Under the pieces are notes generated by a model. The model saw only the letters and a list, made by a program, of their open reading frames with translations, made no database searches and was not told the DNA's origin. Positions 1 through 64,000 of a stretch of 64,000 nt of DNA are shown here, in pieces. The number at the start of each line of letters is the position of its first letter. Within the stretch, counting starts at the first letter, position 1. The stretch is from the IMG/VR virus record IMGVR_UViG_3300033075_000957, positions 1 through 64,000 of that record; one strand, written 5' to 3'. The position numbers and the translations under genes are program-made. This DNA is from a virus. Its lineage: Duplodnaviria; Heunggongvirae; Uroviricota; Caudoviricetes.

Positions 1-166
1 CCGAGCCCGGATGGGAACGCCGTGTACGTGTAAGTCCAAAACTTTTGAAACAATTAGGACTGGGAAACAGTACGGAAGAAACGTCGATGTGGCTATCTCG
101 AACGTCCTATAATCAGCACAAGCGTGGATGGGTTTGGTCCGTCCGTTTCTGCTAAAGGTGGCTATT

Positions 167-382
167 ATGAAGAAAACATTTTTGATTATCGGTTCTGACG
201 GTACTACTGGAGGCAGTCATCTTCCGTGGTCGGCTGATAATATCCGATACAAAATCGGACAACTTTATCCGCAAGCGAACGCGAAGATTTATTCTCCCTA
301 CGAATCGCCACCGGATGAAGACGATTTTGACAGGATCGTCCAAGTGTTAGTGGAGAATGTTGCCACTAAGTGCCGATGCTAA
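167..382 (+). CDS. hypothetical small protein
   Basis: ATG at 167 (MKKTFLIIGSDG..) preceded by AAAGGTGG; lies inside the longer alternative-start ORF 128..382. Confidence 0.35.
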   Translation: MKKTFLIIGSDGTTGGSHLPWSADNIRYKIGQLYPQANAKIYSPYESPPDEDDFDRIVQVLVENVATKCRC

Positions 383-398
383 GGAGTGGGTGCTAAGC

Positions 399-626
399 AT
401 GGCCCGCCTTACAACCAATAGGGAATGGTGTAATTTCCTATGGAATAACGTACAACCGGCGGTCAAGGTCGCCAACTTGCACGTAGATTGGCCATGTGTT
501 GATGTGGACGATAATGATACACCATGGGAAGGTCGTATTAATTTTCGACCACCGGGGACGGAGCGTCCGAACAAACCCGGTACCGAGGATCACCAGAAAT
601 GGCGTAAGATGTGGAACGGATGTTGA
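399..626 (+). CDS. hypothetical protein
   Basis: ATG at 399 (MARLTTNREW..) downstream of AAGGAG; in the frame of ORF 357..626. Confidence 0.3.
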   Translation: MARLTTNREWCNFLWNNVQPAVKVANLHVDWPCVDVDDNDTPWEGRINFRPPGTERPNKPGTEDHQKWRKMWNGC

Positions 627-712
627 AAAGGAAAAACAGAGGAATTCCGATGGAATTCGGAGATATCACAATCTGTAAGGATTGACAGTCGTATGCGATC
701 AATGCTGGAGAA

Positions 713-1078
713 ATGCCGATGACTTTGATTGAATTGCTTGAGCATTGCATCTGGATTCTTTCAGACGGAAGGAATCTAGAGGATTGTCGTAAGCATCTTG
801 TTGAGGCCGGAGTGCATCGCGAAGTTATCAACGCGATTATCAACACTCTGAATGAAGATGGTACATATAAACGAACCACTCTTACAGAATCAATTAATAA
901 TGGACCTGATAAGATCGGGTCCGTCATGGTAAGCGATCAAGACGTATACAATCAACAACAAAAACAAAAACAGAAAGAATCAAAAGAAGCACTTATTGTC
1001 TGTTTGGGCCTGTATGGAATGATTGTGATTCTTTTGGTTTTTCATGTTTTTATGGCTTGGTTCGTTATATTCCTTTAG
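713..1078 (+). CDS. hypothetical protein with C-terminal hydrophobic segment
   Basis: ORF 121 aa with GGAGAA RBS; C-terminal LYGMIVILLVFHVFMAWFVIFL looks like a TM helix. Confidence 0.4.
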   Translation: MPMTLIELLEHCIWILSDGRNLEDCRKHLVEAGVHREVINAIINTLNEDGTYKRTTLTESINNGPDKIGSVMVSDQDVYNQQQKQKQKESKEALIVCLGLYGMIVILLVFHVFMAWFVIFL

Positions 1079-1084
1079 AAATGA

Positions 1085-1330
1085 GTGCAAATGAAACTTT
1101 ACCGTCTATCTCGTATTCGTCTTCGCGGCGTTGATGATATCGGCAACTCTGTGAATGTGATAGTCATTGCCGAAGACGAAACAGAAGCTAGGAAAATCGC
1201 TTCGCACAGCGAAGAAAAGATCGAATGCTTACGAGATGATAGGTTTCTTGATCCTGCGGAAACAACCTGCGAAGTCATTGATATGTCTGTTAGTCAACTT
1301 GTACTTGAAGACATTTATTCGTACGCATAA
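1085..1330 (+). CDS. hypothetical protein
   Basis: ORF 81 aa following the upstream gene closely. Confidence 0.4.
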   Translation: MQMKLYRLSRIRLRGVDDIGNSVNVIVIAEDETEARKIASHSEEKIECLRDDRFLDPAETTCEVIDMSVSQLVLEDIYSYA

Positions 1331-1788
1331 TTCTACGTTGAAACTGGTGAAATACGAACACCGTCTTTACAATCCGCTTACGAGGTAGTTAATTCAACGC
1401 TTCCATCATAAGCGTTTTCGATTATCGGGCCTTTGGCCCGAGAAAGCATAGTTAGTGGCAAAAGTGGAAGTATCGGGTTACTCGCCTGATAATAGGGCAA
1501 CCTTTCCGATCCATGTCGGATATAACCAGTTTACCGTTCCGGTAAACAAACAACATGGATAACTATGCAGAGTAGCTTGCAGCCTGCGAAAGCAGGTTGC
1601 TTGCTTTATGTACACTGTTTCATGGCGAAAATCTTTGGAAAGCAATCGATTCCGTACTGTATCAAGGACCGTGTTTGGAATTACCAAATACATTTCGGAA
1701 GAATCGGCTGCTCGACAAACTGAGAAGTTTAAGAAACATTTTCCGAACAATAATTATTATATTACAAAGATTCCAGAGGAAAAGACTT

Positions 1789-2043
1789 ATGCGTAACAAG
1801 CTGCCGACAGAAATCTTTACTCTTGTGGACGAACAGGGAAATCCTGTCTATACCGATTTGGGTATGGATGGGCATTTCGTTAAATGTACCACGCTTGGTG
1901 ACATGCTGACCTTTACCCGAGAAATTGGATGGTCGCAGATGCACCGTCTCGCCGAATGGTCAGAGAAGCACCGTGATAATGATCGGATCGTCGTATATCC
2001 GGCGAGAGTTGTCCTGAAGATTGAAAAGATTTCAGTCGAATAA
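1789..2043 (+). CDS. hypothetical protein
   Basis: Internal ATG (MRNKLPTEIF..) with GAGGAAAAG RBS; the 5' part of ORF 1597..2043 looks non-coding (homopolymeric Ile run, no RBS). Confidence 0.35.
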   Translation: MRNKLPTEIFTLVDEQGNPVYTDLGMDGHFVKCTTLGDMLTFTREIGWSQMHRLAEWSEKHRDNDRIVVYPARVVLKIEKISVE

Positions 2044-2244
2044 AAATTAACGATACGGAAGAGGCAGCACTAATTACCCATACGAAAAATGTTTCGAAGC
2101 ATCCGTTGGGAACGCAAGAGTAGAATCGTGTAAGTATAGCAACGGTAAGTACTTGCCGACACCTTGTAGGTATTATCCTGCCGTGGACTGAATCCTACTG
2201 ATTAGTGCTGTCTTTTCTGTACCGTTACCGGATGGGGTGATCAC

Positions 2245-2412
2245 ATGAGTAAAGCGTTTCAAGAAGGTTACGAAGAAGGCCGTAAATGTGGTAAACCGGG
2301 TGTAATGCGTGATGAATCCGCATTAACACGCGAAGAAAATCCTTATCCAAAGGATTCTAAAGAGCACGCTGAATGGGATCGTGGCTGGAAATGTGCTAAT
2401 GATGGATGGTAG
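2245..2412 (+). CDS. ribosome modulation factor (RMF)-like small protein
   Basis: 55-aa ORF below the ORF-track cutoff: MSKAFQEGYEEGRKCGKPGVMRDESALTREENPYPKDSKEHAEWDRGWKCANDGW. The spacing pattern GY..G..G...C...R..NPYP....W..GW matches the RMF family signature. Confidence 0.45.
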   Translation: MSKAFQEGYEEGRKCGKPGVMRDESALTREENPYPKDSKEHAEWDRGWKCANDGW

Positions 2413-2658
2413 CCCTTCGGCGATTGAGAAAATGGTTCCGGCGTGGCAGACCGGTTTATAAATACAATGCCCATTCGCTACGCGATAGCGAGTGATGCTA
2501 CTATAAGTAAGCCCAAGTTAGTGTCTAACCATCACTCTTGGAGAAAATCGGGCTTTATAACCCCTGATTCTTGGTGAAAGACCAAGTAGTAGCGTTTCCT
2601 TCGGAGATACAATCATTTCAATCAATCAATCAATCCTGATTGCAGTTCGGAGAATAAT

Positions 2659-2946
2659 ATGCTTGGTGTAGTTAGTAAAGAAACGGTTCGTCGTATTATG
2701 ACCGTGCCTAATCTCTGGGCCACGCATCCGAATGATCCGATGTTTAATACCTTGGTTGCAGAAGACACTAAACTAATACAACAAATCCAACCATTTGTTG
2801 GTACGAATAAGATAAGTCAAGACGATTTAACTCTTTTATTTGAATTTTTTGAATACCATAGTCCTACAGGTATAGGACGAAAGCCTTGCACGGATAAAAT
2901 CCGTAAAAAGATGCAGATACTAGCTGCTAGATTATCCAATGGATAG
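2659..2946 (+). CDS. hypothetical protein
   Basis: ORF 95 aa with GGAGAATAAT RBS. Confidence 0.45.
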   Translation: MLGVVSKETVRRIMTVPNLWATHPNDPMFNTLVAEDTKLIQQIQPFVGTNKISQDDLTLLFEFFEYHSPTGIGRKPCTDKIRKKMQILAARLSNG

Positions 2947-3307
2947 AGGTTTTATCATCATAGATCGCGATGAATTGACCCGATCCACGACGTAAGGTTT
3001 GTGATATCGGCGGTGGATACGTAAACATTAGCGATGCTTTGTATCATCGAAGGTTGAATTTGAAATTACTAAGTAAGGGATTGCATCCCTTAAACCCTGC
3101 TGACGATACAGGAGAATGAGTATTCCAGCACTAGCAATCTCATATGATTGGAGGATGTATGGAAACGGCGAAAGGCCAAACTGGAATACAATGCGTCAAT
3201 AAAGACCCATCAGATTGATTATCTGGTACTTTTCGGTAGTGTTAATAACGAGTCCGAATCATTCTTTTTGTATCTTGGCCCACGATTGTAGTTCGCGGAG
3301 ATATCTA

Positions 3308-3481
3308 ATGGCCGCTGCCACACTGTTTGGCTCGATGAGTCGTCCGTATAAAACACAGACGGGTACAAGTTACGACAGAAAGCCACTGTCGAAGCGAGAA
3401 GCAAAATTGCAGGAAAAGAATCGGCTACGCCGAGAAAAAGAAATCGCGAAAGTAAATACTTATGAAAAGAGACGAGATTAA
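3308..3481 (+). CDS. hypothetical small basic protein
   Basis: Internal ATG (MAAATLFGS..) with GGAGAT RBS; Lys/Arg/Glu-rich C-terminus. Confidence 0.25.
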   Translation: MAAATLFGSMSRPYKTQTGTSYDRKPLSKREAKLQEKNRLRREKEIAKVNTYEKRRD

Positions 3482-3704
3482 AACTCTTCTAGCATCTTGG
3501 CCCGTAATTCTTGAAATCGTCTTGTCAAAAGCGGATAGTATTGTCCGAATTGATTGGGAAAGTCCCGAACTTTCTATCTGTTTTAAAGTCAATACGATGT
3601 TTAACTATAAAATGCTTACAGAACTTATTGAAACAAATGAGTTTGTAGGAGTTCTTCATCGACCCGAGTGTGTTGTTCTCATATTTGAATTTCCGGAGGA
3701 ATAA
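3462..3704 (+). CDS. hypothetical protein
   Basis: ORF 80 aa. Confidence 0.4.
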   Translation: MKRDEIKTLLASWPVILEIVLSKADSIVRIDWESPELSICFKVNTMFNYKMLTELIETNEFVGVLHRPECVVLIFEFPEE

Positions 3705-3784
3705 ATGGGCAATTCTTCTTCGACCACATTAATCAGTTTGTTTGCAGCAGTACCCGAAACGGAATATAAGGATTGGTAGTATTT

Positions 3785-4093
3785 ATGAAACATGAATACG
3801 CAGATAAATATGTACAGTGTGTCGGAGATATTCCTCAGCAAGATCACTGGGCTATCTTTGAATCGTCAAGCGTTCATGTTCCGGGCGATCAACGTTCTAT
3901 TGATGCTCCGGGACATGGTTATCCTGCATATGCGGTAAACTTTGTTAATTATGAAGTTTATCTCACAGAAGATAAGTGGCGAAGACAAATTGAATATAAG
4001 ACTAATCCACAGTCTGGTTCACCAAAATCATTTGTAGCCGTTCAAATTAGGCGAGCAAAGATCAAAGCAGAAACACGAATTGAGGTAACTTAA
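3785..4093 (+). CDS. hypothetical protein
   Basis: ATG at 3785 (MKHEYADKY..) with AAGGA 13 nt upstream; ORF track start 3773 is a TTG. Confidence 0.45.
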   Translation: MKHEYADKYVQCVGDIPQQDHWAIFESSSVHVPGDQRSIDAPGHGYPAYAVNFVNYEVYLTEDKWRRQIEYKTNPQSGSPKSFVAVQIRRAKIKAETRIEVT

Positions 4094-4318
4094 ATGAGAT
4101 GTCAACGTTGTGATTCAGATCGTGTTCTAATTACACAGGCTCATGCTAGTGATTGTCAGAATTACGAGCTTAAAGACTTTGTTCGTTATACCAATTATGC
4201 CCCGGATATTTCGGAAATATGTCAAGGCGATGACTTATTTCCTCAGATTTGTCTTGACTGCGGACAAGTTCAAGGAACTTTTCCTAAGCCCACGATTCCA
4301 GAATTAGGAGAAGAATGA
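4094..4318 (+). CDS. zinc-ribbon protein
   Basis: N-terminal CxxC and C-terminal CLDC pairs; GAGGT RBS. Confidence 0.45.
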   Translation: MRCQRCDSDRVLITQAHASDCQNYELKDFVRYTNYAPDISEICQGDDLFPQICLDCGQVQGTFPKPTIPELGEE

Positions 4319-4539
4319 TCCTTCCACAAAAACTTTATAGAAAACCGCCAATAAACGGCGGAAATTTTGGATACGTCACTAAAGCTATTTTGCAACACGA
4401 CGGAATTCATTTTGTAGATCGGCTTACGAACATAGAAAATAAAATACCTTCATACGATTCCATAGAAACAATGAATAAGACCCTGAAAGGTCTGGGATTT
4501 GACGAATTTGAAATCGTTAATAAATGGCCAATAGATTAA
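4315..4539 (+). CDS. hypothetical protein
   Basis: ORF 74 aa, start overlaps upstream stop (ATGA). Confidence 0.45.
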   Translation: MILPQKLYRKPPINGGNFGYVTKAILQHDGIHFVDRLTNIENKIPSYDSIETMNKTLKGLGFDEFEIVNKWPID

Positions 4540-4572
4540 CGGTACGAAAATTTAAATGAAAGGAAAACGTAT

Positions 4573-4800
4573 ATGATGCATTTTCTCGCTAGTAATTGGT
4601 GGTGGTTGATTCCTAGTGGAGTATTGGCAGGTTTTATCGCTCTTGTTATTCAGATGGTTGTTAAATCGGAAAACATTAGGAGTACGATTTTTCTTCTTGG
4701 CCATACCATCTTCGTTCTTTCGCTTGTTGGCTATGCAATTTTTGGATTCTGTGCTGGAATTATTGGTTTGATTTTGGCTTTTATTGATTATGCAAAATAA
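4573..4800 (+). CDS. small membrane protein
   Basis: Two hydrophobic helices; AAAGGAAAA RBS. Confidence 0.5.
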   Translation: MMHFLASNWWWLIPSGVLAGFIALVIQMVVKSENIRSTIFLLGHTIFVLSLVGYAIFGFCAGIIGLILAFIDYAK

Positions 4801-4882
4801 TAAACATCGAGCATCTTTTTTGCGAAAAATATCTCGTCAAGCCGAGTTAAAGCGTAAAGAATAAAATCGCGAGGGCGATGTG

Positions 4883-4955
4883 TCCCTGATAACTCAGTTG
4901 GTAGAGTACCGAACTTTTAATTCGGGAGTCGTCGGTTCGAGCCCGACTCGGGGAA
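4883..4955 (+). tRNA. tRNA-Lys (anticodon TTT)
   Basis: Hand-folded cloverleaf: acceptor TCCCTGA/TCGGGGA, D-arm ACTC-AGTTGGTA-GAGT, anticodon stem CCGAA/TTCGG with loop CTTTTAA, T-arm GTCGG-TTCGAGC-CCGAC; 73 nt. Confidence 0.8.
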
Positions 4956-5081
4956 TTTGTACATGCAAAATTAGAGAACAAAATGTCCTACGTCATAGTA
5001 TCCAAAACTTCTAATCAGATGCTATCTCACTGGGATCAGTGTTTGAAAGTATAATCAATCGAGAAAGCAGTCGTTGTTTAT

Positions 5082-5540
5082 ATGCAAACAATAGAAACGA
5101 CCAATCTGGAATTCATTAATCAAGGAAAGGAATGCCGTGTTTATCGCCTCGACAGCAAGCGGGTTGTTAAATGTTATTTTGACGATCATATTCGATTCAA
5201 TAATCCAGTAGAAAAAGTACGTGAAGCATCAATGATTCTTGCCTCTATGGGTCTTGGACCAAAAGTGGGTCCGATGATTCGCTGGACAGATGGTTACGGC
5301 AACAATGGTTTAGGTTTTATTTGCGATTACGCTATTTCCTTTTCAGGCGAAGAGGCGTATCCAAAAGAAATGCGTAATGTTTGCTGGCAGTTTCAAATGG
5401 CTACTGGCATTAATCTAAGTGATATGTACTATGATAATATCGGGTATTACGACGATCGAGTAGTTATTCTTGACGTAGGAAGAAATGCAACAGAGATAGT
5501 ACAAAGTCATTTAGACGGTACGTGTCTTATGGGAGTATAA
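5082..5540 (+). CDS. hypothetical protein, possible small atypical kinase-like fold
   Basis: CRVYRL..RVVKCY N-lobe-like lysine and a DMYYDNIGYYDDRVVILDVG catalytic-loop/DFG-like segment; weak. Confidence 0.35.
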   Translation: MQTIETTNLEFINQGKECRVYRLDSKRVVKCYFDDHIRFNNPVEKVREASMILASMGLGPKVGPMIRWTDGYGNNGLGFICDYAISFSGEEAYPKEMRNVCWQFQMATGINLSDMYYDNIGYYDDRVVILDVGRNATEIVQSHLDGTCLMGV

Positions 5541-5541
5541 T

Positions 5542-5799
5542 ATGAGAGAACCTTGTATATGTGGAGATACGCACTGTAGCACATGTGGTCCGTTGCAAGG
5601 CAATTTCCGCTGTGAAATTTGCGATCGATGGACAGAAGACGGCGGTTGCGAAAATCCTTCTGTGTGTAACGCAAAGCGAGAGCATAATAATAAAATTCAA
5701 GATGCTCTTGATAATCATATTTCACAATTTGATTATGGTCCCGGAAACTGTGGCGATCATGACTGTCCGAAATGTCTCAAAACGGTAGGAGCGGATTAA
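5542..5799 (+). CDS. Cys-rich (zinc-binding) small protein
   Basis: Multiple CxxC pairs (CICGDTHCSTC, CEICDRW, CGDHDCPKC). Confidence 0.4.
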   Translation: MREPCICGDTHCSTCGPLQGNFRCEICDRWTEDGGCENPSVCNAKREHNNKIQDALDNHISQFDYGPGNCGDHDCPKCLKTVGAD

Positions 5800-5954
5800 T
5801 GTTTGTAATTTTTTCTACTCTTTCCAACGCATATTGGTCTAAAAAATACGGATGGGTAGAGAATATTGAACTTGCAGACACTTATTCTGAATCAGAATGC
5901 AAGTCTCATTGTTTAACTAATTTAATATCTGATGCAGAATTTAGGAGACTTTAG
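5799..5954 (+). CDS. hypothetical small protein
   Basis: ATG at 5799 with GGAGCGGA RBS; hydrophobic N-terminus. Confidence 0.3.
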   Translation: MFVIFSTLSNAYWSKKYGWVENIELADTYSESECKSHCLTNLISDAEFRRL

Positions 5955-6348
5955 ATGAAGTATGACGCCAACACTTAATGTCCATCTATCGTATTGGCAA
6001 GCGTACGCTGTTCACAGCGTTTTGTCTTTTGCCCTGTCGTGGGTAGGAATAGGTTCGATGATGCAGAAGAAGCCCGAGCATCGCAATACCTCCACCGCAC
6101 TCAGTTTTGTGTTTAATTACATAATTACTTATTAATGATGAACCTATCCGCCTTACTACGTATGGCGTGACGGTACGGAATGGGTTACAATAGGTGCCCA
6201 AAGTTCCTTCGGTAAAAGAATAACCGCTGAAAGATTGCGGGTATGTGATTAGTATTTATCCTTTGATAAGCCAAAACGCAGGGAATAAGCCCCGGTCGAA
6301 GGATATGTGAACATCACTTCCGTATCGTTTATTTTTTGAGATATCAAT

Positions 6349-6882
6349 ATGACTAGGACTCAAAGAACTCAAAAAACCAGTCTCCGTCGTATTAATCTTC
6401 GTCAATCTCTTGCCCTTAAACGTGCTAAGGTTGGCATGCTCCTTGATGGTCTACAAGATGTTGGTAATATCGGAAGCATCATGCGTCTTACCAACGCTTT
6501 TGCAACCGAAGGTACGTATTATCTAGAACGTCAACAACTTTTTGGTATGCATAAATCTGCTGTAGGAACTCAGCATTTTGAAACTTTAGAGCGGATCGAT
6601 GCTAGTCAGTTAGAGACATTCTTATCCAAATTTGATAAGATTATCGCTATTGATAATAAAGTTGCCTTTAAAACTAAGCGTTTTGAAGAAATGGTATTCC
6701 ACCGTGATTCGTCATATCTTTTCATTCTAGGTAATGAATCGAATGGGATTTCGCTTCCTCTGCTTCGTCGGGCAGATACTATTTCTACGATTACACAATA
6801 TGGATGTGTCGGCTCGCTTAATGTGGCAGTAGCGGCAGCTATTGTTCTGTATGAATATCGAAAGCAGATTGGGTCGCCATAA
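6349..6882 (+). CDS. SpoU/TrmH-family (SPOUT) RNA 2'-O-methyltransferase
   Basis: Motifs LLDGLQDVGNIGSIMRLTNAF and FILGNESNGIS..SLNVAVAAAIVLYE match the SPOUT knot motifs. Confidence 0.7.
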   Translation: MTRTQRTQKTSLRRINLRQSLALKRAKVGMLLDGLQDVGNIGSIMRLTNAFATEGTYYLERQQLFGMHKSAVGTQHFETLERIDASQLETFLSKFDKIIAIDNKVAFKTKRFEEMVFHRDSSYLFILGNESNGISLPLLRRADTISTITQYGCVGSLNVAVAAAIVLYEYRKQIGSP

Positions 6883-7763
6883 TGCGAATTCGTCTAGACC
6901 GAAACGCTAATTATCGAGCAACGTTCTTGCCTAGCGGTAAAACGCTACGATTTAAGATTGATCCTTCCAAACCGTTCGCGGCTCCGGCAACACCGGAGAT
7001 TGAAGATGTTGCTATTAACGATAAGTGTCTAGCGAATTGCTCTTACTGCTATACTTCGGCCACTAAAGATGGCAAAAATTTCGATAACATTTGTAGAAAG
7101 GCCGAAGTAGTATGGGGTTCTTTATCTCCGCAGGAACGACCGTTTCAAATTGCTATCGGCGGTGCTGGCGAATCAACTCTGCATCCTAACTGGGTTGATT
7201 TCGTTCGTACCGTTAGGGATTTGGGGATACTTCCCAATTATACTACGAACGGAATGCATCTGTCTGATGACATTCTGTCGGCGACAGCCGAATATTGTGG
7301 TGGAGTTGCGTTATCGTGGCATCCTCATATTTCGCGAGTATTCACAGAAGCAGTCAAGAAATTGACATCAATCAAGAGTCGAGTCAACTTCCATATTATT
7401 GTCGGCACTCCCCAATCTCTTGAAGACGCGAAGCGTTTGTATGAACAATATAACGAAGTTGTAGAATACTTTGTGATACTTCCGTATCAAGCTGCTGGTC
7501 GTGGAACATCGATTGAAGTTGAAAGCACTTGGAAAGAATGCTTCGCTTGGATTTCAGGAGTAAACTCTCGAAAGTTTGCGTTTGGAGCGTTGTTTTATGA
7601 TTTTCTCAAGCGGTATCCAACGCAGTTGGATATGGATGTGTATGAGCCCGAAATCTTTTCAGGCTATCGTGTTCTGAACGAAACGTTTAGAACATTAAGA
7701 AAGTCATCTTATGACTTGCGACCTAAATCGCAACAACTTACTGTAAAAGGCTTAAATGTTTAA
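6882..7763 (+). CDS. radical SAM enzyme, family unresolved
   Basis: CLANCSYC (Cx3Cx2C) motif; CSYC resembles QueE/NrdG-type clusters; start overlaps the SpoU stop (ATGA). Confidence 0.6.
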   Translation: MRIRLDRNANYRATFLPSGKTLRFKIDPSKPFAAPATPEIEDVAINDKCLANCSYCYTSATKDGKNFDNICRKAEVVWGSLSPQERPFQIAIGGAGESTLHPNWVDFVRTVRDLGILPNYTTNGMHLSDDILSATAEYCGGVALSWHPHISRVFTEAVKKLTSIKSRVNFHIIVGTPQSLEDAKRLYEQYNEVVEYFVILPYQAAGRGTSIEVESTWKECFAWISGVNSRKFAFGALFYDFLKRYPTQLDMDVYEPEIFSGYRVLNETFRTLRKSSYDLRPKSQQLTVKGLNV

Positions 7764-8103
7764 CAAACCTATTGTCTTAACCATTTTCTCTGATCCTGAC
7801 CGGTGGCTACGTGAAAATCTACCTGATATTAATACGGATGGAATCGCTGCGTGTCAGCCGATTGAATCGATTAATTTAGGAGGAAATACTCGTTATATTG
7901 ATCAAGAAGAGGGTATAGAAAAAATCTGTACTTGGGAAGATCATGTAACTGCGTTGCGATTGCTTTGCGAACAAGTTGGCAAAACTTTGTTTGTAGGAGA
8001 TATTAAAAATCCGGCAGACCTTACAGACGCCGGATGTTGGGATGTTGAAGTAGCTGATGCGTATTTTCAATTGGTCTATCGACAGGAAGTAATTTATGGG
8101 TAA
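7756..8103 (+). CDS. hypothetical protein
   Basis: ORF 115 aa. Confidence 0.45.
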   Translation: MFNKPIVLTIFSDPDRWLRENLPDINTDGIAACQPIESINLGGNTRYIDQEEGIEKICTWEDHVTALRLLCEQVGKTLFVGDIKNPADLTDAGCWDVEVADAYFQLVYRQEVIYG

Positions 8104-8602
8104 ACAAATGATAGTTTTTCAGCCAGATCATGTCATTAATATCATAACCAATTCCTCATCGGAATTGTTTGTGTTTGCAGGTAATACTCGTGAAAATGTT
8201 GTCGATATGATCAAATCTGTTTATCCGAATTTTTTGGACGAATATTATGAACTTAAATGTTCGTCAGAATTGACTGATGATGAGATTCATACTTATCTGA
8301 ATTATCATTATGTTAATGAAGACGAATATCGAAACGGCATGTTCGCATCAGATTATGATCCTTGGCAATATGAAGTAATTCCCGGTTTTGAAAAAGATGA
8401 AATTTCAACTGAAGAGATCATCAATAATAAAAAATTTCGCCGGTTGGATGACAAAAAGATCAGTAAACATCGAGAACGGCTGATTAAACTAATGGACCCT
8501 TATGGGAAGAAACTCTTCCTATTTTCGAAGGATGATAATCCAAATTATGAAATGCAAAAGGCTTTAGAGGATATTGGAGGTGTGCGTTATCATCTAGGTT
8601 AG
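8096..8602 (+). CDS. hypothetical protein
   Basis: ORF 168 aa. Confidence 0.45.
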   Translation: MGKQMIVFQPDHVINIITNSSSELFVFAGNTRENVVDMIKSVYPNFLDEYYELKCSSELTDDEIHTYLNYHYVNEDEYRNGMFASDYDPWQYEVIPGFEKDEISTEEIINNKKFRRLDDKKISKHRERLIKLMDPYGKKLFLFSKDDNPNYEMQKALEDIGGVRYHLG

Positions 8603-8610
8603 GAGTAAAA

Positions 8611-8841
8611 ATGTATAGGCTTCATATTGATATTCCTCTTGCGATTAGTCAAGAGGTAGCGATTGATCGTGCTCAACATGCAGTAGCGATTGTTATCGAC
8701 GCCTTAAGGCGTGAAGATTGGGGTGAGGGTTTAGAGCTAAATTACCGTCTTGGTAATGATGACGATCGTGGTGCAAAAAATTATCTAGATATCAATGGAA
8801 ATGGCCATTGTTCGAACAAGAAAACACGAGTAACAATTTAA
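8611..8841 (+). CDS. hypothetical protein
   Basis: ORF 76 aa with GGAGTAAAA RBS. Confidence 0.4.
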   Translation: MYRLHIDIPLAISQEVAIDRAQHAVAIVIDALRREDWGEGLELNYRLGNDDDRGAKNYLDINGNGHCSNKKTRVTI

Positions 8842-8846
8842 TTACT

Positions 8847-8919
8847 GGGCCGGTATTTCAATTGGCAGAAACTGTGATTTATAATCGTGGATGTGTGGGT
8901 TCAAATCCCACCCGGCCCA
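8847..8919 (+). tRNA. tRNA with anticodon TAT (putative tRNA-Ile reading AUA), G·U-rich anticodon stem
   Basis: Acceptor GGGCCGG/CCGGCCC, D-arm TTTC-AATTGGCA-GAAA, anticodon stem TGTGA/TCGTG (three G·U pairs) with loop TTTATAA, T-arm GTGGG-TTCAAAT-CCCAC; 73 nt. Confidence 0.5.
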
Positions 8920-8932
8920 TTTGAGATGTCAT

Positions 8933-9193
8933 ATGTTTAAAATTATCTGGCCAGAAGAAAAGATTTTAACAGAAAAGCAGATTGTGAGCATATTCCAAGA
9001 TGCTATTGCAAATGACGATATTGATATAAAAACCACTACAGAAAAAGCTGTAAAACTTCATGAGGAAGGTTTGATTACTCTCCATAAAGACTGGAAGCGT
9101 TACGTAAATGGATATTATTGTCCAAAATGCGACATGGTTTATTATAACTGTCTTTGCAAACATAGGGAAACGACATGTACAACTATATTGTAA
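8933..9193 (+). CDS. hypothetical protein
   Basis: ATG at 8933 (MFKIIWPEEK..) is the first start clear of the tRNA; C-terminal CPKCD..CLC. Confidence 0.4.
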   Translation: MFKIIWPEEKILTEKQIVSIFQDAIANDDIDIKTTTEKAVKLHEEGLITLHKDWKRYVNGYYCPKCDMVYYNCLCKHRETTCTTIL

Positions 9194-9381
9194 CTTTCAC
9201 CGCTATTAACGGTGGGATTTCTACAATCTCCAATATCATTATCCAAGACTCGCCCAAAGATGTTAACACAGTTTTTGCAGAAATTGTAAAACAATACAAT
9301 CCAGAATGTATACTGATCATTCGTAATTACGAATTTGTTTTACAATGGTCAAGAGAAAAGGGTATAACGTTTCGGGTTTAG
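9175..9381 (+). CDS. hypothetical protein
   Basis: ORF 68 aa. Confidence 0.4.
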   Translation: MYNYIVTFTAINGGISTISNIIIQDSPKDVNTVFAEIVKQYNPECILIIRNYEFVLQWSREKGITFRV

Positions 9382-9451
9382 CTCGAACGGATAGGTGGTG
9401 GAATTGTAAAACATAAAGAAATTTTACATTTTCTCTTAAATATTCTGCCAT

Positions 9452-9469
9452 ACTAGTGTATACACTAGT
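9452..9469 (+). promoter_or_regulatory. perfect 18-bp palindrome ACTAGTGTATACACTAGT containing the TAGTGTATA promoter-like motif
   Basis: Immediately upstream of the ATG at 9472. Confidence 0.4.
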
Positions 9470-9471
9470 CT

Positions 9472-10089
9472 ATGGCACAAAAGAATGTAAAATCTTGGAC
9501 TGATGAACAATTATTAAAATGCTTTCCAAAAGCAACGAGCTATCATCATTTGGCTACAATGCTGGGATTAAAACGAATAAATCGTTCTGTTCAAAGAAAA
9601 ATTAAAGAATATAATTTGGACGTTTCCAATTTAGAAAAATTGCGTAAACAACATTATCGTATTGATAAAACAAACTATAAAATAGAAGAAGTTAAAAAAT
9701 TATGTGTTGAATCATATTCTTATGCTAGTATTTTACGAAAATTAGGTTTGAGAGATTGTGGTGGTAACTATGGAACATTAAAAAAATATATCAAGCAATT
9801 TAAAATTGATATTTCTCATTTTAAAAGGGAAAGTCATTTAGCTGGAAAAACTGGATTAACTAAAGAAAAATATAAAACTAAAGCAGGTATTAGAAATCAA
9901 CTTTTAGTTAAACGTGGACACAAATGTGAAAGATGTAAAAGAACAGAATGGGAAGGAGAACAAATAAAAATAGAAATGCATCATGTAGATGGAAACAATA
10001 AAAATAATGAAGAAAGTAATTTACAACTATTATGTCCGAATTGTCATTCTTTGACACCTAATTTTCGCGGACGAAATATAGCCAAATAA
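9472..10089 (+). CDS. HNH homing endonuclease
   Basis: CERCKRTEWEG..HHVDGNNKNNEESNLQLLCPNCH is an HNH motif; its own promoter palindrome; sits between two tRNAs. Confidence 0.7.
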   Translation: MAQKNVKSWTDEQLLKCFPKATSYHHLATMLGLKRINRSVQRKIKEYNLDVSNLEKLRKQHYRIDKTNYKIEEVKKLCVESYSYASILRKLGLRDCGGNYGTLKKYIKQFKIDISHFKRESHLAGKTGLTKEKYKTKAGIRNQLLVKRGHKCERCKRTEWEGEQIKIEMHHVDGNNKNNEESNLQLLCPNCHSLTPNFRGRNIAK

Positions 10090-10094
10090 TTATT

Positions 10095-10180
10095 GGGGAT
10101 GTGTCGAAATTGCCAAACGAACTTCACTTAAAATGAAGCGGTTCTTACGAACCTTACGGGTTGAAGTCCCGTCATCCCCA
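10095..10180 (+). tRNA. tRNA-Leu (anticodon TAA), type II
   Basis: Acceptor GGGGATG/CATCCCC, anticodon stem CTTCA/TGAAG with loop CTTAAAA, long variable arm GGTTC-TTAC-GAACC, T-arm ACGGG-TTGAAGT-CCCGT. D-loop has CC where G18G19 normally sit and the T-loop has G at position 56, a compensatory swap; 86 nt. Confidence 0.65.
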
Positions 10181-10194
10181 CTTAGGAAATAAAT

Positions 10195-10329
10195 ATGCAT
10201 AAGCAAACTATTTTTTCTATCAACCTCAATCATACGATTTACTTTCTTCCTACAGAAGAAGAAAAAATCAGTATTTGGAAAGAGATAGTTCATATTGAGA
10301 AAAGATGGGAACTTGGTAGTATTTACTGA
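10195..10329 (+). CDS. hypothetical 44-aa protein
   Basis: ATG 7 nt after AGGAAATAAAT; below ORF-track cutoff; the minus ORF 10090..10350 overlapping it is rejected. Confidence 0.3.
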   Translation: MHKQTIFSINLNHTIYFLPTEEEKISIWKEIVHIEKRWELGSIY

Positions 10330-10436
10330 GGCGTGCAGTTTAGAATCCATGGAGCGGGAAGACCTCTACCCGGAGAAGATGGAAACATTTATCAGTTTGA
10401 ATAACGCTGATTTAACAATTTTATGTATCTATTTAA

Positions 10437-10772
10437 TTGGAACTGAAGATGAATGATCCATTAGATCAGTTGCAATTTTCGGATTTCGGTCCTCATTTTA
10501 TGAAACAATCTTATCTCAACTCCTACGGAGTTGAAATAGTGGGAGATAAACCACACGAATATAGTAATAATGCGTTTACTATGATTTGGAAATATGGTTT
10601 TATGCAATGCACCTCACTATCTTTCGGACGTAAAATTGCAGAGGAATGGGCGTTTTATTTTGTATGGCACTGGCTTCGGGGAGGAGACTGTGCTGATTTA
10701 GATACAAAAGCGTGTAAATTTGTGGAAGCTTCTATACGCAAGCATCCGTATTATCGAAAGTATTGCTTATAA
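10437..10772 (+). CDS. hypothetical protein
   Basis: ORF 111 aa. Confidence 0.45.
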   Translation: MELKMNDPLDQLQFSDFGPHFMKQSYLNSYGVEIVGDKPHEYSNNAFTMIWKYGFMQCTSLSFGRKIAEEWAFYFVWHWLRGGDCADLDTKACKFVEASIRKHPYYRKYCL

Positions 10773-10794
10773 TATCAATCGAGGAAGCAGTCGT

Positions 10795-11427
10795 ATGCGG
10801 ATTAAATCGAACTTCAGAGATTATTACGACGGGCTTCAATCTTTAGATACTGACAAAAATACATTGTGGATTCGTCAGCAAAAAAGAGTTGAGGTTATCT
10901 TAAATAAAAACACTCCGAAGAACATACGTTATTTCTTCGAAGATACTTTTAGGATGGCTAAATGTTATAGAAATGTCGATACTTATACATATTGGTTGAT
11001 AGTAGGTATCGCTGGAAAAATGTACCCAATATGGGTTAAAAATAAACGTTTTATATACGATCAAAGTAAGCAACCCACTGTTAGGGACTATTGTTTTTAT
11101 AATTATCATTATAAGCAAAATCCTTGGTATCAAATCTATATTAATGACGAAATGTTGTTACAACATATGTTTGATACATATGGCCCGGTATGGTCTATTG
11201 GAACAGGCGAGTTGGCAGAGTCGATTAATTTTGTGAACTGTAATCCGCGTTTAGCGGATTATGGTTTTCATAAGTTCATGCCGGTACACGAAATTTACAA
11301 CGAGTTATACAAATTTCTGTGCAATTCTCAAAGGCTGCTCCGTCCGATTCCGGAAATGGATAACGATACGAAAATTCATCAGGCAGGATTTGATCTGAAA
11401 ACTTCTTTTAGAAAGTCTAAAAAATGA
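10795..11427 (+). CDS. hypothetical protein
   Basis: ATG at 10795 (MRIKSNFRDYYDGL..) with GAGGAAG RBS. Confidence 0.45.
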   Translation: MRIKSNFRDYYDGLQSLDTDKNTLWIRQQKRVEVILNKNTPKNIRYFFEDTFRMAKCYRNVDTYTYWLIVGIAGKMYPIWVKNKRFIYDQSKQPTVRDYCFYNYHYKQNPWYQIYINDEMLLQHMFDTYGPVWSIGTGELAESINFVNCNPRLADYGFHKFMPVHEIYNELYKFLCNSQRLLRPIPEMDNDTKIHQAGFDLKTSFRKSKK

Positions 11428-12380
11428 CATGGGATAAAATTGAGGTTAAATGCGACCCGCAAGGGCTAGTGTCTAAGTATATTTTTACGAGCAAAGATGC
11501 CGTATCTGAATCTGTTCTGTACCGTTATCCCACGTACTTAGAGCGTACAGTTATCTGTTGCAGTACCCAAAGCGGATGTCCGGTTGGTTGCCGTTTCTGT
11601 GGAACAGGCGACTTCTTTGTTCGCAATCTTAACCACGACGAGATTGTTTCTCAGCCGGTGCGGTTGTTGCAGGATACCAACATTGATCCGGCCACTATTA
11701 AGCGTTTACAGATTATGTTTATGAGCATGGGCGAGCCTATGCTTAACTGGCGTAATCTTCGTGAAGCACTTCATACTTTGTATCGACTGTATCCATCTGC
11801 ACGCTTACTAATCAGTACGATTGGTCCACGCAGGGATAATGATTTCTTTGATCTTAATTGTCTGTCAATCGATATCCCAACAATCGGGCTTCAATTTTCT
11901 GTACACGAATCATCGAACGCGGCCCGCGATCGTTTGATTCCGTTCAAAGCCAAATATACTCTTGAAGAAATCGCAACAAAGGGTGCTGAATGGCATACCG
12001 CATGTGGACGTAAACCGTTTTTTAATTATTGTGTCCACGATAAGAATAATTTGATCGAAGATGCAGAGCGTTTACGTGATCTGTTTGACCCGCGTATCTG
12101 GAACGCTACCCTATCGGTTATATGTGAACGTACCGAACATGTAACTGCTTCCAATGATTATCAAAGGCAACTTGCAATTGATTTTGGTAACATGATCGGA
12201 GACATGGGATATGATTTTAGAGTTTTTGATCCTGCCGGTGCCGATACAATAGGATCGGGATGTGGCCAATTATGGTTTGTTCAAGATTGGGCTTCGAAGC
12301 ACTCAGATAAAGTTAAACGTAGTTGTGGCAATGGTTTGCCAAAAGTACATACGCCCACATTAAATCAAAAACCGATTTAA
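11424..12380 (+). CDS. RlmN/Cfr-family radical SAM RNA methyltransferase
   Basis: CCSTQSGCPVGCRFCGTGDF matches the RlmN SSQVGCxxxCxFCATG cluster; MSMGEPMLNW matches MGMGEPLLN; C-terminal GADTIGSGCGQLW matches the conserved ACGQL cysteine motif. Confidence 0.7.
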   Translation: MTWDKIEVKCDPQGLVSKYIFTSKDAVSESVLYRYPTYLERTVICCSTQSGCPVGCRFCGTGDFFVRNLNHDEIVSQPVRLLQDTNIDPATIKRLQIMFMSMGEPMLNWRNLREALHTLYRLYPSARLLISTIGPRRDNDFFDLNCLSIDIPTIGLQFSVHESSNAARDRLIPFKAKYTLEEIATKGAEWHTACGRKPFFNYCVHDKNNLIEDAERLRDLFDPRIWNATLSVICERTEHVTASNDYQRQLAIDFGNMIGDMGYDFRVFDPAGADTIGSGCGQLWFVQDWASKHSDKVKRSCGNGLPKVHTPTLNQKPI

Positions 12381-12401
12381 ATAAAAAGTGCGAAATAAAA
12401 T

Positions 12402-12572
12402 ATGCAAAAATGGGAATACCATCTCGTTTCTAGTAACAGTTTTACATATGATCGCGTAAGAATTCTTACCGACGTGGGACGCGAAGGATGGGAATTAGTT
12501 CAGATACTTTGGCGTCCGCGATCGGAAAAGATAACTCTTTTTGTGTTTAAACGTCCAATATCAGATGTGTAA
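12402..12572 (+). CDS. small protein, DUF4177-like
   Basis: 56 aa: MQKWEYHLVSS..GREGWELVQILW pattern; below ORF-track cutoff. Confidence 0.4.
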   Translation: MQKWEYHLVSSNSFTYDRVRILTDVGREGWELVQILWRPRSEKITLFVFKRPISDV

Positions 12573-12573
12573 T

Positions 12574-12855
12574 ATGAAAATTCCAACACCTGCCGAATTC
12601 ATCGCGTTGCAAGATATTAGTAATGAATCAGAGGTAAATGCCATTCAAGATAAAATTCTTTTTGATATGCAAATTAATATGAAGGGAAATACATATACTG
12701 GGACTATAAAAGGACCAGTCTCTGATCATATTATGAATCGTGTAAAATATAAATTTGAACGGGCTGGATGGAAGTTCAAATATGAACTTATTTCTGATTT
12801 GCGTTTTAGTCAAGATTACTTTTATACTATTTCACATAACTTATCTAATAATTAG
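12574..12855 (+). CDS. hypothetical protein
   Basis: ATG at 12574 (MKIPTPAEF..). Confidence 0.4.
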   Translation: MKIPTPAEFIALQDISNESEVNAIQDKILFDMQINMKGNTYTGTIKGPVSDHIMNRVKYKFERAGWKFKYELISDLRFSQDYFYTISHNLSNN

Positions 12856-12866
12856 GGGATCATAAA

Positions 12867-13133
12867 ATGCTAGATATTGGCGAAATACGTAAAATAAGCA
12901 AGATTTTTGATATAGGACGAGCCACTGGCTTATATGAAGAACGACTATATCTTTTTGCAGCTTATGTTTTTCACCGATTTCCCGATTCTGCAAAATCATA
13001 TCACGAAGAATGGGCTTTTCGATTTGCAACTGGACAAGAGTACGAGCGGTCAGATTTACACGGGCAAGCGGTTTTAAAAGAATTAGCACCAATATTTTAT
13101 GGCCACGAAAATTCTTTACAGAATAGTACATAA
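12867..13133 (+). CDS. hypothetical protein
   Basis: AGGGGAT RBS. Confidence 0.4.
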   Translation: MLDIGEIRKISKIFDIGRATGLYEERLYLFAAYVFHRFPDSAKSYHEEWAFRFATGQEYERSDLHGQAVLKELAPIFYGHENSLQNST

Positions 13134-13455
13134 ACAACACGGATTTGGTCCGTGGTATATAAATTCAGATACTTACAGAGCGTATCCTCGCGGGCGATGC
13201 TTCGATTCAAAATATCGGTTTGCTGCTCACAACTACAAGTCTTTAAAGTTTTGGATAGAGATGTTAAGAGATGAGATTGAAAATCCGCCTTCTGATTTTG
13301 AAGTTCGTATATACAGAGTAAAAAAGAAATTCACGAGATCAACAGATAAAGACAGATTATTATCGGAAAAATTGTTTGTTGTAAAACGGTCTAAACTTTT
13401 AGGAAAAATATGTTTGGATAAATTATACGGAAAATTACAAAATGATTGTCAATAA
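13099..13455 (+). CDS. hypothetical protein
   Basis: ORF 118 aa, overlaps the previous gene by 35 nt. Confidence 0.4.
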   Translation: MATKILYRIVHKQHGFGPWYINSDTYRAYPRGRCFDSKYRFAAHNYKSLKFWIEMLRDEIENPPSDFEVRIYRVKKKFTRSTDKDRLLSEKLFVVKRSKLLGKICLDKLYGKLQNDCQ

Positions 13456-13975
13456 AGAAATTTCCAACGCTTTACATTTTGCAATCCAAGCACATAATGG
13501 ACAAAAACGTTCTCACGGAGGACCGTATGTCCTGCATGTTATTCGCGTAGCCGAACGCGTTTCAGCTAATCTTCAAATTGATATGCTGAATAATTGGCAC
13601 GTTGGTAATAACGGATGGTATACCGATACCATTTGTGCCGCTTTATTACATGACACGTTAGAAGATACCACTGTAACGAGCAATGATTTAAAATCACGTT
13701 TTGGAGAACGTGTAGCAACGATGGTAAAAAGTCTAACAACTGACGGTTTAAATAACGAAGAACTTTATTCAAAAGCAAAAACGTGGCATTATTATACTCG
13801 TATTATTAAATTAGCAGATATTTATGATAACGTAAAAGAAGGCCAGTTATCATGGAGTTCTGAAAGAATTAAACGTTATGCGGCCAATAAAGCCGATTTT
13901 ATTCGTAGTTGTTTTAATGTTGCTGATGTCGGTTATAATGAAACACTTCGATTATGTGAGGAATCTCAATTATGA
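13442..13975 (+). CDS. HD-domain phosphohydrolase (RelA/SpoT-type HD)
   Basis: HGGPYVLHVIRVAE .. AALLHDTLEDT is a His..HD motif. Confidence 0.6.
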   Translation: MIVNKEISNALHFAIQAHNGQKRSHGGPYVLHVIRVAERVSANLQIDMLNNWHVGNNGWYTDTICAALLHDTLEDTTVTSNDLKSRFGERVATMVKSLTTDGLNNEELYSKAKTWHYYTRIIKLADIYDNVKEGQLSWSSERIKRYAANKADFIRSCFNVADVGYNETLRLCEESQL

Positions 13976-15144
13976 GCAGTCTAATCGTTCAAATTCGTAC
14001 TATTACCAATATTCGTCCGCATAAAAATCCGGAAAAGACTCGAATAGAGATTGCGGAAATTGATGGATGGCAATCCATTATTCCCAAGGGACAATATGCC
14101 GTTGGCGATAATGTCGTATTTATTCCGCCCGATTCGGTAATGACCAAAGAAATCTCCGATAAGTTAGGAGTTACTAACTATTTAAAGAATGGTCGAGTAA
14201 CGTCAATCAAACTCGGCGGAGAAATGTCTTTTGGTATTATTGTAAAACCTGATCAGAATTGGCCGGTTGGCACCGACGTTGCTGAGCACTATCAGATTAC
14301 AAAATACGAGCCGCCAATAGTAACTCGTAATGGTAATTGTCCTCCCGGTACGGCTCCGCAAAATCCTCGATTCTTCCATAAATTTACAGATATTGAGAAT
14401 ATTCGACACTTTAAGACTGTTTTGGACGGTCACGAAGTAATATGTCTCGAAAAGATTCACGGAGCAAACTGGCGGGCATGTCTTGGATATAATGAGAACG
14501 GTACGAAAGAGTTCGTAGTGGGTTCACGCAATACCGTTCGTAAGGTACCTACTAAAAAGATTTCGGTCTTACCGTGTAATAAACTTCACGCATTATACTT
14601 AAAGTTACGTCGTTTTGTTGGTTTTGAGAAGATGGAAGAGGTGTTTGATATTAATGCGGCACGCAAGGATTGGTATCATCATGTTCTGTGTAATCAGGCA
14701 GAGTTTGGTAATGTCCAAAAAATGATCGAAGATATATCGCGTCATACTGGTGCTATGAATGTAGCGTTATATGGCGAAACGTTTGGCGATGGTATCCAAA
14801 ACATGACGTATGGAAAAACCAATGGCCAGATGGGTTTTGTCGCTTTTGCATTGGCAGTTGATTACAAATACGTTGATTATGATGTATTCATCAATTGGTG
14901 CGTAATGTACGATATACCTACTGCACCACTTGTGTACCGTGGACCGTATCTCTTCGATACTATACGATCATTATCGAGCGGTAAGTCGCTGATTAAAGAT
15001 GCGAATCATATTCGTGAAGGCGTAGTGGTTTTGCCCACAAAAGAAATGCATGGCCCATCTGGTAGAATTATTTTCAAATCAATTAACGATGATTATCTGC
15101 TAAGTAAGGAATCGGGTAAGATTAGTGATAGTACTGATTCGTAA
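13972..15144 (+). CDS. RNA ligase (Rnl2-like nucleotidyltransferase) with N-terminal tRNA-binding OB-fold (Trbp111/CsaA/Myf-like) domain
   Basis: N-terminus VQIRTITNIRPHKNPEKTRIEIAEIDG..YAVGDNVVFIPPDSVM matches the tRNA-binding-domain pattern (V..HP.ADKL..VDVG..IVSGA.N...GD.V.VA); EKIHGANW matches ligase motif I (KxHG, as in T4 Rnl2 KIHGTN). Confidence 0.6.
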   Translation: MSSLIVQIRTITNIRPHKNPEKTRIEIAEIDGWQSIIPKGQYAVGDNVVFIPPDSVMTKEISDKLGVTNYLKNGRVTSIKLGGEMSFGIIVKPDQNWPVGTDVAEHYQITKYEPPIVTRNGNCPPGTAPQNPRFFHKFTDIENIRHFKTVLDGHEVICLEKIHGANWRACLGYNENGTKEFVVGSRNTVRKVPTKKISVLPCNKLHALYLKLRRFVGFEKMEEVFDINAARKDWYHHVLCNQAEFGNVQKMIEDISRHTGAMNVALYGETFGDGIQNMTYGKTNGQMGFVAFALAVDYKYVDYDVFINWCVMYDIPTAPLVYRGPYLFDTIRSLSSGKSLIKDANHIREGVVVLPTKEMHGPSGRIIFKSINDDYLLSKESGKISDSTDS

Positions 15145-15153
15145 TCAAACAAG

Positions 15154-15432
15154 GTGGCAGTTATGAAAGTTAGCATTACAGTTGATGATATCCTGACAGG
15201 AAATAAAAATTGTGTTTATACCAATCCTGTTGTACGATCTATCGATAGGACTTTAAACCGTACGGTTGCAACTGTTACCGAATTCAAGCATCTTTCACCG
15301 GTTTCTGTAGGTTCTGCACAGTTTGCTACAAAAAATCGTATAAGCTATATTCCAAGAGCAATAGTAGATTGGTTATGGAGATTCAACACGCATCAACCAG
15401 TATTTCCAATTGAATTTGAGGTAAATCTATGA
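15154..15432 (+). CDS. hypothetical protein
   Basis: AAGGTGG RBS. Confidence 0.45.
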   Translation: MAVMKVSITVDDILTGNKNCVYTNPVVRSIDRTLNRTVATVTEFKHLSPVSVGSAQFATKNRISYIPRAIVDWLWRFNTHQPVFPIEFEVNL

Positions 15433-15683
15433 TTATGGCGTGTATACTTTTATATTTTATTATTGGACTAATAATTACTTTCTTTTTAGATATTTCAAAA
15501 ATAGATGACTGGCATGACTGGTGGACCGTTCTTTTTGTTGGATTGTTTACAATAACGTTTTGGCCTATTGTTGTGGTTTTATTTATAGTTATTCTTCAAC
15601 GAGAACTTAATGCAGCGAGAAATACTAAAATATCCTCATCAAATATTGAAAACCAAGAGCCAAACGATACAGAAGATCGATGA
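15429..15683 (+). CDS. small membrane protein
   Basis: Two hydrophobic helices. Confidence 0.4.
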   Translation: MIMACILLYFIIGLIITFFLDISKIDDWHDWWTVLFVGLFTITFWPIVVVLFIVILQRELNAARNTKISSSNIENQEPNDTEDR

Positions 15684-16041
15684 GAATATCTTATGTTTAG
15701 CAGTAGATATTACAGATACGATTAATGCTTATCCAAATTGCGTTGGTTTAGCTGCTAACCAAATAGGAGAGCTACATCGAATTATTGGTGTATCGATAAA
15801 AAATCGTGTCAAAATAATGGTTAATCCAGTCGTTATCTCTGGATACAATATATATGCCGATAATGAAGGATGTATGTCTTGTGACGGTGCCTCTATCCCA
15901 ATCAATCGATTTAGATTCATTGATGTAGAATATACGGATTTGTGCAATAAATATCATACAGAAAAATTCATAGAATTTACTGCACGAATTATACAACATG
16001 AAATTGACCATCTAAATGGTGTTTGTATAGTAGATAAATGA
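15610..16041 (+). CDS. def: peptide deformylase
   Basis: All three PDF motifs are present: GLAANQIG (GxGxAAxQ), EGCMSC (EGCLS), QHEIDHLNG (HExxH); overlaps the upstream ORF by 74 nt in another frame. Confidence 0.7.
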   Translation: MQREILKYPHQILKTKSQTIQKIDENILCLAVDITDTINAYPNCVGLAANQIGELHRIIGVSIKNRVKIMVNPVVISGYNIYADNEGCMSCDGASIPINRFRFIDVEYTDLCNKYHTEKFIEFTARIIQHEIDHLNGVCIVDK

Positions 16042-16274
16042 GTATATTATGAGTTGGAAACGTAAAGAATTTGATGCTAAAAAGCAAACGCGTAAAGAGT
16101 TTATAGAGCGTAAAAAAATAAGCGGAAAACATCATCCAAAAAAGGTAAAATATGTTGTGGTTAAAGATACTGATTGGCTTTCCAATATCGAGTTGGCAAA
16201 AATATAAATCTCATTATTGCTAGGAAAAATATGAACTATTCATCACTAGATGAAAAAAATATTAAAGGGTCAGT

Positions 16275-16523
16275 ATGTCGGAAGAACATGATGTTAGGAA
16301 TGATTCGTCGATCGAAAACGATGAAAAACTATCAGAATACAATAGAACAGCCGAATTGCCCGCCAGTGCGATCAAAGCAAGACTTGATAATGCAAAGATT
16401 CAGATCGAAAATCTAATTAAGATTAAAGAATCTACTACTGATAAAAATTTGTTAGAAAAAATTGATAAGCGTATTTCTTACTGGAATTTGGCAATACGTT
16501 CTTATGAAACCTTGTTATCATGA
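16275..16523 (+). CDS. hypothetical protein (coiled-coil like)
   Basis: AAAGGGTCAG RBS. Confidence 0.45.
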   Translation: MSEEHDVRNDSSIENDEKLSEYNRTAELPASAIKARLDNAKIQIENLIKIKESTTDKNLLEKIDKRISYWNLAIRSYETLLS

Positions 16524-16945
16524 CAAAAATACAATTAATATCTAATGATATAAAAACTCTTGAAGAAATTTGTAGCAATCTAAGACAAGAACTAGAAGAT
16601 ATTTATTGGGATAATGAGCAAGTTTTTTGGGACGAATATCTTTGTGGTGCATGTGGAGTTGCTGCATATACATTAACACAGCGTCTAATTCGATTAGGTT
16701 ATGACGCTAAATTTTGTTGGAACAGTTGGGACGGACACTGCTTTACAGAAATAGATGGATATATTTTAGATGTTACCGCAACTCAATATGGTGCGGAACC
16801 AATTTGCATCATTCCCATCGATGAGATTTGTCAATCGTTTTGGGAAAAATATATACATGTCGATATTGATGATATTGATGATATATTTGACGGATGGCCC
16901 TATCATGAGCATCCTAAATTTGCGGAGGATCTGTGTTTGTTATAA
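16520..16945 (+). CDS. hypothetical protein
   Basis: ORF 141 aa. Confidence 0.45.
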   Translation: MTKIQLISNDIKTLEEICSNLRQELEDIYWDNEQVFWDEYLCGACGVAAYTLTQRLIRLGYDAKFCWNSWDGHCFTEIDGYILDVTATQYGAEPICIIPIDEICQSFWEKYIHVDIDDIDDIFDGWPYHEHPKFAEDLCLL

Positions 16946-17154
16946 TTTGTTTAGGAGAAAAAGGTATTTCGGATATTATTGGACCTTTTGATACTGAGCG
17001 AGAGGCTCAGTTATATATACATTCAAAAAATTGTCCGAATGATATTGCTCATGTTTTAATTTCAAAAGTCAAACCTCTTGATTGGTATAAAAAATATGAG
17101 TTTCCACGTTTAGTAAAGGAAGAAATAGATGAAACCGGCAAGACCGCGACCTAG
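16933..17154 (+). CDS. hypothetical protein
   Basis: ORF 73 aa. Confidence 0.4.
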   Translation: MFVIICLGEKGISDIIGPFDTEREAQLYIHSKNCPNDIAHVLISKVKPLDWYKKYEFPRLVKEEIDETGKTAT

Positions 17155-17344
17155 AGTAATTATTGAAGTGACTAAATCGGTAGTTATCCCGACATTACTT
17201 TTATCAGGAGAAGGAGTGCCTATTGTTTATCTGTGGGACTGGGATGCAATTTCCCAAGGAGAAGAACCTCCGGATATTCCTGAATGGGTTTATGAAGAAT
17301 ATTATTTGCGAAATGGAAAGCAATTAATTCATGAAAATTATTAA
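17129..17344 (+). CDS. hypothetical protein
   Basis: ORF 71 aa. Confidence 0.4.
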   Translation: MKPARPRPRVIIEVTKSVVIPTLLLSGEGVPIVYLWDWDAISQGEEPPDIPEWVYEEYYLRNGKQLIHENY

Positions 17345-17564
17345 ACAAAATAGAGACGTTGAATTTCTTACTAAATGTGACGGAAATCGTCCCGGACTTT
17401 ATACCGATGGTGAAAATTATTGGTTAGTAGATGTAACTGGTAAGATGGTAGGTTTTTTTGCAAAGACGGATTCCACCTACTTAACCGAAAAGGTTGCACT
17501 CAAGATCAGCTTGATAGTCATATTAGGCTTTATAAACTTGTATATGATCCTTTGTTATCTTTAA
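17331..17564 (+). CDS. hypothetical protein
   Basis: ORF 77 aa. Confidence 0.4.
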   Translation: MKIIKQNRDVEFLTKCDGNRPGLYTDGENYWLVDVTGKMVGFFAKTDSTYLTEKVALKISLIVILGFINLYMILCYL

Positions 17565-17583
17565 CTATATCAAATTAATTAGG

Positions 17584-17656
17584 GCTCTCGTGGCTCGAAT
17601 GGATAGGCATCCGCCTTCTAAGTGGAATTACGTGGGTTCGAATCCTACCGGGAGCG
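17584..17656 (+). tRNA. tRNA-Arg (anticodon TCT)
   Basis: Acceptor GCTCTCG/CGGGAGC (one G·U), D-loop GAATGGAT, anticodon stem TCCGC/GTGGA with loop CTTCTAA, T-arm GTGGG-TTCGAAT-CCTAC; 73 nt; overlapped by the spurious 5' extension of ORF 17590. Confidence 0.65.
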
Positions 17657-17658
17657 TT

Positions 17659-18114
17659 ATGAAAATATCAGATAAATATCTTCGCGGTGTTTGTAATGAT
17701 TGGCATACCGAGTTGTCATATAACGAAGAGATGAAGTGTAACGTTCATAAACGCACCAAACGATGCCTTAGATTATTAGCCGAATATATAGGAATTCCTT
17801 CAGATAAATACAGAATAAGAAGTAATTTAGCAGGATGTGCCGTCAGTGGTGAAGTAACGTTACATAGTGATCCTGTCGATCCAAACGGATCGGGAATTTA
17901 CATACAAATTGGACAAATGGACCCGTTTTCGTCAGAAACAACGGGATCGATCTTATATCGAAGATGTAAGAATCTGACAGATTATACAGGCGGTGGTAAT
18001 CGGTGGGCACTTCTTGATGATTATTTTCACGACAATAGTTCAGTGAAAGAATTTGCGAATATATGTCAATCTTTAATGGAGAAAAACTATGAATTCTTTG
18101 GCTATTGCCGATAA
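17659..18114 (+). CDS. hypothetical protein
   Basis: ATG at 17659 (MKISDKYLRGV..) with GGGAGCG 6 nt upstream (overlapping the tRNA 3' end). Confidence 0.45.
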   Translation: MKISDKYLRGVCNDWHTELSYNEEMKCNVHKRTKRCLRLLAEYIGIPSDKYRIRSNLAGCAVSGEVTLHSDPVDPNGSGIYIQIGQMDPFSSETTGSILYRRCKNLTDYTGGGNRWALLDDYFHDNSSVKEFANICQSLMEKNYEFFGYCR

Positions 18115-18646
18115 AATTCTTGGGATCATTGCTGATAAAAATAAAGTGGTAGAGCGAGCAAGCATCTTCGATGTACTCGATAACATCAGGGGTGCTAAAA
18201 TCCTGAGTGTAGTCGCGGCAACCGTGCCAGAAGTTACTGGCGGTCAATCTTCTCGATTCTATAATCGTGTGATGAGACTTTCAAATCCAACCATTCAGAT
18301 TAATTATGATTACGAAAATGCCGTCAATAAGCAACTGGATAAGAATGGACAGGAACAGGATTTTGTAGGAGGATCAACGTGGTATACAGTTGATACTGAC
18401 GAAAAAGGAAGACTGACGCCGTGGGCAAGGCACAAGAAAACGAATGAACTATACCTTCGATACCGTCTAATTCAAAATAATAAGTCAATGTATATCGATC
18501 CAATTTCTGGTAAAGAAATTCCGTTCATTGATATTGAACCATATCTGCGTAGTAATAAATCAAAAACTGGTGTAGAGGTTCGGGTAATGAAATTGGAAAA
18601 TGTAAAAGCTATTGCTTTAGATAATAAGATATTTGTAACTGTTTAA
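18089..18646 (+). CDS. hypothetical protein
   Basis: ORF 185 aa with GGAGAAAAA RBS. Confidence 0.45.
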   Translation: MNSLAIADKILGIIADKNKVVERASIFDVLDNIRGAKILSVVAATVPEVTGGQSSRFYNRVMRLSNPTIQINYDYENAVNKQLDKNGQEQDFVGGSTWYTVDTDEKGRLTPWARHKKTNELYLRYRLIQNNKSMYIDPISGKEIPFIDIEPYLRSNKSKTGVEVRVMKLENVKAIALDNKIFVTV

Positions 18647-18656
18647 GGAGACACTG

Positions 18657-19184
18657 ATGTGTAAAGATTTTTCATATATTGCTGATAATTCAAGAAATAT
18701 TTATCGACACTCAAGAAGATTTCGAGGGCATTCTCACACTAGAATATTCGCTTCGTTATTTCCAGATAAATTTCCTCAGTTATGGGGTCTTGAATCTGAA
18801 TATGTTCGATATGAAGATACTTTATATCATGGAATAAAGCTTGATGAAGATATCGTACCTAAATGGTGTAAGACTTCGGCACGAAGAGAGATTGAAAAGT
18901 ATGGCAGAGCGGCACGTAACATTAATTGGAAATTTAAGAATTTCGATAAGACTTTTTTTAAATTTAAATTAATACCAGATGAGCGTCATAACACAATAAA
19001 GATTTGCCGTCCGACGATGAGCCGCCGATGGTTAGATCCTTACACTTTTAAAAATCGCGAAGCATTTCGCAAAGCGTGTGCAGAGCAAAAAATTCCTACC
19101 CGTTTAGCTGATCTTGTGTATTCTACTCCTGCCGATGTAATGTTTGGAAAATTAAATAAAGAACATCTTAAGAAATACTTATAA
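18657..19184 (+). CDS. hypothetical protein
   Basis: AAGGAGACA RBS. Confidence 0.45.
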   Translation: MCKDFSYIADNSRNIYRHSRRFRGHSHTRIFASLFPDKFPQLWGLESEYVRYEDTLYHGIKLDEDIVPKWCKTSARREIEKYGRAARNINWKFKNFDKTFFKFKLIPDERHNTIKICRPTMSRRWLDPYTFKNREAFRKACAEQKIPTRLADLVYSTPADVMFGKLNKEHLKKYL

Positions 19185-19217
19185 AGAAGGCTGTGAATAT
19201 CGGATACAATTATCCGA

Positions 19218-19562
19218 TTGGAAAGCGAATTAAACATGATATCAGAAATTAATTGTCAGATTGAATCACGGCTATTAACCTTTTATGAATTAGAAAAAGG
19301 ATTTTATAAATGTGTTACTGGCAATTTATCTATAAATGGTATTATTATTTATCATGACGGTTGCGGAACACAAAGAGCCGATAATTATAGAACGTTTGCC
19401 ATAAATCCAAACGGTACTGTTTGTAAAATGCATAATGGATGTTTTAGAATATTGATGAATCCTTTGAGAATTTGGCCATTTATCTGGTTTGAAGGTGATC
19501 TTAAAGATTCTTTATGGAAACAAATTAGCGGCAAAATAAGTGTAGAATTGGACATTCCATGA
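19218..19562 (+). CDS. hypothetical protein
   Basis: ORF 114 aa. Confidence 0.4.
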   Translation: MESELNMISEINCQIESRLLTFYELEKGFYKCVTGNLSINGIIIYHDGCGTQRADNYRTFAINPNGTVCKMHNGCFRILMNPLRIWPFIWFEGDLKDSLWKQISGKISVELDIP

Positions 19563-19810
19563 TTATCAACGTAACACAAGAGGATATCGAAAACGGTCAG
19601 CACGGATGCTCGCGTTGTCCAATTGCTTTGGCAGCAAGTCGGGCGTATGGGCGACAGGTATATGTCGGCACGTACAATATTTACGCTGATTATGATGGAC
19701 GAAATGTTTTGGCCAAATTACCTGTAAACGCTGTGCAATTTGTCAGTCAATTTGACACATCTATGTTTGATGTGTTGCGGCCATTTTCGTTTGAAATAAA
19801 GGACAACTAA
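19559..19810 (+). CDS. hypothetical protein
   Basis: Starts on the upstream stop (ATGA). Confidence 0.4.
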   Translation: MIINVTQEDIENGQHGCSRCPIALAASRAYGRQVYVGTYNIYADYDGRNVLAKLPVNAVQFVSQFDTSMFDVLRPFSFEIKDN

Positions 19811-20100
19811 TGCTAACCGCTAAACAAGCACACGAAATATCAACTATGTCATCACAAGAAGATCGAATCGAAATTATTTGGCAGGAACTTTCTAAAGATA
19901 TTGAAAAAGCCTGTCGTGAACGTCTTCTTTGTATAAGCCATCCATACAGAACTTATGCCTATCCAATAGGAGGATTTAAATGGAAATCTTCCGAAAAGAA
20001 AGAAGTTTTCCGTCGTCTAAAAGAATTGAATTACAAAGTAACCAGAACACCCCTGTTTCTTGGGTTATATGATTTTAGGATTAGTTGGTCAAACACTTGA
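19810..20100 (+). CDS. hypothetical protein
   Basis: ORF 96 aa. Confidence 0.4.
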   Translation: MLTAKQAHEISTMSSQEDRIEIIWQELSKDIEKACRERLLCISHPYRTYAYPIGGFKWKSSEKKEVFRRLKELNYKVTRTPLFLGLYDFRISWSNT

Positions 20101-21018
20101 TAATTTCGGTCTTGTTGTTTCTTCCCATTTAACAACTACGTTGTAACCAAGAGATTTGATGTTTTCAAGACGATCGAGAGTTTCTTGATATAAGTCACCA
20201 AATGTTTTATTGGTATGCAAATTAATGTCTTTAGGATTAAAATAGTCCGGATGACCGTGCCAATACATTCCCAAATACTCATAGACCGTATTTGTTTTTG
20301 GGTCGAAGCCATCTACTCTATATTTTGTGTTTGGAATCCAGTATTCTCTTCTAGGAATGTCTAATAAATTAAGCCATTGCGTTGCGGATTTTGAAGAAGT
20401 GTGGTTCGCACATCTTGGACAACCAGAGCCATTTTGAAGATGATTATGGGCTTTGGTTTCAAAAGGACCGTGTTCTTGGCAAACTATCCATATCTTTTTA
20501 TGAGCCCCTTGATAGTCAACTAATTCATACCCATATATATCGCCATGAATCGCTTTTGCTTCGTTGATATATTGTTGAGTAGTTTTTCTTGATTTCTTAC
20601 CACAAAATTCGTTAGTACATTTTCGACATTTATAACCAGATAAATGATTTCCGGGCGTTTGTTCAAACACGCCATGATGCTTACACACAATCTTAATCTT
20701 CTTGTGATTGTTGATATATTTTGATAATGAATAATCGTATTCATTTCCATGTACCAATATTGCTTTTTCTATAAAACTTTTGGTATCTATTTTCTGAATA
20801 GATTTGTTTAGACACGATTGTCTATAACAAAATTTACAACCATGCTTTGCCTTCAGATAACGATGAGCAACTGTTTTGTATTTACCATGTTTCGGACAAA
20901 CAACAAAAATTAAAGAATTTTTTGTAAATACCTGTCCTGCAAACTCATATTCATAAGCGTTTTGAAAACGTTGCTTGGCTGTGTTTTGAAATAAAATAAA
21001 CGTCTCAATAGTACCCAT
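20089..21018 (-). CDS. homing-endonuclease-like protein: triple Zn-ribbon repeat plus Vsr/PD-(D/E)xK-like nuclease domain
   Basis: Three CxxHGxF..H..GxGCxxC modules; C-terminal YEYLGMYWHG...GYNVVVKWE resembles the DUF559/Vsr endonuclease motif; its own motif ATGTGTATAAGG directly upstream on the minus strand. Confidence 0.55.
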   Translation of the reverse strand: MGTIETFILFQNTAKQRFQNAYEYEFAGQVFTKNSLIFVVCPKHGKYKTVAHRYLKAKHGCKFCYRQSCLNKSIQKIDTKSFIEKAILVHGNEYDYSLSKYINNHKKIKIVCKHHGVFEQTPGNHLSGYKCRKCTNEFCGKKSRKTTQQYINEAKAIHGDIYGYELVDYQGAHKKIWIVCQEHGPFETKAHNHLQNGSGCPRCANHTSSKSATQWLNLLDIPRREYWIPNTKYRVDGFDPKTNTVYEYLGMYWHGHPDYFNPKDINLHTNKTFGDLYQETLDRLENIKSLGYNVVVKWEETTRPKLSSV

Positions 21019-21024
21019 AACACC

Positions 21025-21034
21025 TTATACACAT
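21025..21034 (-). promoter_or_regulatory. TGTGTATAA promoter-like motif (minus strand) for 20089..21018
   Basis: Reverse complement reads ATGTGTATAAGG 7 nt before the start codon. Confidence 0.35.
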
Positions 21035-21046
21035 AATCGAGTAAAT

Positions 21047-21856
21047 ATGCCTACTTGTAAAACAAAAATTATGGACCCAATTACGGGTCATAAAGCATCT
21101 CTTTTGACATGGACTTCCGACATGGCTGCTTGGTCGTTCAGTTTGCCAGCAGGTACATATGGTGCTTGTCCTTTAGCTGTATATGAAAATCACAGTGACG
21201 GTAGTCCTTCAATATGTGGTTCGTGCTATGCCCAAATTAACAGATATAATGCCACCAACGTCCTTGACGCCCAATATGCCCGTTTCCGTTACGTCAAGAA
21301 ATGTTTGGAAACTTCGGCAGGGCGGCGTGAATTAGAAAACCTGCTGGTGTCCAACATACAGAGTCATGTTAAGAACAACGGGCACTTCCGTTTCTTTGAC
21401 AGCGGCGACTTCCATCATCCTGCAATGATACGCCTTCTGTACCGTGTTTGTCGGCGACTGCCGACAATCAAATTCTGGTTTCCTACCAGAGTGTGGCATT
21501 CGGCGTCGGCTAGTTGGCAGAATCCTTTGCGGCGATTGGCCGCATTACCTAATGTGTCCGTTAGACCGTCCGCTTTACATTTTGATAAATCGCCTCCGGT
21601 GATTGAAGGATTAGCGGCGGGTACAACTGCGATCTCTGAGAACTCGCCAGTATTTGGGAATCTTTGTCCTAAAACTGAGTTTGGTGGTAACTGCGAAACC
21701 AACAACTGTCGTACCTGTTGGTCAACCAAGACTGAAGTTAGCTACCGTGTTCACGGATGGATGGGCAGGCATAAGCCTGCCAATGCACTTTCTGACAAAA
21801 TCCAAGCCCGTCGTGCGACGTATGCTAACCTGACAGTGAATGGAGCGAGCCTATGA
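21047..21856 (+). CDS. hypothetical protein
   Basis: ORF 269 aa, GC higher than neighbours. Confidence 0.45.
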   Translation: MPTCKTKIMDPITGHKASLLTWTSDMAAWSFSLPAGTYGACPLAVYENHSDGSPSICGSCYAQINRYNATNVLDAQYARFRYVKKCLETSAGRRELENLLVSNIQSHVKNNGHFRFFDSGDFHHPAMIRLLYRVCRRLPTIKFWFPTRVWHSASASWQNPLRRLAALPNVSVRPSALHFDKSPPVIEGLAAGTTAISENSPVFGNLCPKTEFGGNCETNNCRTCWSTKTEVSYRVHGWMGRHKPANALSDKIQARRATYANLTVNGASL

Positions 21857-22059
21857 TCAGAAATGAGTGGGTGTTATCTCTAAAATCGATCGAATCAAGT
21901 TCCGATCTTTTTCAAGAGGTATTTGATTTTCTTGATAGTCGTCATTATGCATATTTCGAACCTACGCACGCATTTGACGAGAATAACGAGATCATATATC
22001 CACAACTATACGGTATGATGTTGGTTGAAAGGTTAGAAAGTTTGTTACTATTATGTTGA
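21853..22059 (+). CDS. hypothetical small protein (paralog of 22847..23056)
   Basis: MIRNEWVLSLKS..DLFQEVFDFLDSR..IIYPQLY..LESLLLLC against MIIRQEWVLSANS..DLYQEIFDFLNDR..VIYPQLL..LESILLLC. Confidence 0.45.
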   Translation: MIRNEWVLSLKSIESSSDLFQEVFDFLDSRHYAYFEPTHAFDENNEIIYPQLYGMMLVERLESLLLLC

Positions 22060-22238
22060 AAAAGATTAAAATCGAAATAGTTATGATCTATGATGATCAA
22101 CTGACACATGATCCCGAAGGGTGGGATTGGTTTGATTTATTAGATTTACATAAGGAAGTGGCGTATATTAGCTTTAATAAGCTAGAAACCATAGAACAAG
22201 ATCAGATCGAATTTGAGAATGCGAATGCAGATTTATGA
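22053..22238 (+). CDS. hypothetical protein
   Basis: ORF 61 aa. Confidence 0.35.
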   Translation: MLKKIKIEIVMIYDDQLTHDPEGWDWFDLLDLHKEVAYISFNKLETIEQDQIEFENANADL

Positions 22239-22447
22239 TTGACATCGAACAAACCACCAAAATCTATTGGAGGGATAGAGAAGATGGCGTACCGGAAGAT
22301 GTTTTATTCGATCTTCACGCTCTGGCCCGAACCAACTGTGAAACAGAATGGTACGAGTGGTTCATTGAAGATGATGCACGTATGTATCCATCCCTCAATG
22401 AGTTTTTATGCGACCACGGTATTTACCATTGTCTGATTAAACTATGA
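22235..22447 (+). CDS. hypothetical protein
   Basis: ORF 70 aa. Confidence 0.4.
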   Translation: MIDIEQTTKIYWRDREDGVPEDVLFDLHALARTNCETEWYEWFIEDDARMYPSLNEFLCDHGIYHCLIKL

Positions 22448-22553
22448 AAGGTAAATTATGGTTAAGTTAAATACGAATGTAGGTATCCAATCGTAAATTA
22501 CTTTTTAAATAAACGAAATATTTGTCACTGTTTAATAAAATTATTAAGGAGTA

Positions 22554-22850
22554 TTGTTTTTGAATAACAAATTCCCGGCTGGGATTGTAACGCTAAATAC
22601 ACGGACAATGATGCCTGATGGTGCAGCCTATATGTATCTTTGGGCCTCTGAATGGATTGTAATTACTAATCAAATGTCTGGTATAGAAGGATTGAGAACA
22701 ACCGACAAATATCATCTTTGTGTTTATAATAATCATGGACAACCTCTTATTATAATTCCGGGTTGCCAAGTTAAGGGCTATTGTGCATCAAATAAAAATC
22801 CCGTTTTAAAGGGTGGATCGCAAATTTATTCGATTGGAACGGAAACATGA
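22554..22850 (+). CDS. hypothetical protein
   Basis: TTG start after a strong TAAGGAG RBS. Confidence 0.4.
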   Translation: MFLNNKFPAGIVTLNTRTMMPDGAAYMYLWASEWIVITNQMSGIEGLRTTDKYHLCVYNNHGQPLIIIPGCQVKGYCASNKNPVLKGGSQIYSIGTET

Positions 22851-23056
22851 TCATTCGACAGGAATGGGTTTTGTCTGCCAATTCACTCGGACCAGCAAGC
22901 GATCTATACCAAGAAATATTTGACTTCTTAAACGATAGACCGTGGGGATGGTTCGAATTACACCATGCAAGCGATGATGAAGACGAAGTTATATATCCAC
23001 AACTGCTATATCAATTAAAATCTAATAATTTGGAGAGTATTTTATTATTATGCTAA
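22847..23056 (+). CDS. hypothetical small protein (paralog of 21853..22059)
   Basis: See 21853..22059. Confidence 0.45.
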   Translation: MIIRQEWVLSANSLGPASDLYQEIFDFLNDRPWGWFELHHASDDEDEVIYPQLLYQLKSNNLESILLLC

Positions 23057-23119
23057 AAACAACGTATTAGAAGTTTTAGAATCCGACAGGATAAAGTTTG
23101 AAAATAACAAGGAGAATCT

Positions 23120-23416
23120 GTGAGTATGAAAAAAGTTACTGTGGCTCAGGAAATTGAAGTTTCTGAAAACGAATTCGGTGTACGTACATATGTTGGTAAT
23201 TATGTATTAGTTTTTACAACCACATATATTTATTATGGTTTTTTAAAGGCATGCAATTGTGATTTTATTCAGATCGATAACCCGTATATCGTGTATGAAA
23301 CAAACACTTTTTCGGAAATTAATTTTAAAGATGCCCAGAAGGTTTCGTCTAATAGTTTGTTATTGAATATTGGACACATCGAAACAATTTTTGTTACGTC
23401 TCAAAAAGTAAAATAA
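23120..23416 (+). CDS. hypothetical protein
   Basis: AAGGAGAAT RBS. Confidence 0.4.
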   Translation: MSMKKVTVAQEIEVSENEFGVRTYVGNYVLVFTTTYIYYGFLKACNCDFIQIDNPYIVYETNTFSEINFKDAQKVSSNSLLLNIGHIETIFVTSQKVK

Positions 23417-23417
23417 A

Positions 23418-23672
23418 ATGAAATGTAATTTATCACAACTAAAATCAGTTAGGTCTTGGTCTAGGTCTGGGTCTTGGTCTAGGTCTTGGTCTGGGTCTTG
23501 GTCTGGGTCTTGGTCTTGGTCTGGGTCTTGGTCTGGGTCTTGGTCTTGGTCTGGGTCTAGGTCTTGGTCTAGGTCTAGGTCTGGGTCTGGGTCTTGGTCT
23601 AGGTCTGGGTCTGGGTCTTGGTCTGGGTCTTGGTCTAGGTCTGGGTCTGGGTCTGGGTCTTGGTCTATTTGA
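23418..23672 (+). CDS. low-complexity (WSGS/WSRS)n repeat protein, doubtful
   Basis: The ORF is open only because the hexamer tract lacks stops; no clear RBS. Confidence 0.2.
   Translation: MKCNLSQLKSVRSWSRSGSWSRSWSGSWSGSWSWSGSWSGSWSWSGSRSWSRSRSGSGSWSRSGSGSWSGSWSRSGSGSGSWSI
23452..23667. repeat. (GGTCTN)x36 tandem hexanucleotide repeat
   Basis: Units GGTCTT/GGTCTA/GGTCTG repeated head-to-tail for 216 nt; stop-free in the plus (WS[GR]S)n frame and in two minus frames ((PR)n). Confidence 0.9.
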
Positions 23673-23680
23673 GATGAGTA

Positions 23681-24007
23681 TTGGGTACAATATCGGGTAA
23701 GAAAAAGAAATATAGCAAAAACACCGGTGCGGCTAGAGATAAAAGGATTGTGCGATTTAGAAAATCAAAGAGATGCCAAGGATGTCTCATTATGAATTAT
23801 CCAACATGGAAAATGCGAGGTAATCCAACTCCAAACGAAACACTTTATTGCTGTGATTCTTGTAAAAAATCCAGATGGTGTCCGTATTCGGAATCTATAC
23901 GATACTGTTATAATTGTCGTGGTAAAAAGGGTGGATACCAACGCCTGCGAAAAGCGACAGCGAAAGAAATCGCTGAAGCAAAAAAAGTTTTAAAGGATAT
24001 TATATGA
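23681..24007 (+). CDS. Cys-rich zinc-ribbon protein
   Basis: CQGC .. CCDSC .. CYNC. Confidence 0.45.
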   Translation: MGTISGKKKKYSKNTGAARDKRIVRFRKSKRCQGCLIMNYPTWKMRGNPTPNETLYCCDSCKKSRWCPYSESIRYCYNCRGKKGGYQRLRKATAKEIAEAKKVLKDII

Positions 24008-24384
24008 CAAATTTAAAACGAGGAGATAAATTCTACCAAGTTGAATGGTTAGATACGATTTTTAAAGAGCCGCCATTTGATGATGGAAAATTACGATGTA
24101 TTAGTTTTTATCGCGAAACTGATAATCCTAATTGCGGAGAATTTATCGATGATCTTGGACGAAACTTTCTATATGCGTATGATGATCTTGGAAAATGGTA
24201 TTATCCATCACAGGCTGAAGCCTATCGAATTTTTATAATAGAATTATCGAAAGGAATTGAACGAAATCAAAAAGAGATCGAAAGAATTTCAAAGTTAAAC
24301 GAAGAATTTGTTAGACAAATAAAAGTGGCGGAAAAGAAATCAATAAAGGAAACGTATGCAAACAGAAACACAGCATCTGTATGA
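24004..24384 (+). CDS. hypothetical protein
   Basis: ORF 126 aa. Confidence 0.45.
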   Translation: MTNLKRGDKFYQVEWLDTIFKEPPFDDGKLRCISFYRETDNPNCGEFIDDLGRNFLYAYDDLGKWYYPSQAEAYRIFIIELSKGIERNQKEIERISKLNEEFVRQIKVAEKKSIKETYANRNTASV

Positions 24385-25579
24385 AGCCAGCCAGCAATGG
24401 AGTTCTCGCTCTCCTGATCAGCGGTTTTGGGATGTTAATGAGTTCGAATCGGTAATGAAAGAACGCGAGTCGCGACGGGCTGAAATCGACGCCCCTGTAG
24501 ACAGTCTTCGATTCATCGCTGATGGCGAACAGAATATTGTTCTAAGTATTAACGCCCCAAGCGGTCCTATTCATGCAGACATGAATAATCTGGCATTTCG
24601 TCAAATTGTATCCCGTCTTGGATACGTTACTTCTGGACTTGATCCAGAACTGATTACGAATCGTCATATTGTAGATATTCTCAACTATCGCGTGAATCAA
24701 AGCGATCCGGAAAGCATCGTCAAGATGCTGCTCGAACAGAATGGTGACACAATTACTGTCCTATCGGCAACAAGCGACTCTTATGCACGCTTAAATAACA
24801 CCGCATGCGTAACGTTTCTTCGTAAGATGGAAGGATATGGATTTAGGCTTCCTCCAGCCCGTCCTGTCGGTTTTGAAAACGAACGAACGCGGGTTGCGAC
24901 TGAGAAAGATGTTTTGCGGAACAATCGTATTGGTGGAGGTGCTAGTATCGCCGTAGGCGATTTAATCGGCCCTGCCGGGCTTTACGCTGGCGATGAAGAC
25001 ATGTTCGCTTTCATGGTGGCTGACAGCGACGAAAATCTTGTAGACGACGGTACCGGCAACTGTTTAATGCAAGGCTACATGATGCGTAATTCCGATGTTG
25101 GCGTCGGGGCTTACAACTTTACAAGTTTTATCATGCAGGGAGTTTGCGGTAACCATATCATTTGGGATGCCAAAAATATCGTAGATATTAAATACCGTCA
25201 TATCGGCGAAGCCGTAACGCGTATTCACGAAGCGATGGGTGCCTTTACACCACAAGGTGCTCGCGAACAGCTTGACAATATGCGACGTATTATGGCATGG
25301 ATGACCGAGCACAAACTTGGATCAAACGTGACAGAGGTGGTAGAGAATGTTCGGACTATGTTGTCTGGAAAAAATCCTGTTCTCACTGAGAAACTGCTAA
25401 TTGCTGCGTATACCAATGCTGCACAATATCGTGACCGCGATGGCGATCCGCACACCTATGCGGGTTTCATGAACGCGATTACTCGCTATTCGCAGACTCT
25501 ACCTTTCCAAAATGTCCGCAAGGAGGTAGATAAGGCCGCTAGCAAACTTATCACAGTAGCCCAAAAACAAATGGGTTGA
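24356..25579 (+). CDS. hypothetical protein (407 aa)
   Basis: Long ORF, GC higher than surroundings; no motif recognised. Confidence 0.5.
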   Translation: MQTETQHLYEASQQWSSRSPDQRFWDVNEFESVMKERESRRAEIDAPVDSLRFIADGEQNIVLSINAPSGPIHADMNNLAFRQIVSRLGYVTSGLDPELITNRHIVDILNYRVNQSDPESIVKMLLEQNGDTITVLSATSDSYARLNNTACVTFLRKMEGYGFRLPPARPVGFENERTRVATEKDVLRNNRIGGGASIAVGDLIGPAGLYAGDEDMFAFMVADSDENLVDDGTGNCLMQGYMMRNSDVGVGAYNFTSFIMQGVCGNHIIWDAKNIVDIKYRHIGEAVTRIHEAMGAFTPQGAREQLDNMRRIMAWMTEHKLGSNVTEVVENVRTMLSGKNPVLTEKLLIAAYTNAAQYRDRDGDPHTYAGFMNAITRYSQTLPFQNVRKEVDKAASKLITVAQKQMG

Positions 25580-25589
25580 ATAGGAAAAT

Positions 25590-25823
25590 ATGCAAAGAGA
25601 AGTATTTAATTCCGATAGTCTACAATCAAACGAGGTCGCAGTCACAACAATATCCAAAAACGATATTTTTGCTTATGGCACCAAACTAATCCATGAAGGA
25701 AGTCTTGGTGATAATCCAAAAAATAAACGAATCGTTAAAGATGGCGTGACATATATCGTAAAGGATTTACGTTATACAGATTCAAGAGGACGCGTGTTCG
25801 ATCTGATGCGGGCGTTCAAGTAA
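25590..25823 (+). CDS. hypothetical protein
   Basis: ORF 77 aa. Confidence 0.45.
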   Translation: MQREVFNSDSLQSNEVAVTTISKNDIFAYGTKLIHEGSLGDNPKNKRIVKDGVTYIVKDLRYTDSRGRVFDLMRAFK

Positions 25824-25828
25824 TAGCA

Positions 25829-25870
25829 CGCAAGATTTGCCTCCCGGTTTGCGGGAATCTTGCGTTTTTT
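25829..25870 (+). terminator. rho-independent terminator
   Basis: CGCAAGATT..AATCTTGCG stem with an inner GC hairpin, followed by TTTTTT. Confidence 0.6.
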
Positions 25871-25969
25871 AGACATTCTGGCAAGTTTTTTTAGAAATTC
25901 GTCTTCTCGATGTCTATGATTGTCTATGAGTAGTACGAAAAAACAACGGTACAGAAAAGAGAGGGTATA

Positions 25970-26509
25970 GTGGAGTATCTTTTACAGAGTAATCCAAGTA
26001 GTCCCGAGGAAACAAGAGAGATAATCGGCAAGGCTAGAGGCGAAATCGAATCCTTCGTCAAGTCTTCTCTTAAAAAGCGTGGATGCGTACTATCAGAAGA
26101 GGATATGGAAGACCTTGTTTCTGCGTGCTGGATTCAGGTATATTCAAAAATTCCTGATTGGTATCGTCCTAATTTATCAAAACTTGAAACCGGTATCTAT
26201 ACTACAGTTCATCGTGTAATCAATAGATATCTGAATAAAATTACTACAAGAAAAAATCTTGTTAACGATTACATGCAAGCAATAAATATCGCAGACTCGT
26301 ACGAGGACGACAATTATTCGTCTTCTTTTCTTGAAGAAGAATTAGAGAAAAATTGCGTCATAGATGGAAGTCTGGTGCAACAGATACTGTATCATCGCGT
26401 TAAGGAAGACAAAACTTGGCAGGATATTAGTGCGATTACCGGAGTATCAGTTCAGTCCGCTATCAATATCGCTGAAACTTGGTGTGAGAACGTACTAGAA
26501 AAAGTTTAA
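25970..26509 (+). CDS. sigma-factor-like protein (region 2/4-like)
   Basis: C-terminal HTH (QDISAITGVSVQSAINIAETW) and N-terminal helical region; weak. Confidence 0.4.
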   Translation: MEYLLQSNPSSPEETREIIGKARGEIESFVKSSLKKRGCVLSEEDMEDLVSACWIQVYSKIPDWYRPNLSKLETGIYTTVHRVINRYLNKITTRKNLVNDYMQAINIADSYEDDNYSSSFLEEELEKNCVIDGSLVQQILYHRVKEDKTWQDISAITGVSVQSAINIAETWCENVLEKV

Positions 26510-26514
26510 AACTT

Positions 26515-26940
26515 ATGAACATCTCGGTACCGTGCGATATCCCCGCCTTAAACGGGGATATTTTACATATCTGTATGCAGATGCTTCGTATAGAAAGCGA
26601 TCTACAAAAAGATAAATGTCATTATACTATCATCACTAATAAAAATCGTATAGTGTCGATAGGTACGAATAAATTGTTTAAAACATCTCCGTTGGCAAAA
26701 CGATATGGATATCGATATGGGGCCTATCATAGTGAGCTAACTGCTTGGCAAAACGCACCACGCGATCTTGATTTTTCCAAATGTCGCTTGTGGAACGTTA
26801 GGCTCAGTAGGCTCAGTAGGAAAATAGGTAGGCCGATCATACGCATGGCTAGGCCGTGCCCGATATGTGCGGCGTGGCTCAAACCTTTAAACTTTAGAGA
26901 AATTATCTATACAACTGATGTGGGGTGGAGTAAATTATGA
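26515..26940 (+). CDS. CDA-fold zinc deaminase-like protein
   Basis: AYHSELTAW (HxE) and ARPCPICAAWL (PCxxC) zinc-binding signature. Confidence 0.45.
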   Translation: MNISVPCDIPALNGDILHICMQMLRIESDLQKDKCHYTIITNKNRIVSIGTNKLFKTSPLAKRYGYRYGAYHSELTAWQNAPRDLDFSKCRLWNVRLSRLSRKIGRPIIRMARPCPICAAWLKPLNFREIIYTTDVGWSKL

Positions 26941-27236
26941 TTAGCGAAGAATCTCAGAAAATTCACGATAGATTAAAATTATGTGGTGTAAAAACTTACA
27001 ATCTACTATTTAAGATGTATCCATCCGAATTACTACTGGAGGCTCTTGCCGCTAGATTTTTAGACGATCGATCTTTTGGAGGATGGGAATCAAAGCATAC
27101 TGTTGGGCAAAACGGTACTGATATTTACAGTATTTCTGGTTCTATTGGATGGACATATTTTGAAGTAAATGCGTCTAGTAGATTAGAGGCATTAACTTTG
27201 GCATGCGAAAAATTTGTAGACGATGAAAGAAATTAA
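26937..27236 (+). CDS. hypothetical protein
   Basis: ORF 99 aa. Confidence 0.4.
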   Translation: MISEESQKIHDRLKLCGVKTYNLLFKMYPSELLLEALAARFLDDRSFGGWESKHTVGQNGTDIYSISGSIGWTYFEVNASSRLEALTLACEKFVDDERN

Positions 27237-27238
27237 TT

Positions 27239-27661
27239 ATGTCAACCAGAGCATTGTATATTTTCTCAAACAACTTTGACGATTTTTCTTGTGAACAATA
27301 TGCTGTTTATAAACATCATGATGGATATCCGAGCGTGGCAAGAGAACATATTCGTAAAGCACAATCTCTTACATGGACGTTTCCTCGATTTGAAGCCGAT
27401 GAATTTGCAGCCGCATTTGTAGCTGCAAATAAAGATACCGAAGGAGGTATACGTTTACAACCTAATGGCAAAGTAACTGGTAAAATTATTAGCGAGTATT
27501 TCGATGTAGCATTTGTTTACTGGATTGATTTTCCTCCAAGAACCGCTCGGTCAAAACGATTTCGTAAATATCCACGAGTGCGATATCAGCAATTACCATA
27601 TAGAAAGATGTCAAATCTTCAAATTCATTGGAAAAATTATGCGAAAGATCAAATCGATTGA
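27239..27661 (+). CDS. hypothetical protein
   Basis: ORF 140 aa. Confidence 0.4.
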   Translation: MSTRALYIFSNNFDDFSCEQYAVYKHHDGYPSVAREHIRKAQSLTWTFPRFEADEFAAAFVAANKDTEGGIRLQPNGKVTGKIISEYFDVAFVYWIDFPPRTARSKRFRKYPRVRYQQLPYRKMSNLQIHWKNYAKDQID

Positions 27662-28070
27662 TCAAATTAATGATATCGATCATCGTATGTTAACTCTTGT
27701 GCAAGAATTACCATTTGATATCGCCAAGGCAACCGAAGTCTATTGGGACGGTACGGAAGCCACGCCACAGGTTCATTTAGAAATTTTGTCAGCATTACGC
27801 ACCCATTTTGATTATGGCGAAGGTATGCGTGGATATCTGTATGAAGGTTCTTTGTTTATTTATGATTGGGACTGGGAAAAAGCGAATTTTGCTAAACGAT
27901 ATAACCGTTTGGAAGATAAAACCGGAGCTTTTCTTCGTACTCACGGACTTATTGTTTTGATTAACGCCGAGGAAATTAAATTAAATAATCTTGCTTCTAG
28001 GAATAATAGTCAGTGTTTGATTTGGCCACCTATTGGAGAGCCGTATTTATATGAAAAAGATTTGGTTTAA
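27639..28070 (+). CDS. hypothetical protein
   Basis: Internal ATG (MRKIKSID..) of ORF 27513..28070, chosen to limit overlap with the upstream gene. Confidence 0.35.
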   Translation: MRKIKSIDQINDIDHRMLTLVQELPFDIAKATEVYWDGTEATPQVHLEILSALRTHFDYGEGMRGYLYEGSLFIYDWDWEKANFAKRYNRLEDKTGAFLRTHGLIVLINAEEIKLNNLASRNNSQCLIWPPIGEPYLYEKDLV

Positions 28071-28293
28071 GCCCGGACTATTTATAGTTCTTTCTACAAT
28101 AGTAGTTAGGCTCATAGAAATAATGTATGATCGAGAGATCGATATTACTCTTGCTACAAGTCAAATGGCTCAGCGAAGTGATATTTATATGGAATCGGCA
28201 AAAATTGCTGATATAATGTTTCCAATTGTGTATATTGGAATTTGTTTAATTACAGGTTATTGGTTTCTTTTGAATTGGAGAAAATCTCGTTGA
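28033..28293 (+). CDS. small membrane protein
   Basis: Two hydrophobic helices. Confidence 0.4.
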   Translation: MESRIYMKKIWFKPGLFIVLSTIVVRLIEIMYDREIDITLATSQMAQRSDIYMESAKIADIMFPIVYIGICLITGYWFLLNWRKSR

Positions 28294-29303
28294 AAAAAAT
28301 TATTAGTTTATTGACTAGTCTATTAGTTGTTAGCAGTATCATTGGTTGTCGTCCCTATGATACCCCCGAATACGTTGAGATAAAGCCAAACGAAACCGCT
28401 TTCGCTATTCCAATGGAAGGGAATACTGACGAGCAGAAAAGTTTTGAATCCGAAAACTTTTTGCGGAAAAATATGGTCGCTGCCAAACGGATTGAAGTTC
28501 CACACAGATGGAATAAAACTGGACGGTTTTACTTTAACGGTGACTACATTGATCTCATTCGCGTAGTAACCGTCGATCGTGCTCCGGTAAATCGATACTG
28601 GACTAATGAAAAGAATGATGCAATCCAAGTAGAGACTAATGATTCCGTTGGAATGAGTGTAGATATTACGTGTACAGCGATGATCGAGCAGCCGAATACA
28701 CCGCTCTTTCTGTACCGTTATTCTTCTGGCTCGCTAGCGACAGTAATGGATAACGAAATTCGTGCCAAAATTCAGACCGAACTTACCGAAGAAGTCGCCA
28801 AGTATCCACTAGAACAGGTGAAGGCAAACAAAGGTAAGATTATGGAAGCGGTTCGACCAGAAGTTGTGGCGTTTTTTGCAGAACGCGATGTTACCATTAC
28901 AACTCTTGGTATAGGTGGCGGTTTAAACTATCTGAATCCAAAGATTCAAGAATCAATCGATAAAACCGTGCAGGATCAACAATTAGCTATTAGTGCCGAA
29001 GCACGGTTTCAGGCACAGTTAAAAGAAAATGAAACTACTAAAATTACCGCATTAGCATTAGCAGAAGCTACTAGATCGAAGGCACAAGGAGAGGCCGATT
29101 CTATTAAGATGTTAGCTGATGCTAAGGCTTACGAAATAGATAAGATGAAGCAAAATCCAGAATCGTATGTGCAGCTTAGAAATTTAGAGAATTTTAATCT
29201 ATTAATTTCTCGATGGAACGGAACGCTTCCGGTCTATAATATGAATATGGGAGGGAATGGGACTTTACCCAATATACTCATGAATATGCCAGTTGAGAAA
29301 TAA
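28290..29303 (+). CDS. SPFH/band-7 (prohibitin-like) lipoprotein
   Basis: TTG start (L)KKIISLLTSLLVVSSIIGC lipobox after GGAGAAAA; C-terminal half has band-7 helical repeats (QAQLKENETTKITALALAEATRSKAQGEAD). Confidence 0.5.
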   Translation: MKKIISLLTSLLVVSSIIGCRPYDTPEYVEIKPNETAFAIPMEGNTDEQKSFESENFLRKNMVAAKRIEVPHRWNKTGRFYFNGDYIDLIRVVTVDRAPVNRYWTNEKNDAIQVETNDSVGMSVDITCTAMIEQPNTPLFLYRYSSGSLATVMDNEIRAKIQTELTEEVAKYPLEQVKANKGKIMEAVRPEVVAFFAERDVTITTLGIGGGLNYLNPKIQESIDKTVQDQQLAISAEARFQAQLKENETTKITALALAEATRSKAQGEADSIKMLADAKAYEIDKMKQNPESYVQLRNLENFNLLISRWNGTLPVYNMNMGGNGTLPNILMNMPVEK

Positions 29304-29327
29304 AATAATTTATACATACGTGAAAGC

Positions 29328-29338
29328 GTGTGTATAAT
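29328..29338 (+). promoter_or_regulatory. GTGTGTATAAT promoter-like motif upstream of the Y-RNA-like array
   Basis: Same motif family as upstream of about 11 other genes. Confidence 0.4.
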
Positions 29339-29404
29339 ATTTGGGGCCGAAGATTTTTGCTTATCTCTTGTAATGAAACAGCAATTATCACTATATGCCC
29401 CGTG

Positions 29405-29530
29405 CGAACGGTAGCCGAGCAGTTAGGCGGCAGCAAAAAAGATATCCTTAGTCGCTTATACCCTATTGGGTCGAAGACATAGGATTAACACTGGGGCTGT
29501 TATACGATGGTGCAATTCCATCCCGTTCGA
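29405..29530 (+). ncRNA. tRNA-like module A (acceptor CGAACGG/CCGTTCG, D hairpin GCCG..CGGC, T-arm GATGG-TGCAATT-CCATC) with a ~75-nt insert replacing the anticodon arm
   Basis: Hand fold; the insert contains a CCTAT[TGGGTCGAAGAC]ATAGG hairpin. Confidence 0.4.
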
Positions 29531-29701
29531 TTTGGGCCGAAGATAATCGGTTATCCAACTCTTTTTAGTGTTTGCCCGCAAGGGCTTCCGAGAGTCACTA
29601 TGCCCATTTACCCGTGCTAGGCAATGGTGCCGATCTTTCTTTCATACCGGTTGTTCGTTAGAAAGAAAAGGTAGTTCGATTCTACCAGACGGGGTTTGAT
29701 G

Positions 29702-29816
29702 GTACGTTCCGCTAGGGCGGGAATGGTTTGTCTAATCATGTCCTTTCATGGGCCGAAAGATAAACCTTATCTTATCTGAAAACAAGATTCGGTGGGTTCG
29801 AATCCCACAACGTATC
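29702..29816 (+). ncRNA. tRNA-like module C (acceptor GTACGTT/AACGTAT, hairpin CCGC-TAGG-GCGG, T-arm GTGGG-TTCGAAT-CCCAC) with an insert containing ATGGGCCGAAAGATA
   Basis: Hand fold. Confidence 0.4.
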
Positions 29817-29922
29817 CTTTGGCGAGATAGCTTAATGGTTAGAGCACTAAATCCCCTGAACGAATTATATCCTTATGGGTCGATAGGATAGAGCCATTGT
29901 CTGGTGGAGATAGAGTTTTGAG

Positions 29923-30630
29923 TTATAGTTCTAACTTCTGGTTTATTAAATTTACAATAATTGTTAAAAAGGGTTTTGCGTTCGATTTTTTAAAATATTT
30001 TAATTGAGAACTATCAATAATTACCAATTCAATTTCTTTTTCCAAACACGCCTGAAACTTTCTAGTATCATTGTTTTGAATAGATTTTAATTTTTCTTCA
30101 CCATAAATAGGCTCGTAATGAAAAATGCCATTAAGTTCAAAAGCTAATTTTAAAGAAGGAATATAAATATCTAATTCAGAATTAATAGTATCTTTACGGT
30201 TAAAATGAAATTCTAGATTTGGATAGTGTGCTATTAATTCTTTTTCTAAATATATTTCTAATTTACTACGTCGATATCCAATAGTTTTATGTGTGTTATT
30301 ATAAGTAGTGGCACAAGAAGACGAGCAAAATCGATTTTTACCAATTTTTGCACTAAAAACTCGTGTAAATAGTTTTAAACAGTATGTACATTCATATTGA
30401 AAACAAGAACCAAAATACAAAGATTTGCATTTTTTAGTACAAAACATCATTCTTTTTTTTCTTCTAGAATCGCGTATGCTAGATTTTAATCGATAAATAA
30501 TTTGTTTACATTGAGGACATTTTAAAGATAATTTATGGAAATGCTCAGACTCAAAATACTGATCTTCGGTAAATAATGGAATCATGTGAAGCATATACAC
30601 TAATAGAAATAAAATTTTCAAAACACACAT
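29923..30630 (-). CDS. homing-endonuclease-like protein (Zn-ribbon CxxC repeats plus PD-(D/E)xK-like domain)
   Basis: CPQCKQ..C..C, CTYC..CSSSC modules; ELDIYIPSLKLAFELNG..H resembles a PD-(D/E)xK core; lies between the Y-RNA-like array and the Ro60 gene. Confidence 0.5.
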   Translation of the reverse strand: MCVLKILFLLVYMLHMIPLFTEDQYFESEHFHKLSLKCPQCKQIIYRLKSSIRDSRRKKRMMFCTKKCKSLYFGSCFQYECTYCLKLFTRVFSAKIGKNRFCSSSCATTYNNTHKTIGYRRSKLEIYLEKELIAHYPNLEFHFNRKDTINSELDIYIPSLKLAFELNGIFHYEPIYGEEKLKSIQNNDTRKFQACLEKEIELVIIDSSQLKYFKKSNAKPFLTIIVNLINQKLEL

Positions 30631-30752
30631 TCACCATTTAAATTATTTCCATGTGTTTTATGAATAGATGCAATTATTGTTATACTGAAATAATTGATGG
30701 TGTTAAATAAAAGGTAACGTTTTAGTCCCATAAGGGCAGAAGGATATCGAAT

Positions 30753-32363
30753 ATGGCAAATTACGGAAACAGTCTCAAAAATCGTAAACGCACTCCGATC
30801 ACCGAAGCGGTGCCCGGTACAGCAATGGTGCCAAATAATGGCGGTGGATATGGTTATGTCGTAGACGACTTCATTCGTTTACAACGATTTCTGATTCTCG
30901 GATCGGACGGCGGTACCTACTATGTCGGCGAACGGGAGTTAACGGTTCAGAATGCTGAATGCATTACTAGATGCCTAAATTCTGATTACAAGCGTGCTAT
31001 TGATATGATCGTTAATATTAGCGATCAAGGTCGTGCTCCAAAGAATAGTCCTGCGGTTTTTGCTTTGGCAATGGCCGCTGCTCACGAAGGCAGCAACGCT
31101 CGCGAATGCCGTAAATATGCACTCGCTAACTTAGCCAAGGTCTGTCGTATCGGTACACATCTCTTTGAGTTTACCGAATACGTTACTAAAATGCGTGGAT
31201 GGGGGCGTTTGCTTAGAGACGGAGTTGCTTCGTGGTATACAGATATGGACGAGGAACGCCTTGCCTATCAGGTAATTAAGTACCCACAACGTACTATTAC
31301 TGAAGGTAACGCTTCTTCCGCATGGTCGCATAAGGACATCTTACGGTTATCCCGCCCATCTGGTAATAAAAACCATCAAACTATCTACAATTACATCCAT
31401 TCCGGAGAATTTAAATCTAGAGCAGAATCGCTCGCGATTATTGCTGGAACTGAAAAGATTAAACTGGCAAAAAATATAGATGAATGTGTAAAACTTATTT
31501 CTAAATATAATCTTCCTCATGAAGTTGTACCTAAGCAGTTTGCGAATTCGAAAGAAGTTTGGGAAACTTTGCTACCTAATCTTCCTGCTACTGCCCTGAT
31601 TCGTTCTCTTGGCCGCATGCAATCCTATGGATTATTTGAAAACGGTTCTGAATCTCTTAGGATTGCTTTAGAGAAAATTAGCGATGTAAATTGGTTGAAA
31701 AAGAGCCGTATGCATCCCCTCAATATTCTTATTGCCCAGCGTACCTATACTACTGCACACGGAACAAAAGGAAATCTTACATGGACGCCAAATCCGCAAA
31801 TTACGGAAGCTCTTGAAAAGGCATTCTATAATGCGTTTGACTATGTAGAGCCTTCTGGCAAAAACTTACTAATTGCTGTAGATATTTCTGGTAGTATGAT
31901 ATCTCGTTTTGGTACTTTTAATATTAGTTCCTGCGAAGTTGCGGCTGTTTTAGCTATGGTTGCTGCCCGAAGAGAACCTAGCTCATATATTGTCGGATTC
32001 GCTTCTCAGATTGTTGATCTAAAAATTACTAAAAATGATACTCTCGAATCTGCGTGCAAGAAATGCCAAGGAAACTGGGGTTCAACAAATTGTGCTGCTG
32101 CGATAGATCACGCAATCCAGCATCGTTTAAACGTGGATGCTTTTCTAATCATCACCGACAATGAGTCTAATACCGGTGTGCATCCTGCACAAGCTATTAA
32201 ACAATATAGAAATCAGGTTAACAAACCGAATGCTAAACTGATAAGTTTAGCGACTACAAGTACTCGTACTACAATTAATGATCCTAACGATTTCGATTGC
32301 CTCGATCTTGTCGGATTCGATACTGCGGTACCAGAACTTATCACGAATTTCATTCGCGAATAA
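30753..32363 (+). CDS. rsr: Ro60 ortholog (TROVE domain plus vWA domain; bacterial Rsr-like)
   Basis: 536 aa; N-terminal TROVE-like region (FIRLQRFLILGSDGGTYY); C-terminal vWA domain with MIDAS motif LLIAVDISGSM and ITDNESNTG; the size and architecture match bacterial Rsr. Confidence 0.7.
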   Translation: MANYGNSLKNRKRTPITEAVPGTAMVPNNGGGYGYVVDDFIRLQRFLILGSDGGTYYVGERELTVQNAECITRCLNSDYKRAIDMIVNISDQGRAPKNSPAVFALAMAAAHEGSNARECRKYALANLAKVCRIGTHLFEFTEYVTKMRGWGRLLRDGVASWYTDMDEERLAYQVIKYPQRTITEGNASSAWSHKDILRLSRPSGNKNHQTIYNYIHSGEFKSRAESLAIIAGTEKIKLAKNIDECVKLISKYNLPHEVVPKQFANSKEVWETLLPNLPATALIRSLGRMQSYGLFENGSESLRIALEKISDVNWLKKSRMHPLNILIAQRTYTTAHGTKGNLTWTPNPQITEALEKAFYNAFDYVEPSGKNLLIAVDISGSMISRFGTFNISSCEVAAVLAMVAARREPSSYIVGFASQIVDLKITKNDTLESACKKCQGNWGSTNCAAAIDHAIQHRLNVDAFLIITDNESNTGVHPAQAIKQYRNQVNKPNAKLISLATTSTRTTINDPNDFDCLDLVGFDTAVPELITNFIRE

Positions 32364-32472
32364 TGATATGAGTGCGATTCCGTAACTGAAAAAAAGGATT
32401 TCCTCACGGAGTGCCGAGAAATCGGCAGACACTTTCGGACGGGCCGTGAGATAGGAAAAACATGCACTTATT

Positions 32473-32544
32473 AGGATACTAGTTCACCGGAAGAACGCTC
32501 GCTTGATAAGCGAGAAGTACTTGGTTCAACTCCAAGGTATCCTA
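32473..32544 (+). tRNA. tRNA-Ile (anticodon GAT)
   Basis: Acceptor AGGATAC/GTATCCT, D-arm GTTC-ACCGGAA-GAAC, anticodon stem CTCGC/GCGAG with loop TTGATAA, T-arm CTTGG-TTCAACT-CCAAG; 72 nt. Confidence 0.7.
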
Positions 32545-32548
32545 TGAA

Positions 32549-32634
32549 TACTAGGTGGCCGAGGTTGGTCGATGGCACAAAACTGTTAATTTTGCGGCGA
32601 AAGCCCGTCGTAGGTTCAAATCCTACCCTAGTAG
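32549..32634 (+). tRNA. type-II (long variable arm) tRNA, identity uncertain; the 7-nt loop CTGTTAA reads as anticodon GTT
   Basis: Acceptor TACTAGG/CCTAGTA perfect, D-stem GCC/GGC with 13-nt loop, anticodon stem CAAAA/TTTTG, variable arm CGGCGAAAGCCCGTC, T-arm GTAGG-TTCAAAT-CCTAC; 86 nt. Confidence 0.5.
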
Positions 32635-32720
32635 TTTAATCAGCAATGTGCTGATAAATTTGCGGCATATGCCGCGTTCACCCTTGTTGCTTATGGCAAC
32701 AATATTGAAAGGATAGTAGT

Positions 32721-33083
32721 ATGATTCGTAGATATGTTCGAGTTCCTGACGGCAATCATCGCGAAGATGGCAGTTTAAGCCGTGGTCGTCCTGTTGGTCT
32801 AGTACTAGGTGAAAATAGAAATGGTATTATACATCTTGGATATTCAAGATGTTCGGATGCTGATCAGTATAATCCGCAATCGGCCGATCAAATTGCTCTC
32901 AGTCGTTTACAATCATCTGAATTCTGGTATGATTCTAATAATGATACTTATTCTGGTGATTTAACTCGTGATCTTTATTCATCATTTTCTGATATGATTG
33001 AGGAGATTGAATGGGTTATTACAGAAACTCTAGATCATCCAGAACGAAATTGTCGAATGCCTAAATATAGTTCAGCAAATTAA
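32721..33083 (+). CDS. hypothetical protein
   Basis: GAAAGGATAGTAGT RBS. Confidence 0.45.
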   Translation: MIRRYVRVPDGNHREDGSLSRGRPVGLVLGENRNGIIHLGYSRCSDADQYNPQSADQIALSRLQSSEFWYDSNNDTYSGDLTRDLYSSFSDMIEEIEWVITETLDHPERNCRMPKYSSAN

Positions 33084-33087
33084 TAAT

Positions 33088-33116
33088 GGTCCCGTGAAAA
33101 CGGGATCATTTATTTT
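33088..33116 (+). terminator. rho-independent terminator
   Basis: GGTCCCG-TGAAAA-CGGGATC stem-loop followed by ATTTATTTT. Confidence 0.55.
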
Positions 33117-33782
33117 ATGATTAAAACTTTACAAGGACCACTTCTTTTAGTTGGTGATATTCATGGTAATTTTGATTATGTAACAAATTTACATGAAGAA
33201 TATTCAGATTCGACTATTATTCAAATCGGTGATTTTGGTATTGGGTTTGGTAATGATGTTCCGAATCAATTTGATAAATATAATCGTTTATATTGGATTG
33301 CAGGAAATCATGATGATAGAAACCAATGCGTTCGACATTCTGGATATTTAGGACATTATGGATGGTTTCAGTGGTATCCACTCGTCGATCATCCTAAATC
33401 ATTTAAAGTCTTTTATATTTCTGGTGCATGGTCAATTGACAGAGCAGTTCGTACGCCGGGAATAGACTGGTGGCATTACGAAGAACTTTCTCGGGATGAA
33501 ATGGTTGCATGTCAAGAAATGTACAATGAAGTTAAGCCAGATATCGTAATTTCTCACGATAGTCCATCTAGTTGCTGGTCAGAATTGATTAAAAGAACTA
33601 AGATGCTTTTTGGTGATCAGCAAAGACTTACACGAACAGGAGAATTCTTAGAGCAACTCAGATTGCTTCATTCGCCCTCGCGATGGTATTTTGGACACTA
33701 TCATCCACCACGCAATCTGTCTTTCATACAAAATGAAATTGAATATAATTGTTTACGAATTAATGGGATATCTTTTTTATAG
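33117..33782 (+). CDS. calcineurin-like metallophosphoesterase
   Basis: GDIHGN .. IQIGDFG .. WIAGNHDD matches the phosphoesterase motifs. Confidence 0.65.
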   Translation: MIKTLQGPLLLVGDIHGNFDYVTNLHEEYSDSTIIQIGDFGIGFGNDVPNQFDKYNRLYWIAGNHDDRNQCVRHSGYLGHYGWFQWYPLVDHPKSFKVFYISGAWSIDRAVRTPGIDWWHYEELSRDEMVACQEMYNEVKPDIVISHDSPSSCWSELIKRTKMLFGDQQRLTRTGEFLEQLRLLHSPSRWYFGHYHPPRNLSFIQNEIEYNCLRINGISFL

Positions 33783-33817
33783 AATTCAAATCCCATTTGT
33801 TCTTTTAAGGAAAAATT

Positions 33818-33952
33818 ATGGAAGGATTTCTATTTCTTGTTGGCATGGCTTTGATTTTATGGGTACTCAATGATTGTCCCGGATTAAACTTATCTTGTAA
33901 TATTTGTAGATGCAATAAATGTGACCGTGGTGTTTCTGTCAAAAAGAAATAA
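33818..33952 (+). CDS. 44-aa membrane/Cys-rich peptide
   Basis: AAGGAAAAATT RBS; MEGFLFLVGMALILWVL.. then CNICRCNKC; below ORF-track cutoff. Confidence 0.3.
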   Translation: MEGFLFLVGMALILWVLNDCPGLNLSCNICRCNKCDRGVSVKKK

Positions 33953-33955
33953 ATT

Positions 33956-34180
33956 ATGGAAAATAAAATCTGGCTAGTATACAGCAGAGAGCATAATGCA
34001 TGGTGGAAAGAAAACGCTTGCGGTTATGCGTCTCGCGTCGAAGATGCTGGTCGATTTACTTTTGACGAAGCCACAAAACACGCTCAAACACGTTCGAAAT
34101 ATATTAGTAAAGATTGGGGCGAACCAGAATTCATAATGCTTGCTCCAGAAAATTATGCAAACATTCTTGCCATATCCTAA
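33956..34180 (+). CDS. hypothetical protein
   Basis: ORF 74 aa. Confidence 0.4.
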   Translation: MENKIWLVYSREHNAWWKENACGYASRVEDAGRFTFDEATKHAQTRSKYISKDWGEPEFIMLAPENYANILAIS

Positions 34181-34628
34181 TTATCATAATTCCGCAGCGT
34201 GTCTTGATAATAAACGATGTTGGAAACAAGTAGTAGAAGCCAAACAAATTTTAAACGCTTTGCGTTTAAAAATAGAAGGTATTAAGTCTGGATGGCAAAA
34301 TCATCCAGCGACACTTATGTGGGAAGGTCACGACACTCAACTGTGTAAATATGGAATTATATTTGCCGAAGAATCTTTACGTCGAGGAATAAAGCACAAA
34401 CAATTACCAATATTAATTGACCTTTGTGTATCGTTGCAGGGGTACGGGGATGCAATCCCCGATTGGATGGGAGATGATAGAATCCATGCTTCACACCGTG
34501 CCAGATTGCTTTACAAAAATCCCGATTGGTACCAGCAGTTTGGTTGGAGTGAAAAACCTCGATCCGAAGCGGAGGGTTATTTCTGGCCGGTACGAACTTC
34601 CGGCAGGGAAATTGTTGGACAAATATAA
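34140..34628 (+). CDS. hypothetical protein
   Basis: ORF 162 aa. Confidence 0.4.
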   Translation: MLQKIMQTFLPYPNYHNSAACLDNKRCWKQVVEAKQILNALRLKIEGIKSGWQNHPATLMWEGHDTQLCKYGIIFAEESLRRGIKHKQLPILIDLCVSLQGYGDAIPDWMGDDRIHASHRARLLYKNPDWYQQFGWSEKPRSEAEGYFWPVRTSGREIVGQI

Positions 34629-35049
34629 TATTGGGCTTCTTTTCAAACCACATCCAACTGTATCTTCTTGGGCATGTTTTGATGTTTGCACTAAACAAAT
34701 TTTTATTAATCTTAAAAAAAACCCATCTTATTTTTTAGAAATTTCTTTTTTACATGAATTATGTCATGCGATAGATATAACCAAATATTATAAATATTAT
34801 TCGTCTTATCGAAGAATATATTTTGATAATATTCCTTATACTATAAATGAATTAGAAGCCCATGTTGGACACGCGATGAAGATTCTTAAAGATCATGTAT
34901 TTTTTCCATTTGGTGCTTATGAACATTCGCAAAGATATGCTAAAAAATGGTGCGAAAATTATGAATCTGAACGTTATAGAAAACGTGGAAAAGAAATTGC
35001 TGACGAAATTATTCCGTATTTAAATCAAACAAAAATAATCTATTTATAA
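34417..35049 (+). CDS. putative zinc metallopeptidase (HExxH), start uncertain
   Basis: FLHELCHAIDI is an HExxH motif. The 5' third overlaps 34140..34628 in another frame and there is no in-frame ATG with an RBS after 34628, so this may be a frameshifted fusion with the upstream ORF or an overlapping gene. Confidence 0.35.
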   Translation: MTFVYRCRGTGMQSPIGWEMIESMLHTVPDCFTKIPIGTSSLVGVKNLDPKRRVISGRYELPAGKLLDKYNIGLLFKPHPTVSSWACFDVCTKQIFINLKKNPSYFLEISFLHELCHAIDITKYYKYYSSYRRIYFDNIPYTINELEAHVGHAMKILKDHVFFPFGAYEHSQRYAKKWCENYESERYRKRGKEIADEIIPYLNQTKIIYL

Positions 35050-35194
35050 AAGGTCAAGCAGTATGCATAAAAGTATTAAGAAAGTATATCTTATAGACTG
35101 GTTAGAAACTCCAGAAAAAGTTAAAAAAGAAATTCAAGAAATTTATGACGATGATCCGTGTGGTAATGTACTTTATCAGAAAGAAAATAGATAA

Positions 35195-36637
35195 ATGAAC
35201 GAATCATTTCTTTGTTTCGATAGCTATAAACTGAGTCATCATGCTATGTACCCTCCGGGTTTAACGAATATGTATTCGTATCTAGAGACACGGAATCCCT
35301 CATCTTATTCAGATAAAACGCTTTTCTTTGGTTTACAAGGAATTCTTAATAAACTTGCAGAACCATTATCAGCATTATATATCGAAGACCTGAGACGTTT
35401 TTGTTCTGTACATTTTGGCTCTACTGAAGTTTTTAATCGGCAATGGAGACGTTTATTCGAAAAACATCATTATTGGCCAGTTCGAATTAAAGCTGTTCCA
35501 GAAGGAACATTAGTACCAATCGGCAATGTTTTACTTACTATTGAAAATACAGACCCCGAATTTCCTTGGGTTACAAATCTTCTTGAAACTTTACTACTCC
35601 AAGTTTGGTATCCAACTACTGTTGCAACATATAGTTACGCAGTAAAAAAGATTTGTAAACAATTTCTCTTTGCAACAACCGATACAAATCGCATCGATGG
35701 TCATTTACAATTCATGCTGCATGACTTTGGTTTTCGTGGTGCCAGCAGTTATGAATCAGCAGGAATTGCAGGTGCGGCACATCTTGTATCTTTTTCTGGC
35801 ACCGATACTATCGCAGCATTTGAGTATATTGTCAGAAATTACTCAAATAGCATTAATTTTGATTGGAAGACGGATTGCGTAGGATTTAGCATTCCCGCTA
35901 CCGAGCATTCGATTATGACTATGCTGGGCGAAGAGGGAGAAGTACAAACGATACAGAATGTGTTAAATGCCTACCCAACAGGGCTCTTGGCGATGGTTAT
36001 TGATTCCTATGACCCTTATCAATTCATTGATAAGTTAGCAGAAAACTTTCGTAAAGAAGTTGAAACTCGTCAAGGAAGAATTGTTCTTCGTCCAGACAGC
36101 GGCGATCCTATTGAAGTTAGTGTTAAAGTGCTGGAACGCATTGGTCAGTATTTCACACCTACGGTAAATAGTAAGGGTTACCGCGTTCTTCCTGACTATA
36201 TTCGTGTTATTTATGGCGATGGAATCAATATCAATTCGATCAAGAATATCCTAACCGCCATGCAACAAGCAGGATGGGCGGCGGAAAATATAGTCTTCGG
36301 ATGCGGTGGCAAGCTGCTACAGTCCCATAATCGAGATAATTTTGGATTCGCGTTAAAAACGTCATCCGTAATTATAAATGGAAAAACAATTGAGGTATTC
36401 AAAAATCCATCAACACAGATAAATAAAATAAGCAAACGAGGAAGACTAGGCTTAGTCCTAAATGGCGATGGATTTACTACTGTTTCTGAAATACGAGCAG
36501 AAAGAGGCGGAAACTATTTAAGAACAGTTCTTGAAAATGGTAAACTGTTTAATATCGAATCATTTGATACTATTAAAAAGCGAACTCAAGAATGGTTTAG
36601 TTCTGAAAATAAATATTGCGACACTTTTGGCTTTTAA
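35195..36637 (+). CDS. nadV: nicotinamide phosphoribosyltransferase
   Basis: N-terminus FLCFDSYKLSHHAMYPPGLTNMYSYLETR matches the NAMPT signature (DSYK..H...YP); 480 aa. Confidence 0.75.
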   Translation: MNESFLCFDSYKLSHHAMYPPGLTNMYSYLETRNPSSYSDKTLFFGLQGILNKLAEPLSALYIEDLRRFCSVHFGSTEVFNRQWRRLFEKHHYWPVRIKAVPEGTLVPIGNVLLTIENTDPEFPWVTNLLETLLLQVWYPTTVATYSYAVKKICKQFLFATTDTNRIDGHLQFMLHDFGFRGASSYESAGIAGAAHLVSFSGTDTIAAFEYIVRNYSNSINFDWKTDCVGFSIPATEHSIMTMLGEEGEVQTIQNVLNAYPTGLLAMVIDSYDPYQFIDKLAENFRKEVETRQGRIVLRPDSGDPIEVSVKVLERIGQYFTPTVNSKGYRVLPDYIRVIYGDGININSIKNILTAMQQAGWAAENIVFGCGGKLLQSHNRDNFGFALKTSSVIINGKTIEVFKNPSTQINKISKRGRLGLVLNGDGFTTVSEIRAERGGNYLRTVLENGKLFNIESFDTIKKRTQEWFSSENKYCDTFGF

Positions 36638-36646
36638 GTGTATAAA
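36637..36646 (+). promoter_or_regulatory. AGTGTATAAA promoter-like motif
   Basis: 6 nt before the ATG at 36652. Confidence 0.35.
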
Positions 36647-36651
36647 GCAAT

Positions 36652-37287
36652 ATGAATCACAGAAAACCCTTTGAAAAATATCAACATATTGATGGTAAGA
36701 TTCCTCATAATCGTAAAGATTTAACAGGAGAAACGTTTACGAACTTAACGGTTGTTGGATTAGGTGGTAAACGCGATAGATTATTGTACTGGGAATGTAA
36801 ATGCAAGTGTGGAAATACCACCTTTGTACAAGCAGCCAAACTAAATGCTGGAAAAATTCGGTCTTGTGGTTGTATACAAAAAAATCAACCATCTCCAAAT
36901 CGCGGTGGTTATAAAGAATTAAGCCAAACCTATTGGAGTAAAATGCAAATGGGTGCTAAGCATCGTAATTTAGAATTTGCTATCACTGCTCAACAAGCAT
37001 ATGAACTTTTAGAAAAGCAACAATTTAAATGTGCTTTAAGCGGTGTTCCAATTAAATTATCAGCCAAATATTATTCCAGTTTTAAAAACGGGCGTCGTAC
37101 AGAACAAACCGCCTCGTTAGATCGAATTGATTCTTCAAAAGGATATACGATTGATAATATACAGTGGCTTCATAAAGAAGTAAATTTTATTAAAACAGAT
37201 TTTTCGCAAAACGAAATTATAGATTGGTGCCACAAAATTTCGGATTATCAAAGATCATTAAAGGAGCACTGTGACATATCTTCTTAA
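36652..37287 (+). CDS. HNH_3-family homing endonuclease
   Basis: WECKCKCGN..CGC Zn module; LDRIDSSKGYTIDNIQWLHKEVN matches HNH_3 (IDHID..NN.I.NLRWVT..EN); inserted between nadV and the NMNAT gene. Confidence 0.6.
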   Translation: MNHRKPFEKYQHIDGKIPHNRKDLTGETFTNLTVVGLGGKRDRLLYWECKCKCGNTTFVQAAKLNAGKIRSCGCIQKNQPSPNRGGYKELSQTYWSKMQMGAKHRNLEFAITAQQAYELLEKQQFKCALSGVPIKLSAKYYSSFKNGRRTEQTASLDRIDSSKGYTIDNIQWLHKEVNFIKTDFSQNEIIDWCHKISDYQRSLKEHCDISS

Positions 37288-37792
37288 AAAGATCTTATCA
37301 GAATCAAAAGAATACTCGGACAGTGGTCGTCCACAGATATTGTCAGTCATTTCTGGTGGCGGAATGTCATGGCTTTATCCTACTCTTTTTACAGGTAGTA
37401 GTGCATACTTGCATTCGGTAATCATACCATATGATCGATCTTCTTGGACTGCATTTGGAATTACTTCTGATTATCCTAAAGTAGATACTAACACAACACA
37501 AATATTATTGAATAAGTTAAAATCTTTTTATTATCCACAAGATGGTTTAACCTATTTAGTAATTAATGCCGCACTTAGAACCAATAGAGAGCGTAAAGGT
37601 CAAGATCGGGCTATCATTGGAATCGAAAAGGACGGATATGTAAATATCGATACTTTTACTTTTCCTAAGTATCCTTTAAAGGACATGGACAGCGACCGAC
37701 GTTTTCAAGACGTTATAATATCTGATTATGTATGGACTAAATTAACAGATCCTTTATATTTGAATGCAACGCAAAGCACAGCTTTATATTGA
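37271..37792 (+). CDS. hypothetical protein
   Basis: ORF 173 aa. Confidence 0.4.
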   Translation: MTYLLKKILSESKEYSDSGRPQILSVISGGGMSWLYPTLFTGSSAYLHSVIIPYDRSSWTAFGITSDYPKVDTNTTQILLNKLKSFYYPQDGLTYLVINAALRTNRERKGQDRAIIGIEKDGYVNIDTFTFPKYPLKDMDSDRRFQDVIISDYVWTKLTDPLYLNATQSTALY

Positions 37793-37798
37793 GGTTAT

Positions 37799-38380
37799 AT
37801 GACCTATCCCTTTCTGTACCGTCAACTCGTAGAACGTAAAGTTCCATTTATCCAGTCTGAAAATGGATATTATTATTCTCTAGATAATTGGTTATATACG
37901 AATGGATGGGGAGGAATCACCATTTTTGGTGGTTCTTTTAATCCATTGCATGATGGACATATAGAAATATTAGATATCCTACGATCCAATTACTCATATG
38001 ATGTTTTTGCCGAAATTTCTATTCACCATGTAAGTAAGCCATCTATCACGGAAAACGACTTATACGATCGACTACTTCCGTTTGTTGGACGCTATCCTGT
38101 TTTAGTGACGGACGAGCCTTTAATAGTAAATAAACTTGGAATTCTGAAAGAACATGGCATCGCTCGGGTTACAATGGCTATGGGGGCAGATGTTGCCCAT
38201 AAGTTTATTGCTATGCACGGAAAACTGTTTGTATCTGCTCTAAATACCTCATTCGAGGTTTTCGGACGTAACGGTACAGAAGAGATCAAGCATCCTCCGC
38301 GAAATATGAATTATCATGACATTCCAAACGCTAAGTATCGCGGAATGTCTTCGACCGCTATAAGAGAGGGCAGTGTTTAA
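37799..38380 (+). CDS. nicotinamide-nucleotide adenylyltransferase (NMNAT)
   Basis: ITIFGGSFNPLHDGHIEIL matches the GxFxPxHxGH cytidylyltransferase-fold motif. Confidence 0.6.
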   Translation: MTYPFLYRQLVERKVPFIQSENGYYYSLDNWLYTNGWGGITIFGGSFNPLHDGHIEILDILRSNYSYDVFAEISIHHVSKPSITENDLYDRLLPFVGRYPVLVTDEPLIVNKLGILKEHGIARVTMAMGADVAHKFIAMHGKLFVSALNTSFEVFGRNGTEEIKHPPRNMNYHDIPNAKYRGMSSTAIREGSV

Positions 38381-38564
38381 GATGATATCGTTAATTTTTA
38401 TATATTTGTTTATGGGTCTTATTTCTTGTATATTATGCTGGAATCATAGAAAGGTATATCGTGCTAAATATCAATTCGTTCTTGATTTAGTCATAAGTAT
38501 TTTGTTAGCACCGATTGCACTTATTTTTTGGAGTATTTTTTGTATTCATACAATTCGGCGTTAA
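38373..38564 (+). CDS. small membrane protein
   Basis: Two TM helices. Confidence 0.4.
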   Translation: MFKMISLIFIYLFMGLISCILCWNHRKVYRAKYQFVLDLVISILLAPIALIFWSIFCIHTIRR

Positions 38565-38899
38565 ATGACCCACAAAGTTGGATTCAGGATCAACATAAAA
38601 TCTTTGATAAACGATTAGAAGAAGCAAGAAAACAATTTGATAAAAAAGAATATAAAGATTACGAAAAAAATTACGTAAATAATATTACTTTATTTGTCTT
38701 AAACGAACTCTTTAAAGAAGGAGAATTTGACAGACATTGTTTTATCATTTCAGATAAAAACGAATCATCTAGCGATCTTGCTGTTAAACAATTAATAAAA
38801 ACCGCACTAGAATACGTTAAAAATAAAGAAAATATACAGAAGTATAAAAAATATTTAGCCAGTGGTGGTTTTATTTTTGAGGATATAGACAATGAATAA
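38528..38899 (+). CDS. hypothetical protein
   Basis: ORF 123 aa. Confidence 0.4.
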   Translation: MEYFLYSYNSALNDPQSWIQDQHKIFDKRLEEARKQFDKKEYKDYEKNYVNNITLFVLNELFKEGEFDRHCFIISDKNESSSDLAVKQLIKTALEYVKNKENIQKYKKYLASGGFIFEDIDNE

Positions 38900-40079
38900 T
38901 GGAATTACCGCATTGGTTCGACCGCAAACGCTTGATGATGTAGTAGGTATGGAGACAAATAAGCGTGTTATTACCTATTACGTTAAAGGAGCACAAGCAA
39001 GAAACGAACCGATTCCTAGTTTTATTTGTGGTGGGCCTCCCGGATGCGGTAAATCTACTATTTCAGATATTATTGGAAAAGAAAGTGGTGGCTCTGTACA
39101 CAAGAAAATGGGTGCCGATCTAAAAGATATAGACGATGTTTTTAAACTAGCTATTGACTGTCGTGACGGAGACTGTATCTTTATCGAAGAATGCGAAGCG
39201 ATTGGTGGCGGCAAAAAGGGACGTATCGTCCAGCATTATCTTTATGAATGGATAGAAAATTTCAACCTCCCCGGAAGCCAAAGCTTCGGAATAAGTATTG
39301 TTCCTAAAGTTTGTTTTGTTTTTGCTACGACCGATCCGGGAAAACTACTTCCAGCTTTACGCAGTAGGTGTAAAAGACTCGACGTATCCTACTATGGCAT
39401 CGAAGATATGTCAAAGATTATTTTGCGTGCTGCGTTAAAACTCGGTCATGATTTTAGTACCGATCAAGATGCACTTATGTTATTGGCACAATCGAGTCGA
39501 GGTATGCCTCGTGTAGCTATTATGCAACGACTCGACGCACTACTAAATGTGATGGCTGTTGATAAGTTGCAGTTTAATATAGAAACCGTAGAACGATTTT
39601 TACAAATAATGGATATCCATCCTTTTGGATTAGAGCCTAATGATATCGCATATTGTCGTGCTCTATATGAAACGATGCAAGAGAATGGCGGAAAGCCAGT
39701 ATCGTTAAAGACGATTCAACAGGTAACCGGTTTTGCTGATAATCTTGTGACCGAAGTAATAGAATCGTATCTCTTACAGTCTAAACTTATTCTTGTTAGT
39801 TCCCGTGGCCGAGTACTTACCGGCAAAGCATATGAAGTACTTAAATGGAAACCTATTAGTAGTTCTTACGCGGAAGATTCGCATTTTCATCAATTAGATA
39901 ATCTTGGAGAAATTCTTCAAGACGAAGGAACGACGGAACTAGGCGTACAAGGACTAATGGGTGTATTCAATCTTAAGTACAGTGACCAAAGAGATAGAGC
40001 CGCGTTTTACGCGGCCCTAGATAAATTAGGCTATGTTGTCAAGCGTGGAAGAAACGGCGGAATTCTTAAGAAAGATTAG
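38892..40079 (+). CDS. AAA+ clamp-loader subunit (RFC-small / gp44-like) with C-terminal winged-helix tail
   Basis: RPQTLDDVVGME..GGPPGCGKST Walker A; SRC motif (LRSRC); C-terminal KRGRNGGIL. Confidence 0.6.
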   Translation: MNNGITALVRPQTLDDVVGMETNKRVITYYVKGAQARNEPIPSFICGGPPGCGKSTISDIIGKESGGSVHKKMGADLKDIDDVFKLAIDCRDGDCIFIEECEAIGGGKKGRIVQHYLYEWIENFNLPGSQSFGISIVPKVCFVFATTDPGKLLPALRSRCKRLDVSYYGIEDMSKIILRAALKLGHDFSTDQDALMLLAQSSRGMPRVAIMQRLDALLNVMAVDKLQFNIETVERFLQIMDIHPFGLEPNDIAYCRALYETMQENGGKPVSLKTIQQVTGFADNLVTEVIESYLLQSKLILVSSRGRVLTGKAYEVLKWKPISSSYAEDSHFHQLDNLGEILQDEGTTELGVQGLMGVFNLKYSDQRDRAAFYAALDKLGYVVKRGRNGGILKKD

Positions 40080-40194
40080 TCTTATCTTTTACCGCACCAA
40101 CAACCTTCTCAACACTCTGTTTGTTCTTACGACCAACAAGAATACCAGCCACGAATCCAACTACTAAACATCCAACAGCTACTAAGAATACCAT
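40066..40194 (-). CDS. 42-aa membrane peptide (convergent with the clamp loader)
   Basis: Minus-strand ATG preceded by AAGGAG and by TAGTGTATAAA (plus 40216..40225); MVFLVAVGCLVVGFVAGILVGRKNKQ.. Confidence 0.35.
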   Translation of the reverse strand: MVFLVAVGCLVVGFVAGILVGRKNKQSVEKVVGAVKDKTNLS

Positions 40195-40315
40195 GTGAAT
40201 CTCCTTGTGTACCGTTTATACACTAAAAAAAACAATTTCTTTGATAGAATCCGAGAGTTCTCCGGACTATAATATATAGACAGAAATAAGTCTGTCAATT
40301 GATAAAAGGATCAAT

Positions 40316-40519
40316 ATGTCCAATAATACCGAAGTACAATTGAATATGACAGAAATCGAGACGCTTATCCGTAATGGAAAATTTAGCGTAAGTGCATATG
40401 CCACTCAGATAGGTGTAAGTCAAACAAAAATTCGTTCTGCAATTGTCGCTCATTTTGGCAACAAAATTGAGTTCAAGAAAGGTCGCAACGGCGGAGTAAG
40501 ATTAACAAATGCTACTTAA
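40316..40519 (+). CDS. small HTH/winged-helix-like DNA-binding protein
   Basis: C-terminal KKGRNGGVRL echoes the clamp-loader tail KRGRNGGIL. Confidence 0.4.
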   Translation: MSNNTEVQLNMTEIETLIRNGKFSVSAYATQIGVSQTKIRSAIVAHFGNKIEFKKGRNGGVRLTNAT

Positions 40520-40719
40520 AATAGTTGAATTACTTAATCACGGTTTAGCGGTAGGCGTTCCTGCTTCTAGTCCTGACATGCGAAATCACTCGATAATCGT
40601 TTCTTGTAACGGTCATATTATTGACGAAAACTTAACATATAGTTTTCGACCACATAATTTTTTCCTTAGAGGCAATTACGTTCGCGGCGTATTAGCTTCC
40701 CCAATTTCTCTGGAGGAAA

Positions 40720-41061
40720 ATGCCAGCAGACGATCAAGTAACTTTACTCATTAAATATTCCGATAATGGAATTGAATTTGATATAGATAAAAATTTATCC
40801 CCCAATCGTATTGGGGGTTTATTATTTTTACTACAATCTAAACATATTTGCGAGGCGTTTAGTAAATATTTAATAGAGTTGTATAAAGACGATTCTCGTC
40901 TTGCAAAAATTGTTGAAACATATAATCAGTGCATGTTTCTTGATCAAATCGAAGAAGAAAATGCGACGGATTGGATAAAGCCATATATATCTAATCATAC
41001 ATTAGAAGAAATCGACACAGAAGATAATTATATAGAAACGGAAGACGAAGAAGATGACTGA
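40720..41061 (+). CDS. hypothetical acidic protein
   Basis: C-terminal ETEDEEDD. Confidence 0.4.
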   Translation: MPADDQVTLLIKYSDNGIEFDIDKNLSPNRIGGLLFLLQSKHICEAFSKYLIELYKDDSRLAKIVETYNQCMFLDQIEEENATDWIKPYISNHTLEEIDTEDNYIETEDEEDD

Positions 41062-41902
41062 AATTAATGCCAAAATTATTGCGGATTCAATTAATCCAGA
41101 CGATAATCGGGTAACTACTTTTTTGTTAGTATATCCAAGATATATACATTCAGAAATTATGACCCATCGGGCATTTAGTCGTAACGCCGCGTCTTCAAGA
41201 GCCATTCCTATTAGCAAGATAATCGATCAGGTATATATGGATCGAGCAATGCCGATTTCTTGGGGTAAGAATCAAAAAGGAATGCAGGCATCTCTTAGTT
41301 ATACAGAACGGGAACAGATTCGTGAATGCGAAGAGGCGTGGATTCATGCCGCTAATTCAGCTATTGAATCGGCAAAACTACTACAAAATATAGGTTTACA
41401 TAAACAGATTGTTAATCGTGTGCTTGAGCCTTTTACATGGATGACGACTCTTGTGACTGCTACAGAATGGGAAAACTTTTATAGTTTACGTTTACATAAA
41501 GATGCCCAGCCCGAATTTCAGCGATTAGCATATGTGATGCTAAAAACATATTTAAGTTCACAACCAGAATATAAAAAATGGGGAGAATGGCATATCCCAT
41601 TTTGTGATAACGATATCGATCTTGAAACCTCTCTCAAGATTGCAACTGCGAGAGCGGCTAGAACATCGTACGTTTCTTTTGATAAGGATCATTCGATTAA
41701 AGATGATATCGAATTGCATGACAAATTAATGGAATCTGGACACTGGTCACCTTTTGAACATGCGTGTCAAGCAGATAAGTATGATTCCTCCGGAAATCTT
41801 TATGGATGGAAACAATATCGACATTTCTTTAAAGATGAAAATAGACGATGCGATCTTAAATTATTATTAAAACAATACGAGGAATATGATGCAAACGCTT
41901 AA
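41054..41902 (+). CDS. ThyX-like flavin-dependent thymidylate synthase (divergent motif)
   Basis: IMTHRAFSRNAASSRAIP resembles the ThyX RHRxxxxxxxSxR signature but has THR in place of RHR. Confidence 0.45.
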   Translation: MTEINAKIIADSINPDDNRVTTFLLVYPRYIHSEIMTHRAFSRNAASSRAIPISKIIDQVYMDRAMPISWGKNQKGMQASLSYTEREQIRECEEAWIHAANSAIESAKLLQNIGLHKQIVNRVLEPFTWMTTLVTATEWENFYSLRLHKDAQPEFQRLAYVMLKTYLSSQPEYKKWGEWHIPFCDNDIDLETSLKIATARAARTSYVSFDKDHSIKDDIELHDKLMESGHWSPFEHACQADKYDSSGNLYGWKQYRHFFKDENRRCDLKLLLKQYEEYDANA

Positions 41903-42224
41903 AATTATTCATCCAAACGGTTTACCATTATGGGTTAAAAAATATGTTCATGATGTTTATGAATTAACTAACACAATAAATTCATATAATATTGCATGCG
42001 TATCGTTATTAAATAATTCAGATCTAACCACTGATGAGCATACTAAAACATTAGTACTAGCATTACCAAATCTTTCCGCGTGTGAAAATTATGGCGAATG
42101 GATAAATGATTGCATGGTGGATTTTGTTAATTTGGGTTGGTTATTAAATTCAGATAAATTTGAAATTTTTACAATAGATAATGATAATAATTTTTCATTC
42201 CTAATACGTTTACAATGGAATTAA
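41886..42224 (+). CDS. hypothetical protein
   Basis: ORF 112 aa. Confidence 0.4.
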   Translation: MMQTLKIIHPNGLPLWVKKYVHDVYELTNTINSYNIACVSLLNNSDLTTDEHTKTLVLALPNLSACENYGEWINDCMVDFVNLGWLLNSDKFEIFTIDNDNNFSFLIRLQWN

Positions 42225-42227
42225 ATT

Positions 42228-42761
42228 ATGAATATATTTTCGGGTGATCCAATACTCAAATGGGAAAAAATGTTATGCACGTTTTGCGGAAATCCTACCG
42301 GATGTAATTCTGGATGCGAAGATGTTCCTGTAAAAGAACGTGTAGCGAATATGATGTCCATCAATGGACAAATAAAAAGACTATACAATGCTAACTGTTA
42401 TTTTAAACAATTAAATACTTGGATAGCGTATACTAACTTTCCAGTATCAAAATCGCTTATTGAAAAACTTGCTAAAATTTCTGGTATTGAATCGATCAAT
42501 CCTTTAAGTGCCTATAGCTTTGAGATAGATATTGCAAAAATTTATGACGAAAATAAGGTAAAACAAAATATTGTCTCTGCATACAAAACTTTTATTAAGG
42601 AAAAACAGGCTTTAATTTCGACTAAAAAACAGTTGCAAAATAATCAGGTTTTAGTTTTCCCTAATGGGGCAAAGTATATCGCTAGAACCTCTGAAGAGAA
42701 GCTATTGGCAGAAGAAATAGATCAAATGTTTGGAAATATTCAAAGAACCGAAGAAAATTAG
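42228..42761 (+). CDS. hypothetical protein
   Basis: ORF 177 aa. Confidence 0.45.
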   Translation: MNIFSGDPILKWEKMLCTFCGNPTGCNSGCEDVPVKERVANMMSINGQIKRLYNANCYFKQLNTWIAYTNFPVSKSLIEKLAKISGIESINPLSAYSFEIDIAKIYDENKVKQNIVSAYKTFIKEKQALISTKKQLQNNQVLVFPNGAKYIARTSEEKLLAEEIDQMFGNIQRTEEN

Positions 42762-42769
42762 TGTATAAG
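42759..42769 (+). promoter_or_regulatory. TAGTGTATAAG promoter-like motif
   Basis: 33 nt upstream of the ATG at 42802. Confidence 0.35.
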
Positions 42770-42801
42770 ATTTCAGTTTCTAATTTTCAAAGGTTTTAAA
42801 A

Positions 42802-43332
42802 ATGCCAAGCATTCTCACTAGCGGCGTAGGTTTAGATGGTGTTCAAATTAATATTGACGGTGCGTTTGCGAAGCTTGGTAGCACTAATGCCGGTTTATGT
42901 ACGGCAGGCACCAATAACAGCAAAATGCAAGAAGCGGTAACCCCTGTAATTTATCAGGGTGCAGACGCTGATCTAGCAGCACTACATTCCGCTACTAGCG
43001 GCACTACCCGTCAGCCCATCTTCCTGAATGCTGGTGGTATTTCTGCTGCCAATGACTTTAGAGTAGGCGTAGAAGTCGCGTTAGGCGATCAGGGTGCTCG
43101 TGAAGACGGCGACCTTCACGCCATAACAAAGCATAGCGAGGTTATCGCTACGGGTTGGTCTATGCTCCGCGATGGGCGATGGATGTCTCCAACCGGTGCT
43201 GTCGTATCTATTCTCCCCGTATCGGTCGGAACAGGCATTAGCCTTGGTTCTGATAATACTACAGGTGTAGTAACCGAATACTGGTTTAATCAGGGCGGAA
43301 CTTCTCTCGGTAATATCTCTCTTACTAGATAA
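42802..43332 (+). CDS. Gly/Ser/Thr-rich protein (paralog of 43346..43927), possibly structural
   Basis: MPSILTSGVGLDGVQINIDGAFAKLGSTNAGLCTAG against MGSILTSGNGLDGFIMPNASAYNKLGTMNIGSCTV. Confidence 0.5.
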   Translation: MPSILTSGVGLDGVQINIDGAFAKLGSTNAGLCTAGTNNSKMQEAVTPVIYQGADADLAALHSATSGTTRQPIFLNAGGISAANDFRVGVEVALGDQGAREDGDLHAITKHSEVIATGWSMLRDGRWMSPTGAVVSILPVSVGTGISLGSDNTTGVVTEYWFNQGGTSLGNISLTR

Positions 43333-43345
43333 AGGTAGCCAATAG

Positions 43346-43927
43346 ATGGGATCAATTCTAACATCTGGTAACGGTCTTGACGGCTTTATTATGCCAAACG
43401 CTAGTGCCTATAATAAATTAGGTACTATGAATATTGGCTCGTGTACCGTCAATTCTTTAAATACTAAAACCGAACAAGTTGTTACAAATACTATTCACCA
43501 ATCATCAGAAGAGAGCCTAGAGGCTCTTGCCTCTGGAGCGGCAATTGCTAATTATGTAAATTATTTGCAAGGCATTCTTATCCATTTTGACGGGGATGCG
43601 AATTCACCAACCAGTCTGACTCCGCCCACTGACTATAGTATAGGTGCCGAAATTAGTCTCGGCGACCATGCCGCTGGCGAACGAGGTGATTTAAATAATA
43701 TTTTACAGGGTTATGTGTCTCCAACAGGATTTATGAGAGTAGATGGTAAAATGCTCGGTGTTACGGGTGCGATTCTTAATCCAGATTCAGTAAGAAACTC
43801 AGCGAGTATTTGGGCAACCTATGGCACATTAACCACTTTTGGTTCCGATAATACTTCAGGCATTGCTGCCAAAATTTATACTAATTTTGGAGGCACATCT
43901 GTTCCAACGATTACAAAATCTAGATAA
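43346..43927 (+). CDS. Gly/Ser/Thr-rich protein (paralog of 42802..43332)
   Basis: Tandem duplicate. Confidence 0.5.
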   Translation: MGSILTSGNGLDGFIMPNASAYNKLGTMNIGSCTVNSLNTKTEQVVTNTIHQSSEESLEALASGAAIANYVNYLQGILIHFDGDANSPTSLTPPTDYSIGAEISLGDHAAGERGDLNNILQGYVSPTGFMRVDGKMLGVTGAILNPDSVRNSASIWATYGTLTTFGSDNTSGIAAKIYTNFGGTSVPTITKSR

Positions 43928-43931
43928 GAAA

Positions 43932-43941
43932 AAGTGTATAG
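43932..43941 (+). promoter_or_regulatory. AAGTGTATAG promoter-like motif
   Basis: 7 nt before the ATG at 43948. Confidence 0.35.
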
Positions 43942-43947
43942 TTTGGC

Positions 43948-44376
43948 ATGGCCAAAATACGTACACAATTAGTATTTCGTCCTGATAAACCAAATTACGA
44001 TAATCTTGAAAAGATAAAGTTTTTAGAAAAATTAACGTTTCCGACCGATCAGCCCTACGAAAGACACAGTGCGTGTTATTGGTGGGGCTTTTTTTCTGGC
44101 AAAGAAATGATAGGATATGCCGGTTTAGATCCTAATAGAACAAGAGGATTTTTGTGTGCTTGCGGAATTCTTCCTAAATATAGGGGATTAGGACTCCAGA
44201 AAAAAGCTATAGTTCTTAGAACTAAATATGCTAAAAAAATAGGACTTAGCTGCGTCCACACCTATACTAGTTCAGATAATTTTCCAAGTATTTGTTCTTT
44301 ATTAAAATGTGGGTATATAATGTTTAAAGCGGAGAAATATGATCCGCGATGGATATCCTTCAAAAAGGAATTTTAG
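43948..44376 (+). CDS. GNAT-family N-acetyltransferase
   Basis: Motif A-like ILPKYRGLGLQKKAI. Confidence 0.5.
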   Translation: MAKIRTQLVFRPDKPNYDNLEKIKFLEKLTFPTDQPYERHSACYWWGFFSGKEMIGYAGLDPNRTRGFLCACGILPKYRGLGLQKKAIVLRTKYAKKIGLSCVHTYTSSDNFPSICSLLKCGYIMFKAEKYDPRWISFKKEF

Positions 44377-45236
44377 TGATAAATGTATTTCTACAGGATA
44401 AATCGTTTCGTCCAGATTTGTCAACTGTTCGCGGACGGGCACCAGCATATTGGCAGTATGTCGATAATATCGGCCATTCTGCTATAACAGTTAAAACTCA
44501 TTTTGAAATCTTTCAAAATTTTCAAACACATCCAAAACAGAATCAGTTCGGGATGGCGTGGGAATCGCCAGCGATTGTTCCGCAACTATACGATGCATTA
44601 ATGATGCATCATAAAGAATTGAAAAAATATTATCAACATATTTTCACATATCATCCGTCTCTACTCGAACGGGATAGTGATCTTTTTAAATACGCTCCAT
44701 CATATGGTCATTGGATCAATACAAATTATGGCGGTTACTATGATGATAAAATAGAAAAAACGGAATGTTGTTCATTAGTCGTTTCAGATAAACAGATGAC
44801 TGGTGGTCATGCTATGCGAGCGTGGCTCGCACAACGGTACACGAAGCAGGGCCTACATGTGTTTGGGGCTGGCGTCAGTAATCCATTCGCTAAATCTACT
44901 GACGTATTAGGTAGGTATAGATTCCATCTAGCTATTGAGAATCACGTATGCAAAAACTATATTACTGAAAAGATTCTTAATTGTTTTGCTACTGAAACGA
45001 TTCCCATTTATTGGGGTTGTCCAAATCTAGGAGATTGGTTCAATCTTAATGGTGTAATTGGATTCGAAGAATTTGTAGAAGGATGTAAGACTGGTAGGAT
45101 AGACAATTATCTTACCGAATCTTTGTACCGTTCAAAACTCTCAGCGATAAAAGAAAATCTTCAACGCGTACAAGCGTGGGGTGTTCCCATTGAAGATTAT
45201 ATTCACGAAACATATTTGAAAGGATATTATGCTTAA
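44349..45236 (+). CDS. glycosyltransferase, GT10 (alpha-1,3-fucosyltransferase)-like
   Basis: RYRFHLAIENHVCKNYITEKILNCFATETIPIYWG matches the GT10 C-terminal motif (FYLAFENS..DYITEKFW...VPVV.G). Confidence 0.5.
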   Translation: MDILQKGILVINVFLQDKSFRPDLSTVRGRAPAYWQYVDNIGHSAITVKTHFEIFQNFQTHPKQNQFGMAWESPAIVPQLYDALMMHHKELKKYYQHIFTYHPSLLERDSDLFKYAPSYGHWINTNYGGYYDDKIEKTECCSLVVSDKQMTGGHAMRAWLAQRYTKQGLHVFGAGVSNPFAKSTDVLGRYRFHLAIENHVCKNYITEKILNCFATETIPIYWGCPNLGDWFNLNGVIGFEEFVEGCKTGRIDNYLTESLYRSKLSAIKENLQRVQAWGVPIEDYIHETYLKGYYA

Positions 45237-45786
45237 GGAAACAGTGTCGTTATCAGAATTTATTCGTCGGTTAGTTAGTATCGGAAACAATGAATCTAAT
45301 CCAAGTTATTCGTACGGAGATACTTTTTCAATTAAATTGGTTGAAGATTATTTATATTCCGATGGAGTTCGTGTAGAAATTCATACTAATACAGCAGAAA
45401 CATTTAGAGAAGCAGTTGCCGCTTCATTTAATAAAAACGCATCTAAGAAAACACAAAAACCTTTAAACATACGAATTGCACCAACATCTAAAGGTATTAA
45501 CATTCCGCTTAAAGCGATTCAGTATTTAGGAAATGGTGATAGAGTTTATCTACGTCCTCTTGAGGGAGAAACCGAAAAGTTTCTAATTAATGCATCAGCC
45601 GGTGAAGGAGTGTGTTATCCAATTTATCGTCGTGGCGATAGATTTATCATTACTCCTACGATTCAGCGAAAAGCATTCGGTCAACGTATTGATGGATATA
45701 ATGACTATCGTTATAGTCACAGTAAAGTATGGTCTGTTTCACAAAATGGACAAAATCACAATAGTCTTTATTTTTCACGTAATTAG
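45229..45786 (+). CDS. hypothetical protein
   Basis: ORF 185 aa. Confidence 0.45.
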   Translation: MLKETVSLSEFIRRLVSIGNNESNPSYSYGDTFSIKLVEDYLYSDGVRVEIHTNTAETFREAVAASFNKNASKKTQKPLNIRIAPTSKGINIPLKAIQYLGNGDRVYLRPLEGETEKFLINASAGEGVCYPIYRRGDRFIITPTIQRKAFGQRIDGYNDYRYSHSKVWSVSQNGQNHNSLYFSRN

Positions 45787-45794
45787 TGTATAAT
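45784..45794 (+). promoter_or_regulatory. TAGTGTATAAT promoter-like motif
   Basis: Upstream of the ATG at 45822. Confidence 0.35.
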
Positions 45795-45821
45795 CTTGCG
45801 TTCCTGACGGAGAACGCACAG

Positions 45822-46016
45822 ATGAAAACAGCCAAATTTATTTCTGCTTTCAATAAGTTTTTATTCAAATGCTGCAAATGTGATAAAGCAATTATTTGCG
45901 ATCGCAAAATCTTTGAAAAGAATCCGTCAACTATTGAATGTTATAAATGTAAATGCGTACACAAAGTAGTTGGTTATAAAGTACGCAAATACGGATTACA
46001 AATTGATATAATTTAA
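45822..46016 (+). CDS. small Cys-rich zinc-ribbon protein
   Basis: ATG with GGAGAA RBS; CCKCD..C .. CYKCKC. Confidence 0.4.
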   Translation: MKTAKFISAFNKFLFKCCKCDKAIICDRKIFEKNPSTIECYKCKCVHKVVGYKVRKYGLQIDII

Positions 46017-47575
46017 GCTAGTCCCACGCGAGAGCGTGCCCAATCATTAAATGCTGCGGCGGTAGCCCAAGCGGCACCGTCGTCTTTTAACGCTTCATCC
46101 ATGAAACGATCATAAGTGCATTCGTTATTCGGTAGACCAACTGATTCGCGTAGATATGTTTCAATACGCACATCAAACAGGTTTGTATAAGCCGTAGCGG
46201 TTTGCGTACTACCGGGATCAAGAATGGGTGCTTTTTCATTACCGATAATCATCGGACTATGATCCCATCCTTCCATACGAATTTGCCAACGTGCATTCGG
46301 AGCCCACCAAGTATTAATCATGCACATTTCAGCTACCTGTTCTGGTAAAACAAACTGGCGATTAAGAGCAGTAACGCTCCACTGAGAACTATTAACGATT
46401 TTTAAGATCGTTTCGTTTTCACGAACTAGATAATAGTTTCCCGTAAACCCGCCTTCGCTTCTCTCGGAAAGAACGAGTGCTGGCGACCAATCACAAATTA
46501 CATTATCGTGTACAATAGGATTACCAGACTTACGTCTGCGAACATTTGCATTGATTAAAGAGGTATATTCAAACGCTTCTTTATTGCCGTAGCACAAAGC
46601 ACCAAACGAACTTGAAGCAGAAGTGCCGTCTTTATGAGAGATTATATTGTTACCAACTTCGGTCCCGTCCTCTGTCATCGCAATTGCGATTCCACAAGAA
46701 ATAGGATTAACGCCTAAATCGCGTCCATATAATACGACGTTATTTACAATCTTACCGCCGCATTCTTTTTTATCAGTTCCGCTTCCCATCGTGATACCAA
46801 ATGCACACTTGGTCACTAAATTATTAATAACATTGAAGCGGCCACCGCGACATTGAATGCCTACGTTACCATCACACTGAATAATATTTTCTTCAATGGT
46901 AGCAGAAATCGAATCGCCGTGTAGATACAATCCTTGATCGAACTGATCATTAACGTTACCTACGTTTTTCATAGCGTTTCTGCGAATAATCAGATTAGCA
47001 AATCCTTGCTGATATCCACCACCCGAATGGGATTGAGTTGACTTCATATCACTAATCTTATTATCTTCGATAATAAAATCGCGAAGATGCCCACCAGCCG
47101 AAGCGTCCGGTGGACGGAATGCCCATGCTGACATTAGTCCTGTAAAAGTGCAATGATGAACGTGAACATTTTGACCAACAGCTTTCCAATCTAAACCGAT
47201 ATTTTGATATTTAATAGGAGTAGCAAATTTTAATCGGGTTATTTCTGTGTAGCTAATACCCGTGCCCGCCTGACCTATTATTCCATAAATTTGCGGTAAA
47301 GGCCCGTCACCATAGCTAGAAATTTTTAGCTTGGCCGATGCTGTTCCTGTGCGATTGATGCTAACGATTTGATCGGTAATCGTACCACGTTTTAAAAGAA
47401 TGTCCACCGGCTGGACTAGAATATATGGAATCGGACTTTTATCTGGATGTACCTCTCCAAAATCAAGAGGTTGCGTAAAGAATCTGCTTAACCGACGCAT
47501 AGGGGTTGAAGCACTTAATCCGTCGTTAAGATCGTTACCATCAATAGGATCGACATAATAGGTAATTTTATCCAT
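46013..47575 (-). CDS. right-handed parallel beta-helix protein (tailspike / polysaccharide depolymerase-like)
   Basis: N-terminus MDKITYYVDPIDGNDLNDGLSASTPMRRLS typical of pectate-lyase-fold proteins; repetitive N/G/I-rich beta-helix rungs; own minus-strand motif AAGTGTATAGTATG abutting the start. Confidence 0.55.
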   Translation of the reverse strand: MDKITYYVDPIDGNDLNDGLSASTPMRRLSRFFTQPLDFGEVHPDKSPIPYILVQPVDILLKRGTITDQIVSINRTGTASAKLKISSYGDGPLPQIYGIIGQAGTGISYTEITRLKFATPIKYQNIGLDWKAVGQNVHVHHCTFTGLMSAWAFRPPDASAGGHLRDFIIEDNKISDMKSTQSHSGGGYQQGFANLIIRRNAMKNVGNVNDQFDQGLYLHGDSISATIEENIIQCDGNVGIQCRGGRFNVINNLVTKCAFGITMGSGTDKKECGGKIVNNVVLYGRDLGVNPISCGIAIAMTEDGTEVGNNIISHKDGTSASSSFGALCYGNKEAFEYTSLINANVRRRKSGNPIVHDNVICDWSPALVLSERSEGGFTGNYYLVRENETILKIVNSSQWSVTALNRQFVLPEQVAEMCMINTWWAPNARWQIRMEGWDHSPMIIGNEKAPILDPGSTQTATAYTNLFDVRIETYLRESVGLPNNECTYDRFMDEALKDDGAAWATAAAFNDWARSRVGLA

Positions 47576-47580
47576 AACAT

Positions 47581-47590
47581 ACTATACACT
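47581..47590 (-). promoter_or_regulatory. AGTGTATAGT promoter-like motif (minus strand) for 46013..47575
   Basis: Reverse complement of plus ACTATACACT, 6 nt from the minus start codon. Confidence 0.35.
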
Positions 47591-47606
47591 TACCGAAAGG
47601 AATAAT

Positions 47607-48044
47607 TTGGAAGAAATCAAGTATTTAGTAAATCATTCGGCGACCGTACCTTCAAAAGCACATGCTACAGATAGCGGGTTTGATCTTATAGCTACTAGCT
47701 GTAGTGTTCACGATAAGAATTCAGACATTTTAGTATACGGAACTGGAATTAGAGTGCAAATTCCAGCAGGTTTCGAATTACAGCTTCGTCCGCGTTCTTC
47801 GATAAGAAATTATGATTTGATTTTAATAAATTCACCCGGAACAATTGACCAAGAATATACCGGTGAAATTATGGTAAGTTTTAGAAAAATACCTCGTTCA
47901 GATGGAACGATACGTACATATTCTGTAGGTGATAAGATTGCACAGGTTGTACTGACACCTGTAGTACAGGCGGTATTTGTACCTGTTTTGTCTTTAGAGA
48001 CAACAGAGCGAGGTTCTAAAGGTTTTGGAAGTAGCGGAGTTTAA
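47607..48044 (+). CDS. dut: dUTP diphosphatase (trimeric dUTPase)
   Basis: TDSGFDL, RPRSS, GTIDQEYTGEI, ERGSKGFGSSG are dUTPase motifs 1-5; TTG start after AAAGGA. Confidence 0.7.
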   Translation: MEEIKYLVNHSATVPSKAHATDSGFDLIATSCSVHDKNSDILVYGTGIRVQIPAGFELQLRPRSSIRNYDLILINSPGTIDQEYTGEIMVSFRKIPRSDGTIRTYSVGDKIAQVVLTPVVQAVFVPVLSLETTERGSKGFGSSGV

Positions 48045-48065
48045 AATTTGAGAATATTTATAATT

Positions 48066-48076
48066 AAGTGTATAAT
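48066..48076 (+). promoter_or_regulatory. AAGTGTATAAT promoter-like motif
   Basis: About 150 nt upstream of the HNH ORF, followed by a structured leader. Confidence 0.35.
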
Positions 48077-48223
48077 GCTATTGACTGCAATAGCAGTTTA
48101 TCAGTGTGTGGGGTAGCAGCCGCCCGCTTGCTTTGGGAGCAAGTATACGCAAGTGCAATTCTTGCCACATTGACTTTGGGCCAGTAACTCAATATGTAGA
48201 GTGCCGATTTTGCAAATCGGAGG

Positions 48224-48833
48224 TTGCGAAGTCGCATTCGCCTGTGTCCATTGATGATCGGTATTAGAATTAAAGAAAACGATTTGTTTGTTGTTGAACA
48301 CGGCGTTAAAAGACGTGCTGAAAAAGTTTTGTGCAAAGTATGTAATAAAAAATTTATTCGCCGGATTGGAAGGAAAACTAGTAGATGTTCTCGATCTTGT
48401 TTTTATAAAACGACACGTCATAAAAAGACTGTTCTTGAATGTTTCAATTGCCATCAAAAATTTGAAAGATTGCCAAATAAACTAAAGGGTGCTAGGCACG
48501 GTATTTATTTTTGTTCAAGAAAATGCAAAGACTTTGCTCAGAGTTTGCGAGGAAATTGTCCAAAAATTAGACCATCGCATTATGGCACTACAGACGAATA
48601 TTTAGTTAAAGATTTTTATAAAGAGCATTTTCATAAAGGATGTTTGTGCGGAGAAAAAGAATTATCTTTTACAAATCCATCATGTAGACGGAAATCATTC
48701 CAACAATCAATCAGAAAATTTAGAAATCGTCTGTGCTAACTGCCATATTAAACGACATCTGGTGTATAAAAACGGAACTTGGACATATTGTATGTCAAAA
48801 TTAACTCCTAGGGATCAGTTAGATAAAGTTTAA
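48224..48833 (+). pseudogene. HNH homing endonuclease interrupted by a frame change near the A-run 48651-48661
   Basis: CxxC Zn modules in the frame of ORF 48224..48739; the HNH core (LQIHHVDGNHSNNQSENLEIVCANCH) continues in the +1 frame 48606..48833; junction is CLCGEKE | KNYLLQIHH. Confidence 0.5.
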
Positions 48834-48907
48834 TGTCTTCGTGTTGTAATCAGAAGCAACCCTGTTTTGTACTCAGGAAGCGGGCGAGCATAGCGTCCCG
48901 GAGGCTT

Positions 48908-48940
48908 TAAAAATATTGTCAGACAAACATAATCGTTTTT
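48908..48940 (+). terminator. weak hairpin terminator candidate
   Basis: GTCAGA..TCTGAC stem with a 16-nt loop followed by ATTTT. Confidence 0.25.
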
Positions 48941-49063
48941 CTGACATTTTGCGGGCAGGACAAAGAGTAAGTCGTAACGCTCATAACGTTAAGAACTAGG
49001 TGCGACTCCTAGGCTCCGCAATTGCGAGTAAAATTGATTATAAATTAAACAAGTTTCATAATC

Positions 49064-49074
49064 TAGTGTATATA
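49064..49074 (+). promoter_or_regulatory. TAGTGTATATA promoter-like motif
   Basis: 6 nt before the ATG at 49080. Confidence 0.35.
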
Positions 49075-49079
49075 CTGTT

Positions 49080-49523
49080 ATGAAAATCTGTAATAAATGT
49101 TTAATTGAAAAAACCGATGGTGAGTTTCAAAAACGAGCATATGAGAAGGGTTTACAACCCTATTGTAAATCTTGTAATAAAATCAGTTTTCGTCGATATT
49201 ACGAAAAAAACAGCGAGTATATTGGTAAAAGAATCAATGGCAAAAAGACTAAAATTAGAAAATGGATTGCTGATTATAAGTTAGACAAACGATGCGAACG
49301 ATGCGAGGAAAACGCTCCGGAATGTCTAGAATTTCATCATCTTAATCCTTCGGAAAAGTCTTTTACAATTGGTCTTGCTGTTACGCAAAATAAAAAACTT
49401 TCTGAGATTCAAGAAGAAATTAAGAAGTGTATTGTGTTGTGTAAAAACTGTCACGCTAAATTACATTTCCAAGAAAAATTAAGTAAATCTGCGGTTGGTC
49501 CAGCGATCAATCAAGACCCATAA
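49080..49523 (+). CDS. HNH homing endonuclease
   Basis: CNKC..CKSC, CERCEEN..EFHHLNP..CKNCH. Confidence 0.65.
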   Translation: MKICNKCLIEKTDGEFQKRAYEKGLQPYCKSCNKISFRRYYEKNSEYIGKRINGKKTKIRKWIADYKLDKRCERCEENAPECLEFHHLNPSEKSFTIGLAVTQNKKLSEIQEEIKKCIVLCKNCHAKLHFQEKLSKSAVGPAINQDP

Positions 49524-49861
49524 TCTTGACAGCAAAGGGCAGCACTTTGGTCCGCAATTTTTCAAGTGTTGAGGACAAGCAACGAAAAGTAGGCAATAAC
49601 TCGAACCATCCATTCGATAGCCGGGAGTAGTTCCAGTTCCAAGCGATAATGCTTCTTTCTGAACACCGGGAGGTAAGTAAGAAAGGATTTTGCAAAATTG
49701 GTGTAATTGGCAGCACGTTAGCCTTCCAAGCTAATAGTATCCGATCGTGGCGGATATTTTGCATTGTCTTAATTTCTAAGGTACTGACTTTAATCGTTTA
49801 CGCCATTAGTCAGAGGCGGTACAAACCAATTAGAATACAGGTTATTCTTTTGGAGTATCGT

Positions 49862-50635
49862 ATGTCTTGGCAACCAACAAAACATGAAGACCGAATTGGC
49901 TATAAATATTATAAATTAACTATTATCGATAAAATAATTGAAAATAATTGGTTTTACTGGATATGTTCTTGCGAATGCGGCAAAACAATTAAATTAAAAC
50001 ACTGTAATCTTTTTGGAAAAAGAAAAGTTAGAAGTTGTGGTTGCTATCATTCTTATCCTAAAATCGATTTATTAAATAAAAAGATAGGAAAACTCACTCC
50101 CTTTAAGTTTATTAAAGAAGGGAAACAAAATTATTGGCAATGTAAATGCGATTGTGGACAGGAAATAATTAAAAAGCATAGTTATTTAGTAAATGCTCAA
50201 TATCCTGCTTGTGAAAAATGTCTTTCAGATAAAAGAAAACAAAACAATAGTAAAGTAGGAAAAAGATCCGATAAAAATCTTTACAAAAATCTGTATAGAC
50301 AGTACAGCAAATCAGCTGAACAAAGAGATTTAAAGTTCGAACTATCATTAGAAGATTGTAAAAAATTTTTTAATAAAAGATGTTTTTATTGCGATACTCT
50401 TCCACAAAATATTATTAAAAATTCTCATTATGAAATTATTTGGAATGGAATAGACAGAATTGATTCATCGGTAGGATATAATAAAGAAAACTGCGTCACT
50501 TGCTGTACCATCTGTAATTTTGCTAAAAGATCATTGTCTATAAACGAATTTAAAGATCATATAGAAAAAATTTATACAAATTTTATAAATTATCAGAAAA
50601 AAGACAGTAAGCAACTAATGTTATTTGACTGTTAA
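49862..50635 (+). CDS. HNH_3-family homing endonuclease
   Basis: ATG (MSWQPTKHED..) with GGAGTA RBS; CSCECG..CGC and CKCDCG Zn modules; GIDRIDSSVGYNKENCVTCCTICNFAK is HNH_3. Confidence 0.55.
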   Translation: MSWQPTKHEDRIGYKYYKLTIIDKIIENNWFYWICSCECGKTIKLKHCNLFGKRKVRSCGCYHSYPKIDLLNKKIGKLTPFKFIKEGKQNYWQCKCDCGQEIIKKHSYLVNAQYPACEKCLSDKRKQNNSKVGKRSDKNLYKNLYRQYSKSAEQRDLKFELSLEDCKKFFNKRCFYCDTLPQNIIKNSHYEIIWNGIDRIDSSVGYNKENCVTCCTICNFAKRSLSINEFKDHIEKIYTNFINYQKKDSKQLMLFDC

Positions 50636-50707
50636 TCAGTCAAGACGACCTACCGGTTTTTCAACGATGATAGGGAATACTGGCGTCCTGTCAGAGAATT
50701 ACCAGCA

Positions 50708-50740
50708 TCTTTGATTTCATTACTGAAATCAAAGATTTTC
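50708..50740 (+). terminator. rho-independent terminator
   Basis: Perfect 11-bp stem TCTTTGATTTC/GAAATCAAAGA with loop ATTACT, then TTTTC. Confidence 0.6.
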
Positions 50741-50825
50741 GACAGAGTAGGCAAGAGGCATAACCCGGTGGTGTACGGCCACCGCCCTTCAATGGTGTCA
50801 ACGGTTCGAATCCGTTTCTCTGTCA
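50741..50825 (+). tRNA. tRNA-like gene, paralog-like to the downstream tRNA-Tyr but with a non-canonical anticodon loop (TGTACGG) and one extra nucleotide before the 3' acceptor strand
   Basis: Acceptor GACAGAG/CTCTGTC perfect, T-arm AACGG-TTCGAAT-CCGTT, D region GGCAAGAGGCATAA aligns with the tRNA-Tyr D region GGCAAGCGGCAAAG, same 16-nt variable-arm length; the hairpin GGTGG-TGTACGG-CCACC puts G at position 33. Confidence 0.4.
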
Positions 50826-51024
50826 TTATAACGATTTGAGTTTGTGGACTTTCAATTCTATACTCATGGAGTTTTCCTTACTTACGATTCCCAAAGGGAT
50901 AGATGGAAGACTAGAAGGTAGGCCAAAATGCATTGGCACGAAAAAACATGGCACGGGTTTCCGATACGAAGGTTTGCATAGGGGTGATCCCTAACCGACT
51001 TCAAAGGCCGCCGTTTACGGCGAA

Positions 51025-51108
51025 GGGAGTGTAGGCAAGCGGCAAAGTTGCCACGCTGTAAACGTGGTGCCCGTAAGGGCTTCGGGGGTTCGAGTCCCTC
51101 TTCTCCCA
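51025..51108 (+). tRNA. tRNA-Tyr (anticodon GTA), type II
   Basis: Anticodon stem CCACG/CGTGG with canonical Tyr loop CTGTAAA; D-loop AGCGGCAAAG like bacterial tRNA-Tyr; variable hairpin GCCC-GTAA-GGGC; T-arm GGGGG-TTCGAGT-CCCTC; acceptor GGGAGTG/TTCTCCC has one mismatch; 84 nt. Confidence 0.6.
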
Positions 51109-51110
51109 TT

Positions 51111-51383
51111 ATGAAAATAAAACAATTAGCATTTATATTTCTTTTATCTACATCTTTAAGCCTTGTCTCATGTGAGGAACCTACTTTTTATACGACTGGA
51201 GAAATTATTAAAATTGAGAATCTTTCTGGTACGGAATTTATGAAAGATTTTGCTCAATATAACTATATTGTTCATTTTAAGTCTGATGACGGGCAGTTGT
51301 ATATGAAGTATTTTATATCGACAGGTTATAAGGTAAATGATAAAATAAAAATAGATATTAATAACGGATGGAGGAGCGAATGA
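51111..51383 (+). CDS. lipoprotein
   Basis: ATG at 51111: MKIKQLAFIFLLSTSLSLVSC with lipobox LVSC; the ORF-track start 51048 runs through the tRNA. Confidence 0.5.
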   Translation: MKIKQLAFIFLLSTSLSLVSCEEPTFYTTGEIIKIENLSGTEFMKDFAQYNYIVHFKSDDGQLYMKYFISTGYKVNDKIKIDINNGWRSE

Positions 51384-51823
51384 GCAGGAAACTGGATGCA
51401 CTGGTGGCGGAGAGGGTCATGGGGTTTACATGGTGGTCGGCGTGCGGAAAGTCTCACCTGATACCGCCGTGGGTGGAAGGTCTTTACGGATTCAGCGACG
51501 GGAGGCATTACCACTTTATCGCGGGCAAGCACTACGAAGCCACGCCCATTGAGTTGTCGTACAGCAACTATCAGAACCTTGCAACGCCGCCGTTCTCCAC
51601 CGACATCTCCGTAGCGTGGAAGGTGGTCGAGAAGATGAAAAATGACAACTGGAGAGGTTCTATCGAGGATTTTGGGAATCGATACCGCATCAACTTTTCT
51701 AAAGGCCCTTTGTGGCAAGCGTTTAATAGCGTGGAACATATTGATGTCCCGTTGGGCATCTGTCTCGCTGCCCTCCGTGTCATTGGCGTAGACGAGGCGA
51801 CCATTCAGGAGGCGATGAAATGA
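51380..51823 (+). CDS. hypothetical protein (GC-rich island gene 1; N-terminus reminiscent of phage ABA-sandwich-domain proteins)
   Basis: ATG at 51380 with GGAGGAGCG RBS; MSRKLDALVAERVMGFTWW; local GC about 55% against about 33% in the flanks. Confidence 0.45.
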   Translation: MSRKLDALVAERVMGFTWWSACGKSHLIPPWVEGLYGFSDGRHYHFIAGKHYEATPIELSYSNYQNLATPPFSTDISVAWKVVEKMKNDNWRGSIEDFGNRYRINFSKGPLWQAFNSVEHIDVPLGICLAALRVIGVDEATIQEAMK

Positions 51824-52050
51824 CCACCGACGAAATGAAGGCGGCGATTGAGAGGCTGAAGCAACTTCAATGCGACTCGCTTGATGAATACGACACGGTT
51901 CTCGCCCTCGCCGAGATCGGGCTGCTGGCGGTGGAGGCTGCTATCGAAGGCAACAAGCCGTCAAACGGTCACGATGATGAGTACAAAGCAATGCTGGACA
52001 GGACCAATGAGGCGGCTAACGCCTTCCTCGCCAAGCACGGATTGGAATAA
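51820..52050 (+). CDS. hypothetical protein (GC-rich island gene 2)
   Basis: ATGA start overlap; GC-rich, Ala/Glu-rich. Confidence 0.45.
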   Translation: MTTDEMKAAIERLKQLQCDSLDEYDTVLALAEIGLLAVEAAIEGNKPSNGHDDEYKAMLDRTNEAANAFLAKHGLE

Positions 52051-52052
52051 AA

Positions 52053-52292
52053 GTGAAGCACAAATGTGATATTTGTAATAAAATGGTCGATAATTTAATG
52101 ATAATGAGATTCTATGATATAGAAGCCCGAGACGGAAAGCTACGAACTTCAAAATTTCCACTTTCTTCCGGAGGAATTTTGAATCAAGTAGTTGGTTGTG
52201 GATCGGTTAAATGCTGGGAAAAAGCTATGTTTCTAAGAAAACAGGAAATCGAAAATGAATTACAAGAAAATAATTCAACTTCTAAAAAATAA
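52053..52292 (+). CDS. hypothetical protein
   Basis: CDICNK Zn-ribbon-like start. Confidence 0.4.
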   Translation: MKHKCDICNKMVDNLMIMRFYDIEARDGKLRTSKFPLSSGGILNQVVGCGSVKCWEKAMFLRKQEIENELQENNSTSKK

Positions 52293-52327
52293 TAAGTTAT
52301 TTATTTTAACTCATCATACTAAATACG

Positions 52328-52951
52328 GTGATTTTTCTTATATTCGATCTTAAAGAAAGAATAGATAATAGATATATAACGTTGCCTAAACCTCCGATCC
52401 AGCCTTCGCTTTCTAGAAATCAAGCGAATTCTTTACCAGAAGGAAAAGTTAAAACGATAGCTTTATCTGAAATCAAAAACTATGAAAAAGAATTTGCAGA
52501 ATATCACGGTGATCTTTTTGGATTAACGAAAAAGGCTATACAATGGCATATCGACGAGGATTTCCGACGCGAGCATCAGGCTCGTGAGCGTGAAATCGAA
52601 TATCTAAAACAACAAAAACTGTTTTTAGATACAAAAACCGCATTACCTCCTATCGATCTGCCGAAAGACGAACACATTAATTTTCTTTCTAGTGTTGAAG
52701 AAATCTTTGACGAAGGAGAGAAAATGCAACATTGCGTTTCTTCTTATGCAAAAATGGCTGTTGATGGTGGATTATATATTTTTCATTGTACTTACAAAAA
52801 TGCCGAAGCAACTATCGCTATCAATCCAGACGGAACGGTGCGGCAGTCCCGTGGTCCGGGAAACGAATCTAATAAAGCTTCTGCGTACGCTGAAAAAATT
52901 CTAAAAAAATGGGGAGAAGGCTTCCCAAAGCCTATAATATCTAGTGAATGA
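52328..52951 (+). CDS. hypothetical protein (PcfJ-like C-terminal region?)
   Basis: MQHCVSSYAKMAVDGGLYIFH..RQSRGPGNE resembles PcfJ-type motifs; weak. Confidence 0.4.
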   Translation: MIFLIFDLKERIDNRYITLPKPPIQPSLSRNQANSLPEGKVKTIALSEIKNYEKEFAEYHGDLFGLTKKAIQWHIDEDFRREHQAREREIEYLKQQKLFLDTKTALPPIDLPKDEHINFLSSVEEIFDEGEKMQHCVSSYAKMAVDGGLYIFHCTYKNAEATIAINPDGTVRQSRGPGNESNKASAYAEKILKKWGEGFPKPIISSE

Positions 52952-53652
52952 TTTTTGCTATCACTGGTGATTCGGCTTCTGGTAAGAGTACGCTTGCTGG
53001 ATTATTAAAAAATAATCTACGAGACGCATTCTTGCTCGAATGTGACCGTTATCATCGGTGGGAGCGGGACGACATACACTGGAAATCTTATACGCATCTT
53101 AATCCAGACGCTAATTTTCTCGATAAAATGCGGCAAGATATAGTTTCGCTTAAAAGTGGCGAAGCTATTAAACAGGTCGAATATGACCATAATAATGGAA
53201 AATTTACAGAACCATTAATAGAAAATTCATCTGAAAATATCATAGTATGCGGACTACACTCATTCTATACAGAAGATCATCTTTATGATTTAAAAATATT
53301 TATGGACCCTGATCCTCAATTACGTATTCAGTGGAAGGTTGATCGGGACACCATTAAACGTAATTATTCTGAAGAAAAGGTACTTAAACAAATTGCTGAG
53401 CGTAAAGAAGATTTTGAAAAATATGTATTGCCTCAGCGAAGTTTGGCCGATCTTATCGTTAATTTTAATTCTTTAGGATTAGCTTTGTTGATTCGTCGTA
53501 AATATGATATTTCGAAATTAAAATTAGAAAATCATATCGTAGGCAGCGTCGATCCCGATTTCTACATTCTTCGTTTTGCTCCTGATAGCCGCGAAATACA
53601 TTATCAACAAATCGTATCTATTATTCTTTCTCTTGTGGAGCCAGCAGTATGA
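52948..53652 (+). CDS. P-loop kinase of the phosphoribulokinase/uridine kinase (PRK/UK) family
   Basis: IFAITGDSASGKSTLA Walker A; LECDRYH, YDHNNGKF, CGLHSF, LRIQWKVDRDTIKR parallel PRK motifs (CLDDYH, YNH.TG, EGLH, KFAWKIQRD). Confidence 0.6.
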   Translation: MIFAITGDSASGKSTLAGLLKNNLRDAFLLECDRYHRWERDDIHWKSYTHLNPDANFLDKMRQDIVSLKSGEAIKQVEYDHNNGKFTEPLIENSSENIIVCGLHSFYTEDHLYDLKIFMDPDPQLRIQWKVDRDTIKRNYSEEKVLKQIAERKEDFEKYVLPQRSLADLIVNFNSLGLALLIRRKYDISKLKLENHIVGSVDPDFYILRFAPDSREIHYQQIVSIILSLVEPAV

Positions 53653-54359
53653 AATGGGTTGTTTATTCACATACCGACTATCTAGATGTGTTGGAAGTTT
53701 TTACTGACTACGCCAAAACAATTACAAATAAGGTATTATTGGTAAATGGGCCAGTGCCAGAAACGATACGGAAAGCATACGATGATATTATCTATTACGA
53801 CGATAAACTCCCCTACGCCAGTCGCCTACTGGAGTTGAAGCAATTACCGGATAAGTATATCTTATTTACTCATGATATCGATATTGTACTATATCGTGAT
53901 GATCCTGCTCTAGAGATTGTTCAAGAGTATATGGAGAAATTTGATTTTGATCGTGTTGATCTTAAGCCTAGCGGTAGCGAAAAACCTAACGGTTCCTTAG
54001 ACCGTATTACCGATCCTCTGGACTATCCATACAATGTTAACCCTTCCATATGGAAGCTTGAAACGTTTATGAAGATCATGTCTGATTGGCAAAATGAGAC
54101 TTATCGGACTATCGAAGGTTTGCCAGTTCAACACGATTGTTTAAAATACGAAATTTATCGACCAGTATCTACCTCGTCTGTATCGTGCGGTTATTTTAAG
54201 TGTTTACCTTGGTATCAGTTTTTGCACATTACACATCACGGTAAATTTATGCCTCCATGCAATGAACACATGGATCAAGAAATCGCAAAAATCTATACTG
54301 ATATTTGCGTGAAATATTTAAATAAATCAAAAAGAGAATTTAGAAAGAGTATGTGGTAA
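53649..54359 (+). CDS. hypothetical protein
   Basis: ORF 236 aa. Confidence 0.45.
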   Translation: MKWVVYSHTDYLDVLEVFTDYAKTITNKVLLVNGPVPETIRKAYDDIIYYDDKLPYASRLLELKQLPDKYILFTHDIDIVLYRDDPALEIVQEYMEKFDFDRVDLKPSGSEKPNGSLDRITDPLDYPYNVNPSIWKLETFMKIMSDWQNETYRTIEGLPVQHDCLKYEIYRPVSTSSVSCGYFKCLPWYQFLHITHHGKFMPPCNEHMDQEIAKIYTDICVKYLNKSKREFRKSMW

Positions 54360-55111
54360 TGACAACATTAATCATGCCAATGGCAGGACGCGGATCAAGA
54401 TTTGGAGAAGCTTACAGCCTTCCCAAGCCTCTCTTGCCAGTTGACGGTGGAATACCGATGGTTGTACGAGCTATTCAGGATTTACCTAATTGTGAACGTA
54501 AGATTTTCATCACTCAATGGGAACATGTTCTAAGATATGAAGCTGACCTTCGTCTTAGAAAATATTTTCCCGAAGCTTTGATTTTAGCACTTGGTTATAT
54601 AACTGATGGTCAAGCGACTACATGTAAATTAGGTATTCAGGAGTTTGACGTATCTGATGACGACCCTATAATGATCTCAGCCTGTGATCATGGTCAACTT
54701 TACGATTATGAGGCTTGGCTGGCGACGGAAGCGGATCAATCAATTGATGTTGCAGTCTGGTCTATCACTGGTCACCCAACAATGATTGCCAAGCCGGAGG
54801 CTTGGGGCTGGTTGCGTGCCGCAAACGGCAAAGTTACTGACGTACATTGCAAGTATCTTCCTTCAGACTTAGAGGCGGCAACTACGCCCGTGATAACGGG
54901 CACTATGTTTTTTAGGAAAGCGAAATATTTCCTAGACGGCTTGCGTCGGAACCGGAAACTAGGGTTCCGAACGAATGGGGAATTTTATGTAGATAACGTG
55001 TTAAATCGATGTATTGAAAACGGTCTTAATGTCTGCACGTTCTCCGTGCAGAAATATATTTGTTGGGGATTACCAGAAGATTATGAACAAAATAGAAACC
55101 AAATTGCGTAA
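54353..55111 (+). CDS. sugar-/polyol-phosphate nucleotidyltransferase (MobA/IspD/TarI-like NTP-transferase fold)
   Basis: N-terminus IMPMAGRGSRFGEAYSLPKPLLPVDGGIPMV matches the NTP_transferase signature (PMAGxGxRxxxxxPKxLLxV). Confidence 0.6.
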   Translation: MVMTTLIMPMAGRGSRFGEAYSLPKPLLPVDGGIPMVVRAIQDLPNCERKIFITQWEHVLRYEADLRLRKYFPEALILALGYITDGQATTCKLGIQEFDVSDDDPIMISACDHGQLYDYEAWLATEADQSIDVAVWSITGHPTMIAKPEAWGWLRAANGKVTDVHCKYLPSDLEAATTPVITGTMFFRKAKYFLDGLRRNRKLGFRTNGEFYVDNVLNRCIENGLNVCTFSVQKYICWGLPEDYEQNRNQIA

Positions 55112-55388
55112 TAAAGGATGGGGTAATACACGAATTGATAAAATATCTTGCCCGTCTTGGCCCGAAAAACATTATCGTGTATCTATGTGGGATTTAAACC
55201 GTCCGGTTATTTTTTCTCTCGACGGAGATGCTATAGGCTTTGAATATGCCGATGGCGATGGTCAAACAATTAGTCAGGCTTTTAAGAACTTAAAAAGAAA
55301 TATTGAAAAAGGTTATAGTCGATATTTTCCGGGATCATATAATAATCCTGTAGAAAAAGATTATAAAGCTTGGAAAAGGTCTAAATAA
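55083..55388 (+). CDS. hypothetical protein
   Basis: Internal ATG (MNKIETKLRN..) of ORF 55014..55388. Confidence 0.35.
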   Translation: MNKIETKLRNKGWGNTRIDKISCPSWPEKHYRVSMWDLNRPVIFSLDGDAIGFEYADGDGQTISQAFKNLKRNIEKGYSRYFPGSYNNPVEKDYKAWKRSK

Positions 55389-55513
55389 AATGAATCGAAA
55401 ACATTCTATCCAAATATTAAAAATCGCATTGCCATCGGTGTAGAAACTTTATTAGATAAAATTATCTGGTTTGGATCAGGTCTTTTACTTGGCTTTATGT
55501 TCTGGAAGGTCTT

Positions 55514-56017
55514 ATGCTATTTATTTCACATCGTGGTAACCTAAACGGTCCTCTCCCTGAAAGGGAGAATTCGCCTGATTACATCGATGAGGCAATAGCC
55601 GCAGGATTTCATGTAGAAATCGATGTTCACGTAGTGAATAAAGAAATTTTTTTAGGACACAAAGATTTGACTTACAAAGTAAGTCAAGAGTGGTTAGAAA
55701 AACGTTCTGACAAATTACTTCTACATCTTAAAAATATAGAAGCTGTTTCTTTGTTTTCCAGAACATACTGTGGATGGCATTATTTTTGTAATGAAAAAGA
55801 CGAATTTTCTCTAACAAGTCGTGGATATATTTTATATTGGTCACATAATGTTAAAAAAGATATAGTGAATAAATATTGTCTTTTACCTTTTATCGAAAAA
55901 GAAACTCTTTGGAAATATTCGCATCTAATATCTTCTGCTGGCGGTGTTATTTCAGATTATGCAAAATCATTAAAGGAACTTCATGATATTTCCTCTCGTT
56001 TTAATATGTCATCGTAA
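55514..56017 (+). CDS. glycerophosphodiester phosphodiesterase (GDPD)-like protein, short form (paralog 1)
   Basis: ISHRGNLNGPLPERENSPDYIDEAIAAGFHVEIDVHVV..LGHKD matches the GDPD N-terminal catalytic motif (HRG..ENT...A...GAD.IE.DV..T.DG..VV.HD). Confidence 0.5.
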   Translation: MLFISHRGNLNGPLPERENSPDYIDEAIAAGFHVEIDVHVVNKEIFLGHKDLTYKVSQEWLEKRSDKLLLHLKNIEAVSLFSRTYCGWHYFCNEKDEFSLTSRGYILYWSHNVKKDIVNKYCLLPFIEKETLWKYSHLISSAGGVISDYAKSLKELHDISSRFNMSS

Positions 56018-56537
56018 TCGTCAAGAATCATACTGGCGGAATGAACTTGATTGGAGCCTTGACTTTCGTTTAAGAATTCATATCGTTTCTGATGAAAAAG
56101 AACTTATTGATTATATTAATGAATTTGAAACATATCATATAAATGAAATAATAAAATTACAAGAGACTTGGACTAATTTGGAAACAGATTTTCCTGGTTA
56201 TTACGCTTTATCACTGACGAATGGATATCAGGATTTTTGTTCTTTTTGTATCGATGATATCGATGATCAAATTTTGGACAAAAATTGTCTATCGGATAAT
56301 CTAAACGAAAATTTAGAAGAATATCAGACAAATTGGTTACCTATCAAAGTTAGAATAAATAAGTTTTTATCTCAATCTAAATCTTTAATAGAACAAAAAG
56401 TAAAAGCCAATATAATTGCTAAAGAACAAAAAAAATTGGTACAACAAAAACAAAATGAAGAAAAACGCGAGCAGGCTGAAAGATTAGAATATCAAAGATT
56501 AAAGGCAAAATATGATTCTGATATCTCATCGCGGTAA
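55983..56537 (+). CDS. hypothetical protein with C-terminal K/E/Q-rich coiled coil
   Basis: Overlaps both GDPD paralogs at its ends. Confidence 0.4.
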   Translation: MIFPLVLICHRNRQESYWRNELDWSLDFRLRIHIVSDEKELIDYINEFETYHINEIIKLQETWTNLETDFPGYYALSLTNGYQDFCSFCIDDIDDQILDKNCLSDNLNENLEEYQTNWLPIKVRINKFLSQSKSLIEQKVKANIIAKEQKKLVQQKQNEEKREQAERLEYQRLKAKYDSDISSR

Positions 56538-56988
56538 TTTGTCGGGTCCAGACCCAACAAAAGAAAATTCTCCCTCCTATATCTTGGCTGCAATAGCAGC
56601 CAATTATGATGTGGAAATTGATCTTAGAATGTTAGATGGCAAACTATATCTAGGACACGATAGAGCAGATTATCAAGTAGTGTTCGATTGGCTTTTATCG
56701 CTACGCGATAAATTATGGATACATTGTAAAAACTACGAGGCTATCAAATTTATGTCTGAATGTCAGATATTCAGATGGTTCTGTCATCAAAATGACATGG
56801 CTGGTATAGTAATGGACGGATATTTCTCGGGCTATTTATGGTATTCCGATCTTTCAAGTCTTCCGCACCCGAAATGTATCATTCCTCTACTGTCCCGAGA
56901 ACAGGTGGATGCTTATCCAAAAGAATTTCTAGCCGCTTGCGGCGGCGTATGTTCTGACTATATAGAAGAATTAAGAAATAATCTATGA
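56512..56988 (+). CDS. GDPD-like protein, short form (paralog 2)
   Basis: ISHRGNLSGPDPTKENSPSYILAAIAANYDVEIDLRMLDGKLYLGHDR. Confidence 0.5.
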   Translation: MILISHRGNLSGPDPTKENSPSYILAAIAANYDVEIDLRMLDGKLYLGHDRADYQVVFDWLLSLRDKLWIHCKNYEAIKFMSECQIFRWFCHQNDMAGIVMDGYFSGYLWYSDLSSLPHPKCIIPLLSREQVDAYPKEFLAACGGVCSDYIEELRNNL

Positions 56989-57791
56989 AATTTGAACATA
57001 AAAATAATAGAGTGAATTCCACAAATCTTCGAAAAATGACTTTAATTGAAGAATATCAGCATATTTCCAATCATTTAGGATTATCTGGATATTTGAACGG
57101 TACAGGAGGCAACTGCTCTGTCAAGTCAAATGACGAAATCATAATATCGGCTTCTGGCGAGGGAATAGGAGGCACTCCCTGTCTCTGTAGATTAGAATCT
57201 CTTGCTGACGTAAAAACTGAGAAAGAATACTTCGCTAAAGGGAAAACTCTCGTCATCGAACCCAATGGTCTACGTCCTTCGATGGAATATGGTTTTCACT
57301 TTTTGCTTCCACAAAAATATGTCGTACATTTACATATACCAGCATTAAATGTTATCTTATGTTCACAAGAATCTTTTCAAATCATTATAGATTTATTCGA
57401 TAATATAACTACTTTTTATTATCAATCCTACATTACTCCGGGTTTTGATTTATTTAGAAATTTTTATAATAAAACTTATATTGATCAACGAAAAATATAT
57501 TTTTTAGAAAATCATGGATTAATAGTTACTAGCAACAATGTTACAGAAATATTTGATAAATTATTTTTGATTAATAGCACAATCACCAGTTGGATGAATA
57601 GACCACTTTATCCTGATGCCGCGATTCTTCCAGAAAAGAATATTGCGGAAAATAAAGAAATTTTAAGAAAAATGATAAATCTCGGATTGACGCCTAATTT
57701 TCTTTCAGAAAATCAGATTCAAGAATTAAAAAATTTAGAGTACGAAAAATATCGCTCAGGCCGCGTGGCCGGGAACGATACGGAAAGGTGA
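56985..57791 (+). CDS. class II aldolase/adducin-fold protein (AraD / fuculose-phosphate aldolase-like)
   Basis: LSGYLNGTGGNCSVKS..IIISASGEG and VVHLHIPALNVILCS resemble the N-terminal and metal-binding His motifs. Confidence 0.4.
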   Translation: MKFEHKNNRVNSTNLRKMTLIEEYQHISNHLGLSGYLNGTGGNCSVKSNDEIIISASGEGIGGTPCLCRLESLADVKTEKEYFAKGKTLVIEPNGLRPSMEYGFHFLLPQKYVVHLHIPALNVILCSQESFQIIIDLFDNITTFYYQSYITPGFDLFRNFYNKTYIDQRKIYFLENHGLIVTSNNVTEIFDKLFLINSTITSWMNRPLYPDAAILPEKNIAENKEILRKMINLGLTPNFLSENQIQELKNLEYEKYRSGRVAGNDTER

Positions 57792-58042
57792 ATATGAAAA
57801 TAGAAATTGATTACAATATGAGAGATGTTGCTAGATGGGCGTTTATATCCTATATAATAATTGCAGCAATTGCTGCGATTTGTTTTATTAGCGATGGATA
57901 TCGCACTGAACGTAAATACGCTTTAGAACACGGTTTAATTCCACAAACTACAGTGATCCATCGACAGCCAATGCTGATGGACGAATACACGAAATCAAAT
58001 ACTATTGGTGATTTTAAACCAAATGATTGGTTAACTAAATAA
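57788..58042 (+). CDS. membrane protein
   Basis: One TM helix. Confidence 0.4.
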   Translation: MNMKIEIDYNMRDVARWAFISYIIIAAIAAICFISDGYRTERKYALEHGLIPQTTVIHRQPMLMDEYTKSNTIGDFKPNDWLTK

Positions 58043-58044
58043 CT

Positions 58045-58368
58045 ATGCAGATAGATGTAAATCGTATATTTTCTAGCTTTTTACTTTTAACGATTCTTTC
58101 AATTTTAATTGAGCGTGCTCTTTCCTTATTTTTTGAACATCAGGCAATTTCTTGTGTTATTCGAGGAAAAGGATTAAAAGAACTTATCGCTTTAGCGGTC
58201 AGTTGGTCTGTTTGTTATTATTGGAAAATTGATACAATTTCTAGTATTTTGAATGACGAATCTCAAAATTTAGGAATCTTTCTGACAGCAGCAACAATAG
58301 CTGGTGGTAGTAAGGCAAGTATCGTGCTATTTCAAGATGTTATTGGAGCGACAAAAAGGAATGTGTAA
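58045..58368 (+). CDS. membrane protein
   Basis: Hydrophobic helices. Confidence 0.4.
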   Translation: MQIDVNRIFSSFLLLTILSILIERALSLFFEHQAISCVIRGKGLKELIALAVSWSVCYYWKIDTISSILNDESQNLGIFLTAATIAGGSKASIVLFQDVIGATKRNV

Positions 58369-58574
58369 TGAGTAAAGAACCTAAAAGCGGTGTAATAATT
58401 TACACTTCACGGAGTGGTCAACAGTATCCGTCATTTTTTGACGAAAAAAATGATTACGATTTGGCCGAATCTCCGTCTGGAGATTTTAGGATTATTGAAA
58501 TAAATAATTATACTACATCGGCATTCTATGCGTGTGATGTTAAAGAAATAGTAAAGGCAATTGTGAATGAGTGA
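58368..58574 (+). CDS. hypothetical protein
   Basis: ORF 68 aa. Confidence 0.4.
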   Translation: MSKEPKSGVIIYTSRSGQQYPSFFDEKNDYDLAESPSGDFRIIEINNYTTSAFYACDVKEIVKAIVNE

Positions 58575-59172
58575 AACAAATATTTTATCTTGGACTAAAT
58601 GCCCTTTTGCAATTATTAAAGGCGTTGAAGTAGAATCCTCGCTACTGGCTGCGTATACGCACGCGAGCGTTCACAGCCCCGATCCGTCTACTCAATTAGG
58701 AGCCGTACTTGCTGCTCGCCGTGGTGATAAAACATTTACTATGGTAGGCAACAATGGTCCAAGTCGCGGTATACAATTGTCTGACGAGTTGCTAAACAAT
58801 AGAAATCTTAAACTCACCGCTTTTGTTCATGCTGAACAAGCCGCGATTTTATCGGCAGCATCAGCGGGATTTCAATGCCGTGGAGCAACACTGTTCGTAC
58901 CGTGGTACGCCTGCATTGATTGTGCAAAAAATATTGTCGGTGCAGGAATTATTCGTGTTGTAGGCCATAAGCAAATGATGGAAAAGACGCCTGAACACTG
59001 GCGAGCGTCCATTAATGCGGGTCTATCAATCCTGACTATAGCTGGCGTTGAATGTTGTTTATTTGATGGTCCCGTTGGACCATCGGGAGATGATGGGGTA
59101 ACTGTTAGATTTAACGGGGAAACATGGAAGCCGGGTGAAATCTTGGAGATTGTTAATGGAAATAACGGGTAG
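58567..59172 (+). CDS. dCMP deaminase (CDA family)
   Basis: HAEQAAILSAA .. VPWYACIDCAKNIVGAGIIRVV is the HAE...PCxxC zinc motif. Confidence 0.65.
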   Translation: MSETNILSWTKCPFAIIKGVEVESSLLAAYTHASVHSPDPSTQLGAVLAARRGDKTFTMVGNNGPSRGIQLSDELLNNRNLKLTAFVHAEQAAILSAASAGFQCRGATLFVPWYACIDCAKNIVGAGIIRVVGHKQMMEKTPEHWRASINAGLSILTIAGVECCLFDGPVGPSGDDGVTVRFNGETWKPGEILEIVNGNNG

Positions 59173-59428
59173 AGAAGCCATAGATATTATCGATCATAAT
59201 CATCAACGATTTGATACTATTCAAAACGAATTGGTGGACGTTGACGACCATGGCGACTCAACACGCGAAATAATTTTTGAAGACGAAAATGGCTTATATT
59301 TTCGTTTCGATTATATTCAGCAAAAAGAATGGGGAATGATGATCGAAAATGACGATGTAATTGAATGCGAACAGGTTAGAAAAGTAATCAAACAAATAAC
59401 AGTCTATGAATCCATCAATACAAAATGA
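59135..59428 (+). CDS. hypothetical protein
   Basis: ORF 97 aa overlapping the deaminase 3' end. Confidence 0.35.
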   Translation: MKSWRLLMEITGREAIDIIDHNHQRFDTIQNELVDVDDHGDSTREIIFEDENGLYFRFDYIQQKEWGMMIENDDVIECEQVRKVIKQITVYESINTK

Positions 59429-59566
59429 TTTACACGAAATTTCTACCGCTGTAAAAATGGCACAGAAATATAATTTAGTTTTAGAAGTATTATTGAGTAG
59501 TATGAAATATTTGCAAGAACATCCTCACGCATCAATCAAAGACGCTACTGATTATGGCATTAATGA

Positions 59567-59983
59567 ATGGTTAAAATAATGAAAATTCTTTTTTTAGATG
59601 ACGAAAAATATCGGCATAATGAGTTTGCTCAAAATGCTATTGGAGCTACGGTTACACATGTCTATTCAGCCGACGAAGCGATACGCGAATTACAGACCAA
59701 TGAGTACAGTTTAGTCTTTCTCGATCATGATTTGGAACCAGCACATTATCGCGAACGCAAACCAGAAGATAAAGATGGTCAATATATAGCCGATAAAATC
59801 GTTGAACTTGATATTGAGTTGCCCTTTATCGTTATTCATTCGCTTAACCCATTAGGGGCTGCCAAAATGTTGGAGAAACTCGGTACTCTATATCGTAGCC
59901 GAGCTATATACGTCCCAATGGGATGGAAATTCTTTGCGGTTACTCAGAACGGGTGGTCTTTTAACTATAATTTTCCTGATTAA
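59567..59983 (+). CDS. stand-alone response-regulator receiver (REC/CheY-like) domain protein
   Basis: KILFLDDE .. SADEAIREL .. YSLVFLDHDL .. matches the receiver-domain pattern (D-D pocket, conserved Asp in LVFLDHDL, Ser/Thr and Lys positions plausible). Confidence 0.5.
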   Translation: MVKIMKILFLDDEKYRHNEFAQNAIGATVTHVYSADEAIRELQTNEYSLVFLDHDLEPAHYRERKPEDKDGQYIADKIVELDIELPFIVIHSLNPLGAAKMLEKLGTLYRSRAIYVPMGWKFFAVTQNGWSFNYNFPD

Positions 59984-60051
59984 AAACGACTACAATGTCA
60001 TAAAACAAATCGTGACTAGGGTATAATGACTCTACCAAAAGAAAGATTGTC

Positions 60052-62985
60052 ATGACTACATTTATCGACCATAACGAAATTTTAAGTCCAGAGTTTTTGC
60101 AGAAATATGTTGGCAAGCACCCAAAATGGGGTTTTAACGGATTAGGATATATAGTATATAAAAGAACTTATGCCAGATGGATTCCAGAACTTAAGCGGAC
60201 TGAAGAATGGTGGGAAACCGTCGCTAGATGCATTCGCGGTGCTCAAAAAATTGGGGCAGGATATACGGTACAGGAAGCAGAGCGTTTATACGATCATGTT
60301 TTTAATCTGCGTTGTAATTTTGCCGGGCGTATGTTATGGCAATTGGGAACAGAAACTGTTGATAAGATAGGACTTCCGAGTCTTTGCAATTGCTGGAATG
60401 TTAACATCAATTCTTTAGAATCATTTTGTTTTATCTTCGAGCATCTTATGCTCGGTGGCGGGGTGGGCTTCAGTGTAAAAAAGGAACATGTCCACGAATT
60501 ACCAAAGGTTAAAGACGGCGTAGTCATCAAACATCTGGCCACTAAAGACGCTGATTTTATAGTCCCTGATTCCCGTGAAGGATGGGTAGAATTACTACGC
60601 AAAATACTTAATGCTTATTTTGTAACCGGAAAAGGCTTTACTTACTCTACGATTTTAATTCGTGGAGCCGGAGAAAAGATTAATGGATTCGGCGGTACGG
60701 CCAGTGGTCCACAAATTTTAATTGATGGACTAAATAATATTTTTGGCGTGATCTCAAAGCGTGTTGGTAAGAAATTAAGAAGTATTGACGCATTAGATAT
60801 CGCTAATATTCTAGGCAGTATCGTAGTTGCCGGAAACGTTAGAAGAAGTGCTCAGTTAGCTCTTGGCGATGCGGATGATAAATTATTTCTTAATGCTAAA
60901 CGCTGGGACTTAGGTAATATTCCTAACTGGCGTGCTATGTCAAATAATACTGTAAGTGCAGATGATTTCACTTATCTTAGCAATGATTTTTGGCGTGGAT
61001 ATGAGGGCGACGGAGAGCCTTATGGTTTAGCAAATATTGATTTATGTCGAAAGTTTGGCCGTTTAATCGACGGGCCTATGTCTAAATGTTCTTTGTATCC
61101 ACAAAGAGAAGATAAGGTAGAAGGTTTAAATCCTTGCCAACCAAAATGGGCGTTTGTTTTAACTAAAAACGGTATTAGACAATTTGGCAAGCTACAGATT
61201 GGAGACGAAATTTGGTCTTCAGAAGGTTGGACGAAAGTTGTAAAGAAATGGTCCACCGGTATTAAAAATGTGTATAAATACACAACTACAGCAGGTATTT
61301 TTTATGGAACAGAAAACCATAGAGTACTTAGTGACAACAAAAAAATCGAAGTACAAGAAGCGGAATCTATCGACATTCTTCGAGGAGGATTATCAACAGA
61401 AGACGATCTGCTACCACAAGACATCATGGATGGACTAGTTATTGGCGATGGTATGGTGCATAAAGCATCCAATAATTTAGTTCTTTTATGTATTGGACAA
61501 GATGATCAGGATTATTTTCAGAGCGAAATTACACCGCTGATACTTATCGATCGCTTTGGTATAAGCGACAATGCTTATGAAATACAAACCACAATTAAAT
61601 CAGAAGAACTTGCTAGAACTTTTGATCGAACAATCCCTGATCGTTTTGTAACTGGATCGGCGAAAACAATTCAAGGATTTTTAAGAGGGCTATATTCTGC
61701 CAACGGTTCGGTTTGCGGCAATCGTATTACATTAAAAGCAACTTCGCTTGCCCTGATCGAACAGGTACAAGTGATGCTTAGTGCTATTGGAATCAAATCT
61801 TATTATACCACAAACAAATCGTCATTGGTAACATTTGAAAACGGCGAATATCTTTGTAAACAAAGTTATGATTTAAACATTACTATTGATCGCCATCAGT
61901 TTGTTAAAAAAATTGGATTTATTCAATCTTATAAGAACGATAAAATTCGGAGTTCCAATCCAGTTCAAAATGAAAAAGTATCCTACGATATTAAATCTGT
62001 TGAACTGGTATCTCGCGAAGAAGTTTTTGATATTACTGTTGACAATCTTTCGCACACCTATTGGACTCATGGATGTAACGTGTCTAATTGTGCCGAAGCC
62101 ACGCTTGAACACGGTGAACCGTGTGATCTAGCTGAACAATATCTTCACAATCTTTCTTCACAGGAAGAATTTAATGATTGTGCAATGTTGCTATATAAAA
62201 CGCAAAAAGCTATCTTACGTTTAGATTCTATCTCCGATTGGACTAACGCAGTAGTGAAGCGAAACATGCGTGTTGGTCTTGGCGTAACTGGTGTTTGTGA
62301 AGATATCAAAAAGATTGTATGGTTAGATGATGGATATCGCTCACTTCGAGCGATAGATAAAGAGTGGTCTAAGAAACGTGGCTGGCCTGAAAGTATAAAG
62401 CTAACGGTTGTCAAGCCGTCAGGCACGTTAAGTTTGCTCGCCGGATGCACTCCCGGATGCCATCCCGCTTACGATAAATACTATATCCGTAGAGTACGGA
62501 TGGCCTCTTCTGATTCATTAGTTAATACTTGTCGTAATTTAGGTTGTAAAATTGAATATCAGATCGGTTTTGATGGAAAAGAACAGCACGACACTGTGGT
62601 TGTAGAATTTCCTTGCAAAGCCTCAGATAACGCAATTATTGCCAAAGATATGACTGCGGTAGAACAATTAGAAATTATGAAGACTTTACAGTCAGTTTGG
62701 GCCGATCAGGCTGTATCGGTAACAGTTTATTATCGTAAAGAAGAATTGCCAGCAATTAAATTATGGCTTGAAGAAAACTATGAAACATCGGTTAAAAGTG
62801 TAAGTTTCTTACTTCATAACGACCACGGATTCCGGCAGGCCCCGTATGAATCTATTACTAAAGAAAAATATGAAGAACTTATTAAGAATATGAAACCTTT
62901 AAATTCGTTGATAACTAATAATGATATTGGTGGCGAATTAGTAGAGGGTGTAGAATGCGTTAATGGAGCATGTCCCATTAGATAA
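60052..62985 (+). CDS. ribonucleotide reductase catalytic subunit (class II-like) carrying an intein
   Basis: 977 aa; MLGGGVGFS glycine-rich motif; active-site NPC|AE split by the intein (GLNP-[intein]-CAEATLE); C-terminal CVNGAC redox pair. Confidence 0.65.
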   Translation: MTTFIDHNEILSPEFLQKYVGKHPKWGFNGLGYIVYKRTYARWIPELKRTEEWWETVARCIRGAQKIGAGYTVQEAERLYDHVFNLRCNFAGRMLWQLGTETVDKIGLPSLCNCWNVNINSLESFCFIFEHLMLGGGVGFSVKKEHVHELPKVKDGVVIKHLATKDADFIVPDSREGWVELLRKILNAYFVTGKGFTYSTILIRGAGEKINGFGGTASGPQILIDGLNNIFGVISKRVGKKLRSIDALDIANILGSIVVAGNVRRSAQLALGDADDKLFLNAKRWDLGNIPNWRAMSNNTVSADDFTYLSNDFWRGYEGDGEPYGLANIDLCRKFGRLIDGPMSKCSLYPQREDKVEGLNPCQPKWAFVLTKNGIRQFGKLQIGDEIWSSEGWTKVVKKWSTGIKNVYKYTTTAGIFYGTENHRVLSDNKKIEVQEAESIDILRGGLSTEDDLLPQDIMDGLVIGDGMVHKASNNLVLLCIGQDDQDYFQSEITPLILIDRFGISDNAYEIQTTIKSEELARTFDRTIPDRFVTGSAKTIQGFLRGLYSANGSVCGNRITLKATSLALIEQVQVMLSAIGIKSYYTTNKSSLVTFENGEYLCKQSYDLNITIDRHQFVKKIGFIQSYKNDKIRSSNPVQNEKVSYDIKSVELVSREEVFDITVDNLSHTYWTHGCNVSNCAEATLEHGEPCDLAEQYLHNLSSQEEFNDCAMLLYKTQKAILRLDSISDWTNAVVKRNMRVGLGVTGVCEDIKKIVWLDDGYRSLRAIDKEWSKKRGWPESIKLTVVKPSGTLSLLAGCTPGCHPAYDKYYIRRVRMASSDSLVNTCRNLGCKIEYQIGFDGKEQHDTVVVEFPCKASDNAIIAKDMTAVEQLEIMKTLQSVWADQAVSVTVYYRKEELPAIKLWLEENYETSVKSVSFLLHNDHGFRQAPYESITKEKYEELIKNMKPLNSLITNNDIGGELVEGVECVNGACPIR
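61135..62088 (+). mobile_element. intein (318 aa) with LAGLIDADG homing-endonuclease domain, inserted before the catalytic Cys of the RNR NPCxE motif
   Basis: Begins CQPKWAFVLTKNG (block A), TENHRVL (block B), LAGLIDADG motifs GLVIGDGMVH and GFLRGLYSANGSV, ends ..CNVSN followed by the extein Cys. Confidence 0.55.
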
Positions 62986-63151
62986 AGGAGATTTTATGAA
63001 AAACATTTATATTGATAACGGTTATGTTTACGAGCAATTGGCAGAAATTCGTGAAGATGGTGTCAGTGCGGTATGTATTGGATGGCTTAAAGATAATCAA
63101 CTAATTCTAGTTAATCCGGACCATAGAATGGTAAATATTACAAATACATAA
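62963..63151 (+). CDS. hypothetical protein
   Basis: ORF 62 aa. Confidence 0.35.
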   Translation: MEHVPLDKGDFMKNIYIDNGYVYEQLAEIREDGVSAVCIGWLKDNQLILVNPDHRMVNITNT

Positions 63152-63160
63152 GGAATCGTT

Positions 63161-63349
63161 ATGTCAGAAGCGAATACTACGGAAGAAGCGTTAATCGCAC
63201 AGCCCAAAGATCCGTGTGCAGCAGCGGTAACCGCCGTGCGTTTAGCACAAGAGTCATTAACAGCCGCCCAAGCCGTTCTTGCCCTTTGTAGGGCAACTAA
63301 TCCACCAAAATCCTCTACACCAGCCGGTTCAAATCAGGCAGAGGCGTAA
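63161..63349 (+). CDS. hypothetical Ala-rich protein
   Basis: AGGAATCGTT RBS. Confidence 0.4.
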   Translation: MSEANTTEEALIAQPKDPCAAAVTAVRLAQESLTAAQAVLALCRATNPPKSSTPAGSNQAEA

Positions 63350-63381
63350 AATTGCTCTTAATTTGAAGAATTTTACAAATT

Positions 63382-63391
63382 TAGTGTATAT
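63382..63391 (+). promoter_or_regulatory. TAGTGTATAT promoter-like motif
   Basis: Upstream of the ATG at 63398. Confidence 0.35.
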
Positions 63392-63397
63392 GGCTAT

Positions 63398-64000
63398 ATG
63401 AAGCGTCTTTTGGCGTTAATACTTATCACTTCCCTTTGTGTACCGTTATCTTCTTGCAAAACACTCGGTTTGGGTGGTCCGATCAAAGATAACGTTCAGG
63501 AAATTTATCAAAATACCACGAAAACTAGAAGTGAAGCAGATGTTGCCGCCAAAGAAGCACCGATTATTGCACCACGCATGCAGGTTATCAAAGAATCGCA
63601 GAATCAAATCGATTCTTTAGCTTCAAACATTGGTAAATCAAGTACAGCTACTGATAAAGAATTATTAGCTATTAAGAAAGAAAATGAATCTCTTAAGAAT
63701 AAAAATTCTCAATTATATAGTAAATGGCTCTATACCATTATTATTGCAGCCGGTCTATTTTGTACAGTCTCGGTTGCTCTTTTTCTACTCGGACATTTCA
63801 AGAGTCTTACTTTTACTGTCCTAAGTGCTAGCGTATTACTTGGAGCAATTGCTCTACAGTTTCTATTACAATATTTAATATGGATCGGTCTTGGCGTGAC
63901 TATAATTGTGGCGGGATGCGTGGTATACGCCGTATGGAAAAACAAAAATGCTCTTAAACAAACTGTACGAACCGTCGAGGAAACCAAGCCTTTAATCGCT
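63398..64000 (+). CDS. lipoprotein with coiled-coil middle and C-terminal TM segments (3' partial; u-spanin-like architecture)
   Basis: MKRLLALILITSLCVPLSSC lipobox; later ..IIIAAGLFCTVSVALFLL.. TM; runs off the window end. Confidence 0.4.
   Translation, partial: MKRLLALILITSLCVPLSSCKTLGLGGPIKDNVQEIYQNTTKTRSEADVAAKEAPIIAPRMQVIKESQNQIDSLASNIGKSSTATDKELLAIKKENESLKNKNSQLYSKWLYTIIIAAGLFCTVSVALFLLGHFKSLTFTVLSASVLLGAIALQFLLQYLIWIGLGVTIIVAGCVVYAVWKNKNALKQTVRTVEETKPLIA

Follow-up and report, generated by a model that had tools for sequence, protein, structure and literature searches.

A putative phage glycan-biosynthesis island centred on an uncharacterised enzyme module

In the window analysed here, a stretch of 64,000 nucleotides of phage DNA (IMG/VR record IMGVR_UViG_3300033075_000957), we find a tightly packed, translationally coupled operon, which we describe as a putative glycan-biosynthesis island centred on an uncharacterised enzyme module. 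The gene set is genuine and widespread, with occurrences in numerous aquatic phages as well as SAR11 bacteria, and its families cluster far above chance, as they co-occur in 80 viral loci, where some of them are fused. With moderate confidence, we propose that the operon would convert a phosphorylated precursor of the pentose or ketose type into a nucleotide-activated sugar or sugar-like phosphate, and that its own GT-A enzyme would move this sugar to a glycoconjugate. The synthesis of an NDP-linked donor, suggested before in a first-pass annotation of the same DNA, is the best reading of the unit. In an NCBIfam search, none of the cassette enzymes passes the curated threshold for a characterised equivalog, and we thus infer every substrate assignment, along with the acceptor and what the mini-GDPD does.

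Composition of the cassette

All reading frames of the cassette (52948-57791) are contained in the ORF list of the window and run on the plus strand (Table 1), with stop/start overlaps at 52948/52951, 53649/53652, 54353/54359, 56512/56537, 56985/56988 and 57788/57791. Its conserved genes number six, with the mini-GDPD duplicated and the mini-HAD absent. The overlaps, together with the conserved synteny and the gene fusions observed in relatives, support the view that these genes form one functional unit. The clustered enzyme genes of the first-pass annotation are all there and their family and fold assignments hold in Pfam, phrog and PDB comparisons, but its list was incomplete, as it had left out the GT-A-like ORF.

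Table 1. Features of the cassette and of associated genes in the window.
Feature	Coordinates	Strand	Evidence
PRK-family P-loop sugar-phosphate kinase, 234 aa	52948..53652	+	Pfam PF00485, PDB, conserved motifs
GT-A-fold glycosyltransferase-like protein	53649..54359	+	fold match, DxD motif H75-D76-I-D78
Single-domain nucleotidyltransferase, NDP-sugar pyrophosphorylase type	54353..55111	+	Pfam NTP_transf_3, phrog_3980, signature
Small ORF, 101-124 aa	55083..55388, longest reading from 55014	+	no family match
Mini-GDPD paralogue A, 167 aa, divergent copy	55514..56017	+	phrog_34507
184-aa ORF with charged helical C-terminus, between GDPD copies	55983..56537	+	no family match
Mini-GDPD paralogue B, 158 aa, canonical family member	56512..56988	+	GDPD fold, full catalytic motif set
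Class II aldolase/epimerase-fold enzyme with zinc site, 268 aa	56985..57791	+	Pfam PF00596, phrog_13212
Three small ORFs, 84, 107 and 68 aa	57788..58574	+	ORFs/translations; first two hydrophobic
GT10-type (fucosyltransferase-like) glycosyltransferase	44349..45236	+	Pfam Glyco_transf_10, E=1.5e-11
GNAT acetyltransferase, adjoins GT10-type gene	43948-44376		GNAT, E=1.9e-9

The previous assignment of the kinase to the PRK/uridine-kinase family is borne out by its match to the Pfam PRK model (E=2.8e-32), with phosphoribulokinases as nearest structures (9qko, 4e-32; 5b3f, 1e-29; 6hzk, 6e-26) and not uridine kinases, which match only at about 1e-9. Its score of 171 bits against the NCBIfam phosphoribulokinase subfamily PRK07429 is under the cut-off of 236, and the P-loop and the residues D33/H36/R40, Y79/H81 and K130/R133/D134/R138 are kept across 30 phage homologues. 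The adjacent ORF, which resembles GT-A glycosyltransferases of the Leloir type, would provide the cassette with a transferase of its own. The nucleotidyltransferase, carrying the signature PMAGxGSRF...PKPLL, matches NTP_transf_3 (E=5e-7, 30.4 bits at a cut-off of 27) and phrog_3980 (3e-34), and finds its best, if weak, PDB match in the NDP-sugar pyrophosphorylase 4evw. The protein and its orthologues, among them a sister orthologue matching GlmU/RmlA-type models, score on the sugar-1-phosphate models of GlmU, RmlA and GalU, whereas the match to IspD is marginal (17 bits vs a cut-off of 181). The initial description as MobA/IspD/TarI-like protein thus stands with respect to a nucleotidyltransferase but not to the IspD/TarI type, the enzyme being closer to the sugar-1-phosphate type of GlmU and RmlA. 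The protein aligns to both halves of gp204 of cyanophage S-SM2 (35% and 26% identity) and to the C-terminal half of a HAD-NTP fusion in B23 and DSL-LC03.

The two paralogues of about 160 residues, which had correctly been called GDPD-like at the level of fold and catalytic motifs, share 37% identity. Copy B is a compact GDPD-fold barrel with the complete catalytic motif set. Copy A, which matches phrog_34507 at 7e-31 and has a 73% identical orthologue in the related locus L005, retains H6, R7, E18, N19, E35, D37, H49, H71 and K73 and deviates from the family in D50K, W69L, H93N and C146I. The class II aldolase/epimerase fold proposed for the last enzyme is supported by its match to the Pfam model Aldolase_II (E=2e-11); the protein also matches the PDB entries 3m4r (8e-6) and 6btd (FucA, 0.05), and its residues G42, N43, S45, S57, G58, S99, E101, H105, H115, H117 and H177 are conserved in 45 homologues.

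The ORFs at 55014-55388 and 55983-56537 have no family match in Pfam, phrog and NCBIfam profile searches and zero homologues in 85 related loci. Since the closest relatives, L005 and the sister phage L124, are without both, they are probably lineage-specific insertions; in L005, the two GDPD genes abut where the 184-aa ORF is missing. The small ORF, for which the Logan assembly of this phage has a 101-aa gene call, is doubtful as part of the system. Equally co-directional are the three ORFs overlapping the 3' end of the cassette, whose translations contain hydrophobic segments and find no family match in Pfam. In L005, homologues of two of these ORFs, with 63-67% identity, follow downstream of the cassette; the membership of the three is uncertain. 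The non-contiguous GT10-type gene, 8 kb upstream of the cassette, may be part of the same glycan system and has homologues in 14 related loci that contain GDPD. Downstream of the cassette lie a dCMP-deaminase-like gene, at a distance of 0.8 kb, and an RNR gene, at 2.3 kb. With Ro60, NAMPT, a RuvB-like gene and RNA-repair genes in the window, the phage does not look T4-like.

Recurrence in viruses and cells

A recurrent core of mini-GDPD and NTP-transferase, with or without the kinase, the aldolase-like enzyme and a mini-HAD phosphatase of about 100 residues, was found in 80 IMG/VR loci. On the same strand and at most 6 kb from the mini-GDPD, 89% of these loci contain the NTP-transferase, 52% the aldolase-like protein, 51% the mini-HAD and 36% the kinase. 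These percentages describe the sample only, since its loci were selected as top matches to the GDPD query and lack phylogenetic independence. GDPD and NTP-transferase constitute the tightest pair across genomes. The fusion of kinase and aldolase-like enzyme in 14 loci places both in one pathway, and c2x is fused to the kinase in 12. The commonest partner of the NTP-transferase in relatives is HAD_2 (beta-phosphoglucomutase family, 1e-27), fused to an RmlA/GlmU-like domain. In L124, the arrangement is compact and runs from kinase through GT-A, NTP-transferase and aldolase to GDPD, and island neighbours in relatives include NAD-epimerase/dehydratases, GT61, GT11 and FkbM methyltransferases. In cells, the module adjoins GT4 and WavE LPS genes in SAR11 and CPR genomes, with SAR11 glycan islets organized as GT4, GDPD, HAD-NTP and U236-like GT-A or as GDPD, HAD-NTP and WavE, and it is also present in a MAG of a heterotrophic member of the Bacteroidota (L113).

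Proposed route and alternative readings

In the proposed route, the PRK-like kinase would act on the C1 position of a sugar phosphate, much as phosphoribulokinase phosphorylates ribulose-5-phosphate, and the aldolase-like zinc enzyme would remodel the ketose phosphate by epimerisation or aldol chemistry. The donor sugar is probably derived from a pentose- or pentulose-phosphate. Phosphate editing would then leave a single activatable phosphate, a step that in most relatives would fall to the mini-HAD or to the beta-phosphoglucomutase-type HAD domain fused to the NTP-transferase. Both HAD types are missing in the window phage, where the second, divergent mini-GDPD copy is found in their place. 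Subsequently, the NTP-transferase would generate the NDP-linked donor, whose sugar would be transferred by the GT-A enzyme. The mini-GDPD, which accompanies the NTP-transferase universally and in closer linkage than any other gene, would most likely catalyse a phosphodiester or phosphoryl-transfer step on precursor or product, since it retains the catalytic set of a metal-dependent phosphodiesterase. To our knowledge, no NDP-sugar pathway uses a GDPD-fold enzyme, and its role is thus a gap in the model. The combination of kinase, small HAD and NTP-transferase would follow the logic of the phage NDP-arabinose and heptose pathways (PMC13326640), an analogy requiring a HAD step that is absent from the window phage. 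As the cellular module in SAR11 and others adjoins LPS-type glycosyltransferases, the likeliest acceptor would by analogy not be DNA but a glycan of the host envelope, or a glycoconjugate on the virion or elsewhere. The cassette may also serve a non-glycan acceptor, since only one transferase is adjacent and its neighbours include nucleotide metabolism (dCMP deaminase, RNR).

DNA hypermodification, an option named in the first-pass annotation, in which the GT-A enzyme would put the NDP-sugar on a modified base, appears quite unlikely and draws no support from the window. It has a precedent in the NDP-arabinose pathway and arabinosyltransferases of RB69 and DLP3, a similar architecture of dedicated donor pathway and transferase in lytic phage (PMC13326640), and both the kinase, small-HAD and NTP-transferase logic in relatives and the dCMP-deaminase-like and RNR genes downstream of the cassette would fit. 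Conversely, the ORFs scanned in these 64 kb of the 156-kb genome include no ThyA-type hydroxymethylase or hydroxylase, dNMP kinase or dCTPase, but only ThyX and dCMP deaminase, which supply canonical dTMP. The sugar transferases acting on T-even phage DNA have a GT-B fold (CAZy structures), in contrast to the GT-A fold in the cassette, and the module resides beside LPS genes in SAR11 and CPR genomes and in cyanophage islands rich in GT11, GT61 and GT25 glycan transferases.

The CDP-glycerol or CDP-ribitol pathways put forward earlier, where the GDPD would free glycerol-3-phosphate from glycerophosphodiesters or the kinase give a pentitol-phosphate, which the NTP-transferase would turn into a CDP-polyol for phosphodiester decoration, are unlikely. 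Neither a TarJ-type reductase nor a phosphotransferase of the TagF, TarL, LicD or Stealth type was found among the cassette proteins and the most frequent neighbour families scanned, the transferase is of the GT-A Leloir type, and the usual fusion partner of the NTP-transferase, the beta-phosphoglucomutase-type HAD, would be needless for the activation of glycerol-3-phosphate. The intact GDPD fold and catalytic motifs and the tight pairing of GDPD and NTP-transferase would suit such a pathway, as would the match to NTP_transf_3, a MobA-like model that includes IspD and TarI, but the scores described above place the enzyme and its orthologues with GlmU, RmlA and GalU. Both the Calvin cycle and the pentose phosphate pathway are known to be manipulated by cyanophages. 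A role in auxiliary carbon metabolism, with kinase and aldolase rerouting pentose phosphates (ribulose-5-phosphate via the bisphosphate to ribulose-1-phosphate, and on to DHAP and glycolaldehyde, in the manner of the non-carboxylating pentose bisphosphate pathway of archaea) and the GDPD scavenging phosphate or glycerol-3-phosphate, would fit a kinase whose nearest relatives are true phosphoribulokinases, with the motifs for sugar-phosphate binding retained, and the weak matches of relatives to haloarchaeal RuBP 5-phosphatase and Ru1P aldolase models. It is nevertheless very improbable: these matches are far under the cut-offs, kinase and aldolase flank NTP-transferase and GT-A in one operon in the window and in L124, their counterparts in relatives are found among epimerases, glycosyltransferases and methyltransferases, and the module also occurs in a heterotroph.

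Relation to known systems

The best-scoring relatives of the kinase are cyanobacterial, plant and archaeal phosphoribulokinases (9qko, 6hzk, 5b3f), with which it shares the P-loop and the D-x-x-H-x-x-x-R, Y-x-H and K-x-x-R-D-x-x-x-R motifs. In contrast to these enzymes of 311-359 residues, it has 234, with a C-terminal domain of about 140 residues missing, and its relatives are fused to class II aldolase-like or c2x domains in a glycan rather than a Calvin-cycle context. Similarly, the mini-GDPD barrel of about 150 residues is shorter than known GDPD, GlpQ and UgpQ proteins of 220-330 residues (PDB 1o1z, 7e0v, 5t91; C-terminal domain of phage K gp155, 9f49), goes undetected by Pfam GDPD models and is linked to an NTP-transferase instead of glycerol-3-phosphate uptake or catabolism.

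In the phage NDP-arabinose pathway, which leads to arabinosyl-5-hydroxycytosine DNA (RB69 gp51-55, DLP3 gp81-83, HY126 AfhE/AfhF), a pentose-phosphate-pathway intermediate is converted to a bisphosphate and processed by a small, 1xpj-like HAD phosphatase, an NTP-transferase and phage glycosyltransferases (PMC13326640). The mini-HAD of cassette relatives is the same kind of protein. Unlike that pathway, which has nothing corresponding to the aldolase-like and GDPD-like enzymes, the cassette is without a SIS-type arabinose-5-phosphate isomerase, and we see no 5hoC/5hmC synthase in the window. Its kinase belongs to the PRK family, where the pathway has an APH/choline-kinase-like domain that is fused to the NTase, and its transferase is GT-A instead of GT-B.

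The first-pass annotation knew of no matching phage pathway, which holds for characterised pathways but not for the 'LPS gene cluster' of S-SM2, where three components have homologues. Such clusters were described in the T4-like cyanomyoviruses S-SM2, S-SSM7 and P-SSM2 (Sullivan et al., 2010, PMC3037559), in the case of S-SM2 without function and with 'stuffer DNA' raised as a possibility, and further clusters of this kind are those of B3/B23, DSL-LC03, Bellamy, S-CAM9 and S-PRM1, with a matching context in S-SM2, B23 and DSL-LC03. The S-SM2 homologues are a double NTP-transferase (204), a class II aldolase/adducin (206) and a mini-GDPD that had been annotated as hypothetical (208), with 35%, 26% and 43% identity to the window genes. 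They lie side by side with spacing of the same order of magnitude, amid sugar-nucleotide enzymes and glycosyltransferases. Compared to this cluster, the window cassette is pared to its six conserved genes, without mini-HAD and with a duplicated mini-GDPD, and it combines a PRK-like kinase that S-SM2 is without with a U236-type GT-A where S-SM2 has GT61, GT11 and GT25.

Composition of the cassette and family assignment of its proteins

The cassette encompasses eight ORFs on the plus strand, and in successive conserved genes stop and start regions overlap (52948/52951, 53649/53652, 54353/54359, 56512/56537, 56985/56988 and 57788/57791), a pattern characteristic of operons with translational coupling. 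The source genome is large (156,166 bp), with 11-12 tRNA genes in the window, and the phage appears to have no close relative among 50,697 sequenced phage records, where a megablast search with the cassette found no match. Host assignment was attempted through the ribonucleotide reductase (RNR), whose best matches, at about 50% identity, lie in a Maribacter phage and in an uncultured phage from a spring. In PHROGs, the NTP-transferase (phrog_3980), both proteins of about 160 residues (phrog_34507) and the aldolase-like protein (phrog_13212) fall into families without assigned function. An Rfam scan of the window detected only tRNAs and no riboswitch that might indicate a ligand, and counts of promoter and terminator patterns were near shuffled expectation.

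Positions of features in the window and in related loci
Feature	Sequence	Position	Remark
PRK-like kinase	window	52948-53652
GT-A-fold glycosyltransferase-like protein	window	53649-54359
NTP-transferase	window	54353-55111
Mini-GDPD, copy A	window	55514-56017
Mini-GDPD, copy B	window	56512-56988
Aldolase-like protein	window	56985-57791
PcfJ-like protein	window	52328-52951	PF14284, E=7e-13; immediately upstream of the cassette, stop codon overlaps kinase start
RNA-repair/tRNA-modification-type genes	window	6349-7763, 11424-12380, 13442-15144, 33117-33782, 59567-59983	SpoU methylase, two radical-SAM proteins, HD-domain protein by RNA ligase, metallophosphoesterase, 'cyclic-phosphate processing receiver' (cREC_REC) protein
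Ro60/TROVE + vWA protein	window	30753-32363
tRNA-Ile and tRNA-Asn	window	32472-32634	directly after Ro60 gene
NAMPT (nicotinamide phosphoribosyltransferase)	window	35195-36637	NAD salvage pair with following gene
Cytidylyltransferase-like gene	window	37799-38380	probably NMNAT
ThyX-like protein	window	41054-41902	282 aa; Thy1 model matches in two stretches, best at profile positions 59-185 of 191
GNAT acetyltransferase, then GT10-type (fucosyltransferase-like) glycosyltransferase	window	43948-45236
tRNA-Pro	window	48102-48174
tRNA (Rfam)	window	48178-48250	38.7 bits; directly after tRNA-Pro; not listed by ARAGORN
Class II (B12-type) RNR	window	60052-62985	977 aa, interrupted by intein-like insertion
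Mini-HAD proteins SSM2_207 and SSM2_210	S-SM2	5693-6004, 7331-7663	about 100 aa each
c2x domain protein	S-SM2	6444-7334
c2x domain protein	sister phage	8613-10004

The kinase, a protein of 234 residues, had been placed in the PRK family by the first-pass annotation, which is borne out by a match to the Pfam model PF00485 (112.6 bits, cut-off 22, E=2.8e-32) and by an intact P-loop of the form G-x-S-x-S-G-K-S-T. Within this superfamily, it is PRK-like and far nearer to phosphoribulokinases (PDB matches 9qko 4e-32, 5b3f 1e-29 and 6hzk 6e-26) than to uridine kinases (about 1e-9), and the PRK-type motifs D-x-x-H-x-x-x-R, Y-x-H and K-x-x-R-D-x-x-x-R are kept across 30 phage homologues. A plain uridine kinase, the identity against which a profile search had been suggested as check, is contradicted by scores of 59-73 bits with the models TIGR00235 and NF004018 against cut-offs of 180-220. 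Neither is the protein a demonstrated or full phosphoribulokinase: it reaches 171 bits with NF005655 (cut-off 236), where the match is confined to positions 10-186 of a profile of 326, and 43.8 bits with NF011997 (cut-off 362), and the PRK C-terminal domain is missing. A tblastn search with the kinase gave a single weak match, and in the literature we found nothing relevant on PRK as auxiliary gene of phages or on the 'cyanobacteria-specific phosphoribulokinase' structures 9qko and 9qkn.

The proposed class II aldolase-like protein is likewise recovered by its family model (PF00596, Aldolase_II, 44.4 bits, cut-off 22.2, E=2e-11), with its catalytic glutamate (E101), zinc-binding histidines (H115, H117, H177) and phosphate-binding residues (G42-N43-S45 and S57-G58) kept in 45 homologues. 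It falls below the equivalog models of FucA, RhaD, AraD, MtnB and Ru1P aldolase (best scores of 12-45 bits against cut-offs of 137-1240), and its best PDB relative, 3m4r, is an uncharacterised protein. As for the suggested MobA/IspD/TarI-like nucleotidyltransferase, the general assignment stood, with a score just over the gathering threshold of PF12804 (NTP_transf_3, 30.4 bits, cut-off 27, E=5e-7), while the IspD/TarI part did not. The window protein has no match in NCBIfam, and its orthologue in the sister phage reaches 17 bits with the ispD model (cut-off 181) and scores higher with GlmU/RmlA-type models. Its conserved motifs P9-M-A-G-x-G-x-R-F and P24-K-P-L correspond to the G-x-G-S-R-F/P-K-P-L signature of sugar-1-phosphate nucleotidyltransferases, and by these scores it does not appear to be a CDP-polyol synthase of the IspD/TarI type.

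The two paralogues of about 160 residues match no GDPD model of Pfam or NCBIfam at E<=0.1. At the level of the fold, the GDPD catalytic N-terminus that had been noted for the pair could be recognized, with a GDPD TIM-barrel, catalytic His and Arg, metal-binding Glu and Asp and a second His. The family, which forms at least 1480 clusters at 90% identity and has no annotation, is uniform in size (about 145-165 residues), so that the short length is a family trait rather than a truncation. The mini-GDPDs are thus pared-down versions of the GDPD barrel that keep its catalytic set, and by homology they should carry out metal-dependent phosphodiester or phosphoryl-transfer chemistry. Both copies share 37% identity; copy B is canonical, and copy A deviates in four residues that are otherwise highly conserved (D50K, W69L, H93N, C146I).

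The protein encoded between the kinase and the NTP-transferase, left without annotation in the first pass, belongs to a family termed U236 and combines a Rossmann-like fold with a DxD metal/nucleotide-sugar motif, as found in GT-A glycosyltransferases, in a structure prediction made with database homologues. A sequence-profile match of this protein to a designed protein in the PDB was spurious, and the fold search identified GT-A instead. Two ORFs of 124 and 184 residues have no homologues in related loci or family searches and are regarded as putative lineage-specific insertions; the mini-HAD HMM matched none of the small ORFs of the window, so that neither of the two is a divergent HAD protein. 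The PcfJ-like protein has no homologue adjoining the module in other loci and is probably unrelated to the cassette.

Several genes of the window lie outside the cassette. The RNA-repair genes, together with the many tRNAs, suggest a phage toolkit for tRNA/RNA repair or counter-defence. In bacteria, orthologues of Ro60 usually act together with RNAs that resemble Y RNA or tRNA, and no Y RNA was detected by Rfam at the Ro60 region. In tblastn searches, two pieces of the RNR align to uninterrupted phage RNRs and to an 'intein-containing RnR' of Nodularia phages.

Distribution of the module in viral and cellular loci

To compare related loci, we assembled 80 IMG/VR loci encoding a mini-GDPD, clustered all of their ORFs, with simple procedures for both ORF calling and clustering, and built family HMMs. 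The resulting shares describe the best matches to one query, whose lineages are not independent.

Families located within 6 kb of the mini-GDPD on the same strand in 80 viral loci
Family	Share of loci
NTP-transferase	89%
Aldolase-like	52%
c4 (about 100 aa)	51%
c2x domain	48%
NAD-epimerase/dehydratase	45%
FkbM methyltransferase	38%
Kinase	36%
GT61	29%
GT11	14%
U236 GT-A	11%

A typical gene order is kinase, aldolase, c4, GDPD and NTP-transferase. In 14 loci, kinase and aldolase-like protein form one polypeptide (PRK 1e-35 and Aldolase_II 5e-19 in Pfam), and in 12 the kinase is preceded by a c2x domain at its N-terminus. The usual NTP-transferase of about 450 residues is a fusion of HAD_2 (beta-phosphoglucomutase family) to an RmlA/GlmU-like domain. 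The c4 cluster, present in 41 of the 80 loci, contains the motifs DxDxT, T-A-R-G, K and DD, by which we classify it as a minimal HAD phosphatase; its best curated match, the Pasteurella 'capsule biosynthesis phosphatase' TIGR01689, is weak (E=1.7e-4). The cyanophage S-SM2 proteins SSM2_207 and SSM2_210 carry the HAD phosphatase motifs and are labelled 'phosphoheptose isomerase' in GenBank, an annotation that looks wrong. The c2x domain (about 220-250 residues, 38 of 80 loci) is either free-standing by the mini-GDPD or fused to the kinase N-terminus; labelled 'capsular polysaccharide biosynthesis protein' in S-SM2, it shows a faint match to DUF7796 only, and none is found in the window. Family HMMs for c2x, mini-HAD, GT61, GT11, FkbM and epimerases gave no match in the rest of the window. 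GT10-like homologues occur in 14 GDPD-containing viral loci, and the phage may thus encode further glycan-modifying steps outside the cassette.

A duplicated mini-GDPD was found, among the loci compared, only in the window phage, in a related Logan contig and in one other locus. The Logan contig shows the order NTP-transferase, GDPD-A, GDPD-B and aldolase, and the two small ORFs that lie among these genes in the window are missing from it. The 155.8 kb sister phage, which also encodes Ro60 and NAMPT, contains a c2x-kinase followed by U236 GT-A, NTP-transferase, aldolase and one GDPD. In tblastn searches, the mini-GDPD matched 17 Synechococcus myovirus records.

In species-representative genomes, the mini-GDPD was found in 36 loci, mostly of Pelagibacteraceae (one complete genome) and also of CPR bacteria, Nitrospiraceae and Bacteroidota MAGs. 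Some of these loci (L095 and L096, for example) may stem from phage contigs that were assigned to MAGs in binning. The conserved minimum of these cellular loci is the GDPD with the HAD-NTP-transferase, accompanied in a Lishizhenia MAG by the kinase-aldolase fusion. In SAR11, the pair resides with glycosyltransferases in tiny islets between housekeeping genes: one, between recJ and an integrase gene, contains GT4, GDPD, HAD-NTP and a U236-like GT-A, and another, between gyrB/parE-like genes and lepA/pheT, contains GDPD, HAD-NTP and WavE ('lipopolysaccharide synthesis'). The presence of LPS-type enzymes links the module, in cells, to the synthesis of surface glycans.

Proposed pathway and acceptor

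Fold and family assignments, intact catalytic residues, operon structure, conserved synteny and gene fusions are what the data show directly. It is established that PRK-family kinases add a phosphate to C1 of a ketose phosphate and that enzymes of the class II aldolase family act on ketose phosphates. The fusion of both proteins indicates consecutive steps. In the scheme that we infer from sequence, all substrate assignments included, the kinase would phosphorylate a ketose phosphate at C1 and the aldolase-like enzyme would catalyse the next step, with kinase, small HAD phosphatase and NTP-transferase following a logic as in heptose and phage NDP-arabinose pathways. In the minimal cellular form, the beta-phosphoglucomutase-type domain would instead supply the activatable phosphate. 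The GT-A enzyme would then use the NDP donor. The mini-GDPD accompanies the NTP-transferase as its universal partner, yet we know of no counterpart of it in any NDP-sugar pathway; it is possible that its divergent copy substitutes for the absent mini-HAD in this lineage. Taken as a whole, we offer a tentative reading, which we hold to be somewhat improbable in this complete form: the module, with or without the mini-HAD, would make an undescribed nucleotide-activated sugar, such as an NDP-linked pentulose or rare pentofuranose derived from ribulose- or xylulose-5-phosphate via a bisphosphate; the mini-GDPD would be biosynthetic rather than scavenging, its duplicate would replace the mini-HAD step, and the product would be a widespread, so far unrecognised constituent of glycans of marine and freshwater bacteria (SAR11) and of phage-directed glycans. 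The idea that kinase and aldolase make xylulose-1,5-bisphosphate as a Rubisco inhibitor was dropped, as both share one operon with nucleotidyltransferase and glycosyltransferase and are also found in non-autotroph genomes.

Concerning the acceptor, we favour a glycoconjugate, either a host envelope glycan, a target already proposed for cyanophage LPS genes (PMC9602691), or virion proteins, since glycan glycosyltransferases abound in the islands of cyanophages, LPS-type enzymes are encoded in the islets of SAR11 and the transferase has a GT-A fold. Attachment of the sugar to phage DNA as a base modification could be suspected from the position of the cassette just upstream of nucleotide-metabolism genes, in a window that makes up only 64 kb of a 156-kb genome. 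Yet the scanned window ORFs include no base-hypermodification enzyme, which also speaks for the glycoconjugate, and the ThyX-like protein, dCMP deaminase and class II RNR represent ordinary dNTP supply, so that we consider modification of DNA to be quite unlikely.

Relation to known phage glycan islands

For twenty years, the 'LPS/cell-wall' islands of phages have been listed as sets of auxiliary genes without known purpose. Our analysis isolates within them a compact and recurrent enzyme core with informative fusions, which is common to phages and SAR11, among the most abundant bacteria of the ocean. The six-gene version of the window and the five-gene version of the sister phage are small enough to be expressed and assayed, so that donor sugar and acceptor are open to direct test. 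Should the product prove to be a new activated sugar, this would have consequences for the masking of phage receptors, for superinfection exclusion, for surface variation in SAR11 and for the range of reactions catalysed by the GDPD fold.

The closest described arrangement is found in cyanomyoviruses. In S-SM2, the mini-GDPD is gene 208, flanked by genes labelled 'phosphoheptose isomerase' and 'capsular polysaccharide biosynthesis protein'. Just upstream are gene 206, for a class II aldolase, and gene 204, for a 522-residue 'dN-sugar pyrophosphorylase', and downstream are glycosyltransferases. B23 and DSL-LC03 resemble this arrangement, and the NTP-transferase, both GDPD copies and the aldolase-like protein of the window all match genes of these three phages, with three cassette-gene homologues being adjacent in S-SM2. 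These genes constitute the 'LPS gene cluster' of Sullivan et al. (2010), who left undecided whether it is functional or 'stuffer DNA' (PMC3037559). On its side, the window contains one adjacent GT-A and a GT10-like protein 8 kb off, and lacks GT61, GT11, epimerase and FkbM.

A second comparison concerns phage NDP-arabinose synthesis, which proceeds from a sugar-5-phosphate via the 1,5-bisphosphate and the 1-phosphate to the NDP-sugar (PMC13326640). The arabinosyl-5hoC system comprises an SIS arabinose-5-phosphate isomerase, the bifunctional nucleotidyltransferase-kinase AfhE, the small HAD protein AfhF, a ThyA-homologous 5hoC synthase and GT-B arabinosyltransferases, and none of these families was found in the cassette or the scanned ORFs of the window, which covers a part of the genome. 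A literature search for PRK, class II aldolase, nucleotidyltransferase and GDPD together in phages found no paper describing such a module. When compared with known systems, the cassette thus falls outside true PRK, uridine kinase, FucA/AraD/MtnB, IspD/TarI, Pfam GDPD and arabinosyl-5hoC, and within PRK/uridine kinase, class II aldolase, NTP-transferase, GDPD and GT-A at the level of superfamily or fold. It belongs to the nucleotide-sugar/glycan islands of phages, of which it is a compact, undescribed variant with an uncharacterised core of PRK-like kinase, class II aldolase-like protein and mini-GDPD.

What the first reader, a model, noticed from the sequence alone, without database searches (positions are those of the whole stretch)
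61135..62088. LAGLIDADG intein inserted exactly before the catalytic Cys of the RNR NPCxE active-site motif
The RNR ORF reads ..VEGLNP | CQPKWAFVLTKNG ... THGCNVSN | CAEATLEHGEPC... Removing 318 aa restores NPCAE. The insert has intein blocks A and B and two LAGLIDADG motifs. The penultimate residue is Ser rather than the usual His. Splicing would be required for any RNR activity.
Basis: partly seen in the sequence, partly recalled or inferred. Interest (0 to 1): 0.6.

Follow-up and report, generated by a model that had tools for sequence, protein, structure and literature searches.

The report
Self-splicing intein in phage ribonucleotide reductase
A 318-residue self-splicing protein insert (an intein carrying a homing-endonuclease domain) interrupts a phage vitamin-B12-dependent ribonucleotide reductase just before its radical-bearing cysteine; it is real, but this is the most common place for inteins in this enzyme, so the find is ordinary.

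Summary
ORF 60052..62985 (977 aa) carries a 318-aa in-frame insert at 61135..62088, from Cys1 to Asn318 and followed by Cys+1. Removing it restores VEGLNP-CAEATLEHGEPC. The resulting 659-aa protein matches Lactobacillus leichmannii RTPR end to end (E=3.5e-95) and then passes the NCBIfam RTPR cut-off.

About 25 of the 120 closest homologs lack the insert and have an unbroken NPCxE. 88 carry an intein at this same point, from at least four lineages.

The insert's predicted structure (pLDDT 96) matches PI-SceI, PI-PfuI and TliVMA inteins, and also I-DmoI.

The splicing residues C1, T59, H62, D299 and N318 are invariant in 69 allelic relatives, and H307 is kept in 68. The penultimate Ser is a lineage trait (65 of 69), not decay.

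The intein is about as conserved as the exteins, and synonymous sites are saturated.

The site is already described as the most frequent intein insertion point in RNRs. Annotated phage examples exist in Nodularia phages and Thermus phage G20c.

Verdict: a correct call and a new member of a known kind.

One small oddity: the second LAGLIDADG metal-binding residue is Asn across most of this viral lineage, while cellular relatives have Asp.

The parts
60052..62985 (+). Precursor ORF (977 aa plus stop): class II ribonucleoside-triphosphate reductase (RTPR/NrdJm type) interrupted by one intein
   Evidence: ORF list. Pfam RNR_Alpha, RNR-II_ins_dom, Ribonuc_red_lgC and LAGLIDADG_3. TIGR02505 RTPR scores 339.5 bits. 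PHROG 367 ribonucleotide reductase E=5.9e-125.
60052..61134 (+). N-extein, aa 1-361, ending ...VEGLNP. Contains the Cys (LCNCW, nt 60382-60396) that aligns to C119 of 1L1L
   Evidence: Alignment to 1L1L; coordinates.
61135..62088 (+). Intein, 318 aa, Cys1 to Asn318 (class 1 architecture: HINT splicing domain with an inserted LAGLIDADG endonuclease domain)
61135..61173 (+). Intein block A (CQPKWAFVLTKNG). Cys1 is the step-1 nucleophile
   Evidence: C1 is invariant 69/69; Q2, P3, A6, T10 and G13 are at least 90% conserved in allelic inteins.
61294..61332 (+). Intein block B (GIFYGTENHRVLS) with the T59-x-x-H62 motif
   Evidence: T59 and H62 are invariant 69/69.
61414..61986 (+). LAGLIDADG homing-endonuclease domain (intein aa ~94-284). 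It is absent from natural mini-intein alleles of 131-139 aa
   Evidence: Pfam LAGLIDADG_3 E=2e-13. I-DmoI and PI-PfuI sequence and fold matches. Mini-inteins P0052, P0058 and P0068.
61426..61452 (+). LAGLIDADG motif 1 (MDGLVIGDG). D105 is the metal-binding Asp
   Evidence: Aligns to I-DmoI LGLIIGDG, whose Asp I know as D21. D105 is conserved in 64 of 66.
61678..61707 (+). LAGLIDADG motif 2 (FLRGLYSANG). N190 occupies the position of the second metal-binding Asp/Glu
   Evidence: N190 aligns to the Glu of I-DmoI KGLYVAEG, residue 117 by the chain numbering (the catalytic E117; entry 5a0w is titled I-DmoI E117A), and to the Glu of PI-PfuI AGLFDAEG. It is Asn in 57 and Asp in 10 of the lineage. 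Cellular relatives have Asp.
62020..62064 (+). Intein block F (EVFDITVDNLSHTYW) with D299 and H307
   Evidence: D299 is conserved 69/69 and H307 68/69.
62065..62088 (+). Intein block G (THGCNVSN): penultimate Ser317 and terminal Asn318
   Evidence: N318 is conserved 69/69. Position 317 is Ser in 65, His in 3 and Ala in 1.
62089..62091 (+). Cys+1: the step-2 splicing nucleophile, and after splicing the Cys that aligns to the thiyl-radical Cys408 of L. leichmannii RTPR
   Evidence: Alignment to 1L1L numbering. The role of C408 is from my own knowledge of the RTPR literature.
62089..62982 (+). C-extein, aa 680-977, starting CAEATLEHGEPC (E aligns to E410 and the EPC Cys to C419) and ending CVNGACPIR (C-terminal Cys pair)
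   Evidence: Alignment to 1L1L; coordinates.

Best explanation
This is a class 1 intein of 318 aa. It has a HINT splicing domain with a LAGLIDADG homing-endonuclease domain nested inside it. It is inserted in a large phage's adenosylcobalamin-dependent, monomeric ribonucleoside-triphosphate reductase (RTPR/NrdJm type), between Pro and the Cys of the NPCxE finger-loop motif.

Inferred mechanism, following the standard intein pathway:
1. Cys1 attacks the Pro(-1)-Cys1 peptide bond (N-S acyl shift), helped by block B T59/H62 and block F D299.
2. Cys+1, which is the future thiyl-radical cysteine, takes over the N-extein by trans-thioesterification.
3. Asn318 cyclises and releases the intein. Because the penultimate residue is Ser rather than His, this step is probably assisted by the conserved block F His307.
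4. An S-N shift makes a normal Pro-Cys peptide bond. The products are a 659-aa active reductase and the free intein.

Until this happens the active-site loop is split, so the enzyme cannot work.

At the DNA level the endonuclease domain targets intein-less alleles (core ...AATCCT|TGTGCCGAAGCC...) during co-infection and copies the intein in by repair (homing).

Shown here: the anatomy, the fold, the empty and occupied alleles, and conservation under purifying selection. Inferred: actual splicing, its rate, and actual DNA cleavage.
For: Host identity:
- The spliced 659-aa sequence matches 1L1L RTPR over its full length (E=3.5e-95). C119, N406, C408, E410, C419 and the C-terminal CxxxxC are all aligned.
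- It passes the TIGR02505 cut-off only after excision: 357.5 against 339.5 bits, cut-off 340.05.

Insert is optional:
- About 25 of the 120 best homologs are 643-669 aa with an unbroken NPCxE. Their best local alignments to the query reach 77% identity over one extein half.
- Empty-site DNA in two such phage contigs matches the window's spliced junction.

Same-site inteins:
- 88 homologs are interrupted exactly at NP|C...N|C.E, by at least four lineages.
- The same site is occupied in Nodularia phage 'intein-containing RnR' and in Thermus phage G20c.
- It is also occupied in RNR genes of assemblies labelled Thermococcus, Haloarcula and Chloroflexota.

Splice residues: C1, T59, H62, D299 and N318 are invariant in 69/69, and H307 in 68/69.

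Fold: the AF2 model has pLDDT 96.1 and pTM 0.93. Foldseek top hits are TliVMA, PI-SceI and PI-PfuI inteins (E 2.5e-13 to 1e-9), followed by I-DmoI and the gp41-1 mini-intein.

Selection:
- Against the 82%-identical ortholog, pN is 0.10-0.15 and pS 0.71-0.90 in exteins, HINT and endonuclease alike.
- Mean intein identity is 56% against 57% for the extein flanks, and the two are only weakly correlated (r=0.35). That fits horizontal movement.

Literature:
- Phage class 1 inteins often replace the penultimate His by Gly, Lys or Ser and still splice, with a block F His able to take over (PMC5050341; PMC4031507).
Against: - No experiment: splicing and DNA cleavage are inferred only.
- The penultimate His is missing (Ser317). 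The -1 residue is Pro, which from my memory of the Mth RIR1 intein work impairs splicing in heterologous hosts. Splicing could therefore be slow or condition-dependent.
- No Pfam Hint or Intein_splicing model hits the insert at E<=1. Only LAGLIDADG_3 and a weak Hom_end hit were found. No PHROG family hits it either.
- The second LAGLIDADG metal-binding position is Asn rather than Asp/Glu. Known meganucleases use D or E at both positions (PMC6294521), so a full double-strand-cutting endonuclease is doubtful.
- Synonymous sites are saturated, so dN/dS cannot be given as a number.
Confidence: 0.88

Rival explanations
1. The intein splices, but its LAGLIDADG domain is not a conventional double-strand homing endonuclease. 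With Asn in place of the second metal-binding carboxylate it would be a strand-specific nickase, or a DNA-binding but catalytically inert domain kept for other reasons such as fold stability of the intein.
For: N190 aligns to the catalytic Glu of I-DmoI (E117) and to the Glu of PI-PfuI. Known meganucleases use D or E at both metal-binding positions (PMC6294521). Asn is held in 57 of 67 lineage members and in the related Nodularia phage intein (LSGCYSANG), whereas 69 of 82 motif hits in the genome-collection loci, all of them in the more distant relatives, have FLRGLF[ST]ADG. The domain is under purifying selection.
Against: The lineage is widespread in very divergent RNR alleles, and intein and extein divergence are only weakly coupled (r=0.35). 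That suggests ongoing or recent mobility, which needs some DNA-breaking activity. Nicking could suffice, since nick-initiated homing is known for phage HNH enzymes (my knowledge). No biochemical data either way.
Confidence: 0.3
2. Splicing is deliberately slow or conditional (on redox state, temperature or cofactor), so the intein acts as a post-translational switch on dNTP supply during infection rather than as a purely selfish passenger.
For: The nucleophile Cys+1 is the redox-sensitive catalytic Cys. Pro(-1) and a non-His penultimate residue are both positions known to tune splicing rates, and a regulatory reading has been proposed for mycobacteriophage inteins (PMC5050341). An intein in Aquifex R2 improves iron loading of the mature enzyme (PMC8772380).
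Against: Nothing in the sequence demonstrates it. Many close phage relatives do without the intein, so it is dispensable. In the mycobacteriophage case the non-His residue made splicing faster, not slower.
Confidence: 0.1
3. The intein has decayed and no longer splices, so the RNR gene is a pseudogene in this phage.
For: Non-canonical penultimate Ser and Asn in LAGLIDADG-2. Pfam Hint models fail to detect the insert.
Against: The 977-aa frame is open. All essential splice residues are intact and invariant across 69 relatives, and Ser317 itself is conserved 65/69. Both exteins and intein show pN far below pS against the ortholog. The RTPR catalytic residues are all retained.
Confidence: 0.04
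4. The insert is an ordinary RNR domain, or a nucleic-acid-level element (a group I intron with a free-standing endonuclease gene), rather than an intein.
For: None beyond the presence of a LAGLIDADG domain, which also occurs in intron-encoded enzymes.
Against: Intein-free homologs have an unbroken NPCxE. The insert is in frame with no stop or start signals of its own, and it is bounded by Cys1 and Asn-Cys. It has the HINT fold. Rfam gathering-threshold scan of the window finds only tRNAs and no intron.
Confidence: 0.01

Closest known systems
Contiguous inteins at the RNR thiyl-radical-Cys insertion point (InBase 'RIR1' inteins; examples seen here: Nodularia phage vB_NspS-kac65v162 gp173 'intein-containing RnR', Thermus phage G20c gp13, RNR inteins in assemblies labelled Thermococcus and Haloarcula)
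   Same: Identical insertion point NP|C...[N/Q/D]|C.E. Same host enzyme family. LAGLIDADG endonuclease domain with the shared FLRGL[YF][ST]A[ND]G and GI[RK]SY.T.N signatures. The site is described as the most frequent one for RNR inteins (PMC2677866).
   Different: Only 24-32% identical to the cellular ones and 27% to the Nodularia phage intein. N-terminus is CQPxWA rather than C[VLF]TGDT. Penultimate residue is Ser rather than His. Asn rather than Asp in LAGLIDADG-2.
PI-PfuI (Pyrococcus furiosus RNR intein, PDB 1DQ3), PI-SceI and TliVMA inteins
   Same: Two-domain architecture: HINT horseshoe plus LAGLIDADG endonuclease. Foldseek E values run from 2.5e-13 to 2.9e-11. The profile matches 1DQ3 over both LAGLIDADG helices.
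   Different: 10-15% sequence identity. This intein is smaller (318 aa against 360-454), without the extra DNA-recognition or stirrup regions that the larger size implies. PI-PfuI has Glu where this intein has Asn190.
I-DmoI (monomeric archaeal LAGLIDADG homing endonuclease)
   Same: Best sequence match for the endonuclease domain. Both LAGLIDADG helices align, 22-23% identity in the fold alignment.
   Different: I-DmoI is intron-encoded and free-standing. Its second catalytic residue is Glu117, and here it is Asn.
Mycobacteriophage class 1 inteins lacking the penultimate His (Kelley et al. 2016, PMC5050341)
   Same: Phage-borne class 1 inteins in which block G His is replaced (Gly, Lys, Ser) and splicing is retained or even faster. 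A block F His is proposed to compensate. This intein has Ser317 and a conserved H307.
   Different: Different host proteins and no detectable close sequence relationship. Splicing was not tested here.
Lactobacillus leichmannii RTPR (PDB 1L1L), the reference monomeric class II RNR
   Same: The spliced extein aligns end to end (E=3.5e-95) with all catalytic cysteines and the NPCxE loop. It passes the TIGR02505 equivalog cut-off.
   Different: L. leichmannii RTPR has no intein. The phage protein is 659 aa against 739 aa.

Membership tests
Intein (class 1) | In-frame insertion in a conserved host protein that is absent from homologs and whose removal restores the host motif | tested here: met
   About 25 homologs have an unbroken NPCxE, and excision restores NPCAE. 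The spliced protein aligns gap-free to 1L1L at the junction.
Intein (class 1) | N-terminal nucleophile Cys/Ser at position 1 (block A) | tested here: met
   Cys1, invariant 69/69.
Intein (class 1) | Block B Thr-x-x-His | tested here: met
   T59-E-N-H62. T59 and H62 are invariant 69/69.
Intein (class 1) | C-terminal Asn (or Gln/Asp) followed by Cys/Ser/Thr at +1 | tested here: met
   Asn318 then Cys+1; N318 is conserved 69/69.
Intein (class 1) | Penultimate His (block G:6). Typical but not obligatory. | tested here: not met
   Ser317. In the lineage this position is Ser 65, His 3, Ala 1. Inteins that splice without this His are documented (PMC4031507; PMC5050341), so it is not a disqualifying feature.
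Intein (class 1) | Block F Asp and His | tested here: met
   D299 is conserved 69/69 and H307 68/69.
Intein (class 1) | HINT fold | tested here: met
   AF2 pLDDT 96.1. Foldseek matches to the TliVMA, PI-SceI, PI-PfuI and gp41-1 inteins. Note that Pfam Hint/Intein_splicing HMMs do not hit.
Intein (class 1) | Autocatalytic protein splicing | not testable with these tools
   Requires expression and detection of the ligated 659-aa product.
LAGLIDADG homing endonuclease (monomeric, two-motif) | Two LAGLIDADG helices in a pseudo-symmetric alpha-beta-beta-alpha-beta-beta-alpha fold | tested here: met
   Motifs at intein aa 98-106 and 182-191. Pfam LAGLIDADG_3 E=2e-13. I-DmoI fold hits at E~1e-5.
LAGLIDADG homing endonuclease (monomeric, two-motif) | An acidic metal-binding residue (Asp/Glu) at the end of each motif | tested here: not met
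   Motif 1 has D105, but motif 2 has N190, aligned to the catalytic Glu of I-DmoI (E117) and to the Glu of PI-PfuI. The D-or-E rule is stated in PMC6294521.
LAGLIDADG homing endonuclease (monomeric, two-motif) | Site-specific cleavage of the intein-less allele | not testable with these tools
   Candidate target defined from empty alleles. Needs a cleavage assay.
Class II monomeric RNR (RTPR, TIGR02505) | Score above the curated equivalog cut-off | tested here: met
   357.5 bits against a cut-off of 340.05 after excision. With the intein in place the score is 339.5, just below.
Class II monomeric RNR (RTPR, TIGR02505) | Catalytic residues: thiyl-radical Cys in NPCxE, the redox Cys pair, and the C-terminal Cys pair | tested here: met
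   All are aligned to C408, N406, E410, C119, C419 and the C-terminal CxxxxC of 1L1L. The residue roles are from my knowledge of the RTPR literature.

The most novel reading that the evidence does not exclude
The mostly viral 'CQPxWA...NVSN' intein lineage has replaced the second LAGLIDADG metal-binding carboxylate by Asn and kept it under purifying selection across dozens of diverged phages, while its cellular relatives at the same RNR site keep Asp. If the enzyme is still mobile, it could be a natural strand-specific nicking LAGLIDADG enzyme that drives intein homing from a nick. The conserved penultimate Ser would be a second lineage-specific tuning, this one of splicing.
Probability: 0.2. 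Interest if true: 0.45.

Novelty: new member of a known kind. Interest (0 to 1): 0.18.

Why it matters
For annotation, the gene should be called an intein-containing RTPR rather than a 'LAGLIDADG endonuclease' or an odd long RNR. With the intein in place it falls just under the NCBIfam cut-off (339.5 against 340.05 bits), and one homolog in NCBI is indeed named only as a homing endonuclease (P0015).

Biologically it adds another example of inteins lodging at the one residue an essential enzyme cannot lose, which is already textbook.

The only points of wider interest are lineage traits. The penultimate Ser is conserved. An Asn sits in one of the two endonuclease active sites. The HINT domain is not recognised by Pfam's intein models. 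Together these could make this abundant metagenomic lineage a source of a compact intein (318 aa, with 131-aa natural mini versions) for protein engineering, or of a natural nicking meganuclease. Both would need bench work.

Tried and rejected
1. 'Normal RNR domain': rejected, because intein-free homologs have an unbroken NPCxE.
2. Intron or free-standing endonuclease gene: rejected, because the frame is continuous, the boundaries are Cys1 and Asn-Cys, and Rfam finds no intron.
3. Decay or pseudogene: rejected on conservation and on pN far below pS.
4. Pfam and PHROGs intein models gave nothing for the HINT part. The fold prediction was needed instead.
5. A numeric dN/dS could not be obtained because synonymous sites are saturated against the closest ortholog, which is 82% identical at the protein level.
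6. A single-sequence scan of 185,579 species genomes found no relative. The alignment-based scan then found 322. The lineage-1-like ones lie on MAG contigs assigned to a motley set of phyla, and I read these as probably phage contigs, which I did not verify.
7. I looked for a paper stating the Pro(-1) effect in the Mth RIR1 intein and did not find it in the library. That point rests on memory only.
8. I checked for a Y-RNA next to the Ro60 gene. No Rfam hit.
Full report
**Observation**

The window has one long ORF at 60052..62985 on the + strand, 977 aa. The peptide CQPKW... starts at residue 362 (nt 61135). ...NVSN ends at residue 679 (nt 62088), and the next codon is Cys.

Cutting out the 318 residues joins ...VEGLNP to CAEATLEHGEPC.... 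The 659-aa product matches the solved Lactobacillus leichmannii ribonucleoside-triphosphate reductase (1L1L) from end to end at E=3.5e-95. The junction aligns without a gap to VEGTNPCGEISLANGEPCNL, which by the chain numbering in the alignment is N406-P407-C408-G409-E410...C419. The N-extein LCNCW Cys aligns to C119, and the C-terminal CVNGACPIR to CEGGACPIK.

From my knowledge of the RTPR literature, C408 carries the thiyl radical, C119 and C419 are the reducing pair, and the C-terminal pair re-reduces them. The insert therefore sits immediately before the radical cysteine.

The NCBIfam RTPR equivalog model scores 339.5 bits with the insert, just under its 340.05 cut-off. After excision it scores 357.5 bits.

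**Is the insert optional?**

Of the 120 best database homologs, about 25 are 643-669 aa long and have an unbroken NPCxE. The closest of them (P0034, P0040, P0042) are 77% identical over their best local alignment to the query, which covers one extein half.

Two of these lie on phage-like contigs with a similar gene neighbourhood (dCMP deaminase, NAMPT, RecA). At the DNA level their uninterrupted site (...AATCCT|TGTGCCGAAGCC...) matches the window's spliced junction.

**Is it an intein?**

Eighty-eight of the homologs are interrupted at exactly the same point, NP|C...N|C.E. They fall into at least four unrelated-looking lineages:
- The window's lineage, CQPxWA...YWTGGxNVSN: 69 sequences, including three natural mini-inteins of 131-139 aa that lack the endonuclease.
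- A canonical C[VLI]TxDTW...[SA]HN lineage of about 355-360 aa.
- A lineage ending in Gly-Gln.
- A lineage starting with Ser and ending in Gly-Asn.

Within the window's lineage C1, T59, H62 (block B TxxH), D299 (block F) and N318 are invariant in 69 of 69. H307 (block F) is kept in 68 of 69.

AlphaFold2 with a 58-sequence alignment gives a very confident model (pLDDT 96.1, pTM 0.93). Its best matches among solved structures are endonuclease-containing inteins: TliVMA 7qsu at E=2.5e-13, PI-SceI, and PI-PfuI 1dq3. The free-standing LAGLIDADG enzyme I-DmoI and the gp41-1 mini-intein follow.

Pfam recognises only the endonuclease part (LAGLIDADG_3, E=2e-13). None of its Hint or intein-splicing models hit the insert, and no PHROG family does either. 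On sequence models alone this lineage's splicing domain is easy to miss.

**The penultimate Ser**

Ser317 is not a lesion. It is Ser in 65 of 69 lineage members, His in 3 and Ala in 1.

Inteins that splice without the penultimate His are documented (references in PMC4031507). Phage class 1 inteins in particular often have Gly, Lys or Ser there. In those cases a block F His is proposed to take over, and in one tested case splicing was faster than with His (PMC5050341). The conserved H307 is the obvious candidate here.

The -1 residue is necessarily Pro at this site. From memory, the Methanothermobacter RIR1 mini-intein needed a Pro(-1) substitution to work well in E. coli. I could not find that statement in the library, so it remains a recollection.

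**Selection and mobility**

Against the closest ortholog (P0002, 82% identical, contig L004 with the same cREC_REC neighbour), non-synonymous differences per site are 0.10-0.15 and synonymous differences 0.71-0.90. This holds in the N-extein, HINT-N, endonuclease, HINT-C and C-extein alike. Synonymous sites are saturated, so no numeric ratio is given, but the whole intein, endonuclease included, is under purifying selection.

Across 57 lineage members the intein is on average as similar to the window's intein (56%) as the flanking 200+200 extein residues are to the window's exteins (57%). The two are only weakly correlated (r=0.35). For example, P0037 has exteins 48% identical and an intein 62% identical, while P0003 has 74% and 58%. 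That pattern fits an element that moves between diverged alleles.

**The endonuclease oddity**

Motif 1 (MDGLVIGDG) has the expected Asp105. Motif 2 reads FLRGLYSANG, and Asn190 aligns to the catalytic Glu of I-DmoI (E117) and to the Glu of PI-PfuI. Known meganucleases have Asp or Glu at both metal-binding positions (PMC6294521).

Asn is found in 57 and Asp in 10 of the lineage members. It also occurs in the distantly related Nodularia phage intein (LSGCYSANG).

An alignment-based scan of species-representative genomes recovered 322 relatives:
- The close ones (42-59% identical) lie on MAG contigs attributed to a motley set of phyla. They are probably phage contigs, which I did not verify. They have Asn.
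- The distant ones (24-32%) include many that sit at the same NP|C site in RNR genes of assemblies labelled Thermococcus, Haloarcula, Thermoplasmata and Chloroflexota, among others. They have FLRGLF[ST]ADG.
- Overall the motif hits split 13 Asn to 69 Asp.

So the Asp-to-Asn change looks like a derived, maintained trait of the mostly viral clade. Whether the enzyme is a nickase, a weak cutter or inert cannot be decided here.

**Comparison with what is known**

Dassa et al. [quoted passage not shown]

In deposited phage genomes the same site is occupied in two cases:
- Nodularia phages, annotated 'intein-containing RnR': SNP|CFTGDMRLL...RIAHN|CGEILL.
- Thermus phage G20c: LNP|CLTGDTLV...FQSGN|CAEILL. 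Its 'likely intein' is mentioned in PMC6459318.

The closest deposited phage intein is the Nodularia one, at 27% identity. The window's lineage is known only from metagenomes, where it is common.

**Context**

The window belongs to a large phage. The identical protein occurs in the database on a contig of 156 kb; the one contig I retrieved that carries it is 55.8 kb. The window has 11 tRNA genes and many auxiliary genes: Ro60/TROVE, NAMPT, ThyX, a RuvB-like ATPase, RNA ligase, two radical-SAM proteins, dCMP deaminase and a cREC_REC protein next to the RNR.

**Verdict**

The feature is a new member of a well-known kind, at the best-known RNR intein site. Interest is low. A modest residual curiosity attaches to the lineage-wide Ser317 and Asn190.

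Noticed in passing
window 30753-32634: A Ro60/TROVE plus vWA protein gene (30753-32363, Pfam E=1.7e-45 and 5.6e-35) is followed within about 110 nt by tRNA-Ile(gat) at 32472-32545 and an unusually long (86 nt) 'tRNA-Asn(gtt)' at 32549-32634. Bacterial Ro60 partners with Y-RNA-like RNAs that contain a tRNA-like module (my knowledge), so the adjacent tRNA-like genes may be its RNA partner. No Rfam Y RNA hit at E<=1.
   Followed up: partly
window 61678-61707 (intein aa 182-191) and loci L014-L093: The second LAGLIDADG motif has Asn at the metal-binding position (SANG) in the window and in 57 of 67 allelic inteins, and also in the Nodularia phage RNR intein. Relatives at the same site in RNR genes of cellular genome assemblies have ADG (13 Asn against 69 Asp in the genome scan).
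   Followed up: partly
homologs P0004, P0016, P0025, P0038, P0050, P0071, P0083, P0096: The same RTPR family carries inteins at three further points in other metagenomic phages: after YKR (|C...HN|T, extein position 38), at SL[CL]|NC (position 112, next to the Cys that aligns to C119), and after VRR (|C...HN|S, position 265). There are up to three inteins in one 1548-aa protein.
   Followed up: no
window 59567-59983 and L004 3695-4114: A small cREC_REC (PF20274, cyclic-phosphate-processing receiver) protein lies directly upstream of the RNR gene, both in the window and in the 82%-identical ortholog contig. dCMP deaminase is also nearby in both.
   Followed up: no
window 4883-51108: ARAGORN finds eleven tRNA genes, including tRNA-Ile(tat) and several over-long ones (Glu 84 nt, Val 85 nt). 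Rfam at gathering threshold confirms eight of them and adds one at 48178-48250 that ARAGORN did not list.
   Followed up: no
window 6882-7763 and 11424-12380: Two separate radical-SAM-like ORFs (Pfam E~1e-5, just below the gathering score) in the tRNA-rich part of the phage genome. An RNA ligase is at 13972-15144.
   Followed up: no
P0015 (NCBI record): A 969-aa homolog of the whole intein-containing RNR is named in NCBI only as 'LAGLIDADG family homing endonuclease [Nanoarchaeota archaeon]'. This looks like a naming error caused by the intein, and probably a phage contig binned into a MAG.
   Followed up: no
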